Shown here: piece after piece, positions 1-64,000 of the stretch
Position numbering within the stretch: position 1 is the stretch's first letter
Layout of the letters: each line of letters opens with the position of its first letter
Assembly: GCA_963708075.1 (NCBI GenBank)
Contig: OY970194.1
Coordinates: forward strand, 1,760,001 to 1,824,000
Source: Sedimentisphaerales bacterium
GTDB taxonomy: Bacteria > Planctomycetota > Phycisphaerae > Sedimentisphaerales > Anaerobacaceae
Length of the DNA stretch: 64,000 nucleotides
Direction: 5' to 3'
The notes under the pieces: model-generated
What the model was told of the DNA's origin: nothing
The model's input: only the letters and a program-made list of their open reading frames with translations
Database searches by the model: none
Program-made: the position numbers and the translations under genes

Positions 1-8
1 CGAAAACG

Positions 9-983
9 TCAGAGCCCCCTTGTCAGATCGCGGTAATCACGCGCTCTTTGCATGCGTTGTGTATCATCGAGCAGATACTGTATCTCATCGAACATCGTTT
101 CCACCCATCGTCTGTATCTTGGCATCTCAGGGTGCCCGCACTTCATCTTCCGAAAATCAGCATTGCAGTTGACATCGAACGACTCTGACCAGAACTCCTT
201 GCTCTTCTTCTTGTCATAGCTCAAGAGCCACGCAAAATCCCCCACACCTATCGACCCGCCCCTCGGACGTATAGTAACAGAGACTTCAACGAAAGGATTT
301 GTGAACACGAGTTTGCGGTCATATGGCGAGACAACCACACGTCCTTCCGTCTTTGGTGGGACAGTCATCTTCTCAGGCCAATGCTGCTTCGGAAAGTCGA
401 CAAGCAATGATGAAAAACGCCCCTTGTCTCCTGACCCGATCAGAAAACGCTGCCACGCCAAGGAGCCAGAAGCTGGCTCAGGCTTTACCGGCGAGACAAC
501 GCTCATAACGGCATCGCCAAGTCGCTGAGATGTAATACGGACATCCCACCAGTCAGCATATGCCCAGAAGAAACGATCCATCAATTTCAGAAGCACCATG
601 TCACAGTATAGTTCTCCCGCTTCCCGTATTCTTCTGTCCGAATCCCCCTCATGAAATCTCTCGTCATGTTCAATACAGTTCGCTATGTAGCTCCGTAGTG
701 AGCCACTGAACTGCTCGCCGCCGTAGAGAGCATCACGCCTATCGTGCTCATCCAATGCCAGAAGATCAGACTGGTGAAAGTATACGGTGGAGTTGAAATT
801 CAACTCGATCTTCTCGCTTCTCAGGCTATACAGCACTGTAAAGAAAACACCGATGATACCAAGAATGACCGGGAGCACGACTCTGGACTTCATTTCAGGG
901 AGGCTCCAGAGGCTCCTGTTTTCATATGCGATGTACGTGCCAACCACAACCAGAATAGCTACAATCAGGATGGTCAGTGCCAT
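9..983 (-). CDS. Hypothetical membrane-anchored protein (two N-terminal TM helices, soluble C-terminal domain)
   Basis: ORF 9..1148; likely start MALTILIV at 983; hydrophobic segments LTILIVAILVVVGTYIAY and VVLPVILGIIGVFFTVLY; visibly more AT-rich than neighbours; no family recognised. Confidence 0.6.
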   Translation of the reverse strand: MALTILIVAILVVVGTYIAYENRSLWSLPEMKSRVVLPVILGIIGVFFTVLYSLRSEKIELNFNSTVYFHQSDLLALDEHDRRDALYGGEQFSGSLRSYIANCIEHDERFHEGDSDRRIREAGELYCDMVLLKLMDRFFWAYADWWDVRITSQRLGDAVMSVVSPVKPEPASGSLAWQRFLIGSGDKGRFSSLLVDFPKQHWPEKMTVPPKTEGRVVVSPYDRKLVFTNPFVEVSVTIRPRGGSIGVGDFAWLLSYDKKKSKEFWSESFDVNCNADFRKMKCGHPEMPRYRRWVETMFDEIQYLLDDTQRMQRARDYRDLTRGL

Positions 984-1271
984 ATCGCCATGCCTCCAGA
1001 ACAGGGGTCCCCACCGACGCATTTCACATTTTCTCCCAGGACTTCCAACCTCTGCGCAAGGAGTCCTCTTTCGTGTCTCAGAGTCGTTTTTTCTACATTC
1101 CAGTATCACCATCACTGTATAGCTGGGCCAAGAGATAGGCAAGGACAATGTTGATGAGGTATTGCGCGCGGCTTATGTCCCCCGGAGGTCGTGATTAGGA
1201 ATGGTTCCCGCCGTTGTGGGAATGCCATACGGGCGTTTTTGGGTTCTCTATACCGAAGGTTCGTGGCTCGA

Positions 1272-2141
1272 TCACGCGCCGGTTTCGAAGTTTCGGATCA
1301 GGTCCTGGAGTTTGTCGATGTCGACGTCTCTTTCGTAGAGGGGACGGTCGTCCTGCTGATAGATGCCGGTGTTGTCCTCAAAGGTCGTTTTGTGCGGATT
1401 CAGGTAAAAGACGCCGAGGGGGAGCGGGTCTTTCTGGAGGGCTTTTTCGAAGGCTTGCATCCGATTGGTTGGATCGTGGGATTCATCGAGATAATACGTG
1501 TGCTCTTTGAACCATTGATAGGTGTTGATCTTGTTGTATGTGACGCAGGGTTGGAAGATGTCGAGGAGGGCGTAGCCCTTGTGCGTGATGGCTTTTTTCA
1601 TCAGGTCTTTGGTCTGCTCGCGGTCCTGGGCGTTGGCTCTTGCGACGAAGCCAGCGTCCAGGGCGATGGCGACGGCCAGTGGATTGAAGGGCTCTGAGGT
1701 CACACCGCCGGGCTGGACTTGCGTCTTGAAGCCGGTTGGGCTGGTGGGCGAGGCCTGGCCCTTGGTCAGCCCGTAGACCATGTTGTCGTGCACGATGTTC
1801 GTGATGTTGGGATTGCGGCGGATCGTGTGCATGAAGTGGTTGCCGCCCTCGCCATAGGTGTCGCCGTCGCCGCTTTCGACGATCACCGTCAGGTGCGGGT
1901 TGCAGGCTTTGATCGCAGTGGCGGGCGGCAGGGCCCGGCCGTGAAGGCCGTTGAAGACGTTTGTCTTCACATAGTGCGGCGTCTTGGCGGCTTGGCCGAT
2001 GCCCGAGACCAGCACGACCTGTGTCGGGTCGAGGTCAAGCTCTGCCAGAGCCTCCTTCAGCGTCCGCAGGATTGGGAAATTCCCGCAGCCGGGGCACCAT
2101 GCAATGTCGATCGGACCCATGTCAAACGCTTTGGCATCCAT
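1272..2141 (-). CDS. korB: 2-oxoacid:ferredoxin oxidoreductase beta subunit (TPP-binding)
   Basis: [21 protein letters not shown]...[19 protein letters not shown] and QPCVTYN motifs; substrate specificity not determinable. Confidence 0.93.
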
Positions 2142-3900
2142 CAGTCGCTTTCCTCCAACCTGTCACCTTCCTTCGACAGTGAATCATTGAGATGCGCCAC
2201 GACTTCTTCCACGCTGAAAGGCAACCCGTTGTATTTCAGGATTCCCTCATCGATGTCGATGCCGGCGTATAGCGAGATTATGTTCGCGAACTGGCCTGTG
2301 GCGTTGCCTTCCACGATGAAGGTCCGGTCGGCCGCGTTGAGATAATCCACCGTGCTCTCATGGAGCGGATAGACCTGCCGGTAGTACAGCATCGCCGTAT
2401 CGTCCCGGCCCATCTGCTCCAGGGCCTCTCGCACCGGGTGGTACGTCGAGCCCCAGCAAATCACGAGGTTCCGATAGTCCTGCGGGCCGATCAGCTCGGG
2501 CGGGATCACCTCCTCGCCAAGGGCATCGCCCTTCGCCAGCCGCTTATCCACCATCTGCACGCGCAGGTCGAGGTCCTCCGTGATGTGCCCCCGCTCATCG
2601 TGCTCATCGCTATCGACGACGACCAGTCCCTCGCCAAATCCGGGGACACCCCGGGGCGATATGCCGTCCTCGGAAAACGCATAGCGGCGATAGTCCTTCG
2701 AAGTCTCGATGACGTGCTTCTCGATGGTGACTTTGCCCAGGTCCAGCCCGGGGATGTTGTAGTAGGAGTCGATGTAGTACTGGTCCGTGAGGACGAACAC
2801 CGGGACCTGGTACTTGTCGGCGAGATTGAACGCCTTCTGCGTCAGGTAGAATCCGTCTTCGAGCGTCCCCGGCGTCAGGATGATTCGCGGGAACTCGCCA
2901 TGTCCGGCGTTCAGGACGAACTGCAGATCGCCCTGCTCGGTCCGCGTGGGCAGTCCCGTCGCCGGCCCCGGCCGCTGGCCAAGGTGGATCACCACGGGGG
3001 TCTCAAGCATCCCGGACAGGCTCAGCCCCTCAACCATCAGGGCGAATCCGCCGCCCGATGTTGTCACCAGGGCCCGCGCGCCGCGTACCAGGCCCCGATC
3101 GCCATATTCATCGCGGCGATCTCGTCCTCCACCTGCTCCACGATCATCCCGAAGTCCCTGCCATGCTGAGCGAGAAAGGTCAGCACAGGGGTCGAAGGCG
3201 ACATTGGATAGGAGCAGACATAATTGCACCCGCCGGCGATCGCGCCCATGCCGACAGCCTCGGAGCCATTGACAAGCAATTCCCCCTTGACCCGCGTGTC
3301 TACCTCCGCGCACAGCCTCAGCTCCTCCGGCAGATCGAGCCCGCAAGCGGCCTTGCATCCGGCCTCGGCTGCCCTGGCATTGTCCTCCACCACGTTCTCC
3401 GGCTTGCCGGCGAAGTAATGTCGCACGAAGCTCTTGAGGTGCTCGACATCGACGCCCAGGAGGCCCGAGACCGCGCCCATCGCGACGGTATTCGAATAGA
3501 TCTTGTTCCCCACCTCCGTGGCGATGCGTGTGAAATCGATATCGAAGAACTTGCACTTTTGCGAGCTGCACGGCCCCCCGATCACGTCCTGCTCTCCGAG
3601 CACGACTGTCTGCGGCGAGATCCGCTTGGCGACATGCTCGACGGCTCCCTTGCTCAGCGCAATCAGGATGTCCATGCGTTCGACATACGCCGCGACCCGG
3701 TGATTTGCGACGCGGATCGTCGTGGAGTTCGCCCCGCCGCGAATCCGCGACATGTACTCCTTCGTCGCAAAGACGTGATGGCCGGCGAGTTTGAGAAGCC
3801 GGGTCAGCAGGAATTCGACGGTCTGCACGCCCTGCCCCGCTTCGCCGCATAGAACGATCGAGACATCCTTTTTCGGTCCGGTCCGCCCTGTTTTGCCCAT
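2141..3900 (-). CDS. korA: 2-oxoacid:acceptor oxidoreductase alpha subunit (fused gamma domain); apparent 1-nt deletion frameshift near 3080
   Basis: N-half [32 protein letters not shown] (ORF 3064..3945) joins C-half [35 protein letters not shown] (ORF 2141..3850); stop overlaps korB start. Confidence 0.9.
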
Positions 3901-3951
3901 ATGACTGCCATTCTCCGAGAGGTTCAGGTTTGGCGCCATTATCACGCGGGA

Positions 3952-6069
3952 TTAGCCGTTGTCAACGGCTGAGGCCCTTCCTGTAATGTCCCCGAGTATT
4001 TCTCCCAGGTCTTCTCTCGTAGTTACGGGCTTGCGACAGGCATAGTTCGCGCATACGTAAACTGCCGTTCGGCCGTGGATGGGCGCAAGGTCCGCTGCAA
4101 AGGGAACCTCGTGAACAAGCGGCATGCCCTCGTCACCGGCCCCGCGAAACAGGACCACCGCGTTTGGCAGGAAGTGCTGTTTGACCTCTCGAATCAACTC
4201 CTGTGATTCGGCGGGAGAATTGATCCCCGCGATCACGATCTCCTGTGTCGGTCCCAACTGGCAGTCCAGCGCCAGGAGCATGAACGTCAGGCTGCTGGGC
4301 GATCCGGCCATTTCCCCGGAGAACCTGCGAAGTATTCTCTGAGCCTCCTCGGTGAACCGGCTCTCCATGAACACCCTCCCCAATTTCAGCAGCGCCAGGG
4401 CAGCCGCTGAATTGCCGCTGGGGACAGCCCCATCGTAGCCGGGCTTGTCACGCGTAATCAACTGCTCCGCGTCGTGGCCTGTGAGGAAGAATCCCCCTTC
4501 GGCTTCATGCGCAAACAAGGAGATCATCTGGTCGGCCAATGCCCTGGCCTCGCGAAGCCATCCCACATCAAAAGAGGCTTCGTACAGATCGATCAGCCCG
4601 AGGATCAGAAACGCATAATCCTCAAGGAAGCCTTTATCCATCGCACGGCCGGCGCGGAAGAATCGCATCAGGCGGCCATCCTCGTACAGGGAATTGACGA
4701 TGAACGCCGCGGCGCTGCGTGCCGCCTGGACGTACTCCAGCTCACCAAGCGCGGCGCCGCCATAGGCGAGAGAGGAAATCATCAACCCGTTCCATGCGGT
4801 GATGATCTTGTCATCCCTGTGGGGTCGTGGACGTCCGTTGCGGCGATCAAGAAGACGTTTCCTGGCTTCCGCCAGATCAGTCTTGATCTCCTCTGGGTTT
4901 CGGCCGAATTCCGCGCTCAGTTGCTCAATGGAGGCGGCGACGTGGAGAACGTTTTCACCTTCTTCGAAGTTGCCCTTGTCTGTCACCCCGTAGTACCGGC
5001 AGAAGACCTCGGCCTGCTCTGCCGGAAGGACACGCTCGATCTCCTCGCGCCGCCACACGTAGAAGGCTCCTTCCCTGCCTTCGCTGTCGGCGTCCTCTGC
5101 GGCGTAGAACCCGCCGTCAGGATCCCTCATGTCGCGCAACACGTATCGGAATATGTCCCGCGCGGCCCCGGCATACGCCGGGTCCTTCGTGACTTGATAA
5201 GTCTGGACATAGGTCCTGCTCAGCAACGCCTGGTCATAGAGCATCTTCTCAAAGTGGGGCACGAGCCACTGGGCATCGGTCGAGTAGCGATGGAAGCCGC
5301 CGCCGAGATGATCGTGAATCCCCCCTCGCGTCATGGCATCCAGCGTCTTCTCGACCATCTCCAGGGTCTCCTGGGAACCGGTCCGCCGCCAGTAATTCAA
5401 GAGCAGCGTGAGAGTGCTAGGCTGCGGGAATTTCGGGGCATGGCCAAATCCCCCATGCGTCTTATCGAAGTAGCCCGAGAGCACGCCGAATGCGTTATCG
5501 AGCACGCTCAGTGAGAGCGCATGTTCCGCGCCGGGCTCGGCGAGCCCGTGAAGCGCTCCCGTGAGTTCCTGTGCCGACTGCAGCAGTTGTTCCCGCTTGT
5601 CTCGCCACGCCTCCGCAACACTCTGCAACACCTGCGTGAAGCTGGGCCGGCCGAGCCCCGCTCGCGGGGGAAAATACGTGCCGCCATAGAAGGGCTCGCC
5701 ATCGGGCGTCAGGAAAACCGACAGCGGCCAGCCGCCCGAGCCGGTGATCATCTGAACCGCTTTCATGTACGTCTCGTCCACATCCGGCCTCTGCTCGCGA
5801 TCCACTTTGACGGAGACGAAGTCCCGGTTCAACAACTGCGCCGTGTCCTTATCCTCAAAGCTCTCCCGCTCCATCACGTGGCACCAGTGGCACGTGGAGT
5901 ACCCGATGGACAGAAAGACCGGCTTATCCTCACGCTTCGCCCGCTCGAACGCCTCCGGGCCCCACGGATACCAGTCCACGGGGTTGTGCGCGTGCTGCAA
6001 CAGGTAGGGACTGGTCTCACGGATCAGCCGATTCGTATGCGTGTGTGTAGTCTGTTCGTCCGCCTTCAT
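3952..6069 (-). CDS. YyaL/SSP411-family thioredoxin-domain + (alpha/alpha)6-barrel protein
   Basis: [53 protein letters not shown]...[22 protein letters not shown]. Confidence 0.93.
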
Positions 6070-6584
6070 CTTTCAGGAGTCTGCTCCAGCGACTGCACCA
6101 GGATCTTCATGTGTCGCTCTTCCTCACCAATCAGCGTCTTGATCACCTCCGCGTCGTGGTGACCTGGGATGAATTCCTTCAGACTGGTGAAATATGAAAT
6201 CGTGTCCTTCTCCTTCTGAATCGCCATTCTCAGCACCTCAGCCTTCGTACAGACGCCTACCAGCTCGTCCAGCGAACCTTCGCGGCCCCCAAAGACCGTC
6301 GGCAAGGGTGGTTCCGCCGGCGACGGGGCGTCCGCGTCGAGTACGATACGCCCCAGCTCCCGGTTCTGTCCGGCTTGGCGAGCCTCATCGGGCCCTGACA
6401 GCCGTTGCCGCATCTCTGTAAACACCTGCACATGCTGCCTCTCCCACCGCGCAAGGCTGACGAACAGCCTACAGACCTTTGTGTCGTCACACAACCCTGC
6501 GGCCCGGCGGTAGAACTTCACCGCGTTCCGCTCCATCCGCTCTGCGACCTCCAGAACCTGGTCGACGCTCAATGCTTTGGCCAT
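6066..6584 (-). CDS. Ferritin-like/rubrerythrin-family diiron protein
   Basis: Two ExxH-type motifs (WERQH, EERH) with A..E...FY helices; ATGA overlap with downstream gene. Confidence 0.8.
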
Positions 6585-6785
6585 CTTGGAAATCCTTTGC
6601 TACGGTGATCTCAATCCTTTCCACCTCCAGCGTAGAACTGAATGAGCCAACTGGGCAAGAGGAAAATCCGCTAAGAAACTCAGGCGGATACGTAGCGTGA
6701 GACAGTCCCGGCGGATAGAATGCCCCCCTGTAGAGACGCGAAATCTCATCTCTATGGCAGCGGACCGCTACCTTGCGGAGTGGCA

Positions 6786-9359
6786 ATGGATCACATTCAG
6801 CAGAAACTGGCCCTGATCGATGCGCAGCGTGCTGGACGCGGACTGTATCTTCCGCTCGTGAGCACAGCGCCGTTGTTTCTGCCTGCGATCGGCCTGATGA
6901 CAGGAATCGTGCTGCAGGAGTTGCTTTCGCGTTCGTGGAACGGTTCTGATTCTCCGCTCCTGACTTGGACATGGGTCGTTCTGTTGGGATTGTCCGCCGC
7001 GGCCGTTTGGGCGGGATTCGTCCGTGGCGTGTCGGCCGCCCATTCTGAGTGGCTCGCCTGTGCCGCATCGATCTGCCTGCTGTGCCTCGGCGCTATCCGG
7101 CTGCTGGCTTTTGAACGGGCGGCGCCATACGATGTCCGCGACATGGTTGGGGAAGAGCCCAGGCTCGCCACGATTCGCGGCCGCATCTTGACTCAGCCGT
7201 ACGAGCAATCCCAGAACTGGTGCTTTGCCCAACTCGCCAACACCGACCCTGCGACCGCATTCTACCTCGAAGCAGAGCAGATCAAGACGCCGACAGGCTG
7301 GCACCAGGTCGCCGGCAGGATTCGAGTGAGCGTGGATGAGCCGGCGCCGAACTTGAGAATCGGCGACGAGATCCAAGCCTGGTGCTGGCTCCATCGGTTT
7401 GAGGGCCCAACCAATCCCGGCCAGTTCGACCTGCCTGCCTATCTCAGGCGGCTGAACGTGTACGTGGGGGCATCGGTGCCATCGCGCGACGCCATTGAGT
7501 TGCAGGGTGAGGCAGGCACGGGCGTCCTGACCGCCCTGAGAAGGCGATTCACCGACGCGGCAGCACAAGGACTGCTGGAACATACGCCCTCCGATACGCA
7601 GGAAGAGGCCATGCTCGCGGCGCTGCTGTTGGGCGACAGGCGAGACATCGACCCCGAGACGTATGAGGCGTTCCGAAAGACCGGCCTGGCTCACATCATC
7701 AGTCTGTCCGGCATGAACCTCGCTGTCCTCATCGGCGTGATCTGGTGGTTCTGTAAGCTCGCAGGGCTCCCCAAACGTGCCCGGGCGGCTGTCTGTATCG
7801 TCGCCACCACAGCCTTTCTGCTCTCCGTGCCACCGATGGCGCCGATCTTTCGGGCCACGGTGATGGTATGGGTCTATTGCCTGGCCATCCTTTTTCGCCG
7901 GCGTGCGAGCAATCCGCTCAATTCCTTGTCTCTGGCCGCCATCATCCTGCTGCTGATTCGGCCGACGCAGTTGTTCGAGGCCGGATGGCAACTCTCGTTC
8001 AGCGCCGTGGCTGCTATTCTTGCGTTCACGCCGAGGATCGAGCATTTCATCCACGAGTGGACCGGCGGCTGGCTCCACAAGATGGACCGCCGGACCGGAC
8101 CGCGGATGCCCCTCATGCAAGGCGTGGGAGGACACATCATCCGGTTGTTCTCGGCGGGCACGGCAGCGTGGCTTGGCAACGCGGGGATTCTCCTCTACCA
8201 CTTCTACACGATCACACCGCTGGCAAGCCTCTGGACAGTTCTGGCCTCCCTGCCCGTGGCGGCCATCGTCACGCTGGGCTTTCTCAAGATCATCCTGTCC
8301 TTTGTCCTGCCCACCGCGAGCATGATTCTGGGGCTCATTCTTCCCGTGCTGGTGGATATCTTCATCTGGATTGTGAGGTTGTCGTCGCGGATCGATTTCT
8401 CCTCCACTCTGATTGGCCACGTGCCGCTCGTCCTGATCCTCCTGTACTACGCCCTTGTGTTCTTCGCGGCATTCGCTCATCTCCGTCGCCGCACCCTGAA
8501 GACAGGCCTCTGCGCGGTCATCGCGATCCTCCTGCTCTCTTGCCTGGTCCTGATGAAGTGGCATCGGACGCACCGCGATCACCTGAGCCTGACCTGCCTC
8601 GACGTGGGCCACGGCCAAGCCATCCTGGTCCAGTTGCCCGGCACGATGAACATTCTCTTCGACGCCGGCTCCATGTACACAAGCGATGTCGGGAGCCGGA
8701 TCGTGCTGCCCTTCCTCGACTACATCGGAGTCAGCCGTCTCCATGCCATCGTGCTGAGCCACCACGACATCGATCACATCAACGGCGTGCCCGAAGTCGT
8801 CGATCGGCGGCGGGTCGACCGCGTCTACGCAAACGACGTATTCCTCGCTCAGTCGCAAGCTGCGGAGACGGCCAAGCTTCTGTTGCAGCATTTGGAGGCG
8901 AGAGGCACCCAGGTTGATCGCGTCCCCGAGATCGTCACGGCCGGTCCCGCCCGCATTCTTATGCTCTGGCCGGTTGACGATCCGAACGCTCAGCGCCAGA
9001 TCAGTGATAACGATATGTCGCTCGTCAGCATGATCGAGCTCGCCGGCACAAGGGTCCTGCTGTGCTCAGACATCGAGAGGTTCGCACAGCGGCAGATCAT
9101 CCGTCTTCGTCCAGGCTTGAAAGCCGGCGTCGTCGTCGCGCCTCACCATGGCTCGATGACAACGCTGGATCCCGGATTCCTTCCAAAACTTGAAGCGAGC
9201 GTCCTTCTGTGCAGTTGCGGGAAACGTGACTTCGAGCAGGGACGTGTGGTCGGACGAGAGGACGCGGACGTCTGCTCCACCGCTCGGGATGGGGCGGTAT
9301 CCATTTGCATAAACGCCGACGGCGTGGTACAAAGACGACACGCAGCAAGAAAGAAGTGA
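6786..9359 (+). CDS. comEC: ComEC/Rec2 DNA-uptake competence protein (OB fold + Competence domain + MBL domain)
   Basis: NPGQFD, ALLLGDR, TGLAHIISLSG, GWQLSF, LDVGHGQ, SHHDIDHING, PHHGS. Confidence 0.92.
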   Translation: MDHIQQKLALIDAQRAGRGLYLPLVSTAPLFLPAIGLMTGIVLQELLSRSWNGSDSPLLTWTWVVLLGLSAAAVWAGFVRGVSAAHSEWLACAASICLLCLGAIRLLAFERAAPYDVRDMVGEEPRLATIRGRILTQPYEQSQNWCFAQLANTDPATAFYLEAEQIKTPTGWHQVAGRIRVSVDEPAPNLRIGDEIQAWCWLHRFEGPTNPGQFDLPAYLRRLNVYVGASVPSRDAIELQGEAGTGVLTALRRRFTDAAAQGLLEHTPSDTQEEAMLAALLLGDRRDIDPETYEAFRKTGLAHIISLSGMNLAVLIGVIWWFCKLAGLPKRARAAVCIVATTAFLLSVPPMAPIFRATVMVWVYCLAILFRRRASNPLNSLSLAAIILLLIRPTQLFEAGWQLSFSAVAAILAFTPRIEHFIHEWTGGWLHKMDRRTGPRMPLMQGVGGHIIRLFSAGTAAWLGNAGILLYHFYTITPLASLWTVLASLPVAAIVTLGFLKIILSFVLPTASMILGLILPVLVDIFIWIVRLSSRIDFSSTLIGHVPLVLILLYYALVFFAAFAHLRRRTLKTGLCAVIAILLLSCLVLMKWHRTHRDHLSLTCLDVGHGQAILVQLPGTMNILFDAGSMYTSDVGSRIVLPFLDYIGVSRLHAIVLSHHDIDHINGVPEVVDRRRVDRVYANDVFLAQSQAAETAKLLLQHLEARGTQVDRVPEIVTAGPARILMLWPVDDPNAQRQISDNDMSLVSMIELAGTRVLLCSDIERFAQRQIIRLRPGLKAGVVVAPHHGSMTTLDPGFLPKLEASVLLCSCGKRDFEQGRVVGREDADVCSTARDGAVSICINADGVVQRRHAARKK

Positions 9360-9394
9360 CATTGGTCGTCACTCGCGCACCTGTGGAGATGAAG

Positions 9395-10623
9395 ATGGTC
9401 AACAGAACCGCCCTCGCAATGGCAATCCTTATCGCCGCTCTCGTCCTTGTGAACTTCGCGCCGGCCGCCGAGCAGTCCTCGTCACAGACCAGGATAGACG
9501 ACTTGAGCTTTTATCAGCCTCCGATCACGATGACGGCGTATCCGCTCACGAATGCAGAAGGAGTCAGGAACGTCATTCTCTGCATCGGCGACGGCATGGG
9601 CCTCAGCCAGATTACCCTGGCAAGCATGAAGGCCGGCGGCTTGGCGGGCAGGCTCTGCATGGAGCGAATGCCGGTGACCGGGCTGGTTCGGACGTACTCA
9701 GCGAACTCGCGGGTGACGGATTCGGCGGCCGCCGGAACTGCGATGGCGGCCGGCGTCAAGACGAACAACGGCATGATCGGCTGCGCCCCCGGCGGGCAGG
9801 TGTACCAGACGATCCTCGAAGCGGCAGAGGCCAGGGGCATGGCGACCGGCCTCGTGGCAACATCCACGATCACCCATGCGACACCTGCCTCCTTCGCCTC
9901 ACATGTGAACTCGCGGGCAACGGAGGCCGCTATCGCTGAGCAGTTGATCGCCAACAAAGTCAACGTCTTGTTCGGTGGAGGCAGGAAGTACTTCCTGCCC
10001 AAGTCGGACCCGAACAGCGCACGCAAGGACGACCGGGACCTGATCGCCGAGGCCCGGCAGGCGGGCTATACGTACGTCACGACGGACCGCGAGTTGCACT
10101 CCGCGCATTCCACTCACGTGCTCGGATTATTCCAGTTCGACTCCTTGACGACCGTCGCGCCCGAGCCGAATCTGGCCTCGCTCACGCGAAAGGCAATCGA
10201 GGTGCTCAGAAAGGCCAATGGCAAATCCGCCCCTGCGGAGCCGGGCTTTTTCCTGATGGTCGAGGGCAGCCAGATCGACTGGGCCTGCCACGACAACGAT
10301 CCCAAGCGTGCGATCCGGCAGACGCTGCTCTTCGATCAGGCGGTCCAGGCCGCGGTGGACTTCGCGCTGCAGGACGGGCACACACTGGTCATCGTGACGG
10401 CAGACCACGAGAACCGGCGGGTCTCACGCTTCTGGAGGGCAGCAAGACGGGTTCCGATCCGGCCGTCCGCTGGTCAACGAAGGGGCATACGAGTTCGCCC
10501 GTGCCGATTAGCGCGCTGGGCCCCAGGGCCGCAATATTTGCCGGCATCCAGGACAACACGGATATCCCCAGGAAGATTGCCGGTTTGCTCGGCATCACGC
10601 CATTTCCGCGACCTGTCCAATGA
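9395..10623 (+). CDS. phoA: Alkaline phosphatase (exported); two apparent 1-nt insertions at 10409-10425
   Basis: IGDGMG, VTDSAAAGT, THATPA, FFLMVEGSQIDWACH, VTADHE; removing two bases restores DHETGGL...GHT...DNTDI ending at TGA 10621-10623. Confidence 0.88.
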
Positions 10624-10826
10624 GCACACATGAGACTATCCTGCGCGTGGATGCAACGTACGACCTTATGGTGAAGGTCGGCGACAGGGTGTGTCGGGGA
10701 GACAGGCTGTCGCAGAATCCTGAGGCGAGCGCGGTATCGACGGCGTCCGTGGCGGGTACCATCCGGAGTATCCAGTTCGATCCCGAGCGGCATGAGTTCG
10801 TGATCGTAATCGCGGCGGCGACGTAG
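10620..10826 (+). CDS. Small barrel-sandwich-hybrid-like protein (resembles RnfC N-terminal/biotinyl-like domain)
   Basis: LMVKVGDRVCRGDRL...ASVAGTIRSI pattern; ATGA coupling to the restored phoA stop. Confidence 0.55.
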   Translation: MSTHETILRVDATYDLMVKVGDRVCRGDRLSQNPEASAVSTASVAGTIRSIQFDPERHEFVIVIAAAT

Positions 10827-10842
10827 CGGCCGGAAAAAAGGC

Positions 10843-10880
10843 TGGGTAAGCAAGGATCGCTGTACGTCCCTGCTTACCCA
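10843..10880. terminator. Inverted-repeat hairpin between convergent genes
   Basis: TGGGTAAGCA...TGCTTACCCA stem in a convergent intergenic region. Confidence 0.4.
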
Positions 10881-10954
10881 CGCGCATCCAACTATTGTCT
10901 CGCGCGTTCGCGACGCGCACACATTGCCTGTTCGAGCTTGCGGTCCGCTACGAT

Positions 10955-11644
10955 TTACGAATTGGAGGCCGTCGCCACGCTGCGCTGGCGCAGATAGACG
11001 ACGATTTCGACGCGGCGGTTCTTGGCCTTGCCGTCGGCTGTGGAGTTCGACGCAACCGGCCGAGCTGAACCGCAGCCGGAGGCCTGGACCTGCTTGTCGG
11101 GAATGCCGTGATCGATCAGGTATCTTGTCACAGAAAGCGCACGCTGCGCCGACAGCTCCCAGTTGTCCTTCCAGGACGACTTCTTGATTGGCTCGGTGTC
11201 CGTGTGGCCCACCACGTCGACTTGCTTGCCCGAGTACTTGTCCTTGAGGACGCCCAGGATGTGATCCAGTTCCTTGCTCGTGGCGCTCTTGAGCGTAGCT
11301 TTGCCTGAATCAAACAGAATCGTGTTCGCCAGCGTCACCGTGATCGTTCCGGCGGCCGGGTCGAATTTGACATCATACTCTTCCCCAAAACCGCTGGCCT
11401 TGGCAGGCGACTGGTTCAGTTGCTCGATCTGCCGGCGCAGCTCGTCAATCGTCTGCTGGTCCTGAGAAATGCGATCCGCCATCGCCTGTTTCTCACCCTG
11501 CACGCTCTCGAACCGGCCCTTGAGGTTTTGGTGTTCGACATTGAGGTAGTCATACTTCTTCTTGTAGTCGGTACAACCCGACAACAGTGACACCAGAACA
11601 ATGCCGACGAGGGGAACGATAACTCTTGTGTTGATGACTTGCAT
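10955..11644 (-). CDS. OmpA/MotB-family peptidoglycan-binding lipoprotein with coiled coil
   Basis: Lipobox LLSGC; ILFDSG, VVGHTD, NWELSAQRA, KNRRVEI; GGAGG RBS before MQVIN. Confidence 0.88.
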   Translation of the reverse strand: MQVINTRVIVPLVGIVLVSLLSGCTDYKKKYDYLNVEHQNLKGRFESVQGEKQAMADRISQDQQTIDELRRQIEQLNQSPAKASGFGEEYDVKFDPAAGTITVTLANTILFDSGKATLKSATSKELDHILGVLKDKYSGKQVDVVGHTDTEPIKKSSWKDNWELSAQRALSVTRYLIDHGIPDKQVQASGCGSARPVASNSTADGKAKNRRVEIVVYLRQRSVATASNS

Positions 11645-11684
11645 TTGGCACCTCCCTGTAACAAGCACATCCAACCCTGCCGCG

Positions 11685-12873
11685 TCACAGGTACAACATA
11701 CGAGCAATGCGGCCCAGGATCCAATCGTGGAAGATCATAACAGTAAATACGGCTAATGACAAGAAGGGACCATAGGGAATCTGGCGAATTTTTTTGAAAA
11801 TCATTTGAAAAAGTGCCCAGCCCAGGCCGAAGAACGGCGCGATAAAGAAGGCAATTACGACCATTAGCGGACCCACGACCGCCCCAGCGGCGCCCATCAG
11901 GTGCACGTCCCCCAGTCCCATGGCCTCCTTGCCGAATGCAAGGGTCCCGAGGACGCGGGTCGCCCAGACGACGCCGCAGCCGACAAAGTAACCGAACAGG
12001 CTACCGAGGAGAACCGGCCGCGACAGGGTATGCCATGAGGTCGCCCCACCACTGCCCGATTGGGCCGGGTTTTCGGACAATCGCTGAGGCGGCAACCGCA
12101 CACAGGATGATCGGCAGCAGGAAGACGATCTCGCGGAGTGCTTCGAGGCGGTGATTGAAATCCGGCTCCTCGCAAGCGTCCGCGCCCACGGGTACACTGC
12201 CACTATCCTTCTCCACGGCAAGCTGGTCATGCACCTCAGGCTGCGCGGACTCGTAGCTCCTCTTGAGCAGGCCGGTCCTGAGCAACAGTCCGCTGATCCC
12301 AAGCCCTACCGCCCCGCCAAGGGCAAGGGCACCCGTCTTGGCAGAGGCCAGCGGCAACAGCTTGTACTCTACGAGCACCTGTGGGTGGATGATGTAGCCC
12401 CCGACGGCCGAGCCGATCAGGCCTGCCGCAGTGACCAACCAGCAGATCGAAAGCGGAATAATCCACAACTCCAAGTCAATACCTGACGCCGCGATAAAAG
12501 CGGAAAGCAGGATAAGATGGAGGGCATAGATAAGCCAGGCTCCGTAAAGATCATGCAGAACAGGCCGCAGGCTCATGTGAAAATAGATAATGTACAGGCT
12601 CAAGAACACCGAGCCCGTCAGCAGTTCTACAATGAAGTAGCGGGCGGAGATCGGCGACTTACAGTTCCGGCACCTGGCCCTCAGGACGATCCACGAGACC
12701 AGCGGGATGTTGTCGTAGAACCGGATCGGCTTGCCGCAGTGCGGACACGCCGAGCCCGGCGACACGAGCGACTTCTCGCGGGGCAGCCGATAGATCACGA
12801 CGTTCAGAAAGCTGCCGATGCAGCACCCGAGCGCCAAAACAAATGCCGCCAGAATCCATTCCTGCGGAGTCAT
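11685..12873 (-). CDS. pilD: Prepilin peptidase (A24); apparent 1-nt insertion at 12009-12015
   Basis: GSFLNVVIYRLP, SACPHC, DNIPLVSW..LRARCRNC; C-terminal MGLGD and IPYGPFL in the other frame. Confidence 0.88.
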
Positions 12874-12889
12874 GTTACCTCCATGCATT

Positions 12890-12963
12890 GATTATGGATG
12901 ATGGATGATTGATTATTGAAGAGAAGTCCGGCTTCCTCCGCCAATCATCCATCATCGATAATC
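12890..12963. repeat. 22-bp inverted repeat built from degenerate GATGATG/GATTATT heptamers
   Basis: GATTATGGATGATGGATGATTG (12890-12911) pairs with CAATCATCCATCATCGATAATC (12942-12963), 1 mismatch. Confidence 0.8.
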
Positions 12964-12968
12964 CTTAA

Positions 12969-14192
12969 TCAATCTTCTTTATGTGCCTCGCGATTAACCG
13001 CCCCGGCCACCTTCACCGGCAGCGCAAACAGCCGGATAAAGCCCTTGGCATCCGTCTGATCGTACTCGCTGCCCATCTTAAAGCTGGCCAGATTCGTCTG
13101 GTAGAGGCTGTGCGGACTGGTCATCCCCGCCGCCGTGCAGCGCCCCTTGAACAGCTTGAGCCGGACCTCGCCGGTGACGTTGCGCTGCGTGGCGTTTACG
13201 AACGCATCCAAAGCCTCGCGCAGCGGGCTGAACCACAGGCCGTAGTAGACCAGTTCCGCGTATTTCAACGCCACCTGCTGCTTGTAATGCATCGTTTCCC
13301 GATCTACGGTCAGGCTTTCGAGAGCGCTATGCGCGGTCATCAGAATCGTCCCGCCCGGCGTCTCATAGACACCGCGGGATTTCATGCCCACGAGGCGATT
13401 CTCGACAACATCAACCTGGCCGACGGCGTGCTTGCCGCCGATCTGGTTCAGCGTTTCAATGAGTCTGACGCCATTGATCGCCCGGCCGTCGAGCTTCACG
13501 GGCACGCCCTCATGGAAGCCGATCCTGACGTAGTCCGGCCGATTCGGCGTGCTCGACACGGGGTTGGAAATCACGAACAGCTTATCCTTAGGCTCATTCG
13601 CCGGGTCTTCCAGGTCCGCCCCCTCATGGCTGATGTGCCACAGGTTGCGGTCGCGGGAGTAAATTTTCTTCTTGCTCTGCTCGATGGGGATCTTGTGCTT
13701 CCTGGCGTAATCGATCGCGGCCTCGCGCGAGGTCAGCTTGAAGTTCGGGTCCTTCCAAGGGGCGATGATCTTCAGGGCCGGATCGAGCGCCATGTATGTT
13801 ACCTCGAACCGAACCTGGTCGTTGCCCTTGCCCGTAGCGCCGTGCGCTACTCCCGTCGCCTTCTCCGCGTGGGCCACATCGACCTGATATTTGGCAATCA
13901 GCGGCCGGGCGATGCTCGTCCCCAGCAGGTAGCCATTCTCGTAGATAGCCCCGGCCTTGAGCATCGGCCAGAGGTACTCCTCGACGAACTCCCGCCGCAG
14001 GTCCTTCACCACACACTTGACCGCCCCGCTGGCCAGCGCCTTCTTCTTGATCCCTTCCAGCTCATCGCCCTGCCCCAGCTCGGCGGCGAACGCCACGACG
14101 TCGTATCCGTAGGTCTCCTTCAGCCACGGCAGAATCACACTCGTATCCAGCCCCCCGCTGTACGCCAGCACCACTTTCTCTTTCTTTGCCAT
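12969..14192 (-). CDS. argG: Argininosuccinate synthase
   Basis: LAYSGGLDTS, YLLGTSIARP, HGATGKGNDQVRFE, SRDRNLWHISHEG, ENRLVGMKSRGVYETPG. Confidence 0.97.
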   Translation of the reverse strand: MAKKEKVVLAYSGGLDTSVILPWLKETYGYDVVAFAAELGQGDELEGIKKKALASGAVKCVVKDLRREFVEEYLWPMLKAGAIYENGYLLGTSIARPLIAKYQVDVAHAEKATGVAHGATGKGNDQVRFEVTYMALDPALKIIAPWKDPNFKLTSREAAIDYARKHKIPIEQSKKKIYSRDRNLWHISHEGADLEDPANEPKDKLFVISNPVSSTPNRPDYVRIGFHEGVPVKLDGRAINGVRLIETLNQIGGKHAVGQVDVVENRLVGMKSRGVYETPGGTILMTAHSALESLTVDRETMHYKQQVALKYAELVYYGLWFSPLREALDAFVNATQRNVTGEVRLKLFKGRCTAAGMTSPHSLYQTNLASFKMGSEYDQTDAKGFIRLFALPVKVAGAVNREAHKED

Positions 14193-14349
14193 AGTCACCC
14201 CTTCATGCACAGAGTTTTTGCGAAGCCAGGATTATACGGACCCGCAGGCTGCAATTCAAAGGAATCTCTGCCGCGATCATATCTGTTCTCCCGCCTTCTT
14301 TGCGACCCTCGTGCGGCAACGATCTCGCGCCGCCATCCGCGTGGTTCGG

Positions 14350-16152
14350 TTACGGAGCCTTCAGGAACTGATCGAGTTCTTCGTACTGGAGCCAGAGCTT
14401 CTGGTTGAGGGCACTCAGTACGCCGAGCTCGCCGCGGGAGCGGACCCGGCCGGCATAGGTCTGGAAGAGCTGCTCGATTGGAGCGGCTTGGAATTCAGAC
14501 AGAGCGGCTTTCTTCTCGGCCGATAGTCGCGATGGGTCGATCTTCCCAGTCAGCCAGCGGTCCTTCAGTGTGTAGGCGGGCTCGAGCTTTTGGCCGACTT
14601 CGTCGAGCAGGAGCGTGAATTGCAGGTTTGCCGCCAGCCAGTCCAGATTGCCTCGATGGCGGGCGTCCTCTGCCTGTGCTCGGAGAGACTCGACGGTCGA
14701 GAGCAGGTCCATAAGACGGCTTCTGAGCCCTGCGTCGATCCGGCCCCAGCGGGGATTGTAAGGGAAGTACTCCGGAGATTCCGGGCCGGCAAACAAGCCC
14801 TCCCGGTCAATGCGTGCCAGGATCGGCGCCAGCGTGGTTCCGGCGCGCTGGCCGAACTGAGCCGTGCAGTCCTGCTGATAGATCGCCTCGACCGTCGCCG
14901 GGCTGTTGGGCTCACGCGCGAAGCGGGCGAAGGTATCCAGGTTCAGCCGGGTCTCCTCGGTGCGCCAGTGAATCGCGACGACCCCATCCAGCTTCTGTTC
15001 GCGTGCCAGCTTGACGTGCTCTCGCATCCGGGCCACTCGCGGCTGGAGATGCCAGAGCTGTTGGTCACCTTCCAGCCAGGGAATCGCCCAAACGGGGCGG
15101 TTTCTGGCAATCCGGGCTAGGAACGCCGGCTGTGGAGACAAGCCCTGATTCGGATTCAGGCACGTGAACACAATGTCCTTCGGCAGCACCTTGTCCAGGC
15201 CGAGCAGGATGTCCGGCAGTTGCGTCCCGCCGCCCCAGCCGCCGATAGCGACCTTGACGTTCGGCGACTTCTCGCGGATGTACGAATACGCCTGGCGAAT
15301 ATACGCAAGGGACCAGACGCCCGTGAATCCGGTACCTTCGTTGCCTGTCTCTTCGAAGAGAGGTGCTTCCTGGGCGTACAGCTTCCGGAACTCGGCGGAC
15401 AGCTCAGGGCGCCCCACGTACATGGTGTGCTCGTGAAGCCACAGCCAGATCCAGTCGATGCCAGGGTAGGCCCGGAGGATGTCGTCGATGGTGGCCCGCA
15501 GGATTTCGATAGAGGCTGGGTGGGTGGGGTCGGGCAGCATCGCCCCGCGAATCCAGGAGTCCGGCGGGACGATCGACGCGAACTCGGGCGGGTGAATCCC
15601 GAATTCGAAGCCCATCGCCATCTGAATGCCGCGCTCGTGGGCCATCGCCAGCACCCGCCGCATCAATTCCTGGGCCCGCCGGTACCGATCCTCATTGTCC
15701 CGAGCCAGCACAGCGCATCTCGCGCCGAACGCCTCTGCTCCTTCCGGCATGGGGAATACCTTGCCCGTTCCGAAGGCAAAGTCCCGCACCCTGAGAGGCC
15801 GATACCCCCACCGGGCCGTCAATGACGTGTCAAATCCGGCGGCAGGCACAACGTCGCGGTACTCGATGCGAATCATCGGCTCGACATAGGGCGCGTATCG
15901 CTCCGCCCCGCCGGTATAGCAATGAAACCCAACGAAATTGAGCCCAAGCTCCTTGAGCCGGTCAAGGTACCGCTCATAATCTCCTTCATCCCAAGCCGTA
16001 GGCCCCGAGAGGAAATTATGCCACGGCAGCGTCCCGCGAAGTGCAAAACCCGCATCTTCCGCTGCCCTTACCTGCCCGCTCAGCGCAGGCACATCTATGA
16101 CAATGGCAAAACACGCTACGAATAGTCTCGTCACAAATCTGGTGCCTTCCAT
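14350..16152 (-). CDS. Exported hypothetical protein, probable TIM-barrel glycoside-hydrolase-like
   Basis: Signal peptide; LRGTLPWHNF...DYERYLDRL..LGLN pattern; lies among carbohydrate genes; family not assignable. Confidence 0.55.
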   Translation of the reverse strand: MEGTRFVTRLFVACFAIVIDVPALSGQVRAAEDAGFALRGTLPWHNFLSGPTAWDEGDYERYLDRLKELGLNFVGFHCYTGGAERYAPYVEPMIRIEYRDVVPAAGFDTSLTARWGYRPLRVRDFAFGTGKVFPMPEGAEAFGARCAVLARDNEDRYRRAQELMRRVLAMAHERGIQMAMGFEFGIHPPEFASIVPPDSWIRGAMLPDPTHPASIEILRATIDDILRAYPGIDWIWLWLHEHTMYVGRPELSAEFRKLYAQEAPLFEETGNEGTGFTGVWSLAYIRQAYSYIREKSPNVKVAIGGWGGGTQLPDILLGLDKVLPKDIVFTCLNPNQGLSPQPAFLARIARNRPVWAIPWLEGDQQLWHLQPRVARMREHVKLAREQKLDGVVAIHWRTEETRLNLDTFARFAREPNSPATVEAIYQQDCTAQFGQRAGTTLAPILARIDREGLFAGPESPEYFPYNPRWGRIDAGLRSRLMDLLSTVESLRAQAEDARHRGNLDWLAANLQFTLLLDEVGQKLEPAYTLKDRWLTGKIDPSRLSAEKKAALSEFQAAPIEQLFQTYAGRVRSRGELGVLSALNQKLWLQYEELDQFLKAP

Positions 16153-16219
16153 GACATCCTCCAGACAATGAATCGAGAATCAACGATAGTCCGTTTGGCG
16201 GCTCTTCCTTGTGTGCCTG

Positions 16220-17779
16220 TCACGCCGTACCGCTGTAACATTGCCACTCGATTTTGCCGAGCTTCTTGAGGGCGTAGCCGATCTCACGAAGATAGTCGCC
16301 GTAGATGATCTGCGTGTGGAATCCCTCCATCTCGGCCATGAGCCGGCGCCAGTCGCCATCGATGGCGATCTCCATCTGCGACCGGCAAGCGGGGTAGGCG
16401 GGCGATTCGACGATGGTCCCGCGAAAGCCCTGCCACTTGGTGCATCGAAGGTTCGGAATCACGACGGTGACCGTCTGGCCTTTCGTGTACTCGACCCGGC
16501 AGGCGGCCCCGTAGTCGGATTCGAAGTGGGTCATGATCGTCGCCGGCTCGTAGTCCCTGCCGTTCATTTTCCGCGGGGCCGCACAGTGTGCGACGGTGAA
16601 CAGGCCGTCGTGCGGGAAGTGCGAGTTGCAGACGAACGTCGGCCGGCCGGCAATCCACCGCATCAGGACTCCGGGGAACGTGTGCGACAGATCGGTATGA
16701 CAATACGCCGTATAGCCTGCATCATTGGCCAGACTGAGCACCAGGCATGGCGGCGTGTCCAGCATCTCGATCACCTGCCCGCCCATGCATCGCGCAAAGC
16801 CGAAGTTCGAGGCCCCTGTCTCCGCCAGCAACTGCTCGCACACACCCAATGCCAGGCAGGAGTTGACGACGAACTTCCGCTGCGTTTGCAGCGTGACGTT
16901 GGGCGTCTTGAGCAACTCCTCCGCGCGCCGCTCGGCATTCTCTACGAGCTTCGGATCATTGCGGGCCTTGGTCAATCGCTCGGCGAACTGCTGCTCCGTG
17001 ATGCTCTCAATCCGGTAGTCCCACACCTCCTTGGCATGGACGGGGCCGTTGGCCTGTGCCGGTTCGCTGTACGCGATCAAGCCGCCGATAGCCAGCATCT
17101 TCGTCCCCTTGGAATTAGCCAGTCCATAGAGGGCGCGCAGCCGCCAGAGCAGTTGGCCGTAGTCATCGACGACGATATCCTGCACGTCCGCGCTGGGCAC
17201 AACGAATGTGTCGCCATTCTGCCGCAGGAAGCGCCAATGGGCAATTTCGTACCAAAGGTAGAACGGCCCGGACTTGTGCCGAATGAACATGATCATCGAG
17301 GCTTTGGAGGCGGCCACCGCATTGACGATTTCAGTCCCACCCGATGCCGCGTACAGGACGATCGCGTCCGCATCGGTCCCGGCGACCTTCTTGCCCTCCT
17401 CCTCGCTTCGTACGCTGACCAGCGGCAGCACCTCTATCGGGAACTCCGCTCCATCCACCAGCTTTGCCAATTCGTCCTTGATGCGGCCGATCTCGGCCGC
17501 GACATCGCTCTCAGTGCTCAGTCCGCCGTAGCCCCGCCAGCTCGTCTTCTCCTGCCGCTGTGCCAGGCTGTACATCAGCACCGGCTGCACGCGAACGGCC
17601 CGCCCCTTCGGCAAAGCCTGTCCCCCGGCTGCGGCTCCGCCTGATGCAGTCTTCCGCTTCGTCGATTCTCCGCCGCTAAGTCCCGCAACTGCCGCCACCG
17701 CTCCCAGCCCGCCTAAAAATCCCCGCCGGCTGATTCCTGCATCACTACTGCTCACACTCCCTGGATTCTCGCTACACAT
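16220..17779 (-). CDS. Tat-signal L-fucose/L-arabinose isomerase-like protein (paralog A)
   Basis: ISRRGFL Tat motif; PCL..SL.ND.G, AHC..P, THFESDYGA, CRSQ and GFH motifs shared with 56578..58157. Confidence 0.75.
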   Translation of the reverse strand: MCSENPGSVSSSDAGISRRGFLGGLGAVAAVAGLSGGESTKRKTASGGAAAGGQALPKGRAVRVQPVLMYSLAQRQEKTSWRGYGGLSTESDVAAEIGRIKDELAKLVDGAEFPIEVLPLVSVRSEEEGKKVAGTDADAIVLYAASGGTEIVNAVAASKASMIMFIRHKSGPFYLWYEIAHWRFLRQNGDTFVVPSADVQDIVVDDYGQLLWRLRALYGLANSKGTKMLAIGGLIAYSEPAQANGPVHAKEVWDYRIESITEQQFAERLTKARNDPKLVENAERRAEELLKTPNVTLQTQRKFVVNSCLALGVCEQLLAETGASNFGFARCMGGQVIEMLDTPPCLVLSLANDAGYTAYCHTDLSHTFPGVLMRWIAGRPTFVCNSHFPHDGLFTVAHCAAPRKMNGRDYEPATIMTHFESDYGAACRVEYTKGQTVTVVIPNLRCTKWQGFRGTIVESPAYPACRSQMEIAIDGDWRRLMAEMEGFHTQIIYGDYLREIGYALKKLGKIEWQCYSGTA

Positions 17780-17895
17780 GGTGGTCTCTCCAATCTGAAT
17801 AATCTGCCTGAAGTGCAAACGCGGGGATCCGACCCCGCCGTCGCAGAGCCAACAGGGCCGACATTCGTGCTGCTCCAGTCAATTCCTGTTATCGT

Positions 17896-20712
17896 TTAGA
17901 GCCTATTCGCTGCGGCCAGGCTGGACTTGAATTCATAGGAGCCGGGCTGCAATTCCAGCGTTAACTGACCAGGCTGAGCGGAAAGTGGCGTCAAGCCCTT
18001 AGCCTGTGTGAGCGGCTGGTTGCTTTCGGTGACGGTCTTTTCATCGGCCGTCGGCAGGTACAGCGTGGCCGTCGTGTTCGGGGGGACGGTGACATTCAGG
18101 GTCAGGAGCCCTTTGCCGTCGATGCTCCAGTTGCTTGTGATTCGGCCGTAGATGCAGTCATGGTGGGCTTTCACCCATTTGAGGGAGGGGTCGTCCACCA
18201 CACCTGGCTTGATGACAAAACGCTTGAAGCCGGGGGTCTGCGGGTCGGTCTTGATGCCGGCCAGGCCCTCGATGAACCAGGTGCCGATGTACAGGTACGA
18301 GCTGTGGCAGAGGGAGTTGTCCATATCCCACGATTCGTACATCGCCGTGGCGCCGCTGCGGAGCATATCACCCCAGCCGGGATAGGTGTCCTTGTTCGCC
18401 ATCGCAAAGAGCAGGTCCTGGCGGTCCAGAGCGAGCAGCGTCTTGTAGAGGAACGCGCCGCCCGTGATGCCGGCGTGGATGTGACCCTTGCGGCGGATCA
18501 CGATTTCCTCTTCGAGCCGCTTCTCCACAGCCGGGCGGATGTCCTGCGGCGGAAGGTTCACGAGAAGCGCGATGGCGAGGTATGCCTGGAAGCCATTGAC
18601 ATAACTGCTCTCGGCCGGGATGAAGAACTCCTGATGCACGGCCTTGCGGACCTCGTCGGCGCGGGCACGGTACTTGTCGCCATCAGCCTTCTTGCCGATC
18701 AGGTCAGCAATCGTCGCGGCCGTCTGAAGGTTGAAGATCCAATAGCAGTTGTTATAGAACAGGGTCTCACGTGTATCCCCGTTGACACCTTTGGCGCCCG
18801 GCCAGAGCCAATCGCCGAGGAAGTCCCACTCACCGCCCCACCGTCGCAGGATGTTGTCCTTGGCTTTGGTTTCGAGGAAGGCCAGCCAGCGCTGGATCGT
18901 CGGGAAGTTGTCTTCGAGGATGCGGGTATCGCCGTAACGCTCGTAGATTTCCCAGGGCAGCGTGATGCAGTAGCCGCTCCAGCCGGGCCCGCCGCCGCCC
19001 CAGTACGTCGGGGCCGTGTAGGGCAGGTTGCCGCTTTCGATGGTGTCCTGGACCGCCGCTTTCTCCGCGGTGCCCCAGGCGGCACTGCCGCCCTGCACGT
19101 CGCGCCAATCCTGGCTCCACTTCGTATAGAACGCCCCGAGACCGTAGTTGTTCAGGCCGCACTCCGTGGTCGCGTGCGCGTCGCCGCCATAGCCCATCCG
19201 CTCGCGGTGCGGGCAATCGACGACGTAGCCGCCGAGGCTGAGATCCTCGAACGTCCACAGGGTTGTGTCATAGATCTTGTTCAGCAGTTCGTTCGAGCAT
19301 TCGAAATCCGCTGCACGGGCGTAGTCGGTCCGCACGAGCCAGGCACGCATGTCCTCCACGGCGGGCTTATATTTGAGTCCCTCGACGGTGACCCATCGGC
19401 CAGTGAAATAGTTGAACCGGTTGCGAAACGTCCCTTTGCCCGAGGGTCCGACGATGTACTGGCTGCGCAGCCGGTGCGTCATATCCGCGCTCGGCCGCTC
19501 AGAGAACTTGAATTCGACCGTGTCGCCGGGCTGCCCGCGCAGGTTCGCTTCGAGCCAGCCGGTGACATTGACGCCGAGGTCCACGCGATAGGTGCCGGGC
19601 TTGACTTCCTCCACCGCCACAGGGCGAATCTCCTTGATCCGCCGATTCGGCTCGATCATCTCGGCGGACAGCGCAAGATTCGGCGAGTAGACGATGGCGG
19701 ACTTCCACCCGGAGTCGTCGAACTCCGCGCCGGCCCAGTTGGGGATTTCTTTGTTGGCATCGTACCGCTCACCGCCGAAGTGCATAAAGTCCCACACGCC
19801 CAGCAGCGTATTCGGGCTGGCGTACGTGCGCCACGTGTCATCCGTCACAATCCGGACTGCCTCGGCGCCGGGCACCCTGATATCCGCCTGGGCCAGGACA
19901 ATCGGCGTCTGCGGCCTGTCGTCCGTCTTATACGGCGGGAAGATCGACCAGGAGACGCCCAGCCACAACGCAATGACATTCCCGCCCTGCTTGAGCTGGT
20001 CGGTGATTTCATACGTGACGTAGCGGGCGCGCTTACGGTGGTTCGTCACCGCCGGGGCCAGCACATCGTCGCCGATGCGTTTGCCATTGACATACAACTC
20101 GTGGTAGCCGACGGAGGCCACATAGACCACCGCCTGCTCCGGCTTAGCCTTCAGATCAAACGTTTTGCGCAGCCAGGGGTCCGGCACTTTGTTGTCCGGC
20201 GGGGGAAAGCCCCTGCCCCGGCTGAAGACATCGCTCGTGCCGATCCACTTGCCCGACCAATCGGATTTCTCCAGCAATCCCATGGTCCACCGGCCCGACT
20301 TGCTCCAGGCCGATGTCCTGCCCCCCTCATCCTTGACTCGTACCTTCCAGTAGCACTCCATCCCCGAGCCGAGCGGCTTGCCGCCATAGACGACGTGGAC
20401 CGACTGGCCCGACGAGGCCATGCCGGAATCCCAGAGATCGCCCTTGTCGCCGTCCAGTAGCGTCTTGGCGCTCGCCACGAGAACCTGATAGCCTGTCTGC
20501 CCCTGGCCACGCGATTGCGGGTCCACGGCAACCAGCTTCCAACTCAGTCGCGGCTGCCGCACGTCGATCCCCAGCGGATCGGCCAGGTACTCGCAGCGCA
20601 CGTCGGCCACGGTCACAGAACATTGTCCGCTCGCCGCACTGGCACAGAGTGTGAGCAGAACGACAAAGCATACCATCCACTGCATAGGTCTGTTGATGCG
20701 AGATGCTCTCAT
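17896..20712 (-). CDS. Alpha-L-rhamnosidase (GH78 family), exported
   Basis: CEYLADPLGID..PRLSW, LWDSG, GERYDA, DCPHRERMGYGGD, GWGDML..GAT..YESW, SLCH. Confidence 0.88.
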   Translation of the reverse strand: MRASRINRPMQWMVCFVVLLTLCASAASGQCSVTVADVRCEYLADPLGIDVRQPRLSWKLVAVDPQSRGQGQTGYQVLVASAKTLLDGDKGDLWDSGMASSGQSVHVVYGGKPLGSGMECYWKVRVKDEGGRTSAWSKSGRWTMGLLEKSDWSGKWIGTSDVFSRGRGFPPPDNKVPDPWLRKTFDLKAKPEQAVVYVASVGYHELYVNGKRIGDDVLAPAVTNHRKRARYVTYEITDQLKQGGNVIALWLGVSWSIFPPYKTDDRPQTPIVLAQADIRVPGAEAVRIVTDDTWRTYASPNTLLGVWDFMHFGGERYDANKEIPNWAGAEFDDSGWKSAIVYSPNLALSAEMIEPNRRIKEIRPVAVEEVKPGTYRVDLGVNVTGWLEANLRGQPGDTVEFKFSERPSADMTHRLRSQYIVGPSGKGTFRNRFNYFTGRWVTVEGLKYKPAVEDMRAWLVRTDYARAADFECSNELLNKIYDTTLWTFEDLSLGGYVVDCPHRERMGYGGDAHATTECGLNNYGLGAFYTKWSQDWRDVQGGSAAWGTAEKAAVQDTIESGNLPYTAPTYWGGGGPGWSGYCITLPWEIYERYGDTRILEDNFPTIQRWLAFLETKAKDNILRRWGGEWDFLGDWLWPGAKGVNGDTRETLFYNNCYWIFNLQTAATIADLIGKKADGDKYRARADEVRKAVHQEFFIPAESSYVNGFQAYLAIALLVNLPPQDIRPAVEKRLEEEIVIRRKGHIHAGITGGAFLYKTLLALDRQDLLFAMANKDTYPGWGDMLRSGATAMYESWDMDNSLCHSSYLYIGTWFIEGLAGIKTDPQTPGFKRFVIKPGVVDDPSLKWVKAHHDCIYGRITSNWSIDGKGLLTLNVTVPPNTTATLYLPTADEKTVTESNQPLTQAKGLTPLSAQPGQLTLELQPGSYEFKSSLAAANRL

Positions 20713-20833
20713 GCTGGCCTCCTGAATCGGCTGATCCACGGTCCTCACGGGACCACAGCGCGCACGTCACGCTCGACCTGCGCGGACCCGGATTATAGCC
20801 GCGGTCCATGGCCGATGCTACGCAAAAACAGCC

Positions 20834-21013
20834 TTACGGCCGGCCGGGGTCCGGGCGGGACGTGAGTGGATCACCGGGGGCTTCGCATGTCGGGGTGACG
20901 GAGGGTCGCTTGATGCGGACAACGGCTCCGATGAGGACCACGCCGACCCAGACGCCGCTGGCCATGATCAGACCCGCCGCCACGACCACACCGATCATCA
21001 CAGCCGTTTCCAT
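20834..21013 (-). CDS. Small single-span membrane protein (59 aa), translationally coupled to the symporter
   Basis: TAATG overlap with the symporter stop; METAVMIGVVVAAGLIMASGVWVGVVLIGAVVRIKR... Confidence 0.55.
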   Translation of the reverse strand: METAVMIGVVVAAGLIMASGVWVGVVLIGAVVRIKRPSVTPTCEAPGDPLTSRPDPGRP

Positions 21014-22400
21014 TACTTGGACTCCATGAACAGAGCACTCAGGAAATGCCCAAGGAGGTACGCCGCCAGGGCTGCCGCCAAAGCCAGGAGAATCGGGGGA
21101 ATCTGCACGGCATCGTGCCAGATGAATTGGAAAGACAGGGCAACCGCCGCACCGGTGACCATAGATAGAATGCCTGCCAGGGGACGCGGCTTCTTGAGCC
21201 AAAGCCCGAGGACTGCCGCAGGTAGGATCGCCGGCGCCCAGACGGTGTAGCAGATCAGCAGGCCCCGTATGATACTGGGGACGGCTACCGCGGCCGCGGC
21301 CGCCAAAGCGGCAATGCCCACGGTGGCTGCGCGGCCGCATATGAGCGAGGCCCGATCCGAAATCTTCACGAACGGCCTGATAACGTCCTCCGTGAACGCC
21401 ACGGCCCCGGCGTTCAGGAGCGAGTCCAGGCTCGACATGATTACGGAGAGCAACGCCACCAGCAGTATCGCATAGCCTGCCGGCGGCGTGACTGTCTTGA
21501 CCAGTGTCAAGAGCACATCGTCCTCGCCGGTCCCGGCAGGGATGATCGCGCGCGCGACGATGCCCAGCGAGATCATGATCGTGAACCATACCATGCTGAA
21601 CAGCCCCGCCAGGACGAAACTGTTCCTCGACGCCCCGGTCGTCTGCGTTGCAAGGGCGCGGTTCGCGTAAGGCGGTATCAGGGTCTCGCCGAGAAGAAAG
21701 GCGGCTATCAGTCCGAGGATCTGCACCCAGGAGGTGGATCGAAAGCCCACTGCCGTCGCTGCTGTCAATTCGTAGCTCAGTGCAGCGGCGCCGTCGCGCA
21801 ACGGCACAAACATGATGAACAGGAGGATCACCGGCATGAGGATGGTGAACAGGGTGAACTGCAGAGCGTCCGTCATCACGCTGGCCCGGAGCCCGCCGAA
21901 GCTCGTGTACAGTGTCGTTGCAATCGCAATCAGGACGATCGCGATCCACTTGGAAATCCCGAAGGCGTCCTGCACCACGACCCCGGCGGCATTCGCCATC
22001 ACGGCGGCAAATCCCATGCAGAGGCCTACGGAGATCACGCCCGCCAGGATCTGGCACGTGCGATTGTACTTCTGGCCGATGGCGTCGCCGAGGGTGTGAC
22101 AACCGCTGAGCGACCGCAGTCGCGGCGCAATGAACAGGCCGACGAGGATGTTCTGGAGGGAGTAGGCAAGGCCGACGAACAGGAACAGCAGGCCGCTCTG
22201 GAAACCCTTGCCCGCAAAGCCGATGGAGAAGCCGGGACCCACATACGCGGCGCAGAGACTGCCGAAGATCAGGGCAAGAGGCAGGGAACGCTTCGCGAGG
22301 GAGAATTCCGCATACTCGCGGGCAGCGCGGCGCGCACGGCGACAATCCCGAGAATGATGAGATACCCAGCAACGAGCGCCACCGATGCAACCACACGCAC
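21013..22400 (-). CDS. Sodium:solute symporter (SSS family); apparent 1-nt deletion near 22330
   Basis: EFSLAKRSLP..., GPGFSIG, YTSFGGLRASVMTDALQF, SVIMSSLDSLLN; many TM segments; first TM helix (GTG 22400) lies in a different frame. Confidence 0.85.
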
Positions 22401-22440
22401 TATCCTATCGACAAATCAGACTGCCCCATCCGTGCACGCA

Positions 22441-23523
22441 CTATTTCTCGTGCCCTTCCTGAAACGTTTCCTCCGCCAACTCGCTGATCACGGTATCCAG
22501 ATCGGCTTCCGTGCGAATCCACCCGAACCGCGCATCGACGAGGAACGTGCGGTACCATTGAATGAGGTTCTTGGCGAAGTCCTCGTCCTTGCAGTAGAGT
22601 CCGAACGAGATCTCGCCCGCGTGGACGCCCGCCTTGCGGGGCATTTGGGGAAAGGCCAGCAGCACGGAGCTGCGAGACAGGAGAAACTCAAGGTCGGAAA
22701 CCGTGCTGTTGTAAATCCGCAGCCGGCCCGATTCGATCGCCTCGGCATATCGGCGGAACAGGTGCCGGGCCGCGTTGGAGAACCCCGGCACACTGAGATT
22801 CATCGCACGATGTACCCGGACATCCGGATACTCCTCGAGGATCGTGTGGAGCTGGCTGAGGTAGTCGTCCATGGGCTGCCGCTCCCCTTCGAACAGCATG
22901 CAGGTCCACAGCTCGCCGTTGCCCGTGGCGTCGAGCTGGTCCTGGAGCATATGCTTGGCGACGTCGTAGGTTTCGCGGCGGTTGCCGAGTACCTTCAACT
23001 GCCGGTCCATCAGGGCGGTGGCCCAGGGCGGCATGTCACTCGGCAGCGACTCGGGCGGGCAGACGCCCAGCCGCGTCATCAGACGCAGGAACTGCTTGTG
23101 CTCTGACCCGTAGAACCGCCGACCGACCACACTGCCAACATTTCCATTACATTCGAGACCGTACCTCTTATGGTAGCCGAACGACAGGCGATGAATCTCG
23201 AAGCCCTGTTCGACAAGCATCTTCTCCAACTCCCCGATCAGATGGACCGCCTGCTTCTCCGGGGCCTTGTCGATGGACAGGTGCACGTTCGGGCATAGCA
23301 CAACGGGCCGTTTGCCCAGGAGCTTCATCAGGGCGCCAAACTCGTTGACGGCGTCCTCCAACTCCTGCCGGGCGTCATATCGCTCGATGCAGACGAACAT
23401 CACGAGCACGTCCTTGAAGGTGACCCGCGGCTGCGCCGGTGAGATGGTGGACGGGTCGATCCGCGTGCTCGGCTCTTTGTCTTCAAAGTAACAGGAAGAA
23501 CACTGGTAACTATCCAGGATCAT
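22441..23523 (-). CDS. Fusion of an archaeal-type threonyl-tRNA synthetase editing domain (DTD-like) with a PLD/TrmB-effector-like C-terminal domain
   Basis: VLVMFVCIERYD, VVLCPNVHLS and GFEIHRLSFGYHKRYGLECNG align by eye with archaeal ThrRS N-terminal motifs VLVAFISVEKVD, VYPFAHLS and PFGYYKAFKISCKG; C-terminal fold assignment is weaker. Confidence 0.72.
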   Translation of the reverse strand: MILDSYQCSSCYFEDKEPSTRIDPSTISPAQPRVTFKDVLVMFVCIERYDARQELEDAVNEFGALMKLLGKRPVVLCPNVHLSIDKAPEKQAVHLIGELEKMLVEQGFEIHRLSFGYHKRYGLECNGNVGSVVGRRFYGSEHKQFLRLMTRLGVCPPESLPSDMPPWATALMDRQLKVLGNRRETYDVAKHMLQDQLDATGNGELWTCMLFEGERQPMDDYLSQLHTILEEYPDVRVHRAMNLSVPGFSNAARHLFRRYAEAIESGRLRIYNSTVSDLEFLLSRSSVLLAFPQMPRKAGVHAGEISFGLYCKDEDFAKNLIQWYRTFLVDARFGWIRTEADLDTVISELAEETFQEGHEK

Positions 23524-23544
23524 ATCGTTACGTCGATTCTCTCC

Positions 23545-23853
23545 CTACTGCTGGTTTACCTGGCTTCGGCTGTGTTCCCGCGTTGACGCCTTCGCCTTCT
23601 TCGAGCGAGAGACAATCGCAGCATCAACGCGGGAGATAAAAAGGCCCACATCCGGCGTCACGACGTTGTCCCCAAACCCCGCGCCGTTCATCAGCCGCAC
23701 CACCTCCGTGGCCTCCCAGAAGTCCGGAGATTCGCTGATGCGCTTGGCCTCCTCGCGAGTCAGCGACTTCAGGAAGGTGGGCAGCCCGCCGTCACGAAGC
23801 GAAGCGGCGTAATCCGCCAGTAGCTCCTGGATTTCTCTGTCTGCGTTCGACAT
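23545..23853 (-). CDS. Small soluble hypothetical protein (102 aa), possible anti-sigma/partner
   Basis: MSNADREIQELLADY... preceded by AAGGAG; directly downstream of an ECF sigma. Confidence 0.65.
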   Translation of the reverse strand: MSNADREIQELLADYAASLRDGGLPTFLKSLTREEAKRISESPDFWEATEVVRLMNGAGFGDNVVTPDVGLFISRVDAAIVSRSKKAKASTREHSRSQVNQQ

Positions 23854-23912
23854 CGGTAACTGCTCCTTTACGACCCGTGCAAACTGCACCAGGCAATCTT
23901 GCGAGAAGGCGA

Positions 23913-24485
23913 TCAGCCTTCTTCGCAGTACTCCTGCAACATTCGCCGCAATTTCAAAACCGTCCGAAATTCCAGCATCTTCACCGCGCCGACCGTCGTT
24001 CCCAACTGGGTGGCGATCGCCCGGTTCGACATCCCGGCCATCCACAGCTCCATCGCCTTGCGCTCCCGGGCCTTGAGCTTGCCGAGCATCCGGTGCAGGA
24101 TCTGCTTGAGCTCGGTCTGCGAGAGCAGGTCGCACAGGCCCAGTTCCGGCGCCACAAGGTTCTGCATATCGTTCGCGGACAGGTACGAGCTGCGATTCAT
24201 CCGCCGGTACACCTCGCGGAGGCGCTTCCGCATGTAGTATAGATACACCGTTCGCAGAAGCTGCCTTTCGCTGTCGATGGCCCGCAGATGGTCCGGGTTT
24301 TCCCAGATATCCGCGTACACATCCTCCAGCACGTCCTCGCACTCGACCTCGTTACCGAGATAGCGATGCAGATGCCGTATGAAGATGCCAAAGGTCGATC
24401 TGACAAAAGGCTCCATCGCCCGACGTCGTGACTCGGCGTCGGTGGATGTGAGCTCCTTCAAAGCGTTTCGCAGCGCTTTATCCAT
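23913..24485 (-). CDS. Divergent ECF-type sigma-70 factor
   Basis: Region-2-like ECEDVLEDVYADIW; region-4 HTH LKARERKAMEL..AGMSNRAIATQLGTTVGAVK. Confidence 0.82.
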   Translation of the reverse strand: MDKALRNALKELTSTDAESRRRAMEPFVRSTFGIFIRHLHRYLGNEVECEDVLEDVYADIWENPDHLRAIDSERQLLRTVYLYYMRKRLREVYRRMNRSSYLSANDMQNLVAPELGLCDLLSQTELKQILHRMLGKLKARERKAMELWMAGMSNRAIATQLGTTVGAVKMLEFRTVLKLRRMLQEYCEEG

Positions 24486-24603
24486 ACCGGTTACAGCATT
24501 CCCCGATTCTCACTGATTTTCGGCCTCTCCACCGGCAGGAAGACGGGATCAATCCCGCTGCCGTCTGCGGCGGAAGGTGCGAGGTCCGACCCCGCAAATC
24601 TCC

Positions 24604-24632
24604 ATTCTATCGTAGAGATATGAGGAATTCAA
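24604..24632 (-). promoter_or_regulatory. Putative sigma70 promoter of the ECF/editing-domain cluster
   Basis: Minus strand TTGAAT-N17-TAGAAT about 120 nt upstream of the sigma start. Confidence 0.45.
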
Positions 24633-24755
24633 CCGGTAAACGCCCATGCCTAATGCCGACAAAAGCATCCTCAGAGACACTTCTGAGGATATGACCGACC
24701 CTCTGTCAGATACGAATCAACCAGATCACGTCGAAACCATCTCCTCACTTGACCC

Positions 24756-25223
24756 TCAGAATCCATATGCCGGCCAGAGCTCCTCTTCCGTCGGCAGATG
24801 GTCGTAGAACTCACCGCGCGTGCCGATGTAGCCAATCCCTTGTCTTCGCAGCCGCACCCGGCTGATCGAGCCGTTGCTATTGGTGATGTCCACCGTCACG
24901 TAATCCATTTCCTGCCGCATGTGGACGCGCTCCGTCGGCGTGTGGCTCTTGTCCTCTTCGTTGCCGATCATGTATCCGGCCGCTCCTCCGATCGCCGCGC
25001 CGAGAATTGTGGCTCCCGCAGTGCCGCCAATCACCTGGCCAAGCCCGGCTCCCGCCAGCACTCCTACCGCCGCCCCGGTTTGCGCGGCGGTTCGGCAACC
25101 TGCCGACATCAGCAAACCGGCCGCCATCCCTGCCAGGACGATAGTCCCGGCTCTGCCCGTCGCTACGCCGGACCTTTCTGTGTCCGAAAATGACTCGACG
25201 GCATCGGATGGCTTAGAGCTCAT
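24756..25223 (-). CDS. Glycine-zipper lipoprotein
   Basis: Lipobox-like SAGC followed by TGAAVGVLAGAGLGQVIGG...GAAIGGAAGYMIGNE. Confidence 0.78.
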   Translation of the reverse strand: MSSKPSDAVESFSDTERSGVATGRAGTIVLAGMAAGLLMSAGCRTAAQTGAAVGVLAGAGLGQVIGGTAGATILGAAIGGAAGYMIGNEEDKSHTPTERVHMRQEMDYVTVDITNSNGSISRVRLRRQGIGYIGTRGEFYDHLPTEEELWPAYGF

Positions 25224-28107
25224 CATCGTCCTCTTTGTTGACCGGTGCTTGCTCGGTGGCCTGCGTCGTGGCGGCGCCTGCGCTCAGTTGCGTGGCCGAG
25301 TCCTTCTTCGAAACGTCCAGCAAATCCTTTGCTCCAGTATCCGGAACCTTTTGAGTATCCGGCGTGCTCTCAAGGGAGGATGCTTCAGGGGCGGTCGATG
25401 ATGGAGTCGCTGTGGCGGGGTCTACCTGGGTCGCCGATGACTCCTGAGCCTTGGCGCCCGGCGCAGCTTGCGACTCGGAGCCGGCCTTATCCTTCGGCCC
25501 GGCTTCCTTCTCGAGTTTGTCCACAAGTCTGAGCAGCACAGCCACCGCCTCGGTGTTCTTCGCATCCTGGCCCGCCTTCTCCAGAGGCTCGCGGGCATAG
25601 CCTGTCTCTCCGGTGCCCAGCAGATGGTAACCGAGCAGGAGCTGCAGGTCGGCGTTGTCGCCGGACTCATCCTGCTTGTTCAGCAGCTCCTCAATCTGTT
25701 TGAACAGCACATCGTCATTGGCATACAGGCCACGAGGATAGAAGACGCCTTCCTTCTCCTTCTCGGGCGGAAGCTTCTTGAGGGCCTCTCTCAGCACCTC
25801 CGCGGCCTTGGAGTACTGCTTGTCGGCAAACAAGGCCTGGGCATATGCGAACGGAAGGATCATGTCTTCCGGCGACAGCTCCTTCGCCGTGGCGAACTTC
25901 TCGGCCGCTGTGGCGTAATCGCCAGACTCGAAGCTCTTGACGCCTTCCTCGAACCTTGTATCCGCCTGTGTCTGCGGCGCCGGCTCCGCCGCTCGCTGTG
26001 CCAGTTTCTCACGGACATCGGCATATCCGCTGTCGTCCGTGCTCTGATAGGTGGTCGCGGAACCATCGTCATTGTAATAGTTGTACGTGTAGTAGTTGTT
26101 CGTCTCTCCCGCGACCTCGGTGGCAACGGGGTAGTATCCGTACCACACGTAGGGATGATAGCCATACCAGTAGTACCGCATATACGGGTAGTCATAGGGC
26201 CAGTATCCACCCAGGCTGATGAACACGTACTTGCGATGGTAGTACGGGTACATATAGTCGAACGAGAAATGCGAACCGAAGTGGTAGCCGATCGTGAAGT
26301 AGTACGACGGCCAAATGACCCGGTGACACAGCCGATGATGCATGTCATAGTAACTATAGAGGTGATGGTAATGATGCGAGATCAGGTCCGGCCGGTCATA
26401 GTACGACGCGTGCAGGTAGGGCCGCCGGTAGCTGTAGTCGAAAGTTGTCGGCCGAAGCGTCCGCTCCGCCAGATTCGTGTCGAGGCTTCTCCTCGCAACC
26501 AGATGGTCGTTCAGCCGGGAGCCGAATTGCTGCCGCCGGGCCGTGGCATCCGCCTGCTGTCTCTGCGGATCCAGAGCCACTTTTCCGCGATCACCCCTCT
26601 GACTGATCACTTCGGCCCTGCGACTGGTTACTCGGTTCTGAAGCTCCGAATTCGTTTGTGCGCCGCGGACGGGTTGAGTCGTCGATAGCGTCGGCATCCG
26701 GGTCTGCGAGCCGGTGGATTCGGCCACCTGGCTCTTCTGCGTCTGCTGACCTGTCCGTCGCGCCTGCATCCGCGAAAGCACTGACTTCCTGTCGGTTGCG
26801 GTCCGCTCCGTGGGACTTGTCGTCGTTTTGGGCGAGACGCCCTGCTCTGTCCCTGCCTTCGGCGCGACGATTTGTCGCGACGACGGCGACGGTGCGGATG
26901 TGGATTTCTCCGCCGGGGCCTTCACCTCACCCGTGGTCGATCCATTCCTCGCACCGACGCGGCCCAGGAGCGACCGTCTGTCGGTCGCACTGCCCTCAGA
27001 TGGAGTCTTTGTCGTCTGAAGCGTGCTCTGCCGCGGCTCCAGACTCTGTTTGGACGTCGTCTTCAGGTCTGCGATTCGTCGCGACTGCTGAGGCTGAGTG
27101 GGCGTGGACGCGGGCTTCTCTGCCACCGGGCTCTGCGATTGCTTCGTTACAGATCCGTTCCTGGTGCTAAGACGGCTCAACAGTGAGCGTCTGTCGCCGC
27201 CGGTGTTTGTGGGCGTGCTCTGAACAACAGGGCCCCGCGATGATGGTGGCGGTGTCACCGTCTTTGGCGCACTGGGCGTACTTGCCGAACCCGACATCGG
27301 TTGCCTCGGCTGCACGGTGCTCTGCTGCCGTGCTGCCATGCGATCCACTACAGAGCTGCGCGTCGTGCCGCTATTCATAGATGTATCCGGCGCGGAGGAT
27401 CGCGGCGTCGCCAGGCTCCGCGTGCTGCCGCTCCGGCTGCCAATCGAGCTGGAAATACTCTGATCAGGCGACCTGGAGAGGCCTCCGGATGAGGACGACT
27501 CACTTCGTGGTGCGCTGAATACGCTTTCCGACCGTGGCTGGCTGGAGGGCGCCCATCTGGTGCTGAAATCCCGTGCCGACTCGCGGCTTGGCGCCGGCGC
27601 GGCAGCCGACGGCGCGGACCTGCTCGAAAACGGGCTCGAACGCATCGTGGCCGGCGGGCTGCTCGGCGTCACCGACGGTCGCGAAGGCGTGATCGAAGGT
27701 GGTGCACTCGGTGTAAACGACGGTCTCGAAGGGGCTATCGAACGCGGCGCACTAGGCGTAAACGATGGCCGCGAAGGAGCCATAGAACGTGGCGCACTGG
27801 GTGTAAACGATGGTCTGGAAGGCGCCGCTGCCGGCGGAGGGCTGAACGATGGTCTGGAGGGGGCCATTGCGGGCGATCTGCCGGAGCTGAACGGGGAGCC
27901 TTGGCTGCGAGATGATCCAAAACTTGGACTTGGGCTCGGACTGGGCCTCACAGCCTCGCGCCTTGCTCCCACACTCTGCAGCGCCGCGCTTCGCTCCGAA
28001 GCGGCCCGTGCCAGACGAGAGCCCGATGACCCGATCAACAGGGCCGCCATGAGCGCCACAGACGTTACGGCTGCTCTGCGGTTTTTTCTCTCACCTGCGA
28101 CAAACAT
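25213..28107 (-). CDS. Large exported low-complexity protein (Ser/Pro/Arg-rich, Tyr/His-rich segment, C-terminal TPR)
   Basis: Signal-like N-terminus after AAGGAG; long S/P/T/R disordered region; Y/H-rich block; TPR-like FEEGVKSFESGDYATAAEKF...YAQALFADKQY. Confidence 0.75.
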   Translation of the reverse strand: MFVAGERKNRRAAVTSVALMAALLIGSSGSRLARAASERSAALQSVGARREAVRPSPSPSPSFGSSRSQGSPFSSGRSPAMAPSRPSFSPPPAAAPSRPSFTPSAPRSMAPSRPSFTPSAPRSIAPSRPSFTPSAPPSITPSRPSVTPSSPPATMRSSPFSSRSAPSAAAPAPSRESARDFSTRWAPSSQPRSESVFSAPRSESSSSGGLSRSPDQSISSSIGSRSGSTRSLATPRSSAPDTSMNSGTTRSSVVDRMAARQQSTVQPRQPMSGSASTPSAPKTVTPPPSSRGPVVQSTPTNTGGDRRSLLSRLSTRNGSVTKQSQSPVAEKPASTPTQPQQSRRIADLKTTSKQSLEPRQSTLQTTKTPSEGSATDRRSLLGRVGARNGSTTGEVKAPAEKSTSAPSPSSRQIVAPKAGTEQGVSPKTTTSPTERTATDRKSVLSRMQARRTGQQTQKSQVAESTGSQTRMPTLSTTQPVRGAQTNSELQNRVTSRRAEVISQRGDRGKVALDPQRQQADATARRQQFGSRLNDHLVARRSLDTNLAERTLRPTTFDYSYRRPYLHASYYDRPDLISHHYHHLYSYYDMHHRLCHRVIWPSYYFTIGYHFGSHFSFDYMYPYYHRKYVFISLGGYWPYDYPYMRYYWYGYHPYVWYGYYPVATEVAGETNNYYTYNYYNDDGSATTYQSTDDSGYADVREKLAQRAAEPAPQTQADTRFEEGVKSFESGDYATAAEKFATAKELSPEDMILPFAYAQALFADKQYSKAAEVLREALKKLPPEKEKEGVFYPRGLYANDDVLFKQIEELLNKQDESGDNADLQLLLGYHLLGTGETGYAREPLEKAGQDAKNTEAVAVLLRLVDKLEKEAGPKDKAGSESQAAPGAKAQESSATQVDPATATPSSTAPEASSLESTPDTQKVPDTGAKDLLDVSKKDSATQLSAGAATTQATEQAPVNKEDDDEL
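27652..27864 (-). repeat. Intragenic tandem repeat, about five copies of an approximately 45-bp unit (APSRPSFTPSAPRS-like)
   Basis: PSRPSFSP / PSRPSFTPSAPRSM / PSRPSFTPSAPRSI / PSRPSFTPSAPPSI / PSRPSVTPSSPP. Confidence 0.8.
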
Positions 28108-28586
28108 GGTTGTCTCCTTTCCTTCCTCCGACGGCACAAGATTCGGCCAGCCCGTTCTGCCGCCGGCGCCCCACACGTCTTATCGTGGGATTGCGATACA
28201 GGATAATACTTCAAAATACTATAGGCGGCCACTATAAATATACGTGGGAAAAGGGTTTACGGTTTGCAGAAACCTTGTCGAAAGCCCGCAAGCCACCCCT
28301 TTTCACAATCATTACAGCCATCTGCACGCCCCTGACTAACATATCGTCGTGTGCGCTATCTTTTCTACTCTAATAAGGCTCGGCGACTAAGCATGGTAAC
28401 AGGAAAAACGAGGTTTCTTCGACTACCTGCAACTTCCTTTCGGACCATTGGCCACGCATCCAGAACTTGTGCAGGCGGCGGCCCCGACGGGACTTATCAT
28501 GTATCTCGGCGTAGTCAGTCGGGCAGGGGCGAACGGTTCCGTGTGCCCGACGTACCTTTTTGATGGCGTTGGGATAAGATTTTGTC

Positions 28587-28615
28587 TTGACATGGGGGGA
28601 GGCCGCCGGTATTAA
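28587..28615 (+). promoter_or_regulatory. Putative sigma70 promoter of the rpmF-plsX-fab operon
   Basis: TTGACA (28587-28592)-N17-TATTAA (28610-28615). Confidence 0.5.
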
Positions 28616-28687
28616 AGGTAGTTTTATACACAGCGTCAGACGAGCACGCTCTGCGAGTGATTAGCAGATGGACTGGAGTACCGAACA

Positions 28688-28876
28688 ATGTTACCAATGA
28701 AAAAAATGAGCCGGAGTGCCGTCAAAATGCGACGGTCACACCATCGACTCAAACCGATCAACTACTCGGTCTGCCCGAAGTGCGATCAGGCAAAGTTGCC
28801 CCATGCGGCATGCGGCAACTGCGGGTATGTACATCCCGGGCTCACCCTGAAACTCGGCAAGGAGGAAACCACGTAG
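28688..28876 (+). CDS. rpmF: 50S ribosomal protein L32
   Basis: P.KK.SRS...RRSH, CPKC...LPHAACGNCGY; canonical position before plsX. Confidence 0.92.
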   Translation: MLPMKKMSRSAVKMRRSHHRLKPINYSVCPKCDQAKLPHAACGNCGYVHPGLTLKLGKEETT

Positions 28877-28878
28877 GC

Positions 28879-29892
28879 ATGCGTATCGCTGTGGATGCCA
28901 TGGGAGGGGACCACGCACCCGACGAAATCATTGTAGGAGCGTTGGAGGCGTTGTCCCGGCTCGATCAGGATGACAGGATCATTCTGGTTGGGCCACAGGA
29001 GCTGTTGGAGAAGAAACTGGCCGATCTGAAATACGACCGGGACCGTGTCAGCATTGCTGATGCGCCGGACGTAATCGCCATGGACGAGAAGCCCATTGAC
29101 AGTCTGCGCCAAAAACCCCGAAGTTCGATTGGGATTCTGGCGAAACTGGCGAAACTGGATCAGGCAGATGCAGTCATCTCAGCGGGCAACACCGGGGCAT
29201 GCGTGGCGGCATTCCAAATGCGAATGCGTACCCTGCCTGGTGTAAATCGCCCCGGCATCGCCGTCGTTTTCCCGACCACGAACGGCCCCGTGACTATTTG
29301 CGATGTGGGAGCAAATATTGCCTGTAAGCCAATCAACCTGTATCAGTACGGGCTGATGGCAAGCATCTACTCGCGGCATTTCCTCAAGGTCCAGAACCCG
29401 CGGGTCGGGCTGATGAGCATTGGAGAGGAAGAGGCCAAGGGCAATGAGATCGTCAAGCGTTCGCGGGAGCTGATGCGCGGCGACTCGCGATTGAATTTCA
29501 TCGGGAACATCGAGGGAAGGGACATCTTCCGCGGAGTCTGCGACGTGGTGGTCTGTGAGGGGTTCGTCGGGAATGTCATCCTGAAGCTCACAGAGGGTGC
29601 GGTGGAGGGCTTGTTCCGAGCCATCAAGCAGGAGTTGAGCCCCTGGTTGGGGCTGATCTTCAAACGGACCATCATGCGGGTCTATCAGAAACACGACTAT
29701 CATGAATACGGGGGGGCTCCCCTGCTGGGCATCAACGGCACGGCCCTGATCTGCCATGGGGCCAGCCGGGCGCGCACAATCAGAAACGCCGTGGTCACCG
29801 CCAAGACCTGCCACACGCAAGGAATCAATGAAAAGATCATGGAGTGTCTCTCGGAAGCTTGCGTAAGGACTTCGGATGCACAAGGAATTTGA
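28879..29892 (+). CDS. plsX: Phosphate acyltransferase
   Basis: MRIAVDAMGGDHAP, SAGNTGA, DVGAN, GNIEGRD, CEGFVGN, GGAPLLG...CHG. Confidence 0.96.
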   Translation: MRIAVDAMGGDHAPDEIIVGALEALSRLDQDDRIILVGPQELLEKKLADLKYDRDRVSIADAPDVIAMDEKPIDSLRQKPRSSIGILAKLAKLDQADAVISAGNTGACVAAFQMRMRTLPGVNRPGIAVVFPTTNGPVTICDVGANIACKPINLYQYGLMASIYSRHFLKVQNPRVGLMSIGEEEAKGNEIVKRSRELMRGDSRLNFIGNIEGRDIFRGVCDVVVCEGFVGNVILKLTEGAVEGLFRAIKQELSPWLGLIFKRTIMRVYQKHDYHEYGGAPLLGINGTALICHGASRARTIRNAVVTAKTCHTQGINEKIMECLSEACVRTSDAQGI

Positions 29893-30888
29893 GGATTGCC
29901 CCCTCGCGAACCGCGCCGTGATCACCGGGTGCGGTTCTTTTGTTCCATCGGCGATATTGTCCAATGAAGATCTTGCCCGCAGGGTGGATACTTCGGACGA
30001 ATGGATCACTACCCGGACAGGGATCAAGTCCAGGCACATCACGACGGATGGCGAAACGACCGCCTACCTGGCTACCGAGGCGGCCAGGCGGGCCCTGGCC
30101 TACGCAGGGCTTAGCGGCGAAGATCTCGATCTGATTACCGTGGCGACGATCACCCCGGAAATGGTCTTTCCCTCCACGGCATGCTTCGTTCAGCAGGCGC
30201 TCGGGGCGAAGAACGCGTGGGTCTTCGATCTGGCGGCCGCCTGCAGCGGGTTTGTCTATTCCCTGCACCTGGTCCAGCAGCTCATTGAGAACGGGCGGCT
30301 CAACAATGCCCTGGTGATTGGGGCCGAGACGCTCACGAAAATCACCAACTGGAAGGACCGGACCAGTTGCATCCTGTTCGGCGACGGGGCCGGTGCGATC
30401 GTCCTGCAGCGCAAGGACAATGCCGGCCGAGGTATCATCTACAGTACGCTGGGCGCGGACGGAACTTATTGGGAGTCGCTGAGCTGCCGGGCCCACGGCT
30501 CGCGCCACCCGGTCAGTCGGCCGCTGAACGACCCAGACATGGCCTTCATGCAGATTAAAGGCAGAGAAGTATACCAGCAGGCGGTGCGGCGGATCGTGGA
30601 GGCTGTCACTGACTGCATGGCGCACTGCGGCTTGACCATCGACGATGTCGCCATGGTCATCTCGCACCAGATGAATGCCCGGATCATCGAGTCAGCCGCC
30701 AAGAGGTTGGAACTGCCCCCGGAGAAGGTGTTCGTCAATATTCAGAACTACGGCAATACGTCCGCCGCTTCCGTGCCCATCGCGTTCGATGAATGCATGC
30801 GGCAAGGCAAGCTCAAGAAGGGCGATATCGTGATCTTCGTGGCGTTCGGCGCCGGTGTCACCTGGGCGCAAACATCATCGAGATTTAG
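29876..30888 (+). CDS. fabH: 3-oxoacyl-ACP synthase III; apparent 1-nt deletion near 30865 just before the stop
   Basis: DTSDEWI..RTGI, AACSGF, LFGDGAGA, HQMN.RI, YGNTSAAS, FGAG.TW; adding one G gives TWGANIIEI-stop at 30886-30888. Confidence 0.94.
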
Positions 30889-30960
30889 GCGCCGTCGCCG
30901 GACGACGGAGCGTCGCCCGCGGTGTGCGGGTGTGAACTGAAACAAATAAGGACACGAAAG

Positions 30961-31896
30961 ATGGCGACCGCCTTTCTGTTTCCGGGACAGGGCTCCCAGG
31001 CCGTGGGCATGGGAGCCGACATCGCGACGGCGTTGCCCGCGGCAGCGGAGTTGTTCGGGCGGGCGAACGAGATCGTCGGGTTCGACCTGCGAAAGGTCTG
31101 TCTTGAGGGCCCGGCAGACCGGCTCAACAGCACAACCATGTCGCAGCCGGCCATCTTCGTGACCTCCGCCGCCCTGCTGGAGGTCCTGCGAGCCAGTTCG
31201 GCCGGACAGAACCTCCGCCCCGATGTCACAGCGGGACTGAGCCTGGGCGAATACACCGCCCTGTATGCCGCCGGAGCCATCAGCTTCGAAGATGGGCTCA
31301 GGCTGGTCAAAAGGCGTGGCGAGGCCATGCAGGCCGCCGCCGATGCCTCCGAAGGGATGATGGTGAGCATTCTGGGCCTCGATGAGGACAAGGTGCGGCA
31401 ACTGTGCGATGAAGCCCGCGATGGGGAGTTGCTCGAGCCGGTCAATTTCAATTGTCCCGGACAAATCGTCATCAGCGGTGCGGTTGGCGCCTGCGAAAGA
31501 GCCGAACGTCTGGCGGAGAAGCATGGCGCGATCAAAGCGATCCGGCTGGAGGTTGCCGGGGCCTTTCATACGACCATGATGACGCCCGCGGCACAGGCCC
31601 TGCGGCAAGCCCTTGTGCAAACGCAGATCTCGCAGCCGCAGGCCGTCCGCACGGTCGCCAACATCACGGCCGACTACTATCACGGCCCGGACAGCGTCAT
31701 CGACGGCCTGACGCGACAGCTCACAGGGGCGATCCAGTGGCAGAAATGCATGGAGCGCTTGCTGGCCGATGGGGTCGAGCAGTTTTATGAGATTGGTCCG
31801 GGCAGGGTCCTGACCGGGCTGATGAAACGTATTAACAGGAAGACGAAAGTCACGAACATCAGCGACTTGAGCTCGCTCAAGGCCGTAACTGGATGA
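30961..31896 (+). CDS. fabD: Malonyl-CoA:ACP transacylase
   Basis: FPGQGSQ..GMG, SQPAI, AGLSLGEY, NFNCPGQ.V, GAFH, EIGPG.VL. Confidence 0.95.
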   Translation: MATAFLFPGQGSQAVGMGADIATALPAAAELFGRANEIVGFDLRKVCLEGPADRLNSTTMSQPAIFVTSAALLEVLRASSAGQNLRPDVTAGLSLGEYTALYAAGAISFEDGLRLVKRRGEAMQAAADASEGMMVSILGLDEDKVRQLCDEARDGELLEPVNFNCPGQIVISGAVGACERAERLAEKHGAIKAIRLEVAGAFHTTMMTPAAQALRQALVQTQISQPQAVRTVANITADYYHGPDSVIDGLTRQLTGAIQWQKCMERLLADGVEQFYEIGPGRVLTGLMKRINRKTKVTNISDLSSLKAVTG

Positions 31897-31926
31897 TCGC
31901 GCGTAATGGATTCTGGAGGTGACAGG

Positions 31927-32664
31927 ATGGCGGAAAAACGACTTGCGGTGGTCACCGGCGCCGCACGGGGCATCGGCCGAGCCATTGTCTTCGAGCTGCT
32001 CAGGCAGGGCCGGCTCGTGGCGGGGCTCGATATCGTCGAGGACCCGCTCAAGGATTTGGAGCAGGCGGCCAAAGAGGCCGGCTTTGAGGTCGTGACACGG
32101 TGCGTCGATATCACAAAGACCGATAAACTCACCGAGGTGCTCGATTCCCTGGCAGAAAAGTATGGCGGCATCGGAATCCTCGTCAACAACGCGGGGATCA
32201 CCCGTGACAAGCTGATGATCCAGATGGATGACGAGGACTTCGACAAGGTTATCAACGTGAACCTGCGTGCCGCGTTTGCAGCAACGCGGGTGGTTGCCCG
32301 GTCGATGATCCGCAATAAGTTCGGCAGAATTGTCAGTATCAGCTCGGTGGCAGGCGTGATGGGACAGGCCGGCTCCGCCAACTACGCCGCCAGCAAGGCC
32401 GGGCTGATCGGCATGACCAAATCCATCGCCCGCGAGATCGGCAAGAAAGGCGTCACGGCCAACTGCATCGCCCCCGGCTTTATCCAGACGGATATGACCG
32501 CCAAGCTGCCTGACATGGTCAAAAACGCCGCTATGGAGGTCATCCCGGTCAAGCGATTTGGCACGGTCGAGGATGTCGCCCGGGCCGTCGCGTTCCTGGC
32601 CAGCGACGAGGCCGGCTATATCACCGGGCAGGTCCTTTGTGTCGATGGCGGCATGGCCATGTAA
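31927..32664 (+). CDS. fabG: 3-oxoacyl-ACP reductase
   Basis: TGAARGIG, NNAGITRD, NYAASKAG, IAPGFI.TDMT, ITGQVL.VDGG. Confidence 0.95.
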   Translation: MAEKRLAVVTGAARGIGRAIVFELLRQGRLVAGLDIVEDPLKDLEQAAKEAGFEVVTRCVDITKTDKLTEVLDSLAEKYGGIGILVNNAGITRDKLMIQMDDEDFDKVINVNLRAAFAATRVVARSMIRNKFGRIVSISSVAGVMGQAGSANYAASKAGLIGMTKSIAREIGKKGVTANCIAPGFIQTDMTAKLPDMVKNAAMEVIPVKRFGTVEDVARAVAFLASDEAGYITGQVLCVDGGMAM

Positions 32665-32809
32665 AAAAATTCAGAAAATGGTTGTCGAAGCCGGCCCGGA
32701 GCCGGTATCATACCGCCCGATATCTGGAGGGTGGTTTTGAACACATAGATGAGGCAATTACAGCCAAGACCTTACAAGAGAATTCCGATTCTGTTAAGGA
32801 GGATACCAA

Positions 32810-33088
32810 GTGAGTATCGACGAAGTCGATGTCCAAGCGATTGAGAATAAGGTGATCGAGATCATCAGCGAGCAGATGGGCGTTGATAAATCCGAGATCA
32901 CCCGCGATACGTCCTTTATCAACGATCTGAATGCCGACTCCCTGGACACCGTGGAGCTCGTCATGGAATTCGAGGACGAGTTCGATATGAGCATTCCCGA
33001 TGAGGAGGCCGAGAAGATTCAAACCGTCGGCGCCGCCATCGAGTACATCGTGACCATCGCACAGACCAAGAAGAAGGAAAGCACGTAG
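32810..33088 (+). CDS. acpP: Acyl carrier protein
   Basis: [20 protein letters not shown]...[21 protein letters not shown] before GTG. Confidence 0.96.
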
Positions 33089-33093
33089 CCCCA

Positions 33094-34338
33094 ATGGACA
33101 GACGCCGAGTGGTTATAACGGGCTTGGGCTGCATTACCTCGCTGTCCGAATCTGCTGATGGTCTGTTTACTGCGCTGTGCGAAGGCACGAGCGGGGTCAC
33201 GACGATCGAGTCTTTTGACGCCAGCGCATTCACCGTCCATTTCGGAGGCGAGATCAAGCACTTCGATGTGACCAAGTACATCGACAGGCGCGAAGCCAAG
33301 CGCATGGATCGCTTCAGTGAGTTTGCGGTTGCGGCGGCGATCCAGGCGGTTCAGGACAGCGGCCTGGATTTGGCCAAAGAGGACCCCTACCGCATCGGCG
33401 CGATTGTCGGAACGGGCATCGGCGGGATCAAGGAGATCGAGGAGCAGCATATCCGGCTGCTCGAGAAGGGGCCGAGCAAGGTCTCCCCCTTCTGTGTGCC
33501 GCGACTCATGTCAAACGCCGCCAGCGGCAACATCGCCATCCAATTCGGCCTGCGGGGCCCGAGTTTCTCCGTCTCCAGCGCCTGTGCTTCCGGAAACCAC
33601 ACGATGGGCGAAGCATTCTGGAACGTCGCCAGCGGGCGCAGCGACGTTATCGTCACCGGCGGCTCGGAAGCGGCGCTGACCCCCATCGGCTTGGGCTCGT
33701 TCTGTGCCGCCCGATCCCTGAGCACCCGCAATGACAATCCGGCGGCGGCCTCCCGGCCGTTCGATCGCGACCGCGACGGATTTGTTCTCGCCGAGGGCGC
33801 CGGCATCCTGATCCTCGAAGAATACGAGCGAGCCAAGAAGCGAGGGGCTCGAATCTATGGCGAGTTGCTGGGATATGCCGCGACCGACGACGGCTATCAC
33901 ATCACGGCCCCCCTGCCCAATGGCGAGGGGGCGGCGATGGCTATGAAGCTGGCCGTGGCCGACGCGAAGATCAACCCCGAGGACGTCGACTACATCAATG
34001 CCCACGGGACCAGCACCGAGCTGAATGACATCGCCGAAAGCATGGCCATCAGGACAGTCTTTGGGGAGCACGCCTACAAGATCCCCATCAGCTCGACCAA
34101 GAGCTGCCTGGGGCACATGCTTGGCGCCACGGCCGCGGTGGAGTTGATTGCAGCCCTCAAGACCATCAACAAGGGCATTATTCCCCCTACCATCAATCTC
34201 GACAACCCGGACGAACGGTGCGACCCCAAGATGGACTACGTGCCCTGGACGGCCCGGGAGGCAAAGGTGGATATCGCCCTGAGCAACTCTTTCGGCTTCG
34301 GCGGCCACAACGCCTGTATCGTGGTCGGCAAAGTCTGA
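33094..34338 (+). CDS. fabF: 3-oxoacyl-ACP synthase II
   Basis: RRVVITGLG, SACASG, SRPFD..RDGFV..EGAG, INAHGTST, STKS..GH.LGA, SNSFGFGGHN. Confidence 0.96.
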   Translation: MDRRRVVITGLGCITSLSESADGLFTALCEGTSGVTTIESFDASAFTVHFGGEIKHFDVTKYIDRREAKRMDRFSEFAVAAAIQAVQDSGLDLAKEDPYRIGAIVGTGIGGIKEIEEQHIRLLEKGPSKVSPFCVPRLMSNAASGNIAIQFGLRGPSFSVSSACASGNHTMGEAFWNVASGRSDVIVTGGSEAALTPIGLGSFCAARSLSTRNDNPAAASRPFDRDRDGFVLAEGAGILILEEYERAKKRGARIYGELLGYAATDDGYHITAPLPNGEGAAMAMKLAVADAKINPEDVDYINAHGTSTELNDIAESMAIRTVFGEHAYKIPISSTKSCLGHMLGATAAVELIAALKTINKGIIPPTINLDNPDERCDPKMDYVPWTAREAKVDIALSNSFGFGGHNACIVVGKV

Positions 34339-34536
34339 AACGCAACCCGTGATCTCCCCAGTCAAGCCTCCTTGACGTGACGGTGGTCTGCCGCAAGATC
34401 GCCTCATGCCCCATAAACCTTATTGCAGGCCGACATCTCCACCCCATACCATCGAGTTCAGTGCATGACAGGACTTGCGGGGTATAGTCCTTCCCATACA
34501 ATATATCCATAGCCGCGATGAAAAGGGGGATACGGG

Positions 34537-35502
34537 ATGCTGTGGGTACTGCTACTGCTGGCCGGCGGGCTGGTGCTGTTGTGGAAAGGCGCCGATCTCC
34601 TGTCCGAAGGGGCTGTCGGGCTGGCGGAACGGATGGGGGTCAGCCAGCTTATCATCGGATTGACCATTGTGGCGATGGGCACTTCAGCGCCGGAATTAGC
34701 AGCGGGGATCATTGCCGCTCGGGACGGTCGGGGCGATATCGTCGTTGGGAACGTCTTTGGCGCCAACATTGCCGATCTTGCCATGATTGCAGGTTTGGGC
34801 GCGATGGTTGGGCACCTGCGGATCCAGGCCACGACGTTGAAACGGGAGATACCCGCGATGCTGGTGGTTGCCCTGCTCCTGCTGCCGGTCCTGCGGAATA
34901 TGGCCATATCGAGGCTCGAAGGGGTATTCCTGGTCGCCGTGTTCGCGACACTGATGATCCTCACGATTCGCACGGCCCGCGGGTCTGCCGCGAGAGAGCT
35001 GGCCAGGGAATGGCAGGTAGTGGCGGAACCCCCTCGGACCGTCGGCAAGGACATTCTGTTCATGGTCCTCGGGTTCGTCGCTCTGGCGATCGGCGCGAAC
35101 ATGGCTGTACACAGCGCGGAGGCAATTGGCACGCGTGCCGGACTGAGCGACGCGGTGATTGGCGCGACCATTCTGGCCATCGGCACAACGCTGCCTGAAC
35201 TCATGACATCCATAGTTGCAGCCGTGAAAGGCCGTCAGGATATTTCCGTGGGCAACCTTGTTGGCTCCGTGATTTTCAACTCACTACTGGTCGTCGGCGT
35301 TGCGGCACTTGCCCGGCCGTTGCTGATCAGCCAGCGACTCGCCGGCGGCACGGACTACTGGTTCATGATGGGCACCTGCGCCGCGTTTACAGTCGTCGCC
35401 CTGCTCGGAAGAGGGACCATTCGGCGTCTCAGTGGAGCCCTTCTCCTGACCCTCTATGGGCTCTACTTGCTCTACCTGTTGAGGTCCACGGGGGCTATCT
35501 GA
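34537..35502 (+). CDS. Calcium/sodium antiporter (YrbG/CaCA family)
   Basis: Two alpha repeats GTSAPEL...GNVFGAN and GTTLPEL...GNLVGS; multiple TM helices. Confidence 0.9.
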   Translation: MLWVLLLLAGGLVLLWKGADLLSEGAVGLAERMGVSQLIIGLTIVAMGTSAPELAAGIIAARDGRGDIVVGNVFGANIADLAMIAGLGAMVGHLRIQATTLKREIPAMLVVALLLLPVLRNMAISRLEGVFLVAVFATLMILTIRTARGSAARELAREWQVVAEPPRTVGKDILFMVLGFVALAIGANMAVHSAEAIGTRAGLSDAVIGATILAIGTTLPELMTSIVAAVKGRQDISVGNLVGSVIFNSLLVVGVAALARPLLISQRLAGGTDYWFMMGTCAAFTVVALLGRGTIRRLSGALLLTLYGLYLLYLLRSTGAI

Positions 35503-35521
35503 TGCTGTCAGGGGGCGAAAG

Positions 35522-37117
35522 TCACGGATTCAGAAACATCGCGTCGGCGAAGATGTCCGTGAAGTCCTTTTCATGGGCAATCTCAATGTACTGGATCTTG
35601 CGGGCGAGGCGGGCGGCCTTTTCCCGGCACTCATCGCAGAGCAGCAGCATCTGAGCTCCCGAGGCAGCAGCGTTACCGACGAAATGGATGCGGTCGAGAG
35701 GCACATTGGGCAGCAGGCCGATACGAACGGCGCTGGACGGCCGGATGTAGTTGCCGAACGCGCCGGCCAACAGGACGCTCCCAATATCCAGGTCCTGCAG
35801 GCCCAGCTTGTTGAGGAGAATTCGGCTGCCGGCCCGGATGGCGGCCTTGGCGAGTTGCACTTCCCGTATGTCCCGCTGCGTCAGAACGATTGCCGGCTGG
35901 GTGGTTTTTCGGTCGAATGCCAGGCAAAATGCAGCCTGACCATTGCTTTCGAGAATGCGGGAGTAGACGTGCCCCGGCAGATGCCCGAGCTGCTCGCGTG
36001 GGACGAAGCGGCCGGTCCCATCCACAATGCCGAGGTCGCACATTACGGCCACTGCGTCAATCAGGCCGCTGCCGCAGATCGAACGAGGGACGGAATTGCC
36101 AATAACGTCTAATGCGATATCATCCTCGTTGGCGACCACGGCCTCGATTGCCCCATTCGCCGCCCTGCTGCCATGCTGAATCCTGGCCCCCTCCAGCGCC
36201 GGCCCGGCGGCACAACTGGCGGCGTATAGCTTTCCTCCCATTCCCAGGACAAGCTCGCCGTTGGTGCCGATATCGATCACAAGGGTCGTTTCCGACGCCG
36301 ATTCGACGTCCACGGCCAGCGCCACTGCCGTCGTATCCGACCCGACAAACCCCGCGATATTCTCGACACAGTGGACGTTGCCCGCAGGGTTCATGTCCAG
36401 GCGGAGTTGGGCAGCCGGCACATCGTGAGCATCGACGGACCAAGCCCGATACGGAGCCCGGCCAAGTTGTTCCACGGGAAATCCCAGGAAGATGTGGCTC
36501 ATGGTCGTGTTGCCCACAACACAGGCCTCATAGAGGTTCGACGCTTCAGTATGGCTTTGGCGGCAGAGGCGTCGAATCAGGTCGTTGATGCAGTCCACGA
36601 TGACCGCCTGCAGTTCGGCCAAATGGTCCTGCGACTGGGCGTAATTGATGCGGCTGACCACGTCGTCGCCGAAACGGGTCTGCGGGTTCAGTGTGGATTG
36701 TGTGGCCAGACAGCGGCCATCGACCATATCGACGAGTTTGGCGACCACTGTGGTGGTCCCGATATCCACGGCAACCCCCAAAATAGGTCCCTGTCCCGCG
36801 ATATTGCGGTACTTGTTGACAGTTGTGGGCTCGATGTTGCCTGCGGTACCGATGCCGTGTTCGAGGATTTTATGCTCATAGAACCGGGACTCAGGCGGGA
36901 CCATCACTCGCAAATCGCTGTTCACGGGGTATTGGCAGGCGAGCACCGTCCGCCCGGAAGGCTGCAATTTCACGGCGCACTTGCGGCAGGTGCCTTTGCC
37001 GCCACAGGGGGTCGTCAAAATGATACCCGCCCTGCTTGCAGCCTCGACTAGCGTGGCGCCCTGATGGATCAGGACCTCCTTGTCATCGGGCTCGAAGACT
37101 ACACGGAAATGGTCCAT
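35522..37117 (-). CDS. ASKHA-fold ATPase with N-terminal [2Fe-2S] domain (RACo/RamA-type corrinoid reductive activator)
   Basis: CGGKGTCRKC...LACQ; DIGTTT, GFVGSD, DIGTNGE, CAAGPALEG, ICGSG, TQRDIRE.QLAKAAI, AGAFG, GNAA. Confidence 0.88.
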   Translation of the reverse strand: MDHFRVVFEPDDKEVLIHQGATLVEAASRAGIILTTPCGGKGTCRKCAVKLQPSGRTVLACQYPVNSDLRVMVPPESRFYEHKILEHGIGTAGNIEPTTVNKYRNIAGQGPILGVAVDIGTTTVVAKLVDMVDGRCLATQSTLNPQTRFGDDVVSRINYAQSQDHLAELQAVIVDCINDLIRRLCRQSHTEASNLYEACVVGNTTMSHIFLGFPVEQLGRAPYRAWSVDAHDVPAAQLRLDMNPAGNVHCVENIAGFVGSDTTAVALAVDVESASETTLVIDIGTNGELVLGMGGKLYAASCAAGPALEGARIQHGSRAANGAIEAVVANEDDIALDVIGNSVPRSICGSGLIDAVAVMCDLGIVDGTGRFVPREQLGHLPGHVYSRILESNGQAAFCLAFDRKTTQPAIVLTQRDIREVQLAKAAIRAGSRILLNKLGLQDLDIGSVLLAGAFGNYIRPSSAVRIGLLPNVPLDRIHFVGNAAASGAQMLLLCDECREKAARLARKIQYIEIAHEKDFTDIFADAMFLNP

Positions 37118-37201
37118 TTACGTTCGCAGGCGTGCACCGCCGCGTCCGACCTGCCAGTGCGGGTGGACGTTCGCAGAGCCCCGAAGTGGGTATGGAATGG
37201 G

Positions 37202-37282
37202 TTAACTGATCTTATGCCGGATCTTCCAGCGGGTACGTCTCTTCTTGCTGCCGATCTTCCTTCTACGCCTTGGTTTAGCCAT
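37202..37282 (-). CDS. 26-aa very basic small protein MAKPRRRRKIGSKKRRTRWKIRHKIS
   Basis: Read manually; GGAGG RBS 5 nt upstream of ATG; below the ORF-track cutoff; promoter-like sequence upstream. Confidence 0.7.
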   Translation of the reverse strand: MAKPRRRRKIGSKKRRTRWKIRHKIS

Positions 37283-37336
37283 GCATTCCTCCAAACAAAA
37301 CCTTAAAATATCTCTGTTACGGACCATGGGAAACGG

Positions 37337-37372
37337 TATAATAGTGTAGCACACGCCGGATGTCCGTGTAAA
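37337..37372. promoter_or_regulatory. Overlapping divergent sigma70-like promoter elements
   Basis: Minus: TTTACA (37372-37367)-N18-TACACT (37348-37343) with extended TG; plus: TATAAT at 37337-37342. Confidence 0.45.
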
Positions 37373-37503
37373 GGGAGAAAAACCGCAAATGTTTGAGGCA
37401 AGGCGGACCGAAGCAGAAGCGGATCGGCATGGATGCCCGGACGGCGTGGCTGTGGGAGAAACCGGGGCGGTCCTTGTGGATCGCCGCAGAATCGGGGTGG
37501 ACT

Positions 37504-37812
37504 ATGATCCAGTGTGACAAGTGCGAGTTGTGCGAAATCGGTCCGGACGGCCGCAAGATGTTCAAGTGCGATCCGTTCTCGACCGTCAAGGAAGCAGAGT
37601 GCATCGCCAAATGGCAGCTTATCCGGCTCGACATGCTCCTGGGCAGCTACCAGAGCATGCTCAAGTGGTATGGCAAGCTCGGCCCCCTGCAGGACAAGAT
37701 CTTCAAGTATGTCCAGCGCGAAATCGGCGAAATGGAAGAGTCAGAGGGCTGGAAGCTCGACGAGCCGGAAGCGGAGACGGAGGAAGATCAGAATAATGAA
37801 TGGCCGCTGTGA
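37504..37812 (+). CDS. Small Cys-rich hypothetical protein with acidic tail
   Basis: MIQCDKCELC...KCDPF...EC; typical codon usage. Confidence 0.7.
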   Translation: MIQCDKCELCEIGPDGRKMFKCDPFSTVKEAECIAKWQLIRLDMLLGSYQSMLKWYGKLGPLQDKIFKYVQREIGEMEESEGWKLDEPEAETEEDQNNEWPL

Positions 37813-37980
37813 GAGGGGCCCGCTACAGTTGGGGTACGATTCGTGGAAATGGCCGTTTGAGGCCCGCGGTATTCCCGCGATGGGGGTGAGTGCCGCCGCG
37901 TTATGCCGGCTGCTTCTTTCCCGGATTCCTGCAATAAATTCATTGTGACTACCGTCTTTCGTCTGGTAAAAACACAGCAG

Positions 37981-38520
37981 ATGGACAGCAGCGTCGAGTT
38001 AGCCCGAATCATCGCCGGCTGTAAATCGGGGGACGCTGATTGTTTTGCGCAGATCGTGGATTTGTACGCCGGCCGTTGCTACGGATACTTTTACAGACTG
38101 ACGGGTGACCGGGACCTCAGCGACGAGTTGCTCAGCGAACTTTTCATCCGCCTGGTCCGGAAGATCGGGTCATATAAGGGTGGGGCGTTCGAGAGCTGGT
38201 TGTTCCGCATCGCCCTGAACATTTTTCATGACCACCTGCGTGGCAAGCAACGGCGAAAGAAGTTGCTGGACGCTCGGCGGACCGAGTTGGAGATCGAGCC
38301 GAACGAGGCTCCCAGGTCGGACGCCAGCGATGAACAGTTGGATAAGCTTCAGGTTCAACTCAACCGGCTGGACGCCGACACCCGGGAGTTGATCATGTTG
38401 CGGTACTATTCGCAATTGAGCTTCAAGAAGATCGCCGAGATGCGCCGCGAGCCGATCGGGACGGCGCTGTCCAAACTGCACCGAGGATTGAAGAAATTGC
38501 GGGAACTCATGGAGGGGTAG
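37981..38520 (+). CDS. ECF-type RNA polymerase sigma factor
   Basis: GD..CF..IV..Y, FESWLFRIA.N...DH.R, LSFKKIAE....PIGT..S.LHRG. Confidence 0.92.
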   Translation: MDSSVELARIIAGCKSGDADCFAQIVDLYAGRCYGYFYRLTGDRDLSDELLSELFIRLVRKIGSYKGGAFESWLFRIALNIFHDHLRGKQRRKKLLDARRTELEIEPNEAPRSDASDEQLDKLQVQLNRLDADTRELIMLRYYSQLSFKKIAEMRREPIGTALSKLHRGLKKLRELMEG

Positions 38521-38532
38521 TTGGTGGATTCA

Positions 38533-39039
38533 ATGGAAGACCAGACACGCGAAAACCTGAACGATTTGCTGCGGCAATTCCTTGATCCGGCCCAGGCGAA
38601 GGCCGATACAGAGGACATCCGGGCCGGCGAGCGGCTCCTGGATGCCTGCCCTGCCCCGACACCAGACCCTGAGACTCTCGCACGCATCAAAAGTGAGATC
38701 GTCACGGCCCTTGCCAGACGGCACAGGATCGCTATAGTCGTGCGCCGGTCTCTTGCGGTGGCGGCCGTGATCGCCTTTGCACTGATTGGATTGCTTCACC
38801 GCAGCCCGACCGCTGACAACAGTATGTTCCAGGCTTCCATCCTGCCCGCCGCCATCTGGGACAGCATCGATGTGGCCGCGGACGATCTGGACCTTGCCCG
38901 TTTCACCGCCGAGGTCCGCCAGATTGAGACGCAATTCCAGGCTTTGGAGGCCGGCGAGGACGAACCCGCCGGCAGCGGCACCGTGGAGGAACTCGAGAGG
39001 GAACTGATACAGATCGAAACCGAGATTAGGAAAGGATAG
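38533..39039 (+). CDS. Putative membrane-anchored anti-sigma factor
   Basis: Immediately after the ECF sigma; single TM (LAVAAVIAFALIGLL). Confidence 0.6.
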   Translation: MEDQTRENLNDLLRQFLDPAQAKADTEDIRAGERLLDACPAPTPDPETLARIKSEIVTALARRHRIAIVVRRSLAVAAVIAFALIGLLHRSPTADNSMFQASILPAAIWDSIDVAADDLDLARFTAEVRQIETQFQALEAGEDEPAGSGTVEELERELIQIETEIRKG

Positions 39040-39044
39040 TAGTG

Positions 39045-39872
39045 ATGCAGTCACGTCGGTTGGCCGCATTTTTCGGCGCTGTGGCATTGGTTGGGGGACT
39101 CGTGGGGATCGGCTCGGCGACGAACGAGCCCAGGCAGACACAGGGAGACATCTGGCAGGATGAGCCCGCGGAATCCCGGCAGACCTGGTGGCGCCGGGAC
39201 CTGACCGATGAGACGGCGAACAAGATCCTGGAGGGGCTTCGCAAGCGCGACCCGGCCAAGGCAAAGGAACTGGAGAAGCTCAAGTCCAGGGACCCTGAGC
39301 GGTTCAAAGCCGAGCTGCGCGAAGCCGGCCAGCCGGAACTCGACCAGATGACCCGCGACTACTTTGAGACACGCCGGCAGAGGCGAAACGCCGAGTTCGT
39401 CGAGTGGCTCAAGGCCAACTACCCCAAACAGGAGCAGGAGCTGACGGCCCTGAAGGACAAGGACCCGAAGCTCTACGTCACCAACTTCGAACACCTGATG
39501 ACTGAATATGGCGCCATCTTCGAGGCGTCACGATCCAACCCCGAACTTGGAGCTGTTCTCAAAGAGGATCACGAACTCAAGAGGAGAGTTGGTGAGTTGT
39601 GCCGGCGGCTGCGAAGCGAGAAATCCGATGCCAAGAAGCAGGAGCTCGGCGCCGAGTTGGAGGAGGTGGTCGCCCGGCGGTATGACCTGATCGTGCGGCG
39701 CAAGGAGATCGCCTACGAGCAATTCCTCAAACGGCTCGAAGAACTGCAAAAGCAAGTCATAGGGAGCAAAGACGAGATCGCCAAGTACAAGGATCAGAAG
39801 GTCAAGCAGGAAAACGTCCGCCAGCGACTCCAGACCCTCACCGACAACAAAGTCAAGTTCAAGTGGGACTGA
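39045..39872 (+). CDS. Exported highly charged alpha-helical/coiled-coil protein
   Basis: Signal-like N-terminus; E/K/R-rich; third gene of the ECF operon. Confidence 0.7.
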   Translation: MQSRRLAAFFGAVALVGGLVGIGSATNEPRQTQGDIWQDEPAESRQTWWRRDLTDETANKILEGLRKRDPAKAKELEKLKSRDPERFKAELREAGQPELDQMTRDYFETRRQRRNAEFVEWLKANYPKQEQELTALKDKDPKLYVTNFEHLMTEYGAIFEASRSNPELGAVLKEDHELKRRVGELCRRLRSEKSDAKKQELGAELEEVVARRYDLIVRRKEIAYEQFLKRLEELQKQVIGSKDEIAKYKDQKVKQENVRQRLQTLTDNKVKFKWD

Positions 39873-40104
39873 TCACATCAAATTGACCCACTCTCTTGCC
39901 AAGATTGCCCTGTGACGTTATTATGGGGCATGTTGGCTGCGTCAGCCTCGTTGTGGATGCTCTTCACAACGTACGCGCTGCCTGCGAATGGACAGGAGGC
40001 AAGGCTTGGAGTCGAACCGTTTCTGCTTGCTTGTTCAAGTAAAGCAACTCTCAGCACCGGAGCTACCCGGAATCTCATCGAGTTCTTCTGTTGGAGGTAC
40101 AGCG

Positions 40105-42977
40105 ATGAAGACACAACTCTTGGCAACTTCTCTCGTGGTTGTTCTGCTCTCAATGTTGTTGTGCGGCGCCGCGAGGGCCGATGCGCTGGCGGGATTCTCA
40201 GATATTACCGTGGCCGGCGATGCGATCGTCAGTCTTCGCCATGCAGGGACCGAGTATGTCGTAGCCAACGGCGATCTCACGCTGGGTACAACGACCCGGT
40301 GGTATATCCCTGTTGCCACAGGGGTGCCGACTCTGTGGGCTGAAGGGGCTCCGACTCCTGCGGCGACGACGACCCCTGGGGCGCCCCCCAAACCAGAGGA
40401 TCCCGGCTCGGAGGGTGACAACTTCCTGTTCCGATTGAACGGAGCGAACAACATGTCGTCCCTCGACGCGATCAACTTTCAGGAAACGATTTTTCCACTT
40501 CTGACCAAGACGGTCTTTGTGTTCGAGCGGGGCGGCAACGACACAGGCACATTTCAGGCGATCCTTGAGGACGGTTCGCTTGGAGCGCCGGTGGCATTCA
40601 ACGGCACGAGCGTCTACAAGGACACGGGCGCCGATGTCGGTGGTCAGCACGCCTTCGGCGTGGTTTTCACCACCGATGTATGGGTCAAAGGTGTGCGAAT
40701 CACGGCGCCGGGACACGACTGCCTGAGCATTTCCGCCATACCGAAACGATTGGATCCGAGACAGAGCCGTGATCCGCAGCCGGAGGACGAGGCGACGGAT
40801 GTACCGTCAGACGTGGTCCTGAGCTGGACGCCGGGAGAAGGTACGGCGGCAGCCAACGGGCACATTGTGTACTTGAGTGAGAACTTCGACGACGTCAACG
40901 ACGGCATCAACGGTGTCACGCTGAGTGCCAACAGCTATGATCCTCGACGGCTTGATTTCGGAACGACTTACTACTGGCGGGTCGATGAGGTCGGTGTGTC
41001 GCCCGGATCCACTGTTTTCAAGGGCGACGTGTGGTCGTTCACGGTCGAGCCGTCTTCTTACCCGCTGAAGAACGTGAAGGCCACAGCCTCCGGCGGCTGG
41101 CCGGCATGGGGCCCGAGAACACCGTCAATGGGTCCGGCCTCAGCGTCAGCGATGGGCACTCGACGGATGGCAAGCAGATGTGGCTGAGCACCGATGTACA
41201 ACCCAACTGGATCCAGTTCGAATTTGACGACATCTATAAGCTGGATGAACTGTGGGTCTGGAACTCCAATCAACTGGTGGAGAAGATTGTTGGATTCGGA
41301 GCGAAGGACGTTACGATTGAGTATTCCATCGACGCCAGTGCCTGGACCGAACTGGCTGGCGTGCCGCCCTTCGAGCAGGCCGACGGGGCGGACGATTACA
41401 CCCCTGATACACCGATCGATCTTGGCGGCGCTATTGCCAAGTACGTCAGGCTGACCATCAACAGCACGTGGGGCGGCGTCGCGCAGTGTGGTCTGAGCGA
41501 GGTGCGGTTCTTCTACATCCCTGTTCGAGCGAGAGAGCCTGTGCCGGCGAACGATGCAACCGCCCAGGAGTTGAACCTTGCGCTGAATTGGCGACCGGGG
41601 CGTGAGGCGGTCTCGCACCAGGTCTATGTCGGCGGCGACCGGGACGCCGTAGCTAGTGGCACGGTCCCCGTGGAAAACGTGAGCCAGCACAGTCTGAACC
41701 TGACCGGCTTGACTTTCGGAACGGCCTATTACTGGAAGGTCAACGAGGTCAACAGCGTGGCCAGCCCAAGCGCGTGGGAAGGCGATGTGTGGGCGTTCAC
41801 CACAAAGGAGTATCAGGTCGTCGACGACTTCGAGCTCTACACGAACGAATCGCCCAATCGGGTCTTTCAGACGTGGATCGACGGCTGGGGTTTCTCCGCA
41901 GACGAGTTCTATCCGCAGGGCAATCCGGGCAACGGCTCCACTGCTACGATCGGCTATGACCCGCTGGCCGGGGACATCATGGAGAAGACCATTGTCCATG
42001 GCGGTACGCAGTCGATGCCCTTCGACTACAACAATGCCCTCCAGCCGAATTATGCGGAGACCGAGCGGACCTGGGATACGCCACAGAACTGGGCTGTTGG
42101 CGGGGCGGACACCCTGCTGCTGTACGTTCGAGGACGGGCGCCCGCCTTTGCGGTGCAAGCATCCGGCAGCATCCTCATGGGCGCCGGCGGCGCAGACATC
42201 TGGAACAGCGCCGATGAGTTCCGCTTCGCCTGGAAGCGGCTCACCGGCAACGGGACAATCATAGCACGGGTGGACAGCATTGAGCGCAGCAGCGATTGGG
42301 TCAAGGCGGGCGTCATGATTCGCGAGAGTCTGGATGCGGGTTCGCAGTTTGCGGCGGTGTACATCACGCCGGACTATGGGTGCCGGTTCCAGGCCCGATC
42401 CATGACGAGCACGGCCGCCACAAGCGATAGCGCCGTGGTGACGCCCGAGCAGACCGCGATCAAGGCGCCGTACTGGGTGAAACTGGAGCGTACGGGCAAT
42501 GACTTCAAGGCGTACTACTCCGCGAACGGAACGACCTGGACCCCGATGGTTTGGAATCCGCAGACGATCACGATGACCGGCGACGTGTACGTTGGCCTGG
42601 CGTTGACAAGCCACAGTGCCACCGCTCAGACAGCCGCCGAGTTCTCAGGCGTTGCTACATCCGGCGGTGTGGCGGCCGCCCAGTGGGAGGTGGCGACGAT
42701 CGGTGTCGCGCAGCCGAACAACGATGCGGGGCAGTTGTACGTGAAGCTTCTGGACAGCGCCAACCACAGCAAGATAGTAAACCACCCGGACCCATTGGCC
42801 ACAGTGGCAGTGAGCTGGCAGCCCTGGGCGATCCCACTGAGTGAGTTTACCGGCGTGGACCTGACCAAGGTGAAGAAGATGATCATCGGCGTGAGCGACG
42901 CGGACAAGCGTGCGGCCGGCAGGCTCTACATCGATGACATCGGGTTCGGCCGACCGCTGCCCGTACCGGCTCCGTGA
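40105..42977 (+). CDS. Large secreted multidomain protein (discoidin/F5-8-like, FN3-like repeats, beta-sandwich); apparent 1-nt deletion near 41096
   Basis: Signal peptide; repeated P.D.AT.V...YYW(R/K)V(D/N)E...GDVW.FT modules; WVWNSNQ...CGLSEVRF; VVDDFE.Y...VFQTWIDG; halves lie in ORFs 39988..41187 and 41031..42977. Confidence 0.75.
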
Positions 42978-42994
42978 GGCGGAGAAAGATCGCT

Positions 42995-43987
42995 ATGCAG
43001 AGAATGAGTATGTGTCTGTGCTGGGCGGTGGGTCTATCGCTCTGTCTCAGCGGTTCCAGCCTGGCCGGGGGCTATGCGTTCACGGTTCGCGGGGACAAGA
43101 CCTGTCTCAATGGGCGGGAGTTCCTTGTGAAGGGGCTGCGCTGCTCCAATGCCCTCGTCTCGGACGACACCACGAAGGAATTGATCGATCAGCTTGACAC
43201 GTTTGCCGGGTATGGCGTCAACACGATCGGCGTGTACTTCATGGGATCGCGGTTTGGCGATGTGAAGGGGTACAAAGAGGACGGCAGCCTGGATCCGGTG
43301 TACGCCGGACGGACGGGGCGGATCATTGAGGCGGCGGACCGGCGAGGGATGGTCGTGCTCGTCGGATGCCTGTACTGGAGCACCTCCAAGGCGAAATGGG
43401 ACAGTTGGACGCAGGCCGAGGCGGATAGAGCCGTAGCGAATACCGTGGCGTGGCTGAAGGAGAACCACTACCGGAATGTATTCGTTGACGTGGATAACGA
43501 GGGGATGGCCCGGCAGGCGAAGGGTTTCGATAACCGCCGGATGGTCCTGGCCGGCAAGGCCGTGGACCCGTGTTGCGTTATCGCCACGAACTTCCGGGGC
43601 GAGCCACCTGCCGAGGCGGACCTTGCGATTCATCATTCCAAGCGGGTGACCGGCAAGCCGTACATCGAGAGCGAGGCGACGCCCGGCAACGCCCCCGGCG
43701 GCTATTGGGGGACCTACAGCAAGAAGGACGGTTACTACAACTATATCAATATCGGCGTGTACACCGACGCGATGAAGGCCGAGCAAATCAGGCAGACCGT
43801 CGCCCATCTATCCAGGGGAGAGGGCTACATGCTCGCCTCAACGTGGCTGCAGTGTGTCGCACCCTATGGGCCGAACCAGCGCCCCGGCGGCGACGGCAGT
43901 CAGGACAACCCCGGAGTCAAGTGGTGGCTGGAATTCCTGCGGGACAAGTACGGGCCGTACACGCCGGAGCCTCTCCGGAAGGATTGA
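42995..43987 (+). CDS. Exported TIM-barrel glycoside-hydrolase-like protein
   Basis: Signal peptide; YGVNT, IIEAAD.RGMVV, VDVDNE (clan GH-A-like NE), KPYIESE. Confidence 0.6.
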   Translation: MQRMSMCLCWAVGLSLCLSGSSLAGGYAFTVRGDKTCLNGREFLVKGLRCSNALVSDDTTKELIDQLDTFAGYGVNTIGVYFMGSRFGDVKGYKEDGSLDPVYAGRTGRIIEAADRRGMVVLVGCLYWSTSKAKWDSWTQAEADRAVANTVAWLKENHYRNVFVDVDNEGMARQAKGFDNRRMVLAGKAVDPCCVIATNFRGEPPAEADLAIHHSKRVTGKPYIESEATPGNAPGGYWGTYSKKDGYYNYINIGVYTDAMKAEQIRQTVAHLSRGEGYMLASTWLQCVAPYGPNQRPGGDGSQDNPGVKWWLEFLRDKYGPYTPEPLRKD

Positions 43988-44003
43988 ACGGGTCCTGTCC
44001 GCC

Positions 44004-44852
44004 CTATAGCTGCTGTCGTCGGATCTCTTCCTGCGTGGCCTTCTTGAGGATCCGCTTCTCGCGGGTGGTCAGGCTGTGCAGACCGAAACGATGGACCTTT
44101 GCGAGGATGCGATCCACTTCGAATCGCAGCTTCCGGCCCTCTTCCATTCGCTTTTCCCACGACTGGGCGTGCATCCTGAGTTTGAATCGCTCCAGCTTGG
44201 GCAGCAGGAGGATGTAGGCTGCTCCGGCCGCCATGCCGCCAAGGTGTGCGGCATCGCCCCCGGCGTTCGGGCCCCCGACAATGATGTTCATCACATACAC
44301 AAGCGTCATCACGACTGCGAGCACGCGAATCGGCACCGGAATGATGAAGAGGAATACGATGAACTGTGGGAACAGGATGGCGCACGCCGCCAGTACGCCG
44401 AGGATGGCGCCGGAGGCCCCCAGCAAAGGTGCAGCACCCACTACCCCGATGGCCATGAGCAGCAGGAAGGACAGGCCCGCCACAACGCCGCAGCCGAGAT
44501 AGAACAGCATGAACCGCCGGCTGCCCCAATGCTTCTCCAGGGTCGGCCCGAAGAAGAACAGGCCTATCATGTTCAGGGCGATGTGCAGCAGGTCGCCATG
44601 CAGGAACTGATAGGAGACGAGTCTCCACGGCTGGATGGCGGTAAGCCACGACCGCGGATCAACGGAGAACCAGCGAAGGAGGAACGATCCCACCTGCGGG
44701 ACGAGCGCCCGAAGAAGGAAAACGGCCGTGTTGATGATCAAAAGCCATTTGACGACCGGCGTGATCCGCGGCAGATTGAAACGCATCTGCGACGAACCGA
44801 AATACTGACGCCGAGAATCAGCCTGTGTATAGTCCCTGTCGTGTAACCCCAT
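44004..44852 (-). CDS. Rhomboid-family intramembrane serine protease
   Basis: WRLVSYQFLH..HI..NM, GASG, AHLGG; C-terminal EVDRILAKV...GL.SLT..E. Confidence 0.92.
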   Translation of the reverse strand: MGLHDRDYTQADSRRQYFGSSQMRFNLPRITPVVKWLLIINTAVFLLRALVPQVGSFLLRWFSVDPRSWLTAIQPWRLVSYQFLHGDLLHIALNMIGLFFFGPTLEKHWGSRRFMLFYLGCGVVAGLSFLLLMAIGVVGAAPLLGASGAILGVLAACAILFPQFIVFLFIIPVPIRVLAVVMTLVYVMNIIVGGPNAGGDAAHLGGMAAGAAYILLLPKLERFKLRMHAQSWEKRMEEGRKLRFEVDRILAKVHRFGLHSLTTREKRILKKATQEEIRRQQL

Positions 44853-45023
44853 ATGTATCTTCTCAAAACCCCGAGTCAACGTGCAAAACTATGTCAGCTA
44901 TATTATCATATCCTAGGCAAAAAGTTCAAGAGAAATTACCGCACTTCGAAGGAAGAAGTTGTATTTTCGGACGTTGCGGCGATTGTCCGCCTATGACACC
45001 GCCTCAGATGGCAGGCCAGGTTC

Positions 45024-46049
45024 TCATGCCCGGCTTCTGGTTCTCTGTGGCGGGACCGCCACGGCCCTCTTGATGGCCGGCAGCCTCTCCGGCTCTGCCT
45101 TGGCGAACCAGGCCATCATAACGATGCCCAGGACGACCAGGCCGAGGGACAGGAGTTGCGAGACCGTCAGCGAGGCAACCTCAAAAGGATTGTCGTCGCG
45201 AACGAACTCCATGAGAAACCGCCCGATGCCGTAGAGGATGAACATCAGGCTGAACGTCGTGCCGGGCCGGGCCAGGAATGGATACTCGCCGGATTCCTCG
45301 CCCCGCTGCGAACGCCGCAGGAACAGCAGCAGAATGAAACCGAGCAACACCGCCCCCACTGATGAGTACAACTGCGTTGGATGGATCGGCAGGCCTCGAT
45401 ACTCACCGTGCGTGACGAGGGTTCGCTGTTCCGGGGTAAGTTCGCTCATCGGCTTGAGGCCGGGAATGTACTGGCCCTGTGCGTCTCTGTAGCCGAAGTA
45501 GCTGTCGGGCAGATCGACGTAAGGCACGGACCGGTTGCGCTCGGGGTCCGCCTGGACCTGACTTCGATACGCAAACGAGCCATAAGGAAAGTGCACACCC
45601 CAGGCCAGATCGGTGGGCTTGCCATAGCAGCAGCCGTTGAGGAAACAGCCGATCCGGCCGAACACCAGAGCCGCCACCAGACCAATCGCCAGCGCGTCGA
45701 GATAGTGACGCATCGGCAGCCTGTGATAGTGGATATAGCGCCAGATCACCGCAATCGCCAGCAGCACGCCGCCGAGAAGCTCCAGGCCCCCGTTCCAGAT
45801 CTCGAAGACCCCTAGCGGATTAGCCCTGAATTCGTCGATGTAGTGAATGACAAAGAACGTGCGGGCGCCAACAACCCCGGCGATCAGCGAGTACAGAGCC
45901 GCGTTGGTGATGTGCTGCGGGTTTGACGTGAAATGCCGGCTCAGATAACGAATAACGGTCACCCCCGCAATGAAACCGATGACCATCATCACGCCGTAGC
46001 TTCGAATCATCAGGTGGACGATAGGTACTTCGAACAACTCAGGGTGCAT
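45024..46049 (-). CDS. lgt: Prolipoprotein diacylglyceryl transferase
   Basis: SYGVM, GAR, IWNGGL, GRIGCFLNGCCYG, HPTQLY, RF..EFVR.D, SQ. Confidence 0.93.
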   Translation of the reverse strand: MHPELFEVPIVHLMIRSYGVMMVIGFIAGVTVIRYLSRHFTSNPQHITNAALYSLIAGVVGARTFFVIHYIDEFRANPLGVFEIWNGGLELLGGVLLAIAVIWRYIHYHRLPMRHYLDALAIGLVAALVFGRIGCFLNGCCYGKPTDLAWGVHFPYGSFAYRSQVQADPERNRSVPYVDLPDSYFGYRDAQGQYIPGLKPMSELTPEQRTLVTHGEYRGLPIHPTQLYSSVGAVLLGFILLLFLRRSQRGEESGEYPFLARPGTTFSLMFILYGIGRFLMEFVRDDNPFEVASLTVSQLLSLGLVVLGIVMMAWFAKAEPERLPAIKRAVAVPPQRTRSRA

Positions 46050-46130
46050 CAGACTATTGTTATCTCCACAGGAGGCGGACGATGCGACTACACCGCGCTC
46101 TCCAGACCGGGCAGAACCATGAGCGTCAAC

Positions 46131-46488
46131 TTAACGCTGCTTGACAATCCTGTTCTTCTCATCCACGACAGCGACCTTCGGAGCCAGCTCGGCGGCTTCC
46201 CCGGGCGTGCAATAAGCAAACGCCATGATGATAATGATATCCCCGGGGCTGGCCAACTGCGCCGCCGCGCCGAGGATCACAACGTCGCCCGAATCCGCCT
46301 CGCCCCGGACCACGTAGGTTCTCGAAGCGCTTGCCATTGTTCAAATTCGCGATCAGCACGGACTCATAAGGCAGAATGCCCGCCGCCTGCATCAGGCTCC
46401 CATCGATCTCGATACTACCCGGGTAGTGGAGCTTCGTGTCCGTGACTCGTGCCCGGTGCAGCTTACTCTTTAATACCTTTAACAACAT
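46131..46488 (-). CDS. panD: Aspartate 1-decarboxylase; apparent 1-nt insertion at 46317-46323
   Basis: KSKLHRA.VT...Y.GSI.ID, NG.RFE then TYV...GAAA...GDIII in the next frame. Confidence 0.9.
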
Positions 46489-46533
46489 GGTTTCGTTCGT
46501 CCCCTGCCTTGCGTCAAAAAGCGTGATTGTAGC

Positions 46534-47388
46534 CTACTTTGCGGGCGTGTCCACCAGGATATTGTCAATCAGTCTGGCTGATTTCACACGTACCGCCACG
46601 GCTACGAGAACCCGGCCTCGAACCTGCCCAAGCTCTTCGAGCGTTTCTGCGTCGGAGACGCTGACGTACTCGATCTTCGTGGCCGGCATCTGCCGCAGGA
46701 TGTCGCGCATCTGGCCGCGGATAGCATCCGCATCCCTCTCACCGGCCTCAATCAACGCCCTGCATCGCTCCAGGGACTGGTAGATACGCGTCGCGTCCTT
46801 CCTTTCCCCGGGCGAAAGATACTGATTCCTACTACTCATGGCCAGTCCATCTGGTTCGCGCACGGTCGGGCACACAACGATCTCCAACGGCATATTGAGG
46901 TCGGCCACCATCCGCCGGATCACCAAAGCCTGCTGGGCATCCTTTTGGCCGAAGAATGCCACGTCGGGGCAGACGATGTTGAAGAGCTTCGCACAGACCG
47001 TTGCTACGCCGCGAAAATGCCCGGGCCGGAACTCGCCGCACAACCGGTCCGTCAGCTTCTCGACATTGACCCAGGTGAGATTTTCACGAGGATACATTTC
47101 CCCCGCCTCCGGGGCAAAGACCGCGTCCACGCCATGTCTTTCACAGATGGCCCGGTCCTTCTCAAACGGCCGCGGGTACTTGTTGAGGTCCTCGCCCGGC
47201 CCGAACTGCGTCGGGTTTACAAAGATGCTGACGACCACATAATCGCACCGTTTGCCGGCCGCCTGAATCAAGGAAACATGGCCATCGTGCAGCGCCCCCA
47301 TCGTCGGCACAAAACCCACCGTCTTTCCTCCTTTGTGGGCCTGCGCCACGCACGCTCTGATCTCAGCTATTGTCTTCACTACCTGCAT
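46534..47388 (-). CDS. panC: Pantoate--beta-alanine ligase
   Basis: VPTMGALHDGH, SIFVNPTQF, RPGHFRGV, FGQKDAQQ, RE.DGLAMSSRN, RLIDN. Confidence 0.96.
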   Translation of the reverse strand: MQVVKTIAEIRACVAQAHKGGKTVGFVPTMGALHDGHVSLIQAAGKRCDYVVVSIFVNPTQFGPGEDLNKYPRPFEKDRAICERHGVDAVFAPEAGEMYPRENLTWVNVEKLTDRLCGEFRPGHFRGVATVCAKLFNIVCPDVAFFGQKDAQQALVIRRMVADLNMPLEIVVCPTVREPDGLAMSSRNQYLSPGERKDATRIYQSLERCRALIEAGERDADAIRGQMRDILRQMPATKIEYVSVSDAETLEELGQVRGRVLVAVAVRVKSARLIDNILVDTPAK

Positions 47389-47437
47389 TAACATCACACG
47401 CCTCTATACGTCGCTGCGATGGGGGCAGCGAAAGGCG

Positions 47438-47518
47438 CGGGTGCCATGCTTACGCTCGCGTAAGCATGCTTTGCCCATCGAATAGAGCATGTCTACGCAA
47501 GCGTAGACGTGGCACCCG
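47438..47518. repeat. REPIN-like inverted doublet of palindromes
   Basis: CGGGTGCCATGCTTACGCTCGCGTAAGCATG and the inverted partner CATGTCTACGCAAGCGTAGACGTGGCACCCG. Confidence 0.7.
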
Positions 47519-47527
47519 GCATTTGGA

Positions 47528-48623
47528 TCACCCACCTGCCGCTATGTACGCACGGACCTGGAGGGCGATGTGTTCAACCACCGCCTCACTGTAGCCGGTG
47601 AGACACGAGGCCGGGATACGAATCACCGGGCTCACCTTCCAGCCGGCGAAGAGCCTTCTGTAGTCCCCATCCAACGCTTGCAGGAATTCGAGTGAGATCC
47701 TCTGCTCGTACGGCCGGTTACGGCTGTGAATCCGCTCCAGGCACGCCTGCGGCGAATCCTGCAAATAGATCACCAGCACCGGCGTCGCCACCCGCACGGC
47801 GAACGGCTGGAAGATCGTTTCATAAAGCCTCAGTTGCTCCGGGTTGAGCAGACGCCTCGCGTAGATCAGCTCCTTGTCAAACACGTAATCCGTCACGAAA
47901 ACTCTATGCCTCGGCAGACGATTCCGGTCGAGCTGCTCCGCCCGGTTCACCAGGAAATACAGTTGTGAATCCAGAGCAAGCTCGCATTTGCCCGCGTAGA
48001 CTTGGGGCAGGAACGGGTTCGTTCCGTATGGTTCGTACAGGACCTGGCCCTGCAGGACCTCGGCCAGCTTCTTGGCAAGCGTGGTCTTGCCGACCCCGAT
48101 AATGCCCGCAACACTGACAAGCTGAGGAGCTTCCGGATCGACCATGAAGTTGCCGCCGCCGAGCCGCCCTGCCAATTCGCTCACCGGCTCCTTCAGTAAT
48201 GGATGCTCCAGCTTCGGATTCAACTGGCACAGCCCGTCGAGCACGAAGGATCGCAGATGCATCTCCGGGTGCGGTATGACCAGCCCGGAGGTTTTGAGCG
48301 TCTGTTGTCCGAACAGCAGCAGATCGAGATCGATCGGGCGGGATTGCCACTTGCCGTCCGGCTGGCGTCCGAGAGCAGCCTCCGTCGCCTTGAGTTTTTG
48401 CAGCAGTTTCTGCGGCTCCAGCGCCGTCCTGATCTCGGCCACACCGTTCAGATAGTTCGGTTGGTCCATCTGCCCCAGCGGAGTGGTCTCCTTGATGTCG
48501 CTGACCCGCGAGAACCTCAACGCCTCCGTTGCCATTGAGCAGATCGAGAGCCTGCCGAATCATCTGCTCCCGATCCCCCAGATTGCTGCCCAATCCGATG
48601 TATGCTGTTGTCGGTTCCGACAT
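47528..48623 (-). CDS. folK: FolK (HPPK)-deoxynucleoside kinase fusion; apparent 1-nt insertion at 48510-48516
   Basis: AYIGLGSNLGDR, Q..YLN, SRPIDLDLL, IPHP..HLR.FV, then GIIGVGKTT, QLYFL..R, P.LVIYL, RI.SRNR.YE; alternative start at 48659. Confidence 0.87.
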
Positions 48624-48675
48624 TAGCTTGGCACCTTGACTTCCATACTGTTCATCCATGACTCCTGCGAGGCGG

Positions 48676-50685
48676 CTATGGAGAGGCCGCGCCATCGGCC
48701 GCGTGCGATGGCCCGATGACGATCCGGGCCGCACGTGGCGGCAGAGAAAGTGCGATTCGCCCCTGCTGATCTGCTTTCACGGGTTCTATTGTCCCAGCGG
48801 CCGGGTCGCCCACAATCCATTTGGCCGCGTCCCGAGCGGTCATAGCGCCGTTGTAGTCCGCGCGGCCGACATTGACGACCACAACGATTTCTCTGCCGGC
48901 CCGTGTGAACCGGCCCACCACGATTCGGTCCGCCGCTGGACTCACGAGGCCGCTGGCGCAGGTGGTAGCCACAGACGCCAGATCCACTTTTGCCGAAGGC
49001 GTCGCACGAAACACACGACCGCCCCCAGCCTCGAACCGCTTGACCTGCTGCTCGGCAGGCGACGGCAGCTCGACACCGGCAGGAAGAACGATTGCCCGGA
49101 AACGCCCCTTCCCGATGTCGATTGCATCGCCTTGAACGCGGCCGGTCGCCAATGTCTCGTGGTCCGCGATGGCAAATGAAATCTGCCCCCTGGTCATGCG
49201 CTGCCCGAGACCCATGAACGAGTTGATGATATCGCGCAGCCGTTGTGATTGCGAGTCCACGGTCAACTTGGCTGCGACAGGCCTGTATTCGGACCAGATG
49301 TCCCAGATCGGATAGTACAGCAGCACGCACGGCGAAGGCTGTGCCTCTCGCAGCAGGGCATTGAGCCGGCCGACAAACGTACAGTACGATTGATACTCTT
49401 CGGGCGTCCGCCGCTCACGGCCGTAGTACAAGGTGAACTCGGTGACACCGAGCGCGGCTTGCCACGCGGCCGTGGCGCACATGTCGGGGACCGGCGCGGG
49501 CCCTGTCTTCGCCATAGTCTCGGCGAAATCGCTCACTTCCGTCATGACGAGCCGCCGGCCGTTCAGCAGGGCCGCCGAAGCGGGAAGCACAGCCGTCATC
49601 CAACCCGTGTGAATCACCGCCTCAGGGTCCGAGGACAACACGTCCAGGCCCGGGATATCCATCCGGCTGAGCATCTTGAGCGAGTTGCCCTCCAGCGCGG
49701 CGTGGTGCAGGAGTTCCTCCTCCCAGAGGATATGGCCCGACGACGCGACGGAGTGGGCCTTGGCCCAGCGCTCGATTTGGCCAAAGTAGCGTTCCGCCAG
49801 CAGGTCCGTAACCAGGGCCCAGTATTGCCGGCGGACTTGCCGGTCGGCATCCGTGTCCCCCTCGAAGAGGCTCTTCCGCTCGGCGACAAGGTCCTGCCCA
49901 TAGCGCTGACGATACAGGTCGGGCAAGTCCGCGACCCAGGGCACGGAAGGCAAGGGCTGTACGTTCGGATCGAGCGGGTCGGCCACCCGGACCTGCTTAC
50001 GGACGTCGTCGGGCAAAGGGCCGGTGTTCACGGCCATCAGCGAAGGCTCGTCGGTAAAGAACGCCTCGATTGTCCGGCCGAAGAAGGGCTCCAGGCGCTG
50101 GTGATAGGCATCGTGCGTCACCCTTATGAAGCTCGCGGCCGCCGCCTTGTCGATGAGATTAGGATAGCGCCGCGCCGCATAGAAATTGTTGGAAGCATGA
50201 GTGTGCTCGTAAGAGGCCCGGACGATAAATGGGTCCGCACGCGACGGATCATAGGCCAGGGCAAGTGCTTCGAAGCCGGGGTTTTCCTTGAGGACAAGGC
50301 CCCCCGCCGCTCCGCTGGGGTAGCCATCTTCATCGTATATCCAGACTCGCAGACCGACTTCCGCGCAAGCCTTGATTGCTTCGACCAATATCTGCCAGTT
50401 CGTGTCGCTGCGGAGATAACTATCGAACGCCACGTTGCATACGATACCGCCAAGTCCGACGTCCTTGAGGCGTTTCATCACTTCGGGAGTCGCTTGCTGC
50501 TCGCGCACGCCGTGAACAATTTGCAGGGGGCGAAACTCGACACCTGGACTGCGCCAAGCCTGGAGCCATTCGGCAGGCAGGTCCAACGCCGCCGGTTCCG
50601 CGCCCGCAGCATGGATAGCGGAGCAGGCCGCGACGACAAGAACAACAACAAACCTTCCGTAAGAACTCACGTCCACCCTCTGCAT
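48676..50685 (-). CDS. Exported glycoside hydrolase (GH106-like)
   Basis: Signal peptide; WIYDEDGYPSG.AGG, FFTDEP, SGH...EE, DIPG.D. Confidence 0.68.
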   Translation of the reverse strand: MQRVDVSSYGRFVVVLVVAACSAIHAAGAEPAALDLPAEWLQAWRSPGVEFRPLQIVHGVREQQATPEVMKRLKDVGLGGIVCNVAFDSYLRSDTNWQILVEAIKACAEVGLRVWIYDEDGYPSGAAGGLVLKENPGFEALALAYDPSRADPFIVRASYEHTHASNNFYAARRYPNLIDKAAAASFIRVTHDAYHQRLEPFFGRTIEAFFTDEPSLMAVNTGPLPDDVRKQVRVADPLDPNVQPLPSVPWVADLPDLYRQRYGQDLVAERKSLFEGDTDADRQVRRQYWALVTDLLAERYFGQIERWAKAHSVASSGHILWEEELLHHAALEGNSLKMLSRMDIPGLDVLSSDPEAVIHTGWMTAVLPASAALLNGRRLVMTEVSDFAETMAKTGPAPVPDMCATAAWQAALGVTEFTLYYGRERRTPEEYQSYCTFVGRLNALLREAQPSPCVLLYYPIWDIWSEYRPVAAKLTVDSQSQRLRDIINSFMGLGQRMTRGQISFAIADHETLATGRVQGDAIDIGKGRFRAIVLPAGVELPSPAEQQVKRFEAGGGRVFRATPSAKVDLASVATTCASGLVSPAADRIVVGRFTRAGREIVVVVNVGRADYNGAMTARDAAKWIVGDPAAGTIEPVKADQQGRIALSLPPRAARIVIGPSHAADGAASP

Positions 50686-50710
50686 CGCGTGTGCGCTGTG
50701 TGGCGTATCC

Positions 50711-51940
50711 CTACAGCTTTGCGAGCCTTTTCATCGCCTCGTTGACATTGTCCGGCGTGGCGAATGCCGTCAGGCGTACGTATCCCTCGCCCGCCGGTCC
50801 GAATCCCGCGCCCGGGGTGCAGACCACGTTGGCCTTGTTCAACAGCAGATCGAAGAACTCCCATGAGCCGATGCCCTTGGGCGTCTGCACCCAGATGTAA
50901 GGGGCGTTCGTGCCGCCGTAAACCTCGTAGCCCAGCTTCGTAAGCTTCCGGCAGATCAGACTCGCGCTGCCCATATAGATGTCGATCGTTTGCTGAATCT
51001 GCTTCTTGCCCTGGGGCGTGTAGATTGCCGCCGCCCCCACCTGCGTGATATAGGAGACGCCGTTGAATTTCGTCGTGTGCCGGCGCCGCCAGATCGGATT
51101 GACCTCGACCGCCCTGCCGTTTTTCGTGTATGCTTTGAGCTGTTTCGGCACGACACTGTAGGCGCATCGCACGCCCGTAAACCCCGCCGTCTTCGAGCAG
51201 CTACGGAACTCGATGGCGACCTCCTTCGCCCCCTCGATCTCATAGATCGAATGCGGGATCGTCGGGTCCTTGATGTAGGCCTCGTAGGCCGCGTCGAAGA
51301 ACAGGACGGCCTTGTGTGCGCGGGCATAATCCACCCATTTCGCCAGCGCCTCCTTCGTCGCGACGGCCCCTGTCGGATTATTCGGGAAGCACAGGTAGAT
51401 CATGCCGACGGGCCTGTCCGGCGGCTCGGGCACAAAGCCGTTCTCCGCGGTTGCGGGCATATAGACGATCCCCGCGTACTGGCCCCCGTCCGCAGCCGGA
51501 CCCGTCCGCCCCGCCATCACGTTCGTATCCACGTATACCGGGTAGACCGGGTCGGCCACCGCCACGACGTTGCCGATGCCGAAGATCTCCTGCATATTGC
51601 CCGTGTCGGACTTGGTCCCGTCGCTGACGAAGACCTCATCGAGCTCGATGTCCACGCCGCGGGCCTTGAAATCGTTGTCGATGATCGCCTGCCGCAGGAA
51701 CTCGTATCCGACGCCCGTGTCATCGTATCCCCGGAACGTCTCCTGCCGGCCCATCTCATCGACCGCGAGGTGCATCGCCTCGATCACCGCCGGCGCGAGC
51801 GGCTGCGTGACGTCCCCGATGCCCATGCTGATGACCTTGGCCTGCGGATGCTGCTGCTTGAACGTCCGCACCCGCCGGCCGATCTCCGGGAACAAATACC
51901 CGGCCTTGAGCTTCAGAAAATTCTCATTGATCTCAATCAT
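50711..51940 (-). CDS. dapL: LL-diaminopimelate aminotransferase
   Basis: [70 protein letters not shown]. Confidence 0.94.
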
Positions 51941-52283
51941 GATTCCAGAATCCTTGCTATCGCCGTCCGGCCAGCCGTGCGAGACATGCCGCCGCGTGAT
52001 TTCAATTCGAATCAGGGTGAGCATTCTATGGCCCGTCCCCAGCCCCGTCAAGGCACAAACCGGGGCGATCCACGTCAGCAGGAGCCGTCCCCGTGTTTGC
52101 CTGCCGCAGAATCCGTCTTTTGCCCATGGATCGGCCCCCCGGCGGTCCTCTACCATCGTCACAGGGATGACGCGAAGCGATTCGCTGTCATCGAGTTTCG
52201 CATGTCAACGTCAAGGACGGCGGCTCACCTCCTGGGGGAGAAAGATGTCCTCAGCGGTGAAGTGAGCAGAAAGGAGTGTTCCC

Positions 52284-53111
52284 ATGAGAACAGCGTATCA
52301 TTGGATTGGCTGTGTTCTGTTGGCGGTGGTTCTAAGTGCATTGCCTATGGCGTCCGGCGCCCCGATTCTTCCCGACTTTGACGCGGCGACGTTCGCGGCG
52401 GACTCCTCCATCAGCGACAACCTGTACTTCCCGTTAATGCCGGGGACGGTCTACACCTATGTGGGACAGGAGGTCGGAAATGGCGTGACCGAGCTCAACC
52501 GCATTTTCGTGACGTTCGGCACGAAGGAGATTCTCGGTGTCCAGGCCCGCGTGGTCCGAGACACCGCGTGGGTCGATGGTGTGCTGGCGGAAGACACGGA
52601 CGACTGGTTCGCCCGGGACACGGCGGGCAATGTCTGGTACATGGGCGAGGACACGACGACCTTTGAATACGACGATGAGGGCAACCTGATCGGGACCAGC
52701 AAGGAAGGGTCGTGGCAGGCCGGCGTGGACGAGGCGCTGCCCGGTTTTATCATGGAGGCCAACCCCATCGTGGGCGACAACTACTTTCAGGAGTCCGCCC
52801 CCAATAACGGCGCCCTGGATCAGGCCACGATCATCAGTCTCGATGAGACTATTTCCATCGACCTCGGCACCTTCACGGACGTTCTGCAGACCCTGGAGAC
52901 GACGGAGCTCGACCCCGATGCCCGCGAGTTCAAATACTATGCCCCGGGCGTTGGACTGATCTTCGTCGAGGAGGGCCTGGACGAGAACTTCGCGAATCCC
53001 GGATTCCTGGTGGACCTCGTCTCTGTCGAGGTGATCCCAGCCCCGGCCGCCTTGTCCCTGGTCGTAGTCGGCCTCGGCGTCGCAGGGTGGTTCCGACGCC
53101 GGTTCAGATAG
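52284..53111 (+). CDS. Acidic exported protein with PEP-CTERM-like sorting signal
   Basis: Signal peptide; DWFA.D..GNVWY.GE, GSW.AG, KYYAPGVG; C-terminal IPAPAAL-TM-RRRFR. Confidence 0.75.
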   Translation: MRTAYHWIGCVLLAVVLSALPMASGAPILPDFDAATFAADSSISDNLYFPLMPGTVYTYVGQEVGNGVTELNRIFVTFGTKEILGVQARVVRDTAWVDGVLAEDTDDWFARDTAGNVWYMGEDTTTFEYDDEGNLIGTSKEGSWQAGVDEALPGFIMEANPIVGDNYFQESAPNNGALDQATIISLDETISIDLGTFTDVLQTLETTELDPDAREFKYYAPGVGLIFVEEGLDENFANPGFLVDLVSVEVIPAPAALSLVVVGLGVAGWFRRRFR

Positions 53112-53127
53112 CCGCGCTGGAGCCTTC

Positions 53128-53153
53128 GTAGGGGCGGGTTTCAAACCCGCCCT
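53128..53153 (+). repeat. GTAG-type REP element
   Basis: GTAGGGGCGGGTTTCAAACCCGCCCT adjacent to the RAYT 3' end. Confidence 0.85.
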
Positions 53154-53157
53154 CGTC

Positions 53158-53755
53158 TCATCGTATTTGCCACGCATCCGGCGCTTCAGGTGTGATCGCC
53201 GCCGGGTTGTCACGGTCGTGGGCCCAGCGCAAGGGATTCTCGATGATGTATTGCCGAATGTGATTCAAGGCCCGTTCATTACGGATGACGTGCTCGTAAT
53301 AGTTGCGCTGCCAGAGCGGCGTGCCTTGCATCCCTCGGCACTTGTTGATCTGCCGAGCAGAAAATGTTTTGAATGCACGAATGACTTCGCCCAATCCGTG
53401 GCGTTTGGGGGTATCGGGTGGTGTTTGCGACACATGGGGAAGGGCGGGTTTGAAACCCGCCCCTACGAGGTCCTGACCCTCGGTCAATGTGATTACCATG
53501 TGGACGTGGTTGGGCATCACCGTGAACGCATCCAATTCCACGCGTGGGTAATGAATCGGCAAGTCCTGCCACGTCTCCTGGACGGCTTGGCCCAACGCAT
53601 TCACCCGCATGCTTCCATCCGCGATCTCCCCGAACAGGCACGCGTGGCCCTGGGTGCAAACAGTCACGAAATACGCCCCCGTCTCCGCGTAATCATACCC
53701 CTCCAGTCGGATTGATCGCCGATGACCATGCTCTGAATCACGATCCGCCGTACAT
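53158..53755 (-). CDS. REP-associated tyrosine transposase (RAYT/TnpA-REP, Y1 HUH); 5' start out of frame
   Basis: HRRSIRL.GYDY...GAYFVT.CT, VMPNHVH, FK, LWQRNYYEHVIR, YI..NP..W; nearest ATG (53755) is one base out of frame. Confidence 0.85.
53441..53466 (-). repeat. Identical REP copy inside the RAYT coding sequence
   Basis: AGGGCGGGTTTGAAACCCGCCCCTAC is the exact reverse complement of 53128-53153; encodes VGAGFKPAL. Confidence 0.85.
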
Positions 53756-54662
53756 GCCCCCTATGGCTGCTCCTCGTTGTCACGCCTGTCGCTCGGTTGG
53801 CAATGAATCGTGCGCGCAGGTCGCATCCTGCACGACCGGCTATTCCTTCAGAGTGCCGCTGACCGGCGACACGATCCAATCATAAGTCGGGACGGTGGTC
53901 CCGTCTTTCAGAACAATGCCGTTCGCGTTCATGAGCATGCCGTGATCCGAGCCGGTCGGTCGTGTGCGTATCGCCTGCACGCCAAAGTCGGCAACCGGCT
54001 GGACCTCGCCCGGCTCCGAGCGGCCGTTGGCGTTCCTGTCGAACCAGACGCCGATGCCCTTCAGTTCGCGGCCGGATAGGGAGCCGTCACGGTTATCATC
54101 GAGCGTATCGAGTGCGAAGTAGCCGTTGGTGAACAGGAGCCACCACGTGGCCGTGCCGAACAACTGCCGGCCGGAGGTGATCTCTCCTTTGTTGAGCGGG
54201 TCCCAGACCAGCAGGCCCGTGGTCGGCTTGATCCAGGGCCATCGTGCATTTCGGCCGGTTCCGTCCAGGTCGAAAGTCACACAGGTGTCCGGCGCAAGCA
54301 ATTTGAGCACGGACCCATGCTCATGGACGGAGAAGATGACGGGAGTAATCGGTCCCCTTACCGTCGGCAGGCTCTCCAGCTTCGCAAGGTCGGCTTTGAT
54401 CTGAGCGACGGAATTGGTGTCGGCAATCGACGGTTCCTTGGCAGCCAGTCGCACATAAGCGCTGCCCGCCTCGTGGCTCACGATTCCCTGAAGATTAGCC
54501 CACACCGGTTGAGCCGTCAGCTTACGATCGTTCTCAATGGAGAATCGATAAGCGAGGTAATAGGTCATGCGAATCTTTGGTATGGTGACGCAGGCCAATT
54601 GTCGCGGATGCTCGGTGATGTTTGCATCGGCCGTATAGGACAAGTACTCATCGTACAGGCTA

Positions 54663-55808
54663 AGTAGGTAGCCAAAAGTTTTCACAGGAACGATTCTCTT
54701 CGCGTGTATGATGGGGTACATGCGAAGAACGAAGAGCGCCTCAGAACGTGGTTTCGATCGATATGATAAACATCGTCTTACGCGGGCCTTACAGGGGGTC
54801 GCTGACATTCGCACCTACCGGCGTATCGAAGCGATCCTGTTGGTGGCCCAGGGTCGGACGGTTCCGGAAGCAGCGCAGATCACCGGGACCCGGCCGTGGA
54901 GCGTCTATCGCTGGGTGCGGGCCTATCTGCACACCCATTGTCCAGACCGCCTGCAGGACGCACCGCGTTCCGGACGGCCTCCGGTCGCCACGCCGATCAC
55001 GGACGCCCGTCTGGTACGCGAGTTCCGCCGGGACCCGATGCGTTTGGGCTATCGCGCCACGGGTTGGACGGTGTCCTTGCTGGCAGATCACCTCCAGCAA
55101 AGGTACGGGTGTGCAATCTCGCCTCGTACCCTGCGGCGGCGGATGCGGGACTTGGATCTGCGGTGGAAACGTCCCCGGTATGTCTATGCGACCAAGGACC
55201 CGAACCGAGCCCAGAAAAAGGGGGCCTGGTTCGCCGCCTGAAACGGATGCCGGCGCTGGCGGTGCTGTTGTTTTCGGATGCGACCATCCTCCGCTGGTTT
55301 CCGCCCTTGCGCTATGTGTGGGCGTTTCGCGGCGAACAGGCGCAGGTCAAGATCACGGGCCAAAACGACAAACGGGTTCTGTTCGGCACGATCAATCCAC
55401 GAACCGGACACCGGGTGGTCCTGCGTCGGCCCCGCCAGCGGCAAGAGGACTTTCAAGCCTTCCTGCGGGAGTTGCGGCGACGGTATCCCGGACGCCCGAT
55501 TTGGCTGTTGCTGGACAAGGCCTCTTTTCATCAGGCGATCAAAAGCCAACGACTGGCCACCCACTTGGAGGTGACCCTCTTGTGGTTGCCGAAGCAGTGC
55601 CCGGAACTGAACTCTCAGGATCATCTCTGGAAGGAGTTGAAACGGTTGATTGCGGCCAATCGCCAGTTCCAAACGATTGATGATGAGGCGGCCTACGCGG
55701 AACAGTGGCTCTTGGGACTAACTGCGACCCAGGGCCTCCGCAAAGCCGGTGTCTTGTCGGCGGATTTCTGGCTCAAGGCTTTTGTGTGAAGACTTTTGGC
55801 TACCTACT
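54663..55808 (+). mobile_element. IS630-family insertion sequence, 1146 bp
   Basis: 24-bp TIRs AGTAGGTAGCCAAAAGT(T/C)TTCACA (23/24 match); TA duplication at 54661-62 and 55809-10 in a CTAG target. Confidence 0.95.
54720..55789 (+). CDS. IS630 transposase (orfA HTH + orfB catalytic, -1 frameshift at A5G5 55215-55224)
   Basis: orfA with PRSGRP, WT...L and WKRP; orfB FSD...LLDKASFH...LP..CPELN..D.LW; stop lies inside the right TIR. Confidence 0.9.
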
Positions 55809-56577
55809 TAGCCAGACTCAGGTAATAAAGGCCATTCTCCGGGTCCAGATCCAAAGCTCTCTCGAAACTGTCCACCGCCGCGCCGGCATGGGCAAGGACC
55901 TTGTCGGTATCGAGGTACTCCGGCTTCCATCCCTCCCTCTGCAACTCCTGCCATTTGCGCCAAACCTCGTTATCGAATTCCAGCAACATCGACGAGGGCA
56001 CATCCGCCCGCGTCGGATAACCCCACGCATCCAAGACAAGTCGGTGGGCCTCCTCGTCACGCAAAGTCGACAGCAGACTGTCAGCGCCCGGCCATTGCTC
56101 AACAGTCTGCCAGTCTGCCGCGACATTGTCAGGGGGAAAGGCGTCAGGCTTCCGGGTTGGGACAAACGGGACCCGATTCAGAAAGGTGAAGTAATGCATT
56201 CGGCCCAAGGTATAGTACCCTTGCGGATCGCTGGGGTGCTCCCTGATGAAGGCCTCTGTGTTGGCGATGAGCCGATCGAATGGGACGTACCAAGCGTATG
56301 GAAAAAGCGAGCCGCCCCGCCCCAGGCAAACCACCGGCAATAACGTGACAACAGCAGCAGGCAGAATTCGCCACTTCATGACCTCGACCTCCTTCTCATT
56401 GGACGCTCGTACCGCCGAGCCTGTGTTATCCAGCCTTTGATGTTCATTATACACAGTCATAGGGGCGGGGACAAGACCGTGCTGCCGATGCCTTTTTGCC
56501 TTGTGCTCTGCATGGCGTCAGGGTATATTCCCGAAGTACTGACGTCACATTCTCGAATCTATTGTAGGGGACGACAC

Positions 56578-58157
56578 ATGACGAATGAGCATTCCGAGGA
56601 ACACCCAGTTCGAACGACCTGCTGTCCGTGCGGCTGCGGACAGGGACAGTCCACATCGGGGATCAGCCGCAGAGGCTTCCTGCAGGGTGTCAGCGGCGCG
56701 GGGCGCTGGGCATGGCCCTGACCGGCCTGACGTGGTCGAGCGTGGCGATGGCCGCCGGCTCGGGCGACCGGGCAGGCCCGCAGCGCCGGGCCCTCGTCGT
56801 CAGGCCTATCCTGGTCTACGAGATCCCGACGCGACGACCGCAGACGAGTTGGCGGTCCTGGGGCGGCATCGCGAGCCAGGAGCAGGCGGAGCAGGAACTG
56901 GGCCGCATTCAGGGCGAGTTGAGCAAGATGAAGGAGCGGGCGGACTTCCCGGTGGACTTCCTCAAGCCTGTGAGAATCCGTTCGGCGGAGGATGCGGCGA
57001 AGATTGAAGGCCTCGAGCAGGCCGATGTCGCTATCATCTATGCGGCCGGTGGACCGATGAACGCATTTGATGTGATCGGTAAGCGCGCCAAGAACACGAT
57101 CATCTTCTGCCGCCACAAGTCCGGGCCGGTCTATCTCTGGTATGAGATTATCAGCCCCCGGTACCTGCGCCAGCACACCGACACGCTCAAGGTCAAAGGT
57201 GTCGATGACGGCGACGTGATCGTGGACAATCAGGATGAAATCCTCTGGCGGTTGCGGGCCCTGGCCGGTCTGCAGAACACGCTGGGCACCCGAATTCTCT
57301 GCATCGGCGGCCCCGCTGCATGGGCCCAGCCCGAAGGTGTCGTACCCAACCTCGTCCGTGAGATCTGGAAATTCGACATGCAGACGGTGTCCTACGACGA
57401 CCTCGGCAAGCTCATCAAGGAGGCCCGGGCCGACAGTGCCGCTGTCACGCGGGCGAAAGAGCGCGCCGAAAAATACCTGAAGGGTCGAGGCGTCAAGTTG
57501 GAGACGAAGCCTGGATTCGTCGAGAACGCCTTCCTTCTGGAAGAGGTCTTTATCGGTCTGATGAAGAAGGCCGACTGCCGGGCGATCACGATCAACGGCT
57601 GCATGGGCACGATCATGCCGCTGGCGGAGACCTCGGCGTGCCTGACCCTCTCGCTCCTGAACGACGCCGGCTACATGGCATTTTGCGAGTCGGACTTCGT
57701 GGTGATCCCCTCGGGCGTCCTCATGGTGAACATCTCGGGCAAGCCCATGTTTCTGAATGACCCGACCTACCCGCACGACGGCGTCATTACGCTCGCTCAT
57801 TGCACAGGCCCGCGCAAGATGAACGGCAAGGACCTCGAGCCGGTCCGTATCCTGACGCACTTCGAGTCGGACTATGGCGCCTCCCCGAAGGTCGAGATGC
57901 GCAAGGGCCAGGTCGTGACGAATATCGCGCCCGACTTCCTGATCAAGCGCTGGGTGGGCCTCAAGGGCGAGATCATCGACGCCCCCTTCATGGACATCTG
58001 CCGCAGCCAGATCGACATCCGCTTCACCTGCGACAGCCTGAAGCTGGCCGAGCGGATGCCCGGCTTCCACTGGATGACCTGCTACGGCGATTACATGAAG
58101 GAGATCGGCTATGCCTGCAAGAAGCTCGGAATTCAGTGGGAAGACCTGACGGCGTAG
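56578..58157 (+). CDS. Tat-signal L-fucose/L-arabinose isomerase-like protein (paralog B); apparent 1-nt deletion near 56702
   Basis: ISRRGFL in ORF 56437..56721 joins ALGMAL... in ORF 56628..58157; CESD, AHC..P, THFESDYGA, GFH. Confidence 0.78.
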
Positions 58158-58177
58158 ATCCGGCATGGAGCGCAAGC

Positions 58178-58212
58178 ATAGGTCCTATCGGTCCTATGTG
58201 TCCTATAGGTCC
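58178..58212. repeat. Intergenic nonamer tandem repeat, four copies
   Basis: ATAGGTCCT ATCGGTCCT ATGTGTCCT ATAGGTCC. Confidence 0.75.
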
Positions 58213-58313
58213 AGACTTCATGTACGGCGATAAAAGCGCTATCCCGGAGCCGGACCGGCAGCACGTCCGGCTCTGGGCTTCTTATGCACCACACAACAAC
58301 AGGAGAAGACGGA

Positions 58314-60422
58314 ATGAGGGAATCGCACTGCACCATCGCATCGTTTGGACTGTTCCTGGCATGCGTATTGGCATCCTCGGCATGCGCCGCCGACCTGACA
58401 CTCTACGTGTCGCCCGACGGCAAGGACACATGGTCCGGCGGGCTCGCGCGGCCGAATGCCGACGGCACTGATGGCCCCGTCCCCACGCTCGAACGCGCGC
58501 GGGACATCCTCCGGCAGAAGAGGTCCTCCACAGCCGGGGAAGCGCGTGTTGTCGTGGGCGATGGACGGTATTCATTGACACAGCCGTTCACCCTTGATGC
58601 CAGAGACAGCGGCGTCATCTACGAGGCGGCGCCGGGCGCCCGGCCGGTCTTTTCCGGAGGCAGGACAATCCCTGGGTTCGAGCAGGCCGAGAACGGCCTG
58701 TGGCGAGCGCGCGTCCCGGAGGCGGTGAACGGCAAGTGGCGATTTGAGCAGTTGTTCGTCAACGGCAAACGGGCCGTGCGGGCGCGAACGCCCAACAAGT
58801 TCTATCTCTACGTGGGCGAGAGCAAAGAGGTGCCGGTCGAGGGCAAGCCAGGCCAGTTCACGCGAACGACGAACATGCCGCCCGAGGCCCTGGCCCCACT
58901 GAAAGGACTCAGCGAAGCCGAGATTCACGACGTGGTCCTTGTGGCGTATCACAAATGGTGCATCACGCAGCGATACCTTAAGAGTGTGGATTTCGAGAAG
59001 AGCCAGGTCATCACCACGGGCGAGCAGTTGAAAAACTACTCCGGCTGGCCCGCCGGCACGCGATTCCACGTGGAGAACTTCAAAGCCGCAATCGATGAGC
59101 CCGGGGAATGGTTCCTCGCTCGTGACGGCATGCTATACTACAAGCCTCGCCCCGGCGAGGATATGGCCAGGGCCGAGGTCGTCGCACCCGTTGCGAAAAA
59201 ACTGGTGATTCTCGGTGGCCGGCCCGAAGCCGGGAAATTGGTCGAGCGAGTGACGTTCAAGGGCCTGACATTCCATCACCAGGACTATACACTGCCCACT
59301 GCGGGCTATGAGCCCTACCAGGCGGCCTTTGCCACCGAGGCGGCGATCATGATTGACGGAGCCCATAACGTCACGATCCGGGACTGCGAAGTTGGCCATA
59401 TCGGGGAATACGCTGTCTGGTTCCGCCAAGGCTGCCAGAATTGCGGCGTCGAACGCTCCTTCCTGCACGACCTCGGCGCCGGCGGCGTCCGGATCGGCGA
59501 GGGTCAGATCAGGCCGGATGAACCGTCCCGCACGCATCACATCACTGTGGACAACAACATCATTCGCGCCGGCGGCAGGATTCATGCGGAGGCCGTCGGC
59601 GTCTGGATCGGCCACAGCGGCGACAACGCCGTCACGCACAATGAGATTGCCGACTTGTTCTATACCGGCATCTCCGCCGGCTGGCGATGGGGCTACGCGG
59701 AAAGCCCCGCTAAACGCAATAACATCAGCTTCAACCGGGTGCATCATCTCGGCTGGGCCGTCCTCAGCGATATGGGTGGCATCTACACGCTCGGGCCATC
59801 GGAGGGAACAGTCGTCGGCAACAACGTCTTCCACGATATCTACGCCTACTCCTATGGCGGATGGGGTCTCTACACCGATGAGGGCAGCACGGGAATCGTT
59901 CTGGAAAACAACCTCGTCTACAACACCAAGACCGGCAGCTTCCACCAGCACTACGGCAAGGAGAACATCATCCGCAACAACATCCTGGTCAACAGCATGC
60001 TCCACCAGATCCAGGCGACTCGCATCGAGGAGCACCTGTCCTTCACGTTCGAGAAGAACATCGTGTACTGGGAGACGGGCCCTCTGCTCGCCGGTCCATG
60101 GACTAAGGTCCGCATCAATATGGACAACAATTGCTACTGGAATGCCGCCGGGCAGGAGGTGACATTCGCAGGCTTGTCGCTCGACCAGTGGCGCCAGCAG
60201 CAGAACCATGACCAGCACTCCATTATCGCCGACCCCGGTTTCGCCGATGTGAAGAACCTCGATTTCCACCTGAAGCCGGACTCCCCCGCCCTTAAGACCG
60301 GCTTCACGCCATTCGACTACGGCAAAGCGGGCGTGTACGGCGATCCGGCCTGGGTCAAGAAGGCAAACGAGGTAACGTATCCCGCACTGGAGTGGCCGCC
60401 GACTGTAGCCGGCGCTGATTAG
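58314..60422 (+). CDS. Exported right-handed beta-helix protein (GH141-like)
   Basis: YVSPDG.D.WSG...DGP..TL..ARD, EQLFVNG.RA.RARTPN, D.PGEW, HDLGAGG, SDMGGIY.LG, GGWG.YTDEG. Confidence 0.78.
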
Positions 60423-60452
60423 GCCGACCTGTACCTTCGAAGGGGATTGTGC

Positions 60453-63152
60453 ATGAAAGCGCCACGCCTGGTCCTTGCATCTCTGGTCGTTGTGCTGATG
60501 GGCACACTCGGATTGCCAACATGTGCGAGGGCAGCGACAATATATGTGTCCCCCGATGGCAGCGATACATGGTCCGGGCGGACCGCACAGCCGAATGCTG
60601 CTGGGACCGACGGCCCCGTAGCCACCCTCGAACGCGCCCGCGATATCCTTCGCAACGCCGGAAAGGACACTACGGACCAGTCGCACGTCATTATTGCCGA
60701 TGGCCGATACCCGTTGACTAAGCCGTTTTTGCTCAGTGAAAGGGATGGCGGCGTCACTTATGAGGCAGCGCCGGGGGCCAAGCCGGTGTTCTCCGGGGGC
60801 AAGGTCATTCAGGGATTCGAACTTGGCGACGATGGCGTCTGGCGTGTGCGAATCCCGGAAGCGGCGGACGGCTCGTGGTACTTCGAGCAGTTATTCGTCA
60901 ATGGACACCGGGCGACGCGGGCGCGCACGCCAAACAAGTTCTATCACTACATCGTGGACATCCACGAGGAGTCGCTCCAGGCAGGTTCCGGCGACAGGCC
61001 GGCCAGAGCCAGGCAGACCGTGACCTCACGGCCGGAGGATGTCAAGCCGCTGCTCGCATTGAGTGAGCAGGAACTGCATGACGTGCAGATGGTCGTTTAC
61101 CACAACTGGGACAATACGACCCGCTTCATTGAAGGTGTCAGCCGGGAGAAATCCGCGATTCTCACAACCGGCGGAGGCATGAAGCCGTGGAACCCCTGGA
61201 GAAAGGGTGACCGATTCCACCTGGAGAATTTCCGGGCCGCGCTCGATGCGCCGGGCGAGTGGTTTCTGTCCCGCGACGGTTGGCTCTATTACATGCCTCG
61301 CGAGGGCGAAGACGTGCAAACCGCCGAGGTCGTCGCTCCTATCGTCGAGAAGTTCCTTGTTCTCGCGGGCGATGTCCAGAACGAGAAGTACCTGGAGAAC
61401 GTCACGATCAAGGGCCTGACGTTTCTTCACGCCGAGTACCCCATGCCGCCGGGCGGGTTCGAGGCGAGTCAGGCCGCGGCTCCAATTGACGCGGTAGTCA
61501 TGGCCGATGGCACGCGCAACGTGACGATCCAGGACTGCGAGTTCGGCCACTTCGGGCGGTACGGCGTGTGGTTTCGGAAGGGCTGCCAGAACTGCACCTT
61601 GCAGAAGTGCTACGTGCACGATTTCGGTGCCGGCGGCGTCCGTATCGGCGAGTCGAGCGTGCCCAAACAGCCGCGAGAGCAGACCAGCCACATCACCGTG
61701 GATAATAACATCATCCGTGCGGGCGGGCGGATCTTCCCCTGCGCCGTCGGCATCTGGATCGGGCACAGCGGCGACAACGCCGTGACGCACAACGAGATTG
61801 CCGATATGTACTACACCGGGATCTCGGCCGGCTGGGTCTGGGGCTACTCCGGCAGCATCGCCAAACGCAACAACATCAGCTTCAACCACGTGCATCATCT
61901 CGGCTGGGCGGTCCTCAGCGACATGGGCGGCATCTACACGCTCGGAGCCTCCGAAGGCACAGTCGTCGGCAACAACGTCCTCCACGATATCTACGCCTAT
62001 TCCTACGGCGGATGGGGCATGTATACCGACGAGGGCAGCACCGGCATTGTCATGGAGAACAACCTGGTCTATAACACCAAGACCGGGAGCTTCCATCAGC
62101 ACTACGGCAAGGAAAACACCATCCGCAATAACATCCTGGTCAACAGCATGCTCCACCAGATCCAGGCGACTCGTGTCGAGGAACATCTGTCCTTCACGTT
62201 CGAGAAGAACATCGTGTACTGGGAGACCGGCCCCCTGCTCTCCGGGCCATGGACCCAGGTCAACGTGAGCATGGATGACAACTGCTACTGGAACGCCGCC
62301 GGGCAGGAAGTGACGTTCGCGGGACTGTCGCGCGACGAGTGGCGTCAGCAGAAGGGACACGACCAGCATTCCATCATCGCGGACCCTGGCTTCGTCGACG
62401 TGAAGAACCTCGACTTCCGGTTGAAGCCCGACTCCCCCGCCCTCAAGATCGGCTTCACGCCCTTCGACTACACCAAAGCAGGTGTGTACGGCGATCCCAT
62501 CTGGATCGAGAAGGCAAATGAAGTAACGTACCTCGCACTGGAGTGGCCTCCGGGCCCGCCGCCCGTGGCGATCAAGGACGATTTCGAGACAACACCTGTT
62601 GGTCAAAAGCCTCAGGACGCCTCCGCCAACATGGAGAACAAGGGCGATTCCATCGCTGTGACTGATGAGACGGCCGCAAGCGGCACGCACAGCCTGAAGA
62701 TCGCGGACGCCCCCGGCCTGCAAAACGCATGGAATCCGCACTTGGTGTACTCCCCGAACCATAGCTGGGGAACGACCCGCTGCGCATTCGACCTGCGCAT
62801 CGGGCCGGGAGTCTCCATCAGCCATGAATGGCGCGACTGGCGAGCCTCGCCCTACAGCGTCGGTCCCAGCCTCTCCATCAACGGCGATAATCTCCAGGTC
62901 GCCGGCAGGACTCTGCTCCGTCTGCCTCTGAACCAATGGGTCCACTTCGAGATCACCGCCGACCTCGGCAAGAACAACAGCGGCACATGGAGCCTGGCCG
63001 TCGCCCTCCCCGGCCAGCCCCCGAAAGCATTCGCGAACCTGAAAACCGCCGGCAACGCCTTCGAACAACTCACCTGGCTCGGCTTCAGCAGCAACGCCAC
63101 AACCGCCACCGTCTTCTACCTCGACAACATCGAGATCGCAAATCAGTCCTGA
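60453..63152 (+). CDS. Exported beta-helix protein, tandem paralog with extra C-terminal beta-sandwich (CBM-like) domain
   Basis: Same motifs as 58314..60422 plus DDFE...SG..SLKI.D...QW.H.E...FYLDNI. Confidence 0.78.
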
Positions 63153-63162
63153 CGCGGAACGT

Positions 63163-64000
63163 TTACCGACCCTGTGGCACGAGCAACTCGGCGTTCGCGA
63201 CCCACAGGGCAAAGTACGGCACCTTCGCATCCGTCCGCTGAATCATGACCAGGAAAGGCTTGTTGAAAACCATCCCGGGATGGCCGTTCTTGGTGGTAAA
63301 CGCCTCGGATTTGAGGACCGCACCTGTCTCATCCAGCTTGAAACGTACCTGCTGAACGGTGATCAGACGACGCAACTCGCTGTAGCGGCGTACCACATCG
63401 AAATCGATGACCGGAATGACCAAATGAGTCATATCTCGCATGCGCTGCGGTGCACCAATCCGCATGCGCTGCTGTACATCCCGCACGGTCTCCGACAGAG
63501 TCGCGGATGGCTGGACCTTCGCCAGAATCAGACGATCCGTCTGAGACCGGGTCTTCAATTCGATAATGAAGTCGTTGGGACCTCCGTCGTAGCAGATGGC
63601 CACCTGGCTGGCGGCCTTGACTTCCTCTTCGTCCGAGCGGTGAAGTTGGTGTATGCCGAACACCTCAACCGCATGACCGGCAAAGGTCAGGCTCCACTCC
63701 GGCAGCCGCTTGAAGGACCATTCGAACGGGAGTTCCTTGAGCAGAAACGCGTAAGCAACCCAAGTGCCACGTCCGAGCGAGCGGCGTTTAGGGAGGAACT
63801 CCGGCTTGACGCCTTGTCCGAACTTCTCATTCATTGCAGCGGCGATCCGGTTGAGGATATCGTCCGACCCGCCGGTCGGGTATCCGGCCATGGCCACACA
63901 ACTCGTCTCATCGAGGTCCGCCCGCGTCACAGCCTTGCGGTTCAAGGCCTCCACCATCTCCTGCGGACCCCGGGACTTGATCGGCCCGCCCAGGAGGTCG
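63163..64000 (-). CDS. Hypothetical protein (5'-truncated by window end) with serpin-like C-terminus
   Basis: Frame open to the window edge; RFKLDETGA...MVFNKPFLVMIQ......PYFALWV. Confidence 0.55.
   Translation of the reverse strand, partial: DLLGGPIKSRGPQEMVEALNRKAVTRADLDETSCVAMAGYPTGGSDDILNRIAAAMNEKFGQGVKPEFLPKRRSLGRGTWVAYAFLLKELPFEWSFKRLPEWSLTFAGHAVEVFGIHQLHRSDEEEVKAASQVAICYDGGPNDFIIELKTRSQTDRLILAKVQPSATLSETVRDVQQRMRIGAPQRMRDMTHLVIPVIDFDVVRRYSELRRLITVQQVRFKLDETGAVLKSEAFTTKNGHPGMVFNKPFLVMIQRTDAKVPYFALWVANAELLVPQGR

Follow-up and report, generated by a model that had tools for sequence, protein, structure and literature searches.

Introduction

Some SSS carriers are known to be encoded together with a small membrane partner, as in the ActP-YjcH type. 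Sigma factors of the RpoE-RseA, SigE-ChrR, SigK-RskA and SigW-RsiW pairs adjoin a small helical partner, and in these class I (ASD) pairs the partner contacts sigma4 through its helix 1 and sigma2 through its helix 4 (PMC7406223). For the soluble anti-sigma factors that lack zinc, the signal input is often unclear. Two further families are relevant here. The N-terminal editing domain of the archaeal ThrRS and of ThrRS-2 (PF08915; 4RRF, 2HL1, 4RR6) proofreads as part of a synthetase or of a protein with an anticodon-binding domain, and the effector-binding domain of TrmB and TrmBL2 (PF11495; 2F5T, 5BPD) is a catalytically dead PLD fold. An editor can also stand alone: the canavanyl-tRNA deacylase CtdA is tied to a toxic-analogue pathway (PMC10018355).

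Here we describe a locus from a Sedimentisphaerales bacterium in which relatives of these systems are joined: a sigma factor and a probable anti-sigma factor are followed by a fusion of an editing fold to a TrmB-like domain and by an SSS carrier. The locus supplies a candidate partner for a soluble zinc-free anti-sigma factor, and with it come a predicted promoter and a set of target genes. The five-gene system was not found in the literature searched, which included part of the ECF reclassification supplement.

Results

Five genes that move as a unit

The window, a 64,000-nt stretch of DNA, carries a cassette of five minus-strand genes in the order sigma, orf2, fusion, symporter and small ORF (Table 1). 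A first-pass annotation had reported five co-oriented, tightly spaced genes, and this was confirmed: the gaps measure 59 nt (sigma/orf2), 21 nt (orf2/fusion) and 40 nt (fusion/symporter), and the symporter and the small ORF share a TAATG overlap.

Table 1. Features of the cassette and its surroundings, with positions in the window.
Feature	Position	Strand	Remark
Weak terminator-like hairpin closing the cassette	20829..20846	-	3 such hairpins against 3.2 by chance
Small hydrophobic membrane protein, 59 aa from ATG	20834..21013	-	conserved SGxWV; overlaps the symporter stop
Na+:solute symporter (SSS), about 462 aa	21013..22400	-	PF00474; 1-nt assembly deletion at 22328
Fusion, 360 aa: archaeal-type ThrRS editing (DTD-like) domain (1-140) and TrmB-effector-like PLD-fold domain (about 175-339)	22441..23523	-	PF08915; structure model
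TrmB-effector-like domain of the fusion	22507..23001	-	HKD motif absent; R239, N242, E279 invariant
orf2, 102 aa, probable soluble zinc-free anti-sigma factor	23545..23853	-	no Pfam match; complex model
ECF-type sigma factor, 190 aa	23913..24485	-	TIGR02937, 55.1 bits (cut-off 42.9)
sigma70-type promoter TTGAAT-17-TAGAAT	24604..24632	-	pattern conserved upstream of homologues
Gly-zipper lipoprotein-like gene	24756..25226	-	linked variably, 30/63 loci (best 80 of 143)
Large TPR protein with N-terminal hydrophobic leader	25213..28107	-	probable regulon member, not core; linked in 48/58 loci (best 80 of 143)
GTTAC-N16-GCCTT motif, probable promoter of the cassette sigma	28375..28400	-	upstream of the TPR gene

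The homology search and neighbourhood comparison that the annotation had proposed returned a conserved unit. The editing-domain gene is present in 150 of the 276 genomes of one Sedimentisphaerales family and, among the best 80 of 143 loci, it is adjoined by orf2 in 80/80, by the sigma gene in 77/77 and by the symporter gene in 79/79 of the loci with room for them. A small ORF matching the 59-aa one lies 3' of the symporter in 64 of 66 loci. The order of the four larger genes is unbroken in every locus with room, across 40 genera; orf2 and the fusion are common to 146 genomes and to the same 40 of 91 genera, every genus that carries orf2 also carrying the fusion. The cassette genes co-occur far above chance, with the qualification that the synteny counts are not independent events because inheritance of the locus within the family is vertical. 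The genes themselves are genuine, and in this family the five move as a unit. In contrast to the constant four-gene order, the TPR, lipoprotein and GH78 genes that flank it vary from locus to locus; GH78 lies 3' of the cassette in only 17 of 61 loci (best 80 of 143), and the unit is independent of it.

The range of the fusion comprises this mostly uncultured family of sediment bacteria and three divergent singleton proteins (P0126, P0128 and P0131). A sample of 400 other Planctomycetota genomes yielded no match to it, and a search for a phage match returned none.

A sigma factor and its probable anti-sigma partner

The sigma protein matches Pfam region 4 (r4_2) above the cut-off and region 2 weakly (E 0.002), and with regions 2 and 4 only in about 190 aa it belongs to the ECF factors (sigma70 group 4). 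It is single-copy in its own genome (E<=1e-4); one genome has a second sigma and orf2 pair with no fusion adjoining. The ECF classification of PMC7826278, in its text and the part of its supplement covered, describes no such gene context. A sigma70-like promoter had been claimed upstream of the operon. Taken alone, the site in the window is no more than chance would give (1 found against 1.0 expected). What upholds the claim is conservation: of the 71 upstream regions of homologous loci, 65 carry TTG-N-17-TAnAAT, compared with a mean of 1.2 and a maximum of 5 after shuffling.

The product of orf2 gave no Pfam match at E<=1, chance matches only in NCBIfam and no lead reaching 0.9 in the ESM Atlas, and its alignment shows neither HxxxCxxC nor a long hydrophobic run, which places it outside the known ASD and ZAS families as judged by sequence match. 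Modelled together with the sigma factor, however, it scored 0.74 versus 0.11 for the best control. Among solved complexes 116 of 157 reach the score mark, as do 2 of 215 mismatched pairs; this calibration is only rough because the alignments were custom-made, and the pass may stem from likeness to solved sigma/anti-sigma structures. The runs share at least 90% of their contacts, with a partner pLDDT of at least 79. In the model, orf2 residues 8-13 and 44-52 lie on sigma 169-180, and the interface also includes sigma 21-62 and orf2 69-87, an arrangement that agrees with the helix 1/helix 4 pattern of class I, possibly again by likeness to the solved pairs. The small partner that had been noted beside the sigma factor is probably a soluble anti-sigma factor, as the model suggests. 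The pair resembles the class I systems in its adjoining genes, in the modelled contact at regions 2 and 4, and in a probable bipartite promoter with envelope-type targets and, in many lineages, putative autoregulation; it differs from them in that orf2 has no Pfam match, zinc motif, membrane segment or sensor domain, and is followed by the editing-fold fusion and the SSS carrier.

A bipartite motif and a probable envelope regulon

The motif GT(T/G)AC-N16-GCCTT precedes the sigma gene in 28 of 71 upstream regions, with a spacer of 17 in 2 and other spacers in none; the strict motif is absent from the remaining 43, and 5' of the window's own sigma gene it was not found (best score 2.1). A matrix trained on other genomes retrieved 14 sites above 20 bits at spacer 16 in the window's genome, compared with 0-2 at other spacers. 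By eye, 11 of the 14 lie before a gene whose product has an export signal or forms an outer-membrane barrel, the targets including an OMP barrel, ankyrin lipoproteins, LpoB, an ECF and a Tat-exported glycoside hydrolase, with apparent counterparts in other genera; no translation family was matched among the targets scanned. Where the upstream DNA of an orphan anti-sigma copy is complete, the motif is there in 8/8 cases with at most one mismatch (shuffle mean 0.18).

These results suggest that the motif is probably an ECF promoter with an envelope regulon, neither of which the annotation had noted; the motif is absent from the searched part of the ECF reclassification supplement. An RNA hairpin was considered for the element that follows the operon promoter and was rejected in favour of a promoter, because the folds were inconsistent and the spacer was variable in sequence at fixed length. 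We infer from correlation that the motif belongs to the cassette sigma: the ratio of motif to control is 1.75 in cassette genomes versus 0.55 in genera without the cassette. Another ECF could own it, because an excess is lacking in 14 of the 40 genera with the cassette, the comparison includes kin, which do not count as independent, and cassette genomes are larger. As a joint claim, a sigma/anti-sigma pair with this regulon appears highly probable to us.

An editing fold joined to a TrmB-like domain

The structure of the fusion was modelled from a 53-sequence alignment (pLDDT 82), replacing an earlier model from 21 close sequences that was discarded (pLDDT 50). PF08915 matches residues 28-128 with 64 bits against a cut-off of 30.2 (E 1.9e-17), and the N-domain superposes on 4rrf with Z 19.4 and rmsd 1.8 over 134 residues; profile and DTD-like fold both bear out the editing-domain fusion that had been proposed. 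The second domain had escaped the annotation. The C-domain aligns with the effector-binding domains of TrmB (2f5t, Z 12.5, rmsd 3.0, 133 aligned) and TrmBL2 (Z 12.2), at rmsd 3.0-3.1 over 133-139 residues and 9-11% identity. As in these proteins the HKD motif is lacking, the consensus containing no HxKxxxxD; unlike them, the fusion has a DTD-like N-domain in place of the HTH domain. Distant relatives give weak PF11495 matches, and leads from the ESM Atlas for the C-domain stayed below 0.9. Active PLD-fold nucleases nearly equal the TrmB score (NucT, Z 11.6).

The pocket segments are the best-conserved parts of the protein (0.93). P78, H81, F115, G116 and K119, the equivalents of archaeal Pro80, His83, Phe117, Gly118 and Lys121, are invariant in 100/100 sequences, and mutating the positions equivalent to H81 and K119 impairs archaeal editing (PMC4491819). 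By contrast, archaeal Tyr120 is His in 100/100 and Glu134 is Val, Ile or Thr in 100/100, both residues being dispensable for activity in the archaeal enzymes (PMC4491819); Phe81 is N in 98/100, and His130 is replaced as well. The fusion thus shares the fold of the archaeal ThrRS domain and ThrRS-2 and differs from them in being bacterial, in its TrmB-like domain and in having neither a synthetase core nor an anticodon-binding domain. It falls far below the cut-offs of NF011500 (44 vs 362) and NF003068. A ThrRS-2 has an editing and an anticodon-binding domain and a partner ThrRS without editing; here the anticodon-binding domain is absent and the partner keeps its editing site, since the HxxxH and DLCRGPH motifs of ThrRS are intact in 5/5 cassette genomes checked.

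DTD is likewise encoded in 5/5 genomes with the cassette, and in 5/5 without it, so the idea that the fusion makes good a loss of ThrRS editing or of DTD was rejected. U73, thought to suit the archaeal editing domain (PMC11295145), occurs in all tRNA-Thr genes seen, including 12/12 matches from cassette-free genomes, and was rejected as a cassette marker. The suggestion that the module proofreads mischarged tRNA is accordingly weakened, a backup being not obviously needed because the checked genomes keep an editing-competent ThrRS and DTD; in its favour stands the invariance of the editing His and Lys.

The carrier and its small membrane protein

The symporter matches SSF (PF00474) with E 2.3e-30, 106 bits against a cut-off of 22.8. 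In its main frame, where the first helix is absent, it misses the subfamily cut-offs (PanF 73 vs 328, PutP 64 vs 516, TIGR00813 120 vs 184). Among solved structures, SGLT1 and vSGLT give the best profile matches (E about 1e-21), and SSLDS aligns with their SSL, whose hydroxyl pair we take to be the Na2 site. TM1 reads ATYVGPGFSIG versus AANISAEQFIG, and the TM1 Asn and Gln and TM2 Glu of vSGLT, which presumably bind galactose, are not kept. The 1-nt frameshift near 22328, which the annotation had overlooked, is an assembly error, because short-read contigs carry the extra base (two runs of one study, mostly at least 99% identical to the window); the frame is open through this stretch in 103/103 records of homologous loci in which the symporter match is nearly complete, some genomes being counted twice, and the assembly shows a similar 1-nt loss in thrS, an essential gene. 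The coupling of a symporter to a short hydrophobic ORF recalls the ActP-YjcH type, except that the small ORF lies 3' of the carrier gene and is without a match in Pfam.

Discussion

The reading we prefer, at a rough probability of 0.45, is an ECF/anti-sigma switch in which the editing-fold fusion is the candidate sensor and the symporter its supplier. It takes up one branch of the annotation's inference, the editing fold as a sensor that controls the sigma factor. The operon would be transcribed by the housekeeping sigma, as the promoter conservation suggests, and the anti-sigma, wedged between sigma regions 2 and 4 in the model, would keep the sigma factor off. Because the anti-sigma lacks a membrane anchor, a zinc motif and a sensor domain, the signal must reach it through a partner, for which the DTD-like/TrmB-like fusion is the likely candidate. 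Its TrmB-like domain may bind a small solute imported by the symporter together with the small membrane subunit; alternatively or in addition, its editing fold may bind an aminoacyl-adenosine end, such as that of a charged or mischarged tRNA. On signal, the freed sigma would read the GT(T/G)AC-N16-GCCTT promoters and turn on genes whose products are exported or belong to the envelope, a second ECF and, in many lineages, the operon itself; the extra anti-sigma copies in the regulon could provide negative feedback. The cassette may in this way represent an undescribed form of intracellular signal sensing that turns on cell-envelope genes. A more specific version, which we regard as doubtful, has the fusion act as anti-anti-sigma or co-sensor, its proofreading fold reading an aminoacylated or mischarged tRNA end, gated by solute through the TrmB-like domain, and thereby releasing the sigma factor onto its envelope regulon. 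If the editing fold is a sensor, a tRNA-proofreading module has been reused for transcriptional control, for which we found no example in the literature searched.

The fusion may instead simply be an enzyme, because H81 and K119 are kept in 100/100 sequences. As an active trans-editing deacylase (for Ser-tRNA-Thr, Gly-tRNA or a non-protein amino acid) it would stand at the output end of the operon and not at its sensing end, backing up the Cys-dependent editing of the bacterial ThrRS under stress, with the TrmB-like domain as allosteric switch and an amino acid or analogue imported by the symporter. The conserved pocket, in which the two changed residues are dispensable in the archaeal enzymes, and U73 fit this idea, as does the finding that oxidation of ThrRS C182 causes Ser-tRNA-Thr (PMC4041444). 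CtdA offers a precedent, likewise a stand-alone editing domain with a non-translational pathway link and signal-dependent control; unlike the fusion, to which it is not homologous, it has the PheRS B3/B4 fold, and it is under riboswitch control without a sigma factor, its main text as searched (PMC10018355) mentioning no transporter. What makes the deacylase somewhat unlikely is that ThrRS editing motifs are intact and DTD is present in the genomes checked, that U73 is equally present without the cassette, that Phe81 is nearly always replaced by N, that the fusion has no anticodon-binding domain, that the regulon is envelope-directed and that the anti-sigma would be left without a sensor. Were it correct, a bacterial editor of archaeal type, equipped with a ligand-binding domain, would be under the control of a stress sigma.

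A transcript shared by two separate units, in which the sigma/anti-sigma pair is under other control (e.g. proteolysis) and the fusion, symporter and small protein form a solute uptake module that is a mere regulon member, would account for the sigma and orf2 pair and orphan orf2 copies without an adjoining fusion, and for the motif preceding the operon itself in some lineages; vertical inheritance would lend it further room. We consider it improbable, given a four-gene order unbroken in 40 genera while the TPR, lipoprotein and GH78 genes vary, and a fusion in every genus that has orf2. Least credible, and in our view very improbable, is a sugar importer serving GH78, with the TrmB-like domain sensing that sugar: the SGLT1 and vSGLT matches, the sugars bound by TrmB domains (title of 2f5t) and the Tat-exported glycoside hydrolase in the regulon would suit it, but GH78 is mostly absent from the loci, the vSGLT residues named above are not kept and no SSS subfamily model reaches its cut-off.

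As to RNA elements, an Rfam scan of positions 14000-30000 gave one chance match and no riboswitch, and a 5' hairpin is confined to the window's genus group.

A conserved five-gene unit

As the first-pass annotation proposed, the window carries five co-oriented genes, with gaps of about 60, 20 and 40 nt and then a TAATG overlap. They encode a sigma factor, a 102-aa putative anti-sigma (orf2), a 360-aa fusion of a ThrRS editing (DTD-like) domain with a TrmB-effector-like domain, a symporter and a small protein. The labels of homologues assign the organism to Sedimentisphaerales, within the Planctomycetota. In the window assembly the symporter ORF is broken by one absent base near 22328. We take the symporter gene as intact, since two short-read runs of a single study yielded contigs that contain the base, the homologues keep the frame open across this stretch, and the essential thrS has lost one base in a similar way in this single-contig assembly; given the thrS loss, any further frameshift in the genome is best handled as a likely error.

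The annotation had also called for a neighborhood comparison, and the genes do co-occur: across the best 80 loci (143 genome loci in all), wherever there was room, the fusion is accompanied by orf2 (80/80), sigma (77/77) and the symporter (79/79). As the genomes are kin, these counts speak for a unit that is stably kept and should not be taken as independent events. The flanking genes vary in the same best 80 loci (lipoprotein 30/63; GH78 17/61; TPR 48/58, the N-terminal region of the TPR protein being very long and rich in Ser, Pro and Arg, its middle rich in Tyr and His). The small ORF is kept in 64 of 66 loci; a carrier with a small protein has a parallel in ActP-YjcH. The fusion was found in 23/23 other genomes of the genus, in 150/276 family genomes (40/91 genera) and in 0/400 sampled from the rest of the Planctomycetota; orf2 occurs in 148/276 family genomes, in the same 40 genera, and the two together in 146. 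In two sets of compared loci, the gene with the highest conservation is mostly the fusion (66-88% identity). A locus labelled Candidatus Aegiribacteria (L137) also has the cassette, with identity as within the family, and is most simply read as a mis-binned contig.

Location of the cassette genes, related loci and motif targets
Feature	Location	Strand	Remark
Sigma	24485-23913	-
orf2	23853-23545	-
Fusion	23523-22441	-
Symporter	22400-21013	-
Small ORF	21013-20834	-
Hairpin	24570-24600		5'-proximal, directly after the sigma70 promoter
TPR gene	25213-28107		motif-preceded, in window
thrS	G000:C1:2530352-2532013 (L065)		1-nt loss
Second sigma + orf2 pair	L239:3029-3909		without fusion; one-mismatch motif upstream
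634-aa protein, planctomycete genome	L217:7-1908		N-terminal canonical archaeal-type editing domain; probably a whole archaeal-type ThrRS
Orphan anti-sigma paralogues	L237, L238, L241, L246-L250		own motif
Motif targets			outer-membrane barrel; ankyrin + TPR lipoproteins; small lipoproteins; Tat glycoside hydrolase; second ECF
LpoB			motif target below 20-bit threshold

Sigma is predicted to bind orf2

In profile searches sigma lies above the ECF superfamily cut-off. For orf2, profile and structure-atlas searches gave no family match; it is predicted to be soluble, lacks a zinc motif and has a basic, variable C-terminal tail. The modelled complex scored 0.74 vs 0.11 for the best control, passing a mark that is attained by 116 out of 157 solved complexes and by 2 out of 215 mismatched pairs, with at least 90% of contacts agreeing between runs and a partner pLDDT of at least 79. 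The model supports binding of sigma to orf2, and since its contacts resemble those of class I anti-sigma domains, as described in PMC7406223, its pass may stem from likeness to solved pairs.

The two domains of the fusion

Residues 1-140 of the fusion match the archaeal-type ThrRS editing domain by profile and by model (Z 19.4, rmsd 1.8, 134 aligned). PMC4491819 lists seven pocket residues of the P. abyssi enzyme. Across 100 fusion sequences, the equivalents of Pro80, His83 and Lys121 are invariant, and Phe81 is changed to Asn, Ala82 to Val, Tyr120 to His and Glu134 to Val, Ile or Thr. Because Tyr120 and Glu134 are dispensable in vitro, the fusion may, judging from its residues, still edit. 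Stand-alone PF08915 matches occur in 39/400 Planctomycetota; the 10 sequences compared represent a distinct type (Lys121 to Cys/Asn, Glu134 to Lys). Those at L218-L236 are ~140 aa long, occur in many Planctomycetota and share the signature S-F-x-H, FG[YW]FC and Lys at the Glu134 position.

In fold, residues 175-339 match the sugar-binding domain of TrmB (Z 12.5, rmsd 3.0, 133 aligned) and PLD nucleases, NucT being nearly as close (Z 11.6); the HKD motif is absent from this domain. A search over 1.84 billion representatives returned 18 matches, two of them repeat-protein noise; the 18 include three divergent fusions, one fusion with a TIR domain, and proteins anchored in the membrane that match TrmB weakly. 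The divergent versions (P0126, P0128, P0131; 42-45% identity) lie on short contigs. In P0135, P0139 and P0140 the same TrmB-like domain follows a CAP12/Pycsar-type TIR domain or two hydrophobic segments, architectures that resemble signal-sensing defense effectors.

The fusion was also considered as compensation for a missing editor. This reading was rejected, because ThrRS editing motifs are intact in 5/5 cassette genomes (also in the window's, apart from the assembly error), DTD is present irrespective of the cassette, and tRNA-Thr U73 is universal in the matches examined. The fusion may serve as an editing backup in times of stress (PMC4041444).

Two promoter motifs and a candidate regulon

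The sigma70-type promoter noticed ahead of sigma is kept in 65 of 71 upstream regions. Just 3' of it, 28 of the 71 carry GT(T/G)AC-N16-GCCTT, whose spacer varies in sequence and is fixed in length. In the window's genome, 14 copies of the pattern have spacer 16, vs 0-4 for any other spacer, and scoring with a matrix derived from other genomes yields 14 sites above 20 bits at spacer 16 vs 0-2. Most of the 14 precede genes for exported proteins, the window's TPR gene being one of the targets; two lack a clear target, and some may sit within genes. Apparent counterparts of the targets have the motif in other genera. Family-wide, cassette genomes contain 877 motifs to 502 reversed controls, and genera lacking the cassette 177 to 322; size-matched genomes carry 5.0 vs 2.0 motifs each, and 14 of 40 cassette genera have no excess. 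Orphan anti-sigma copies carry the motif in 8/8 cases whose upstream DNA is complete (exact in 4, one base off in the other 4; another copy is truncated by a contig end, and 4 of the 8 are from one genus), which probably reflects negative feedback. The matrix scan gave no site upstream of the window's own sigma. A hairpin there, varying in sequence within the window's genus group, occupies the place taken by the ECF-type motif in other genera.

Weighing the possible mechanisms

Sigma/anti-sigma logic is already known; the literature searched, including part of the ECF supplement, gave no description of the anti-sigma family, of the fusion, of their linkage with an SSS carrier or of the motif. 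The papers drawn on are PMC4491819, PMC7406223, PMC7826278, PMC10018355, PMC11295145, PMC5499597, bioRxiv 2025.10.16.682753, PMC12449066 and PMC4041444.

We read what was observed, from the gene unit and the folds to the conserved residues, the two promoter motifs and the target classes, as a sigma/anti-sigma switch with the fusion as sensor of a symporter-fed ligand, to which we give a probability of roughly 45%. The cassette sigma would recognize the motif, the fusion would supply the sensing that a bare anti-sigma lacks, and the symporter would supply its ligand. That the fusion is instead a stress-induced deacylase, its pocket part retained and part changed, is possible at distinctly lower odds. 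Rather doubtful is a division of the constantly linked genes into separate units, the sigma/anti-sigma pair and the uptake genes.

A sugar module is very improbable. The symporter belongs to the SSS family, with no subfamily reaching the profile cut-off; its profile matches, all distant, rank sugar carriers first and a choline carrier next. The grouping with sugar carriers serving GH78, which the annotation named as refuting its reading, is seen in the rank of these matches and is otherwise unlikely: in a comparison using the vSGLT residue roles, the TM1 motif is unlike that of sugar carriers, and GH78 is no stable neighbor.

Follow-up and report, generated by a model that had tools for sequence, protein, structure and literature searches.

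The 64,000-nucleotide window, the whole stretch of Sedimentisphaerales DNA analysed here, carries on its reverse strand at 22441..23523 a gene for a 360-residue fusion protein (stop codon 22441-22443). Its N-terminal part (residues 1-139, 23107..23523) is an archaeal-type threonyl-tRNA synthetase (ThrRS) N-terminal editing domain (NTD) of DTD-like fold, which is followed by a conserved helical linker with the pattern FYGSE.KQFLRL.TRLGVCPPE (residues 140-172, 23008..23106), a predicted PLD-fold domain lacking the HKD motif (residues 173-340, 22504..23007) and an acidic C-terminal helix (residues 341-360, 22444..22503), all on the minus strand. The start codon is supported by the alignment, as the same aligned Met begins 76 orthologues. 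An AlphaFold2 model, for which the 77 family sequences served as input alignment (mean pLDDT 81.6), places helices at residues 141-151 and 166-173 of the linker (pLDDT 59-74), which is conserved in the 77-sequence family alignment, and a C-terminal helix of net charge -6 at residues 339-359; the net charge of the whole protein is -10. Every motif on which the original prediction was built is found in the 360-aa translation: VLVMFVCIERYD at residues 39-50, CPNVHLS at 77-83, SFGYHK...LECNG at 114-127 and GNVGSVVGR at 127-135 in the N-terminal domain, and VRVHRA at 235-240, LRIY at 268-271, EFLL at 279-282, VLLAF at 287-291 and GLY..D..F......WY at 308-324 in the C-terminal part.

Gene neighbourhood and distribution

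Directly upstream of the fusion gene, across a gap of 21 nt in the window, lies a gene for a 102-aa helical protein of no known family (23545..23853, minus strand; 78/80 related loci). Next to it is a gene for a 190-aa ECF-type sigma-70 family sigma factor (23913..24485, minus strand; 76/80 loci), which matches TIGR02937 at 55.1 bits against a cut-off of 42.9 and also matches Sigma70_r4_2. Downstream of the fusion is a sodium:solute symporter family gene (21013..22400, minus strand; Pfam SSF, 6.9e-29; 77/80 loci), which is split over two frames in the assembly by one base missing at 22328; contigs from two DNA runs insert a G behind this position, and an intact orthologue (L014:6385-7779) encodes 464 aa. 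The sigma factor, 102-aa protein, fusion and symporter genes keep the same strand and order across the related loci, with the fusion gene present in all 80. An extension of the conserved block past the symporter was considered and rejected, as the downstream genes differ among 16 loci; further downstream, a rhamnosidase gene occurs in 18 of the 80 loci and a gene for a TAT-signal protein in one.

Ahead of the sigma gene there is a sigma-70-like promoter candidate, TTGAAT-17-TAGAAT (24604..24632, minus strand), which is the only promoter-like site in 22000-24900; when 69 upstream regions are aligned, the block of highest conservation falls on it. A terminator-like hairpin is located just upstream of it, at 24691-24666. 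Rfam returned no RNA family in 21000-26000, so the 5' UTR of ~110 nt holds no known leader RNA. The stop codon of the 102-aa gene and the start codon of the fusion gene overlap as ATGA in 35 of 74 loci, which suggests coupled synthesis, and the gap is no larger than 40 nt in 63 of the 74; sigma factor, 102-aa partner protein and fusion would form one operon. One metatranscriptome contig falls on the sigma gene, and contigs from a run merely guessed to be RNA cover parts of the fusion gene with 85-95% likeness; neither shows transcription or co-transcription.

The family to which the fusion belongs is narrow. A word-index search returned 416 homologues, all of about 360 aa, and a repeat with the divergent member P0125 added one sequence; those with names stem from MAGs of Phycisphaerae and Sedimentisphaerales and carry the annotation 'hypothetical' or 'threonyl-tRNA synthetase editing domain-containing protein'. 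Relatives are encoded in 115 species genomes, from which 80 loci were kept that are 69-88% identical, a high identity that partly reflects shallow phylogenetic depth. Within the order the fusion is found in 18 of 43 genomes of the window's own GTDB family, against none of 107 in seven other families. When one genome per genus of the window's family is considered, the fusion is present in 33 of 81, mostly in the larger genomes, and as it was not found in the genomes of the other 48 genera the gene is dispensable. It is thus an accessory and lineage-restricted gene.

In these 81 genomes the sigma gene (matched at E <= 1e-20), the 102-aa gene and the fusion gene occur in the identical 33 and are always adjacent, a linkage that is as compatible with a regulator as with an effector and so counts to some degree against the enzymatic reading set out below. 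The fusion protein might be a sensor or regulator that hydrolyses nothing and controls the ECF sigma factor by something like a partner switch, with the 102-aa protein as intermediary and with the editing pocket or a pseudo-PLD site binding an aminoacyl-nucleotide, an amino acid or the solute of the symporter. We regard this as the main rival to the enzymatic reading, though as the less likely of the two, given the constant adjacency, the coupled synthesis suggested by the ATGA overlaps and the symporter gene that follows in 77 of 80 loci. However, Pfam and NCBIfam scans found no DNA-binding or known anti-sigma domain. In genome G597 the sigma factor and the small protein recur as a further pair (72% and 55-56% identical, respectively), and the third gene there encodes a C45-family autoproteolytic enzyme, an arrangement that fits a third gene that is cargo better than one that is a sensor, and one paralogue of the small protein stands without such a sigma gene nearby.

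The 102-aa protein itself matches nothing in Pfam or NCBIfam. Its model is all-helical (pLDDT 62.9) and retrieved no match from the PDB with Foldseek at E <= 0.001, and the predicted complex of the fusion with this protein scored 0.02 against a mark of 0.32, a value that speaks neither for nor against an interaction. The paralogue of the 102-aa protein found away from such a sigma gene is followed by ORFs that, by eye, resemble a DapA-type lyase and a symporter.

The editing domain and its pocket

The assignment of the N-terminus to the archaeal-type ThrRS editing domain, as first proposed from the sequence, was borne out by three lines of evidence. Pfam tRNA-Thr_ED (PF08915) matches residues 28-128 with an E-value of 1.9e-17 and 64.1 bits, against a gathering score of 30.2 (66.5 bits in the profile search of the genome); phmmer against PDB sequences returned the NTDs of Pyrococcus abyssi, Methanocaldococcus jannaschii and Aeropyrum pernix at E-values of 9e-10 to 5e-6, in alignments that are collinear across residues 14-140; and residues 1-139 of the model superpose on the M. 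jannaschii NTD (4rrf_A) with a Z-score of 20.3 and an r.m.s.d. of 1.7 Å over 134 residues. Foldseek with the same residues gave 21 NTD entries at E-values of about 1e-11. D-aminoacyl-tRNA deacylases (DTDs) come next in the fold search, with Z-scores of 13-15.5 (15.5 for 1jke), so that the expected match to the DTD-like fold was obtained from profile and structure alike. A Pfam scan at E-values up to 10 found no domain beyond PF08915, and hence no PF02580 (the DTD family), and neither Pfam nor NCBIfam revealed an aminoacylation or anticodon domain, in keeping with the original prediction. The score of 64 bits is far below those of other planctomycete NTDs (88-136 bits). The NCBIfam archaeal ThrRS model matches through its N-terminal ~110 positions, far under its cut-off, and NF011500 (Ser-tRNA(Thr) hydrolase) reaches 44 bits against a cut-off of 362, over profile positions 26-135 of 387.

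Among the closest known relatives are the archaeal ThrRS NTDs (P. abyssi 1y2q/2hl1, M. jannaschii 4rrf), with which the fusion shares the fold, the collinear motifs and, in the pocket for aminoacyl-A76, the Pro, His, Phe-Gly and Lys. Unlike them, it is bacterial and stands outside any synthetase, and it has His for Tyr120, GNVGSVVGRRF for the Glu134 loop and four Cys in its core. With DTD and ATD, both free-standing dimeric trans-editors, it has the DTD-like fold in common (Z-scores of 13.9-15.5) at an identity of 11-16%. The Gly-cisPro motif of DTD is not evident in the fusion sequence, and the Lys of the NTDs is kept where DTD has Met, according to an excerpt of PMC4491819.

To relate the pocket to P. 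abyssi numbering we used the phmmer alignment, and conservation was scored over 77 family rows. Pro80 corresponds to P78 (76/77 rows), His83 to H81 (77/77) and Lys121 to K119 (77/77), and F115-G116 is invariant, so that the Pro, the His and the Lys of the FGYxK motif are indeed retained. Tyr120 is replaced by H118 in all 77 rows and Glu134 by V132, a position that is V, I or T throughout the 77; the latter lies in the invariant segment G127-N-V-G-S-V-V-G-R-R-F-Y-G139, which stands in place of the cross-subunit loop GHPLAELSR. Two features that mark archaeal NTDs, Tyr120 and the cross-subunit Glu134, are thus lost, while the two whose mutation impairs editing, His83 and Lys121, are kept in every row. 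The replacement of GHPLAELSR by GNVGSVVGR, with loss of the Glu, had been noticed at the outset, but the weight then placed on that loss is not justified. According to Ahmad et al. 2015 (PMC4491819), PabNTD, ApNTD and full-length ApThrRS-2 remain active and still discriminate Ser from Thr with Y120A, E134A or both, H83A (in PabNTD) and K121M cause a loss of activity, and this loss in PabNTD and ApNTD is limited to the His and Lys mutants; the same source argues that His83 and Lys121 are not the catalyst and proposes the tRNA 2'-OH in that role. Since the residues lost are the dispensable ones and the residues kept are the needed ones, the missing Glu is no argument for an inactive domain. The invariant residues of the fusion family lie in the editing pocket, and the His/Lys pair among them is what catalysis needs, a point that tells against a purely sensory fusion protein.

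What is new relative to canonical NTDs, and invariant in the family, is His118, the rebuilt 127-139 segment and four cysteines. C8, C11, C45 and C77 are present in 77/77 rows and map to P. abyssi positions 8, 11, 44 and 79, core positions at which canonical NTDs have no counterpart; in an archaeal-type ThrRS NTD of planctomycete origin the residues there are A, F, A and Y. Positions 11 and 79 are among the four (11, 42, 79 and 123) that are mutated together in biphenylalanine core designs of the P. abyssi domain, entries of which appear among the PDB sequence and fold matches, and which we take to be in contact with one another in those designs. A clustered Cys site beside the loop C77-P78...H81 is therefore plausible from the alignment. 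Such a site could hold Zn or an Fe-S cluster or form a disulfide next to the catalytic loop, so that a deacylase would be turned on or off with oxygen or metal status. We think a redox- or metal-switched enzyme of this kind improbable: the conservation, the core-design sites and the residues of the phylum's own ThrRS NTD speak for it, but cysteines can simply pack a core and no metal-binding family was matched. The same spot draws ligand-type residues a second time, as free-standing planctomycete NTDs have His at both 45 and 77 in 5/5 cases and Cys at the Lys position in 4/5. The four-Cys site could also add a redox or metal switch to either a deacylase or a sensor. Together with the rebuilt loop, the invariant cysteines might point to another chemistry or to a role in sensing alone, and to that extent they weigh against a deacylase.

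The C-terminal PLD-fold domain

The C-terminal part has no sequence relatives outside the family, and the assignment of a PLD fold is consequently one made from predicted structure. phmmer against 1.84 billion representatives returned 12 proteins, all of the same fusion family; a profile search against PDB sequences gave no meaningful match; a Pfam scan of the C-terminal parts of 48 members found nothing relevant; and in the ESM Atlas all matches to residues 145-360, and to the 102-aa protein, were under 0.9 and offered no lead. Residues 173-340 of the model, by comparison with PDB folds, match TrmB (2f5t, Z-score 11.8; 3qph, 11.5), TrmBL2 (5bpd, 11.5), NucT (11.3), the DUF1669 of FAM83B (10.8) and Nuc (10.2), the PDB entries 2f5t, 3qph, 5bpd, 6ehi, 5lzk and 1bys spanning Z-scores of 10.2-11.8 for this predicted model, with Zucchini, PLDs and PPK lower in the list. 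Foldseek gave TrmBL2 (5bqt) at an E-value of 2.8e-6. With Z-scores that differ by about one unit, the model does not separate a TrmB-like from a Nuc-like domain.

The H.K....D motif is found in the C-terminal part of none of the 77 family rows, and any H.K in two. The idea of a PLD/TrmB-like fold without HxK thus held up both in the AlphaFold2 model with its fold searches and in the family alignment, and we describe the domain as a predicted, inactive-looking (HKD-less) PLD-fold domain, which shares the alpha/beta fold of the PLD superfamily enzymes in its model but not their HxK(x)4D motif. A comparison of patterns on the secondary structure of the model, rather than a residue-level superposition, suggests that E279 and L281 occupy the His and Lys places of PLD enzymes, the HxK strand reading E279-F-L-L. 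The family alignment shows W206-P217, R239, N242, Y271, S273 and E279 to be invariant, and from the secondary structure of the model, as distinct from its coordinates, these residues appear to sit on the loops that bear the active site in PLD enzymes.

TrmB senses sugars and controls the operon of a transporter, and its PLD-like domain is one part of this sensor. That non-catalytic proteins, TrmB and TrmBL2, head the list of fold matches, and that the invariant residues probably line the place of the PLD active site, both favour a sensory role for the fusion, for which TrmB would be the closest analogy. TrmB, TrmBL2 and the FAM83 DUF1669 resemble the fusion in having a PLD fold without a working HKD site (Z-scores of 10.8-11.8), FAM83 being described as a pseudo-PLD in an excerpt of PMC6008594, but none of them has sequence similarity to the fusion's PLD-fold domain. 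Moreover, the TrmB family has a winged-helix DNA-binding domain and a sugar-binding C-terminal barrel, and neither was found in the fusion, whose N-terminus is the NTD and whose chain ends 20 residues past the PLD fold.

The joining of a module that binds aminoacyl-tRNA to a domain of a phosphodiester/lipid-head-group superfamily, with a strongly conserved pseudo-active site, would also suit an aminoacyl-transferase or other enzyme, in which the editing domain docks aminoacyl-tRNA and the PLD-fold domain holds the acceptor. We give this very little credence. There is no HKD motif and no membrane segment in the model, the conserved block contains no acceptor pathway genes, those past the symporter being variable, and we know of no precedent.

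Possible function of the fusion protein

A substitute for missing ThrRS editing or a missing DTD was considered as the role of the fusion and rejected, as the genome encodes both. Its bacterial ThrRS (TIGR00418, 716 bits) has a tRNA_SAD editing domain and retains the TGS domain and the RHS.AH and DLCRGPH motifs, although a one-base frame error in the assembly breaks its gene in two, and a DTD (PF02580) is encoded elsewhere in the genome (C1:4835825-4836253); DTD is present in 63 of the 81 family genomes, the fusion carriers included. The fusion protein is thus an extra and not a replacement.

Our best explanation, which we put forward tentatively and at slightly less than even chances, is that the fusion deacylates aminoacyl-tRNA in trans, as a free-standing and probably dimeric enzyme whose specificity is altered or serves as a backup. 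The editing domain would bind a tRNA by its aminoacylated 3'-terminal adenosine in the pocket of P78, H81, F115-G116 and K119, where the ester would be hydrolysed; in the archaeal domain this reaction is RNA-assisted and main-chain based. The wall of this pocket is rebuilt throughout the family, by the change of Tyr to His118 and of the GHPLAELSR loop to GNVGSVVGRRF, and as a result the preferred substrate may have shifted away from Ser-tRNA(Thr) or widened beyond it. The PLD-fold domain, in the place held by the anticodon-binding domain of crenarchaeal ThrRS-E, may mediate dimerisation and bind either the body of the tRNA or a small ligand. As the operon is shared with a sigma factor, the fusion could be an accessory, condition-linked quality-control factor that works beside the cis-editing ThrRS and DTD.

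Two uses can be envisaged for such a deacylase. According to PMC12003907, ROS modulate the editing domain of bacterial ThrRS, and the fusion might act as a backup for the editing of Ser-tRNA(Thr) when this sensitive site fails. Alternatively, given the symporter, it might remove an imported amino-acid analogue that has been mischarged; the canavanyl-tRNA deacylase is a comparable case of protection against an analogue.

Several observations favour a trans-acting deacylase. The N-terminal part belongs to the NTDs by sequence and by model, its His/Lys/Pro/Phe-Gly pocket is kept, and an identity of 69-88% is maintained over 80 loci. Nuc, NucT, Zucchini and TrmBL2, which are nucleic-acid-binding PLD members, are among the fold matches of the predicted C-terminal domain. 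By analogy there is also a precedent for an NTD that acts in trans with a non-catalytic tRNA-binding domain, since ApThrRS-2 consists of an NTD and an anticodon-binding domain and acts in trans, as stated in an excerpt of PMC4491819. Crenarchaeal ThrRS-E, of which A. pernix ThrRS-2 is the example, is like the fusion a free-standing protein of comparable length in which a non-catalytic C-terminal module comes after the NTD, and according to the same excerpt it acts in trans. Its module is, however, anticodon-binding and not PLD-fold, and the host of the fusion also carries a fully editing ThrRS.

Other points count against a deacylase. With the ThrRS editing motifs and DTD present no editing gap is evident, and the gene is dispensable, not being found in 48 of 81 genera. 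Moreover, the binding of tRNA by the PLD-like domain is a guess, because the protein is acidic and the domain has no relative outside the family.

The original proposal, a ligand-gated tRNA deacylase or a repurposed sensor, spans the two leading readings. Elements of these readings can be combined. The editing domain might be a sensing head that reads tRNA charging or mischarging, or an aminoacyl-nucleotide, in a pocket gated by a metal or redox site of the four cysteines; with the pseudo-PLD domain and the 102-aa protein as relays it would set how active the ECF sigma factor is. To us this is a long shot; were it true, translation quality control would be linked directly to transcription and solute uptake. 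The fusion protein is in any case probably a new, separately regulated device for tRNA proofreading or sensing. An active fusion would represent an archaeal-type factor for editing in trans in a bacterium, of which we found no description in the literature searched; its partner domain for tRNA or ligand would be new, and its substrate possibly so as well. A sensory fusion would instead exemplify the recruitment of an editing domain into signalling.

A full-text search of the literature returned no paper on a bacterial PF08915 protein, on the NTD-PLD architecture or on its operon, a result that does not by itself prove their absence from print; a single preprint, which deals with domain combinations, mentions PF08915. 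The NTD editing domain carries the Pfam label 'Archaea-specific'. In bacteria we observed it in three forms, as part of a full archaeal-type ThrRS, as free-standing proteins of ~140 aa with His/His/Cys substitutions, and in the present fusion to a pseudo-PLD domain that is tied to an ECF sigma factor.

PF08915 domains in other planctomycetes

One planctomycete genome, G225, encodes an archaeal-type ThrRS of 634 residues (locus L097, 750-2651, minus strand), which contains tRNA-Thr_ED together with the class II core and anticodon-binding domain and has the canonical editing motifs YPYVHLT, FGWYKAF and GHPLSE. Among the bacterial proteins aligned, this synthetase is the closest relative of the N-terminal domain of the fusion protein, with 25% identity.

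Of 401 Planctomycetota genomes, 40 had a match to PF08915; among the 39 other matches, the open frame is 200 residues or shorter in 30. Free-standing proteins of ~140 residues, scoring 88-136 bits, are also encoded by other members of the phylum, and we read five of them, four on the minus strand (L093, 3924-4340; L094, 4003-4419; L096, 3874-4302; L098, 4069-4482) and one on the plus strand (L095, 3676-4089). All five carry His at both positions occupied in the fusion by the invariant Cys-45 and Cys-77, and in 4 of the 5 a Cys stands at the position of the essential Lys of NTDs (ThrRS N-terminal editing domains). As judged from these sequences, the ~140-residue proteins look like a separate subfamily of this "Archaea-specific" domain, one that is possibly metal-dependent.

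Frame breaks in the assembly

The sodium:solute symporter gene (21013-22400, minus strand) is divided between two reading frames at position 22328 of the window, with the N-terminal transmembrane segment in one frame and the remainder in the second. Contigs from two DNA runs (X1 and X2) have an extra G behind 22328 that restores a single frame, so the interruption results from an assembly error and the symporter gene is not a pseudogene. The thrS gene of the same genome (G000, contig C1, 2530352-2532013 and upstream) is also split, at about position 3160 of locus L005, leaving the TGS domain in one frame and the rest of the gene in another, with the error falling exactly at the editing motif RHS|AH. 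Taken together, the two breaks suggest indel errors in this single-contig assembly.

Surroundings and paralogues of the sigma gene

Upstream of the sigma gene lies a gene for a 987-residue protein (25213-28176, minus strand), which has a long Ser/Pro-rich region with repeated APSRPSFTPSAP units, a segment rich in Tyr and His, and TPR repeats at its C-terminus; the gene that follows it (24756-25226, minus strand) encodes a glycine-zipper lipoprotein. Across the 80 related loci, the gene for the 987-residue protein is retained at this upstream position in 52 and the lipoprotein gene in 35. A leader of about 110 nt (24486-24603, minus strand) separates a conserved promoter-like site from the sigma start codon; it contains one moderately conserved block across 69 loci, and no Rfam match was found for it.

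In genome G597 (contig C1, L089, 3029-5336), paralogues of the sigma factor (72% identity) and of the small protein (55-56%) form a pair, after which a secreted C45-family autoproteolytic acyltransferase/hydrolase is encoded in place of the fusion. A further paralogue of the 102-residue protein, 45% identical, occurs in G457 (contig C51, L091, 3909-6871); no related sigma factor is found nearby, and the two downstream open reading frames, judged by eye from their sequences, encode a putative DapA-type lyase and another putative sodium:solute symporter.
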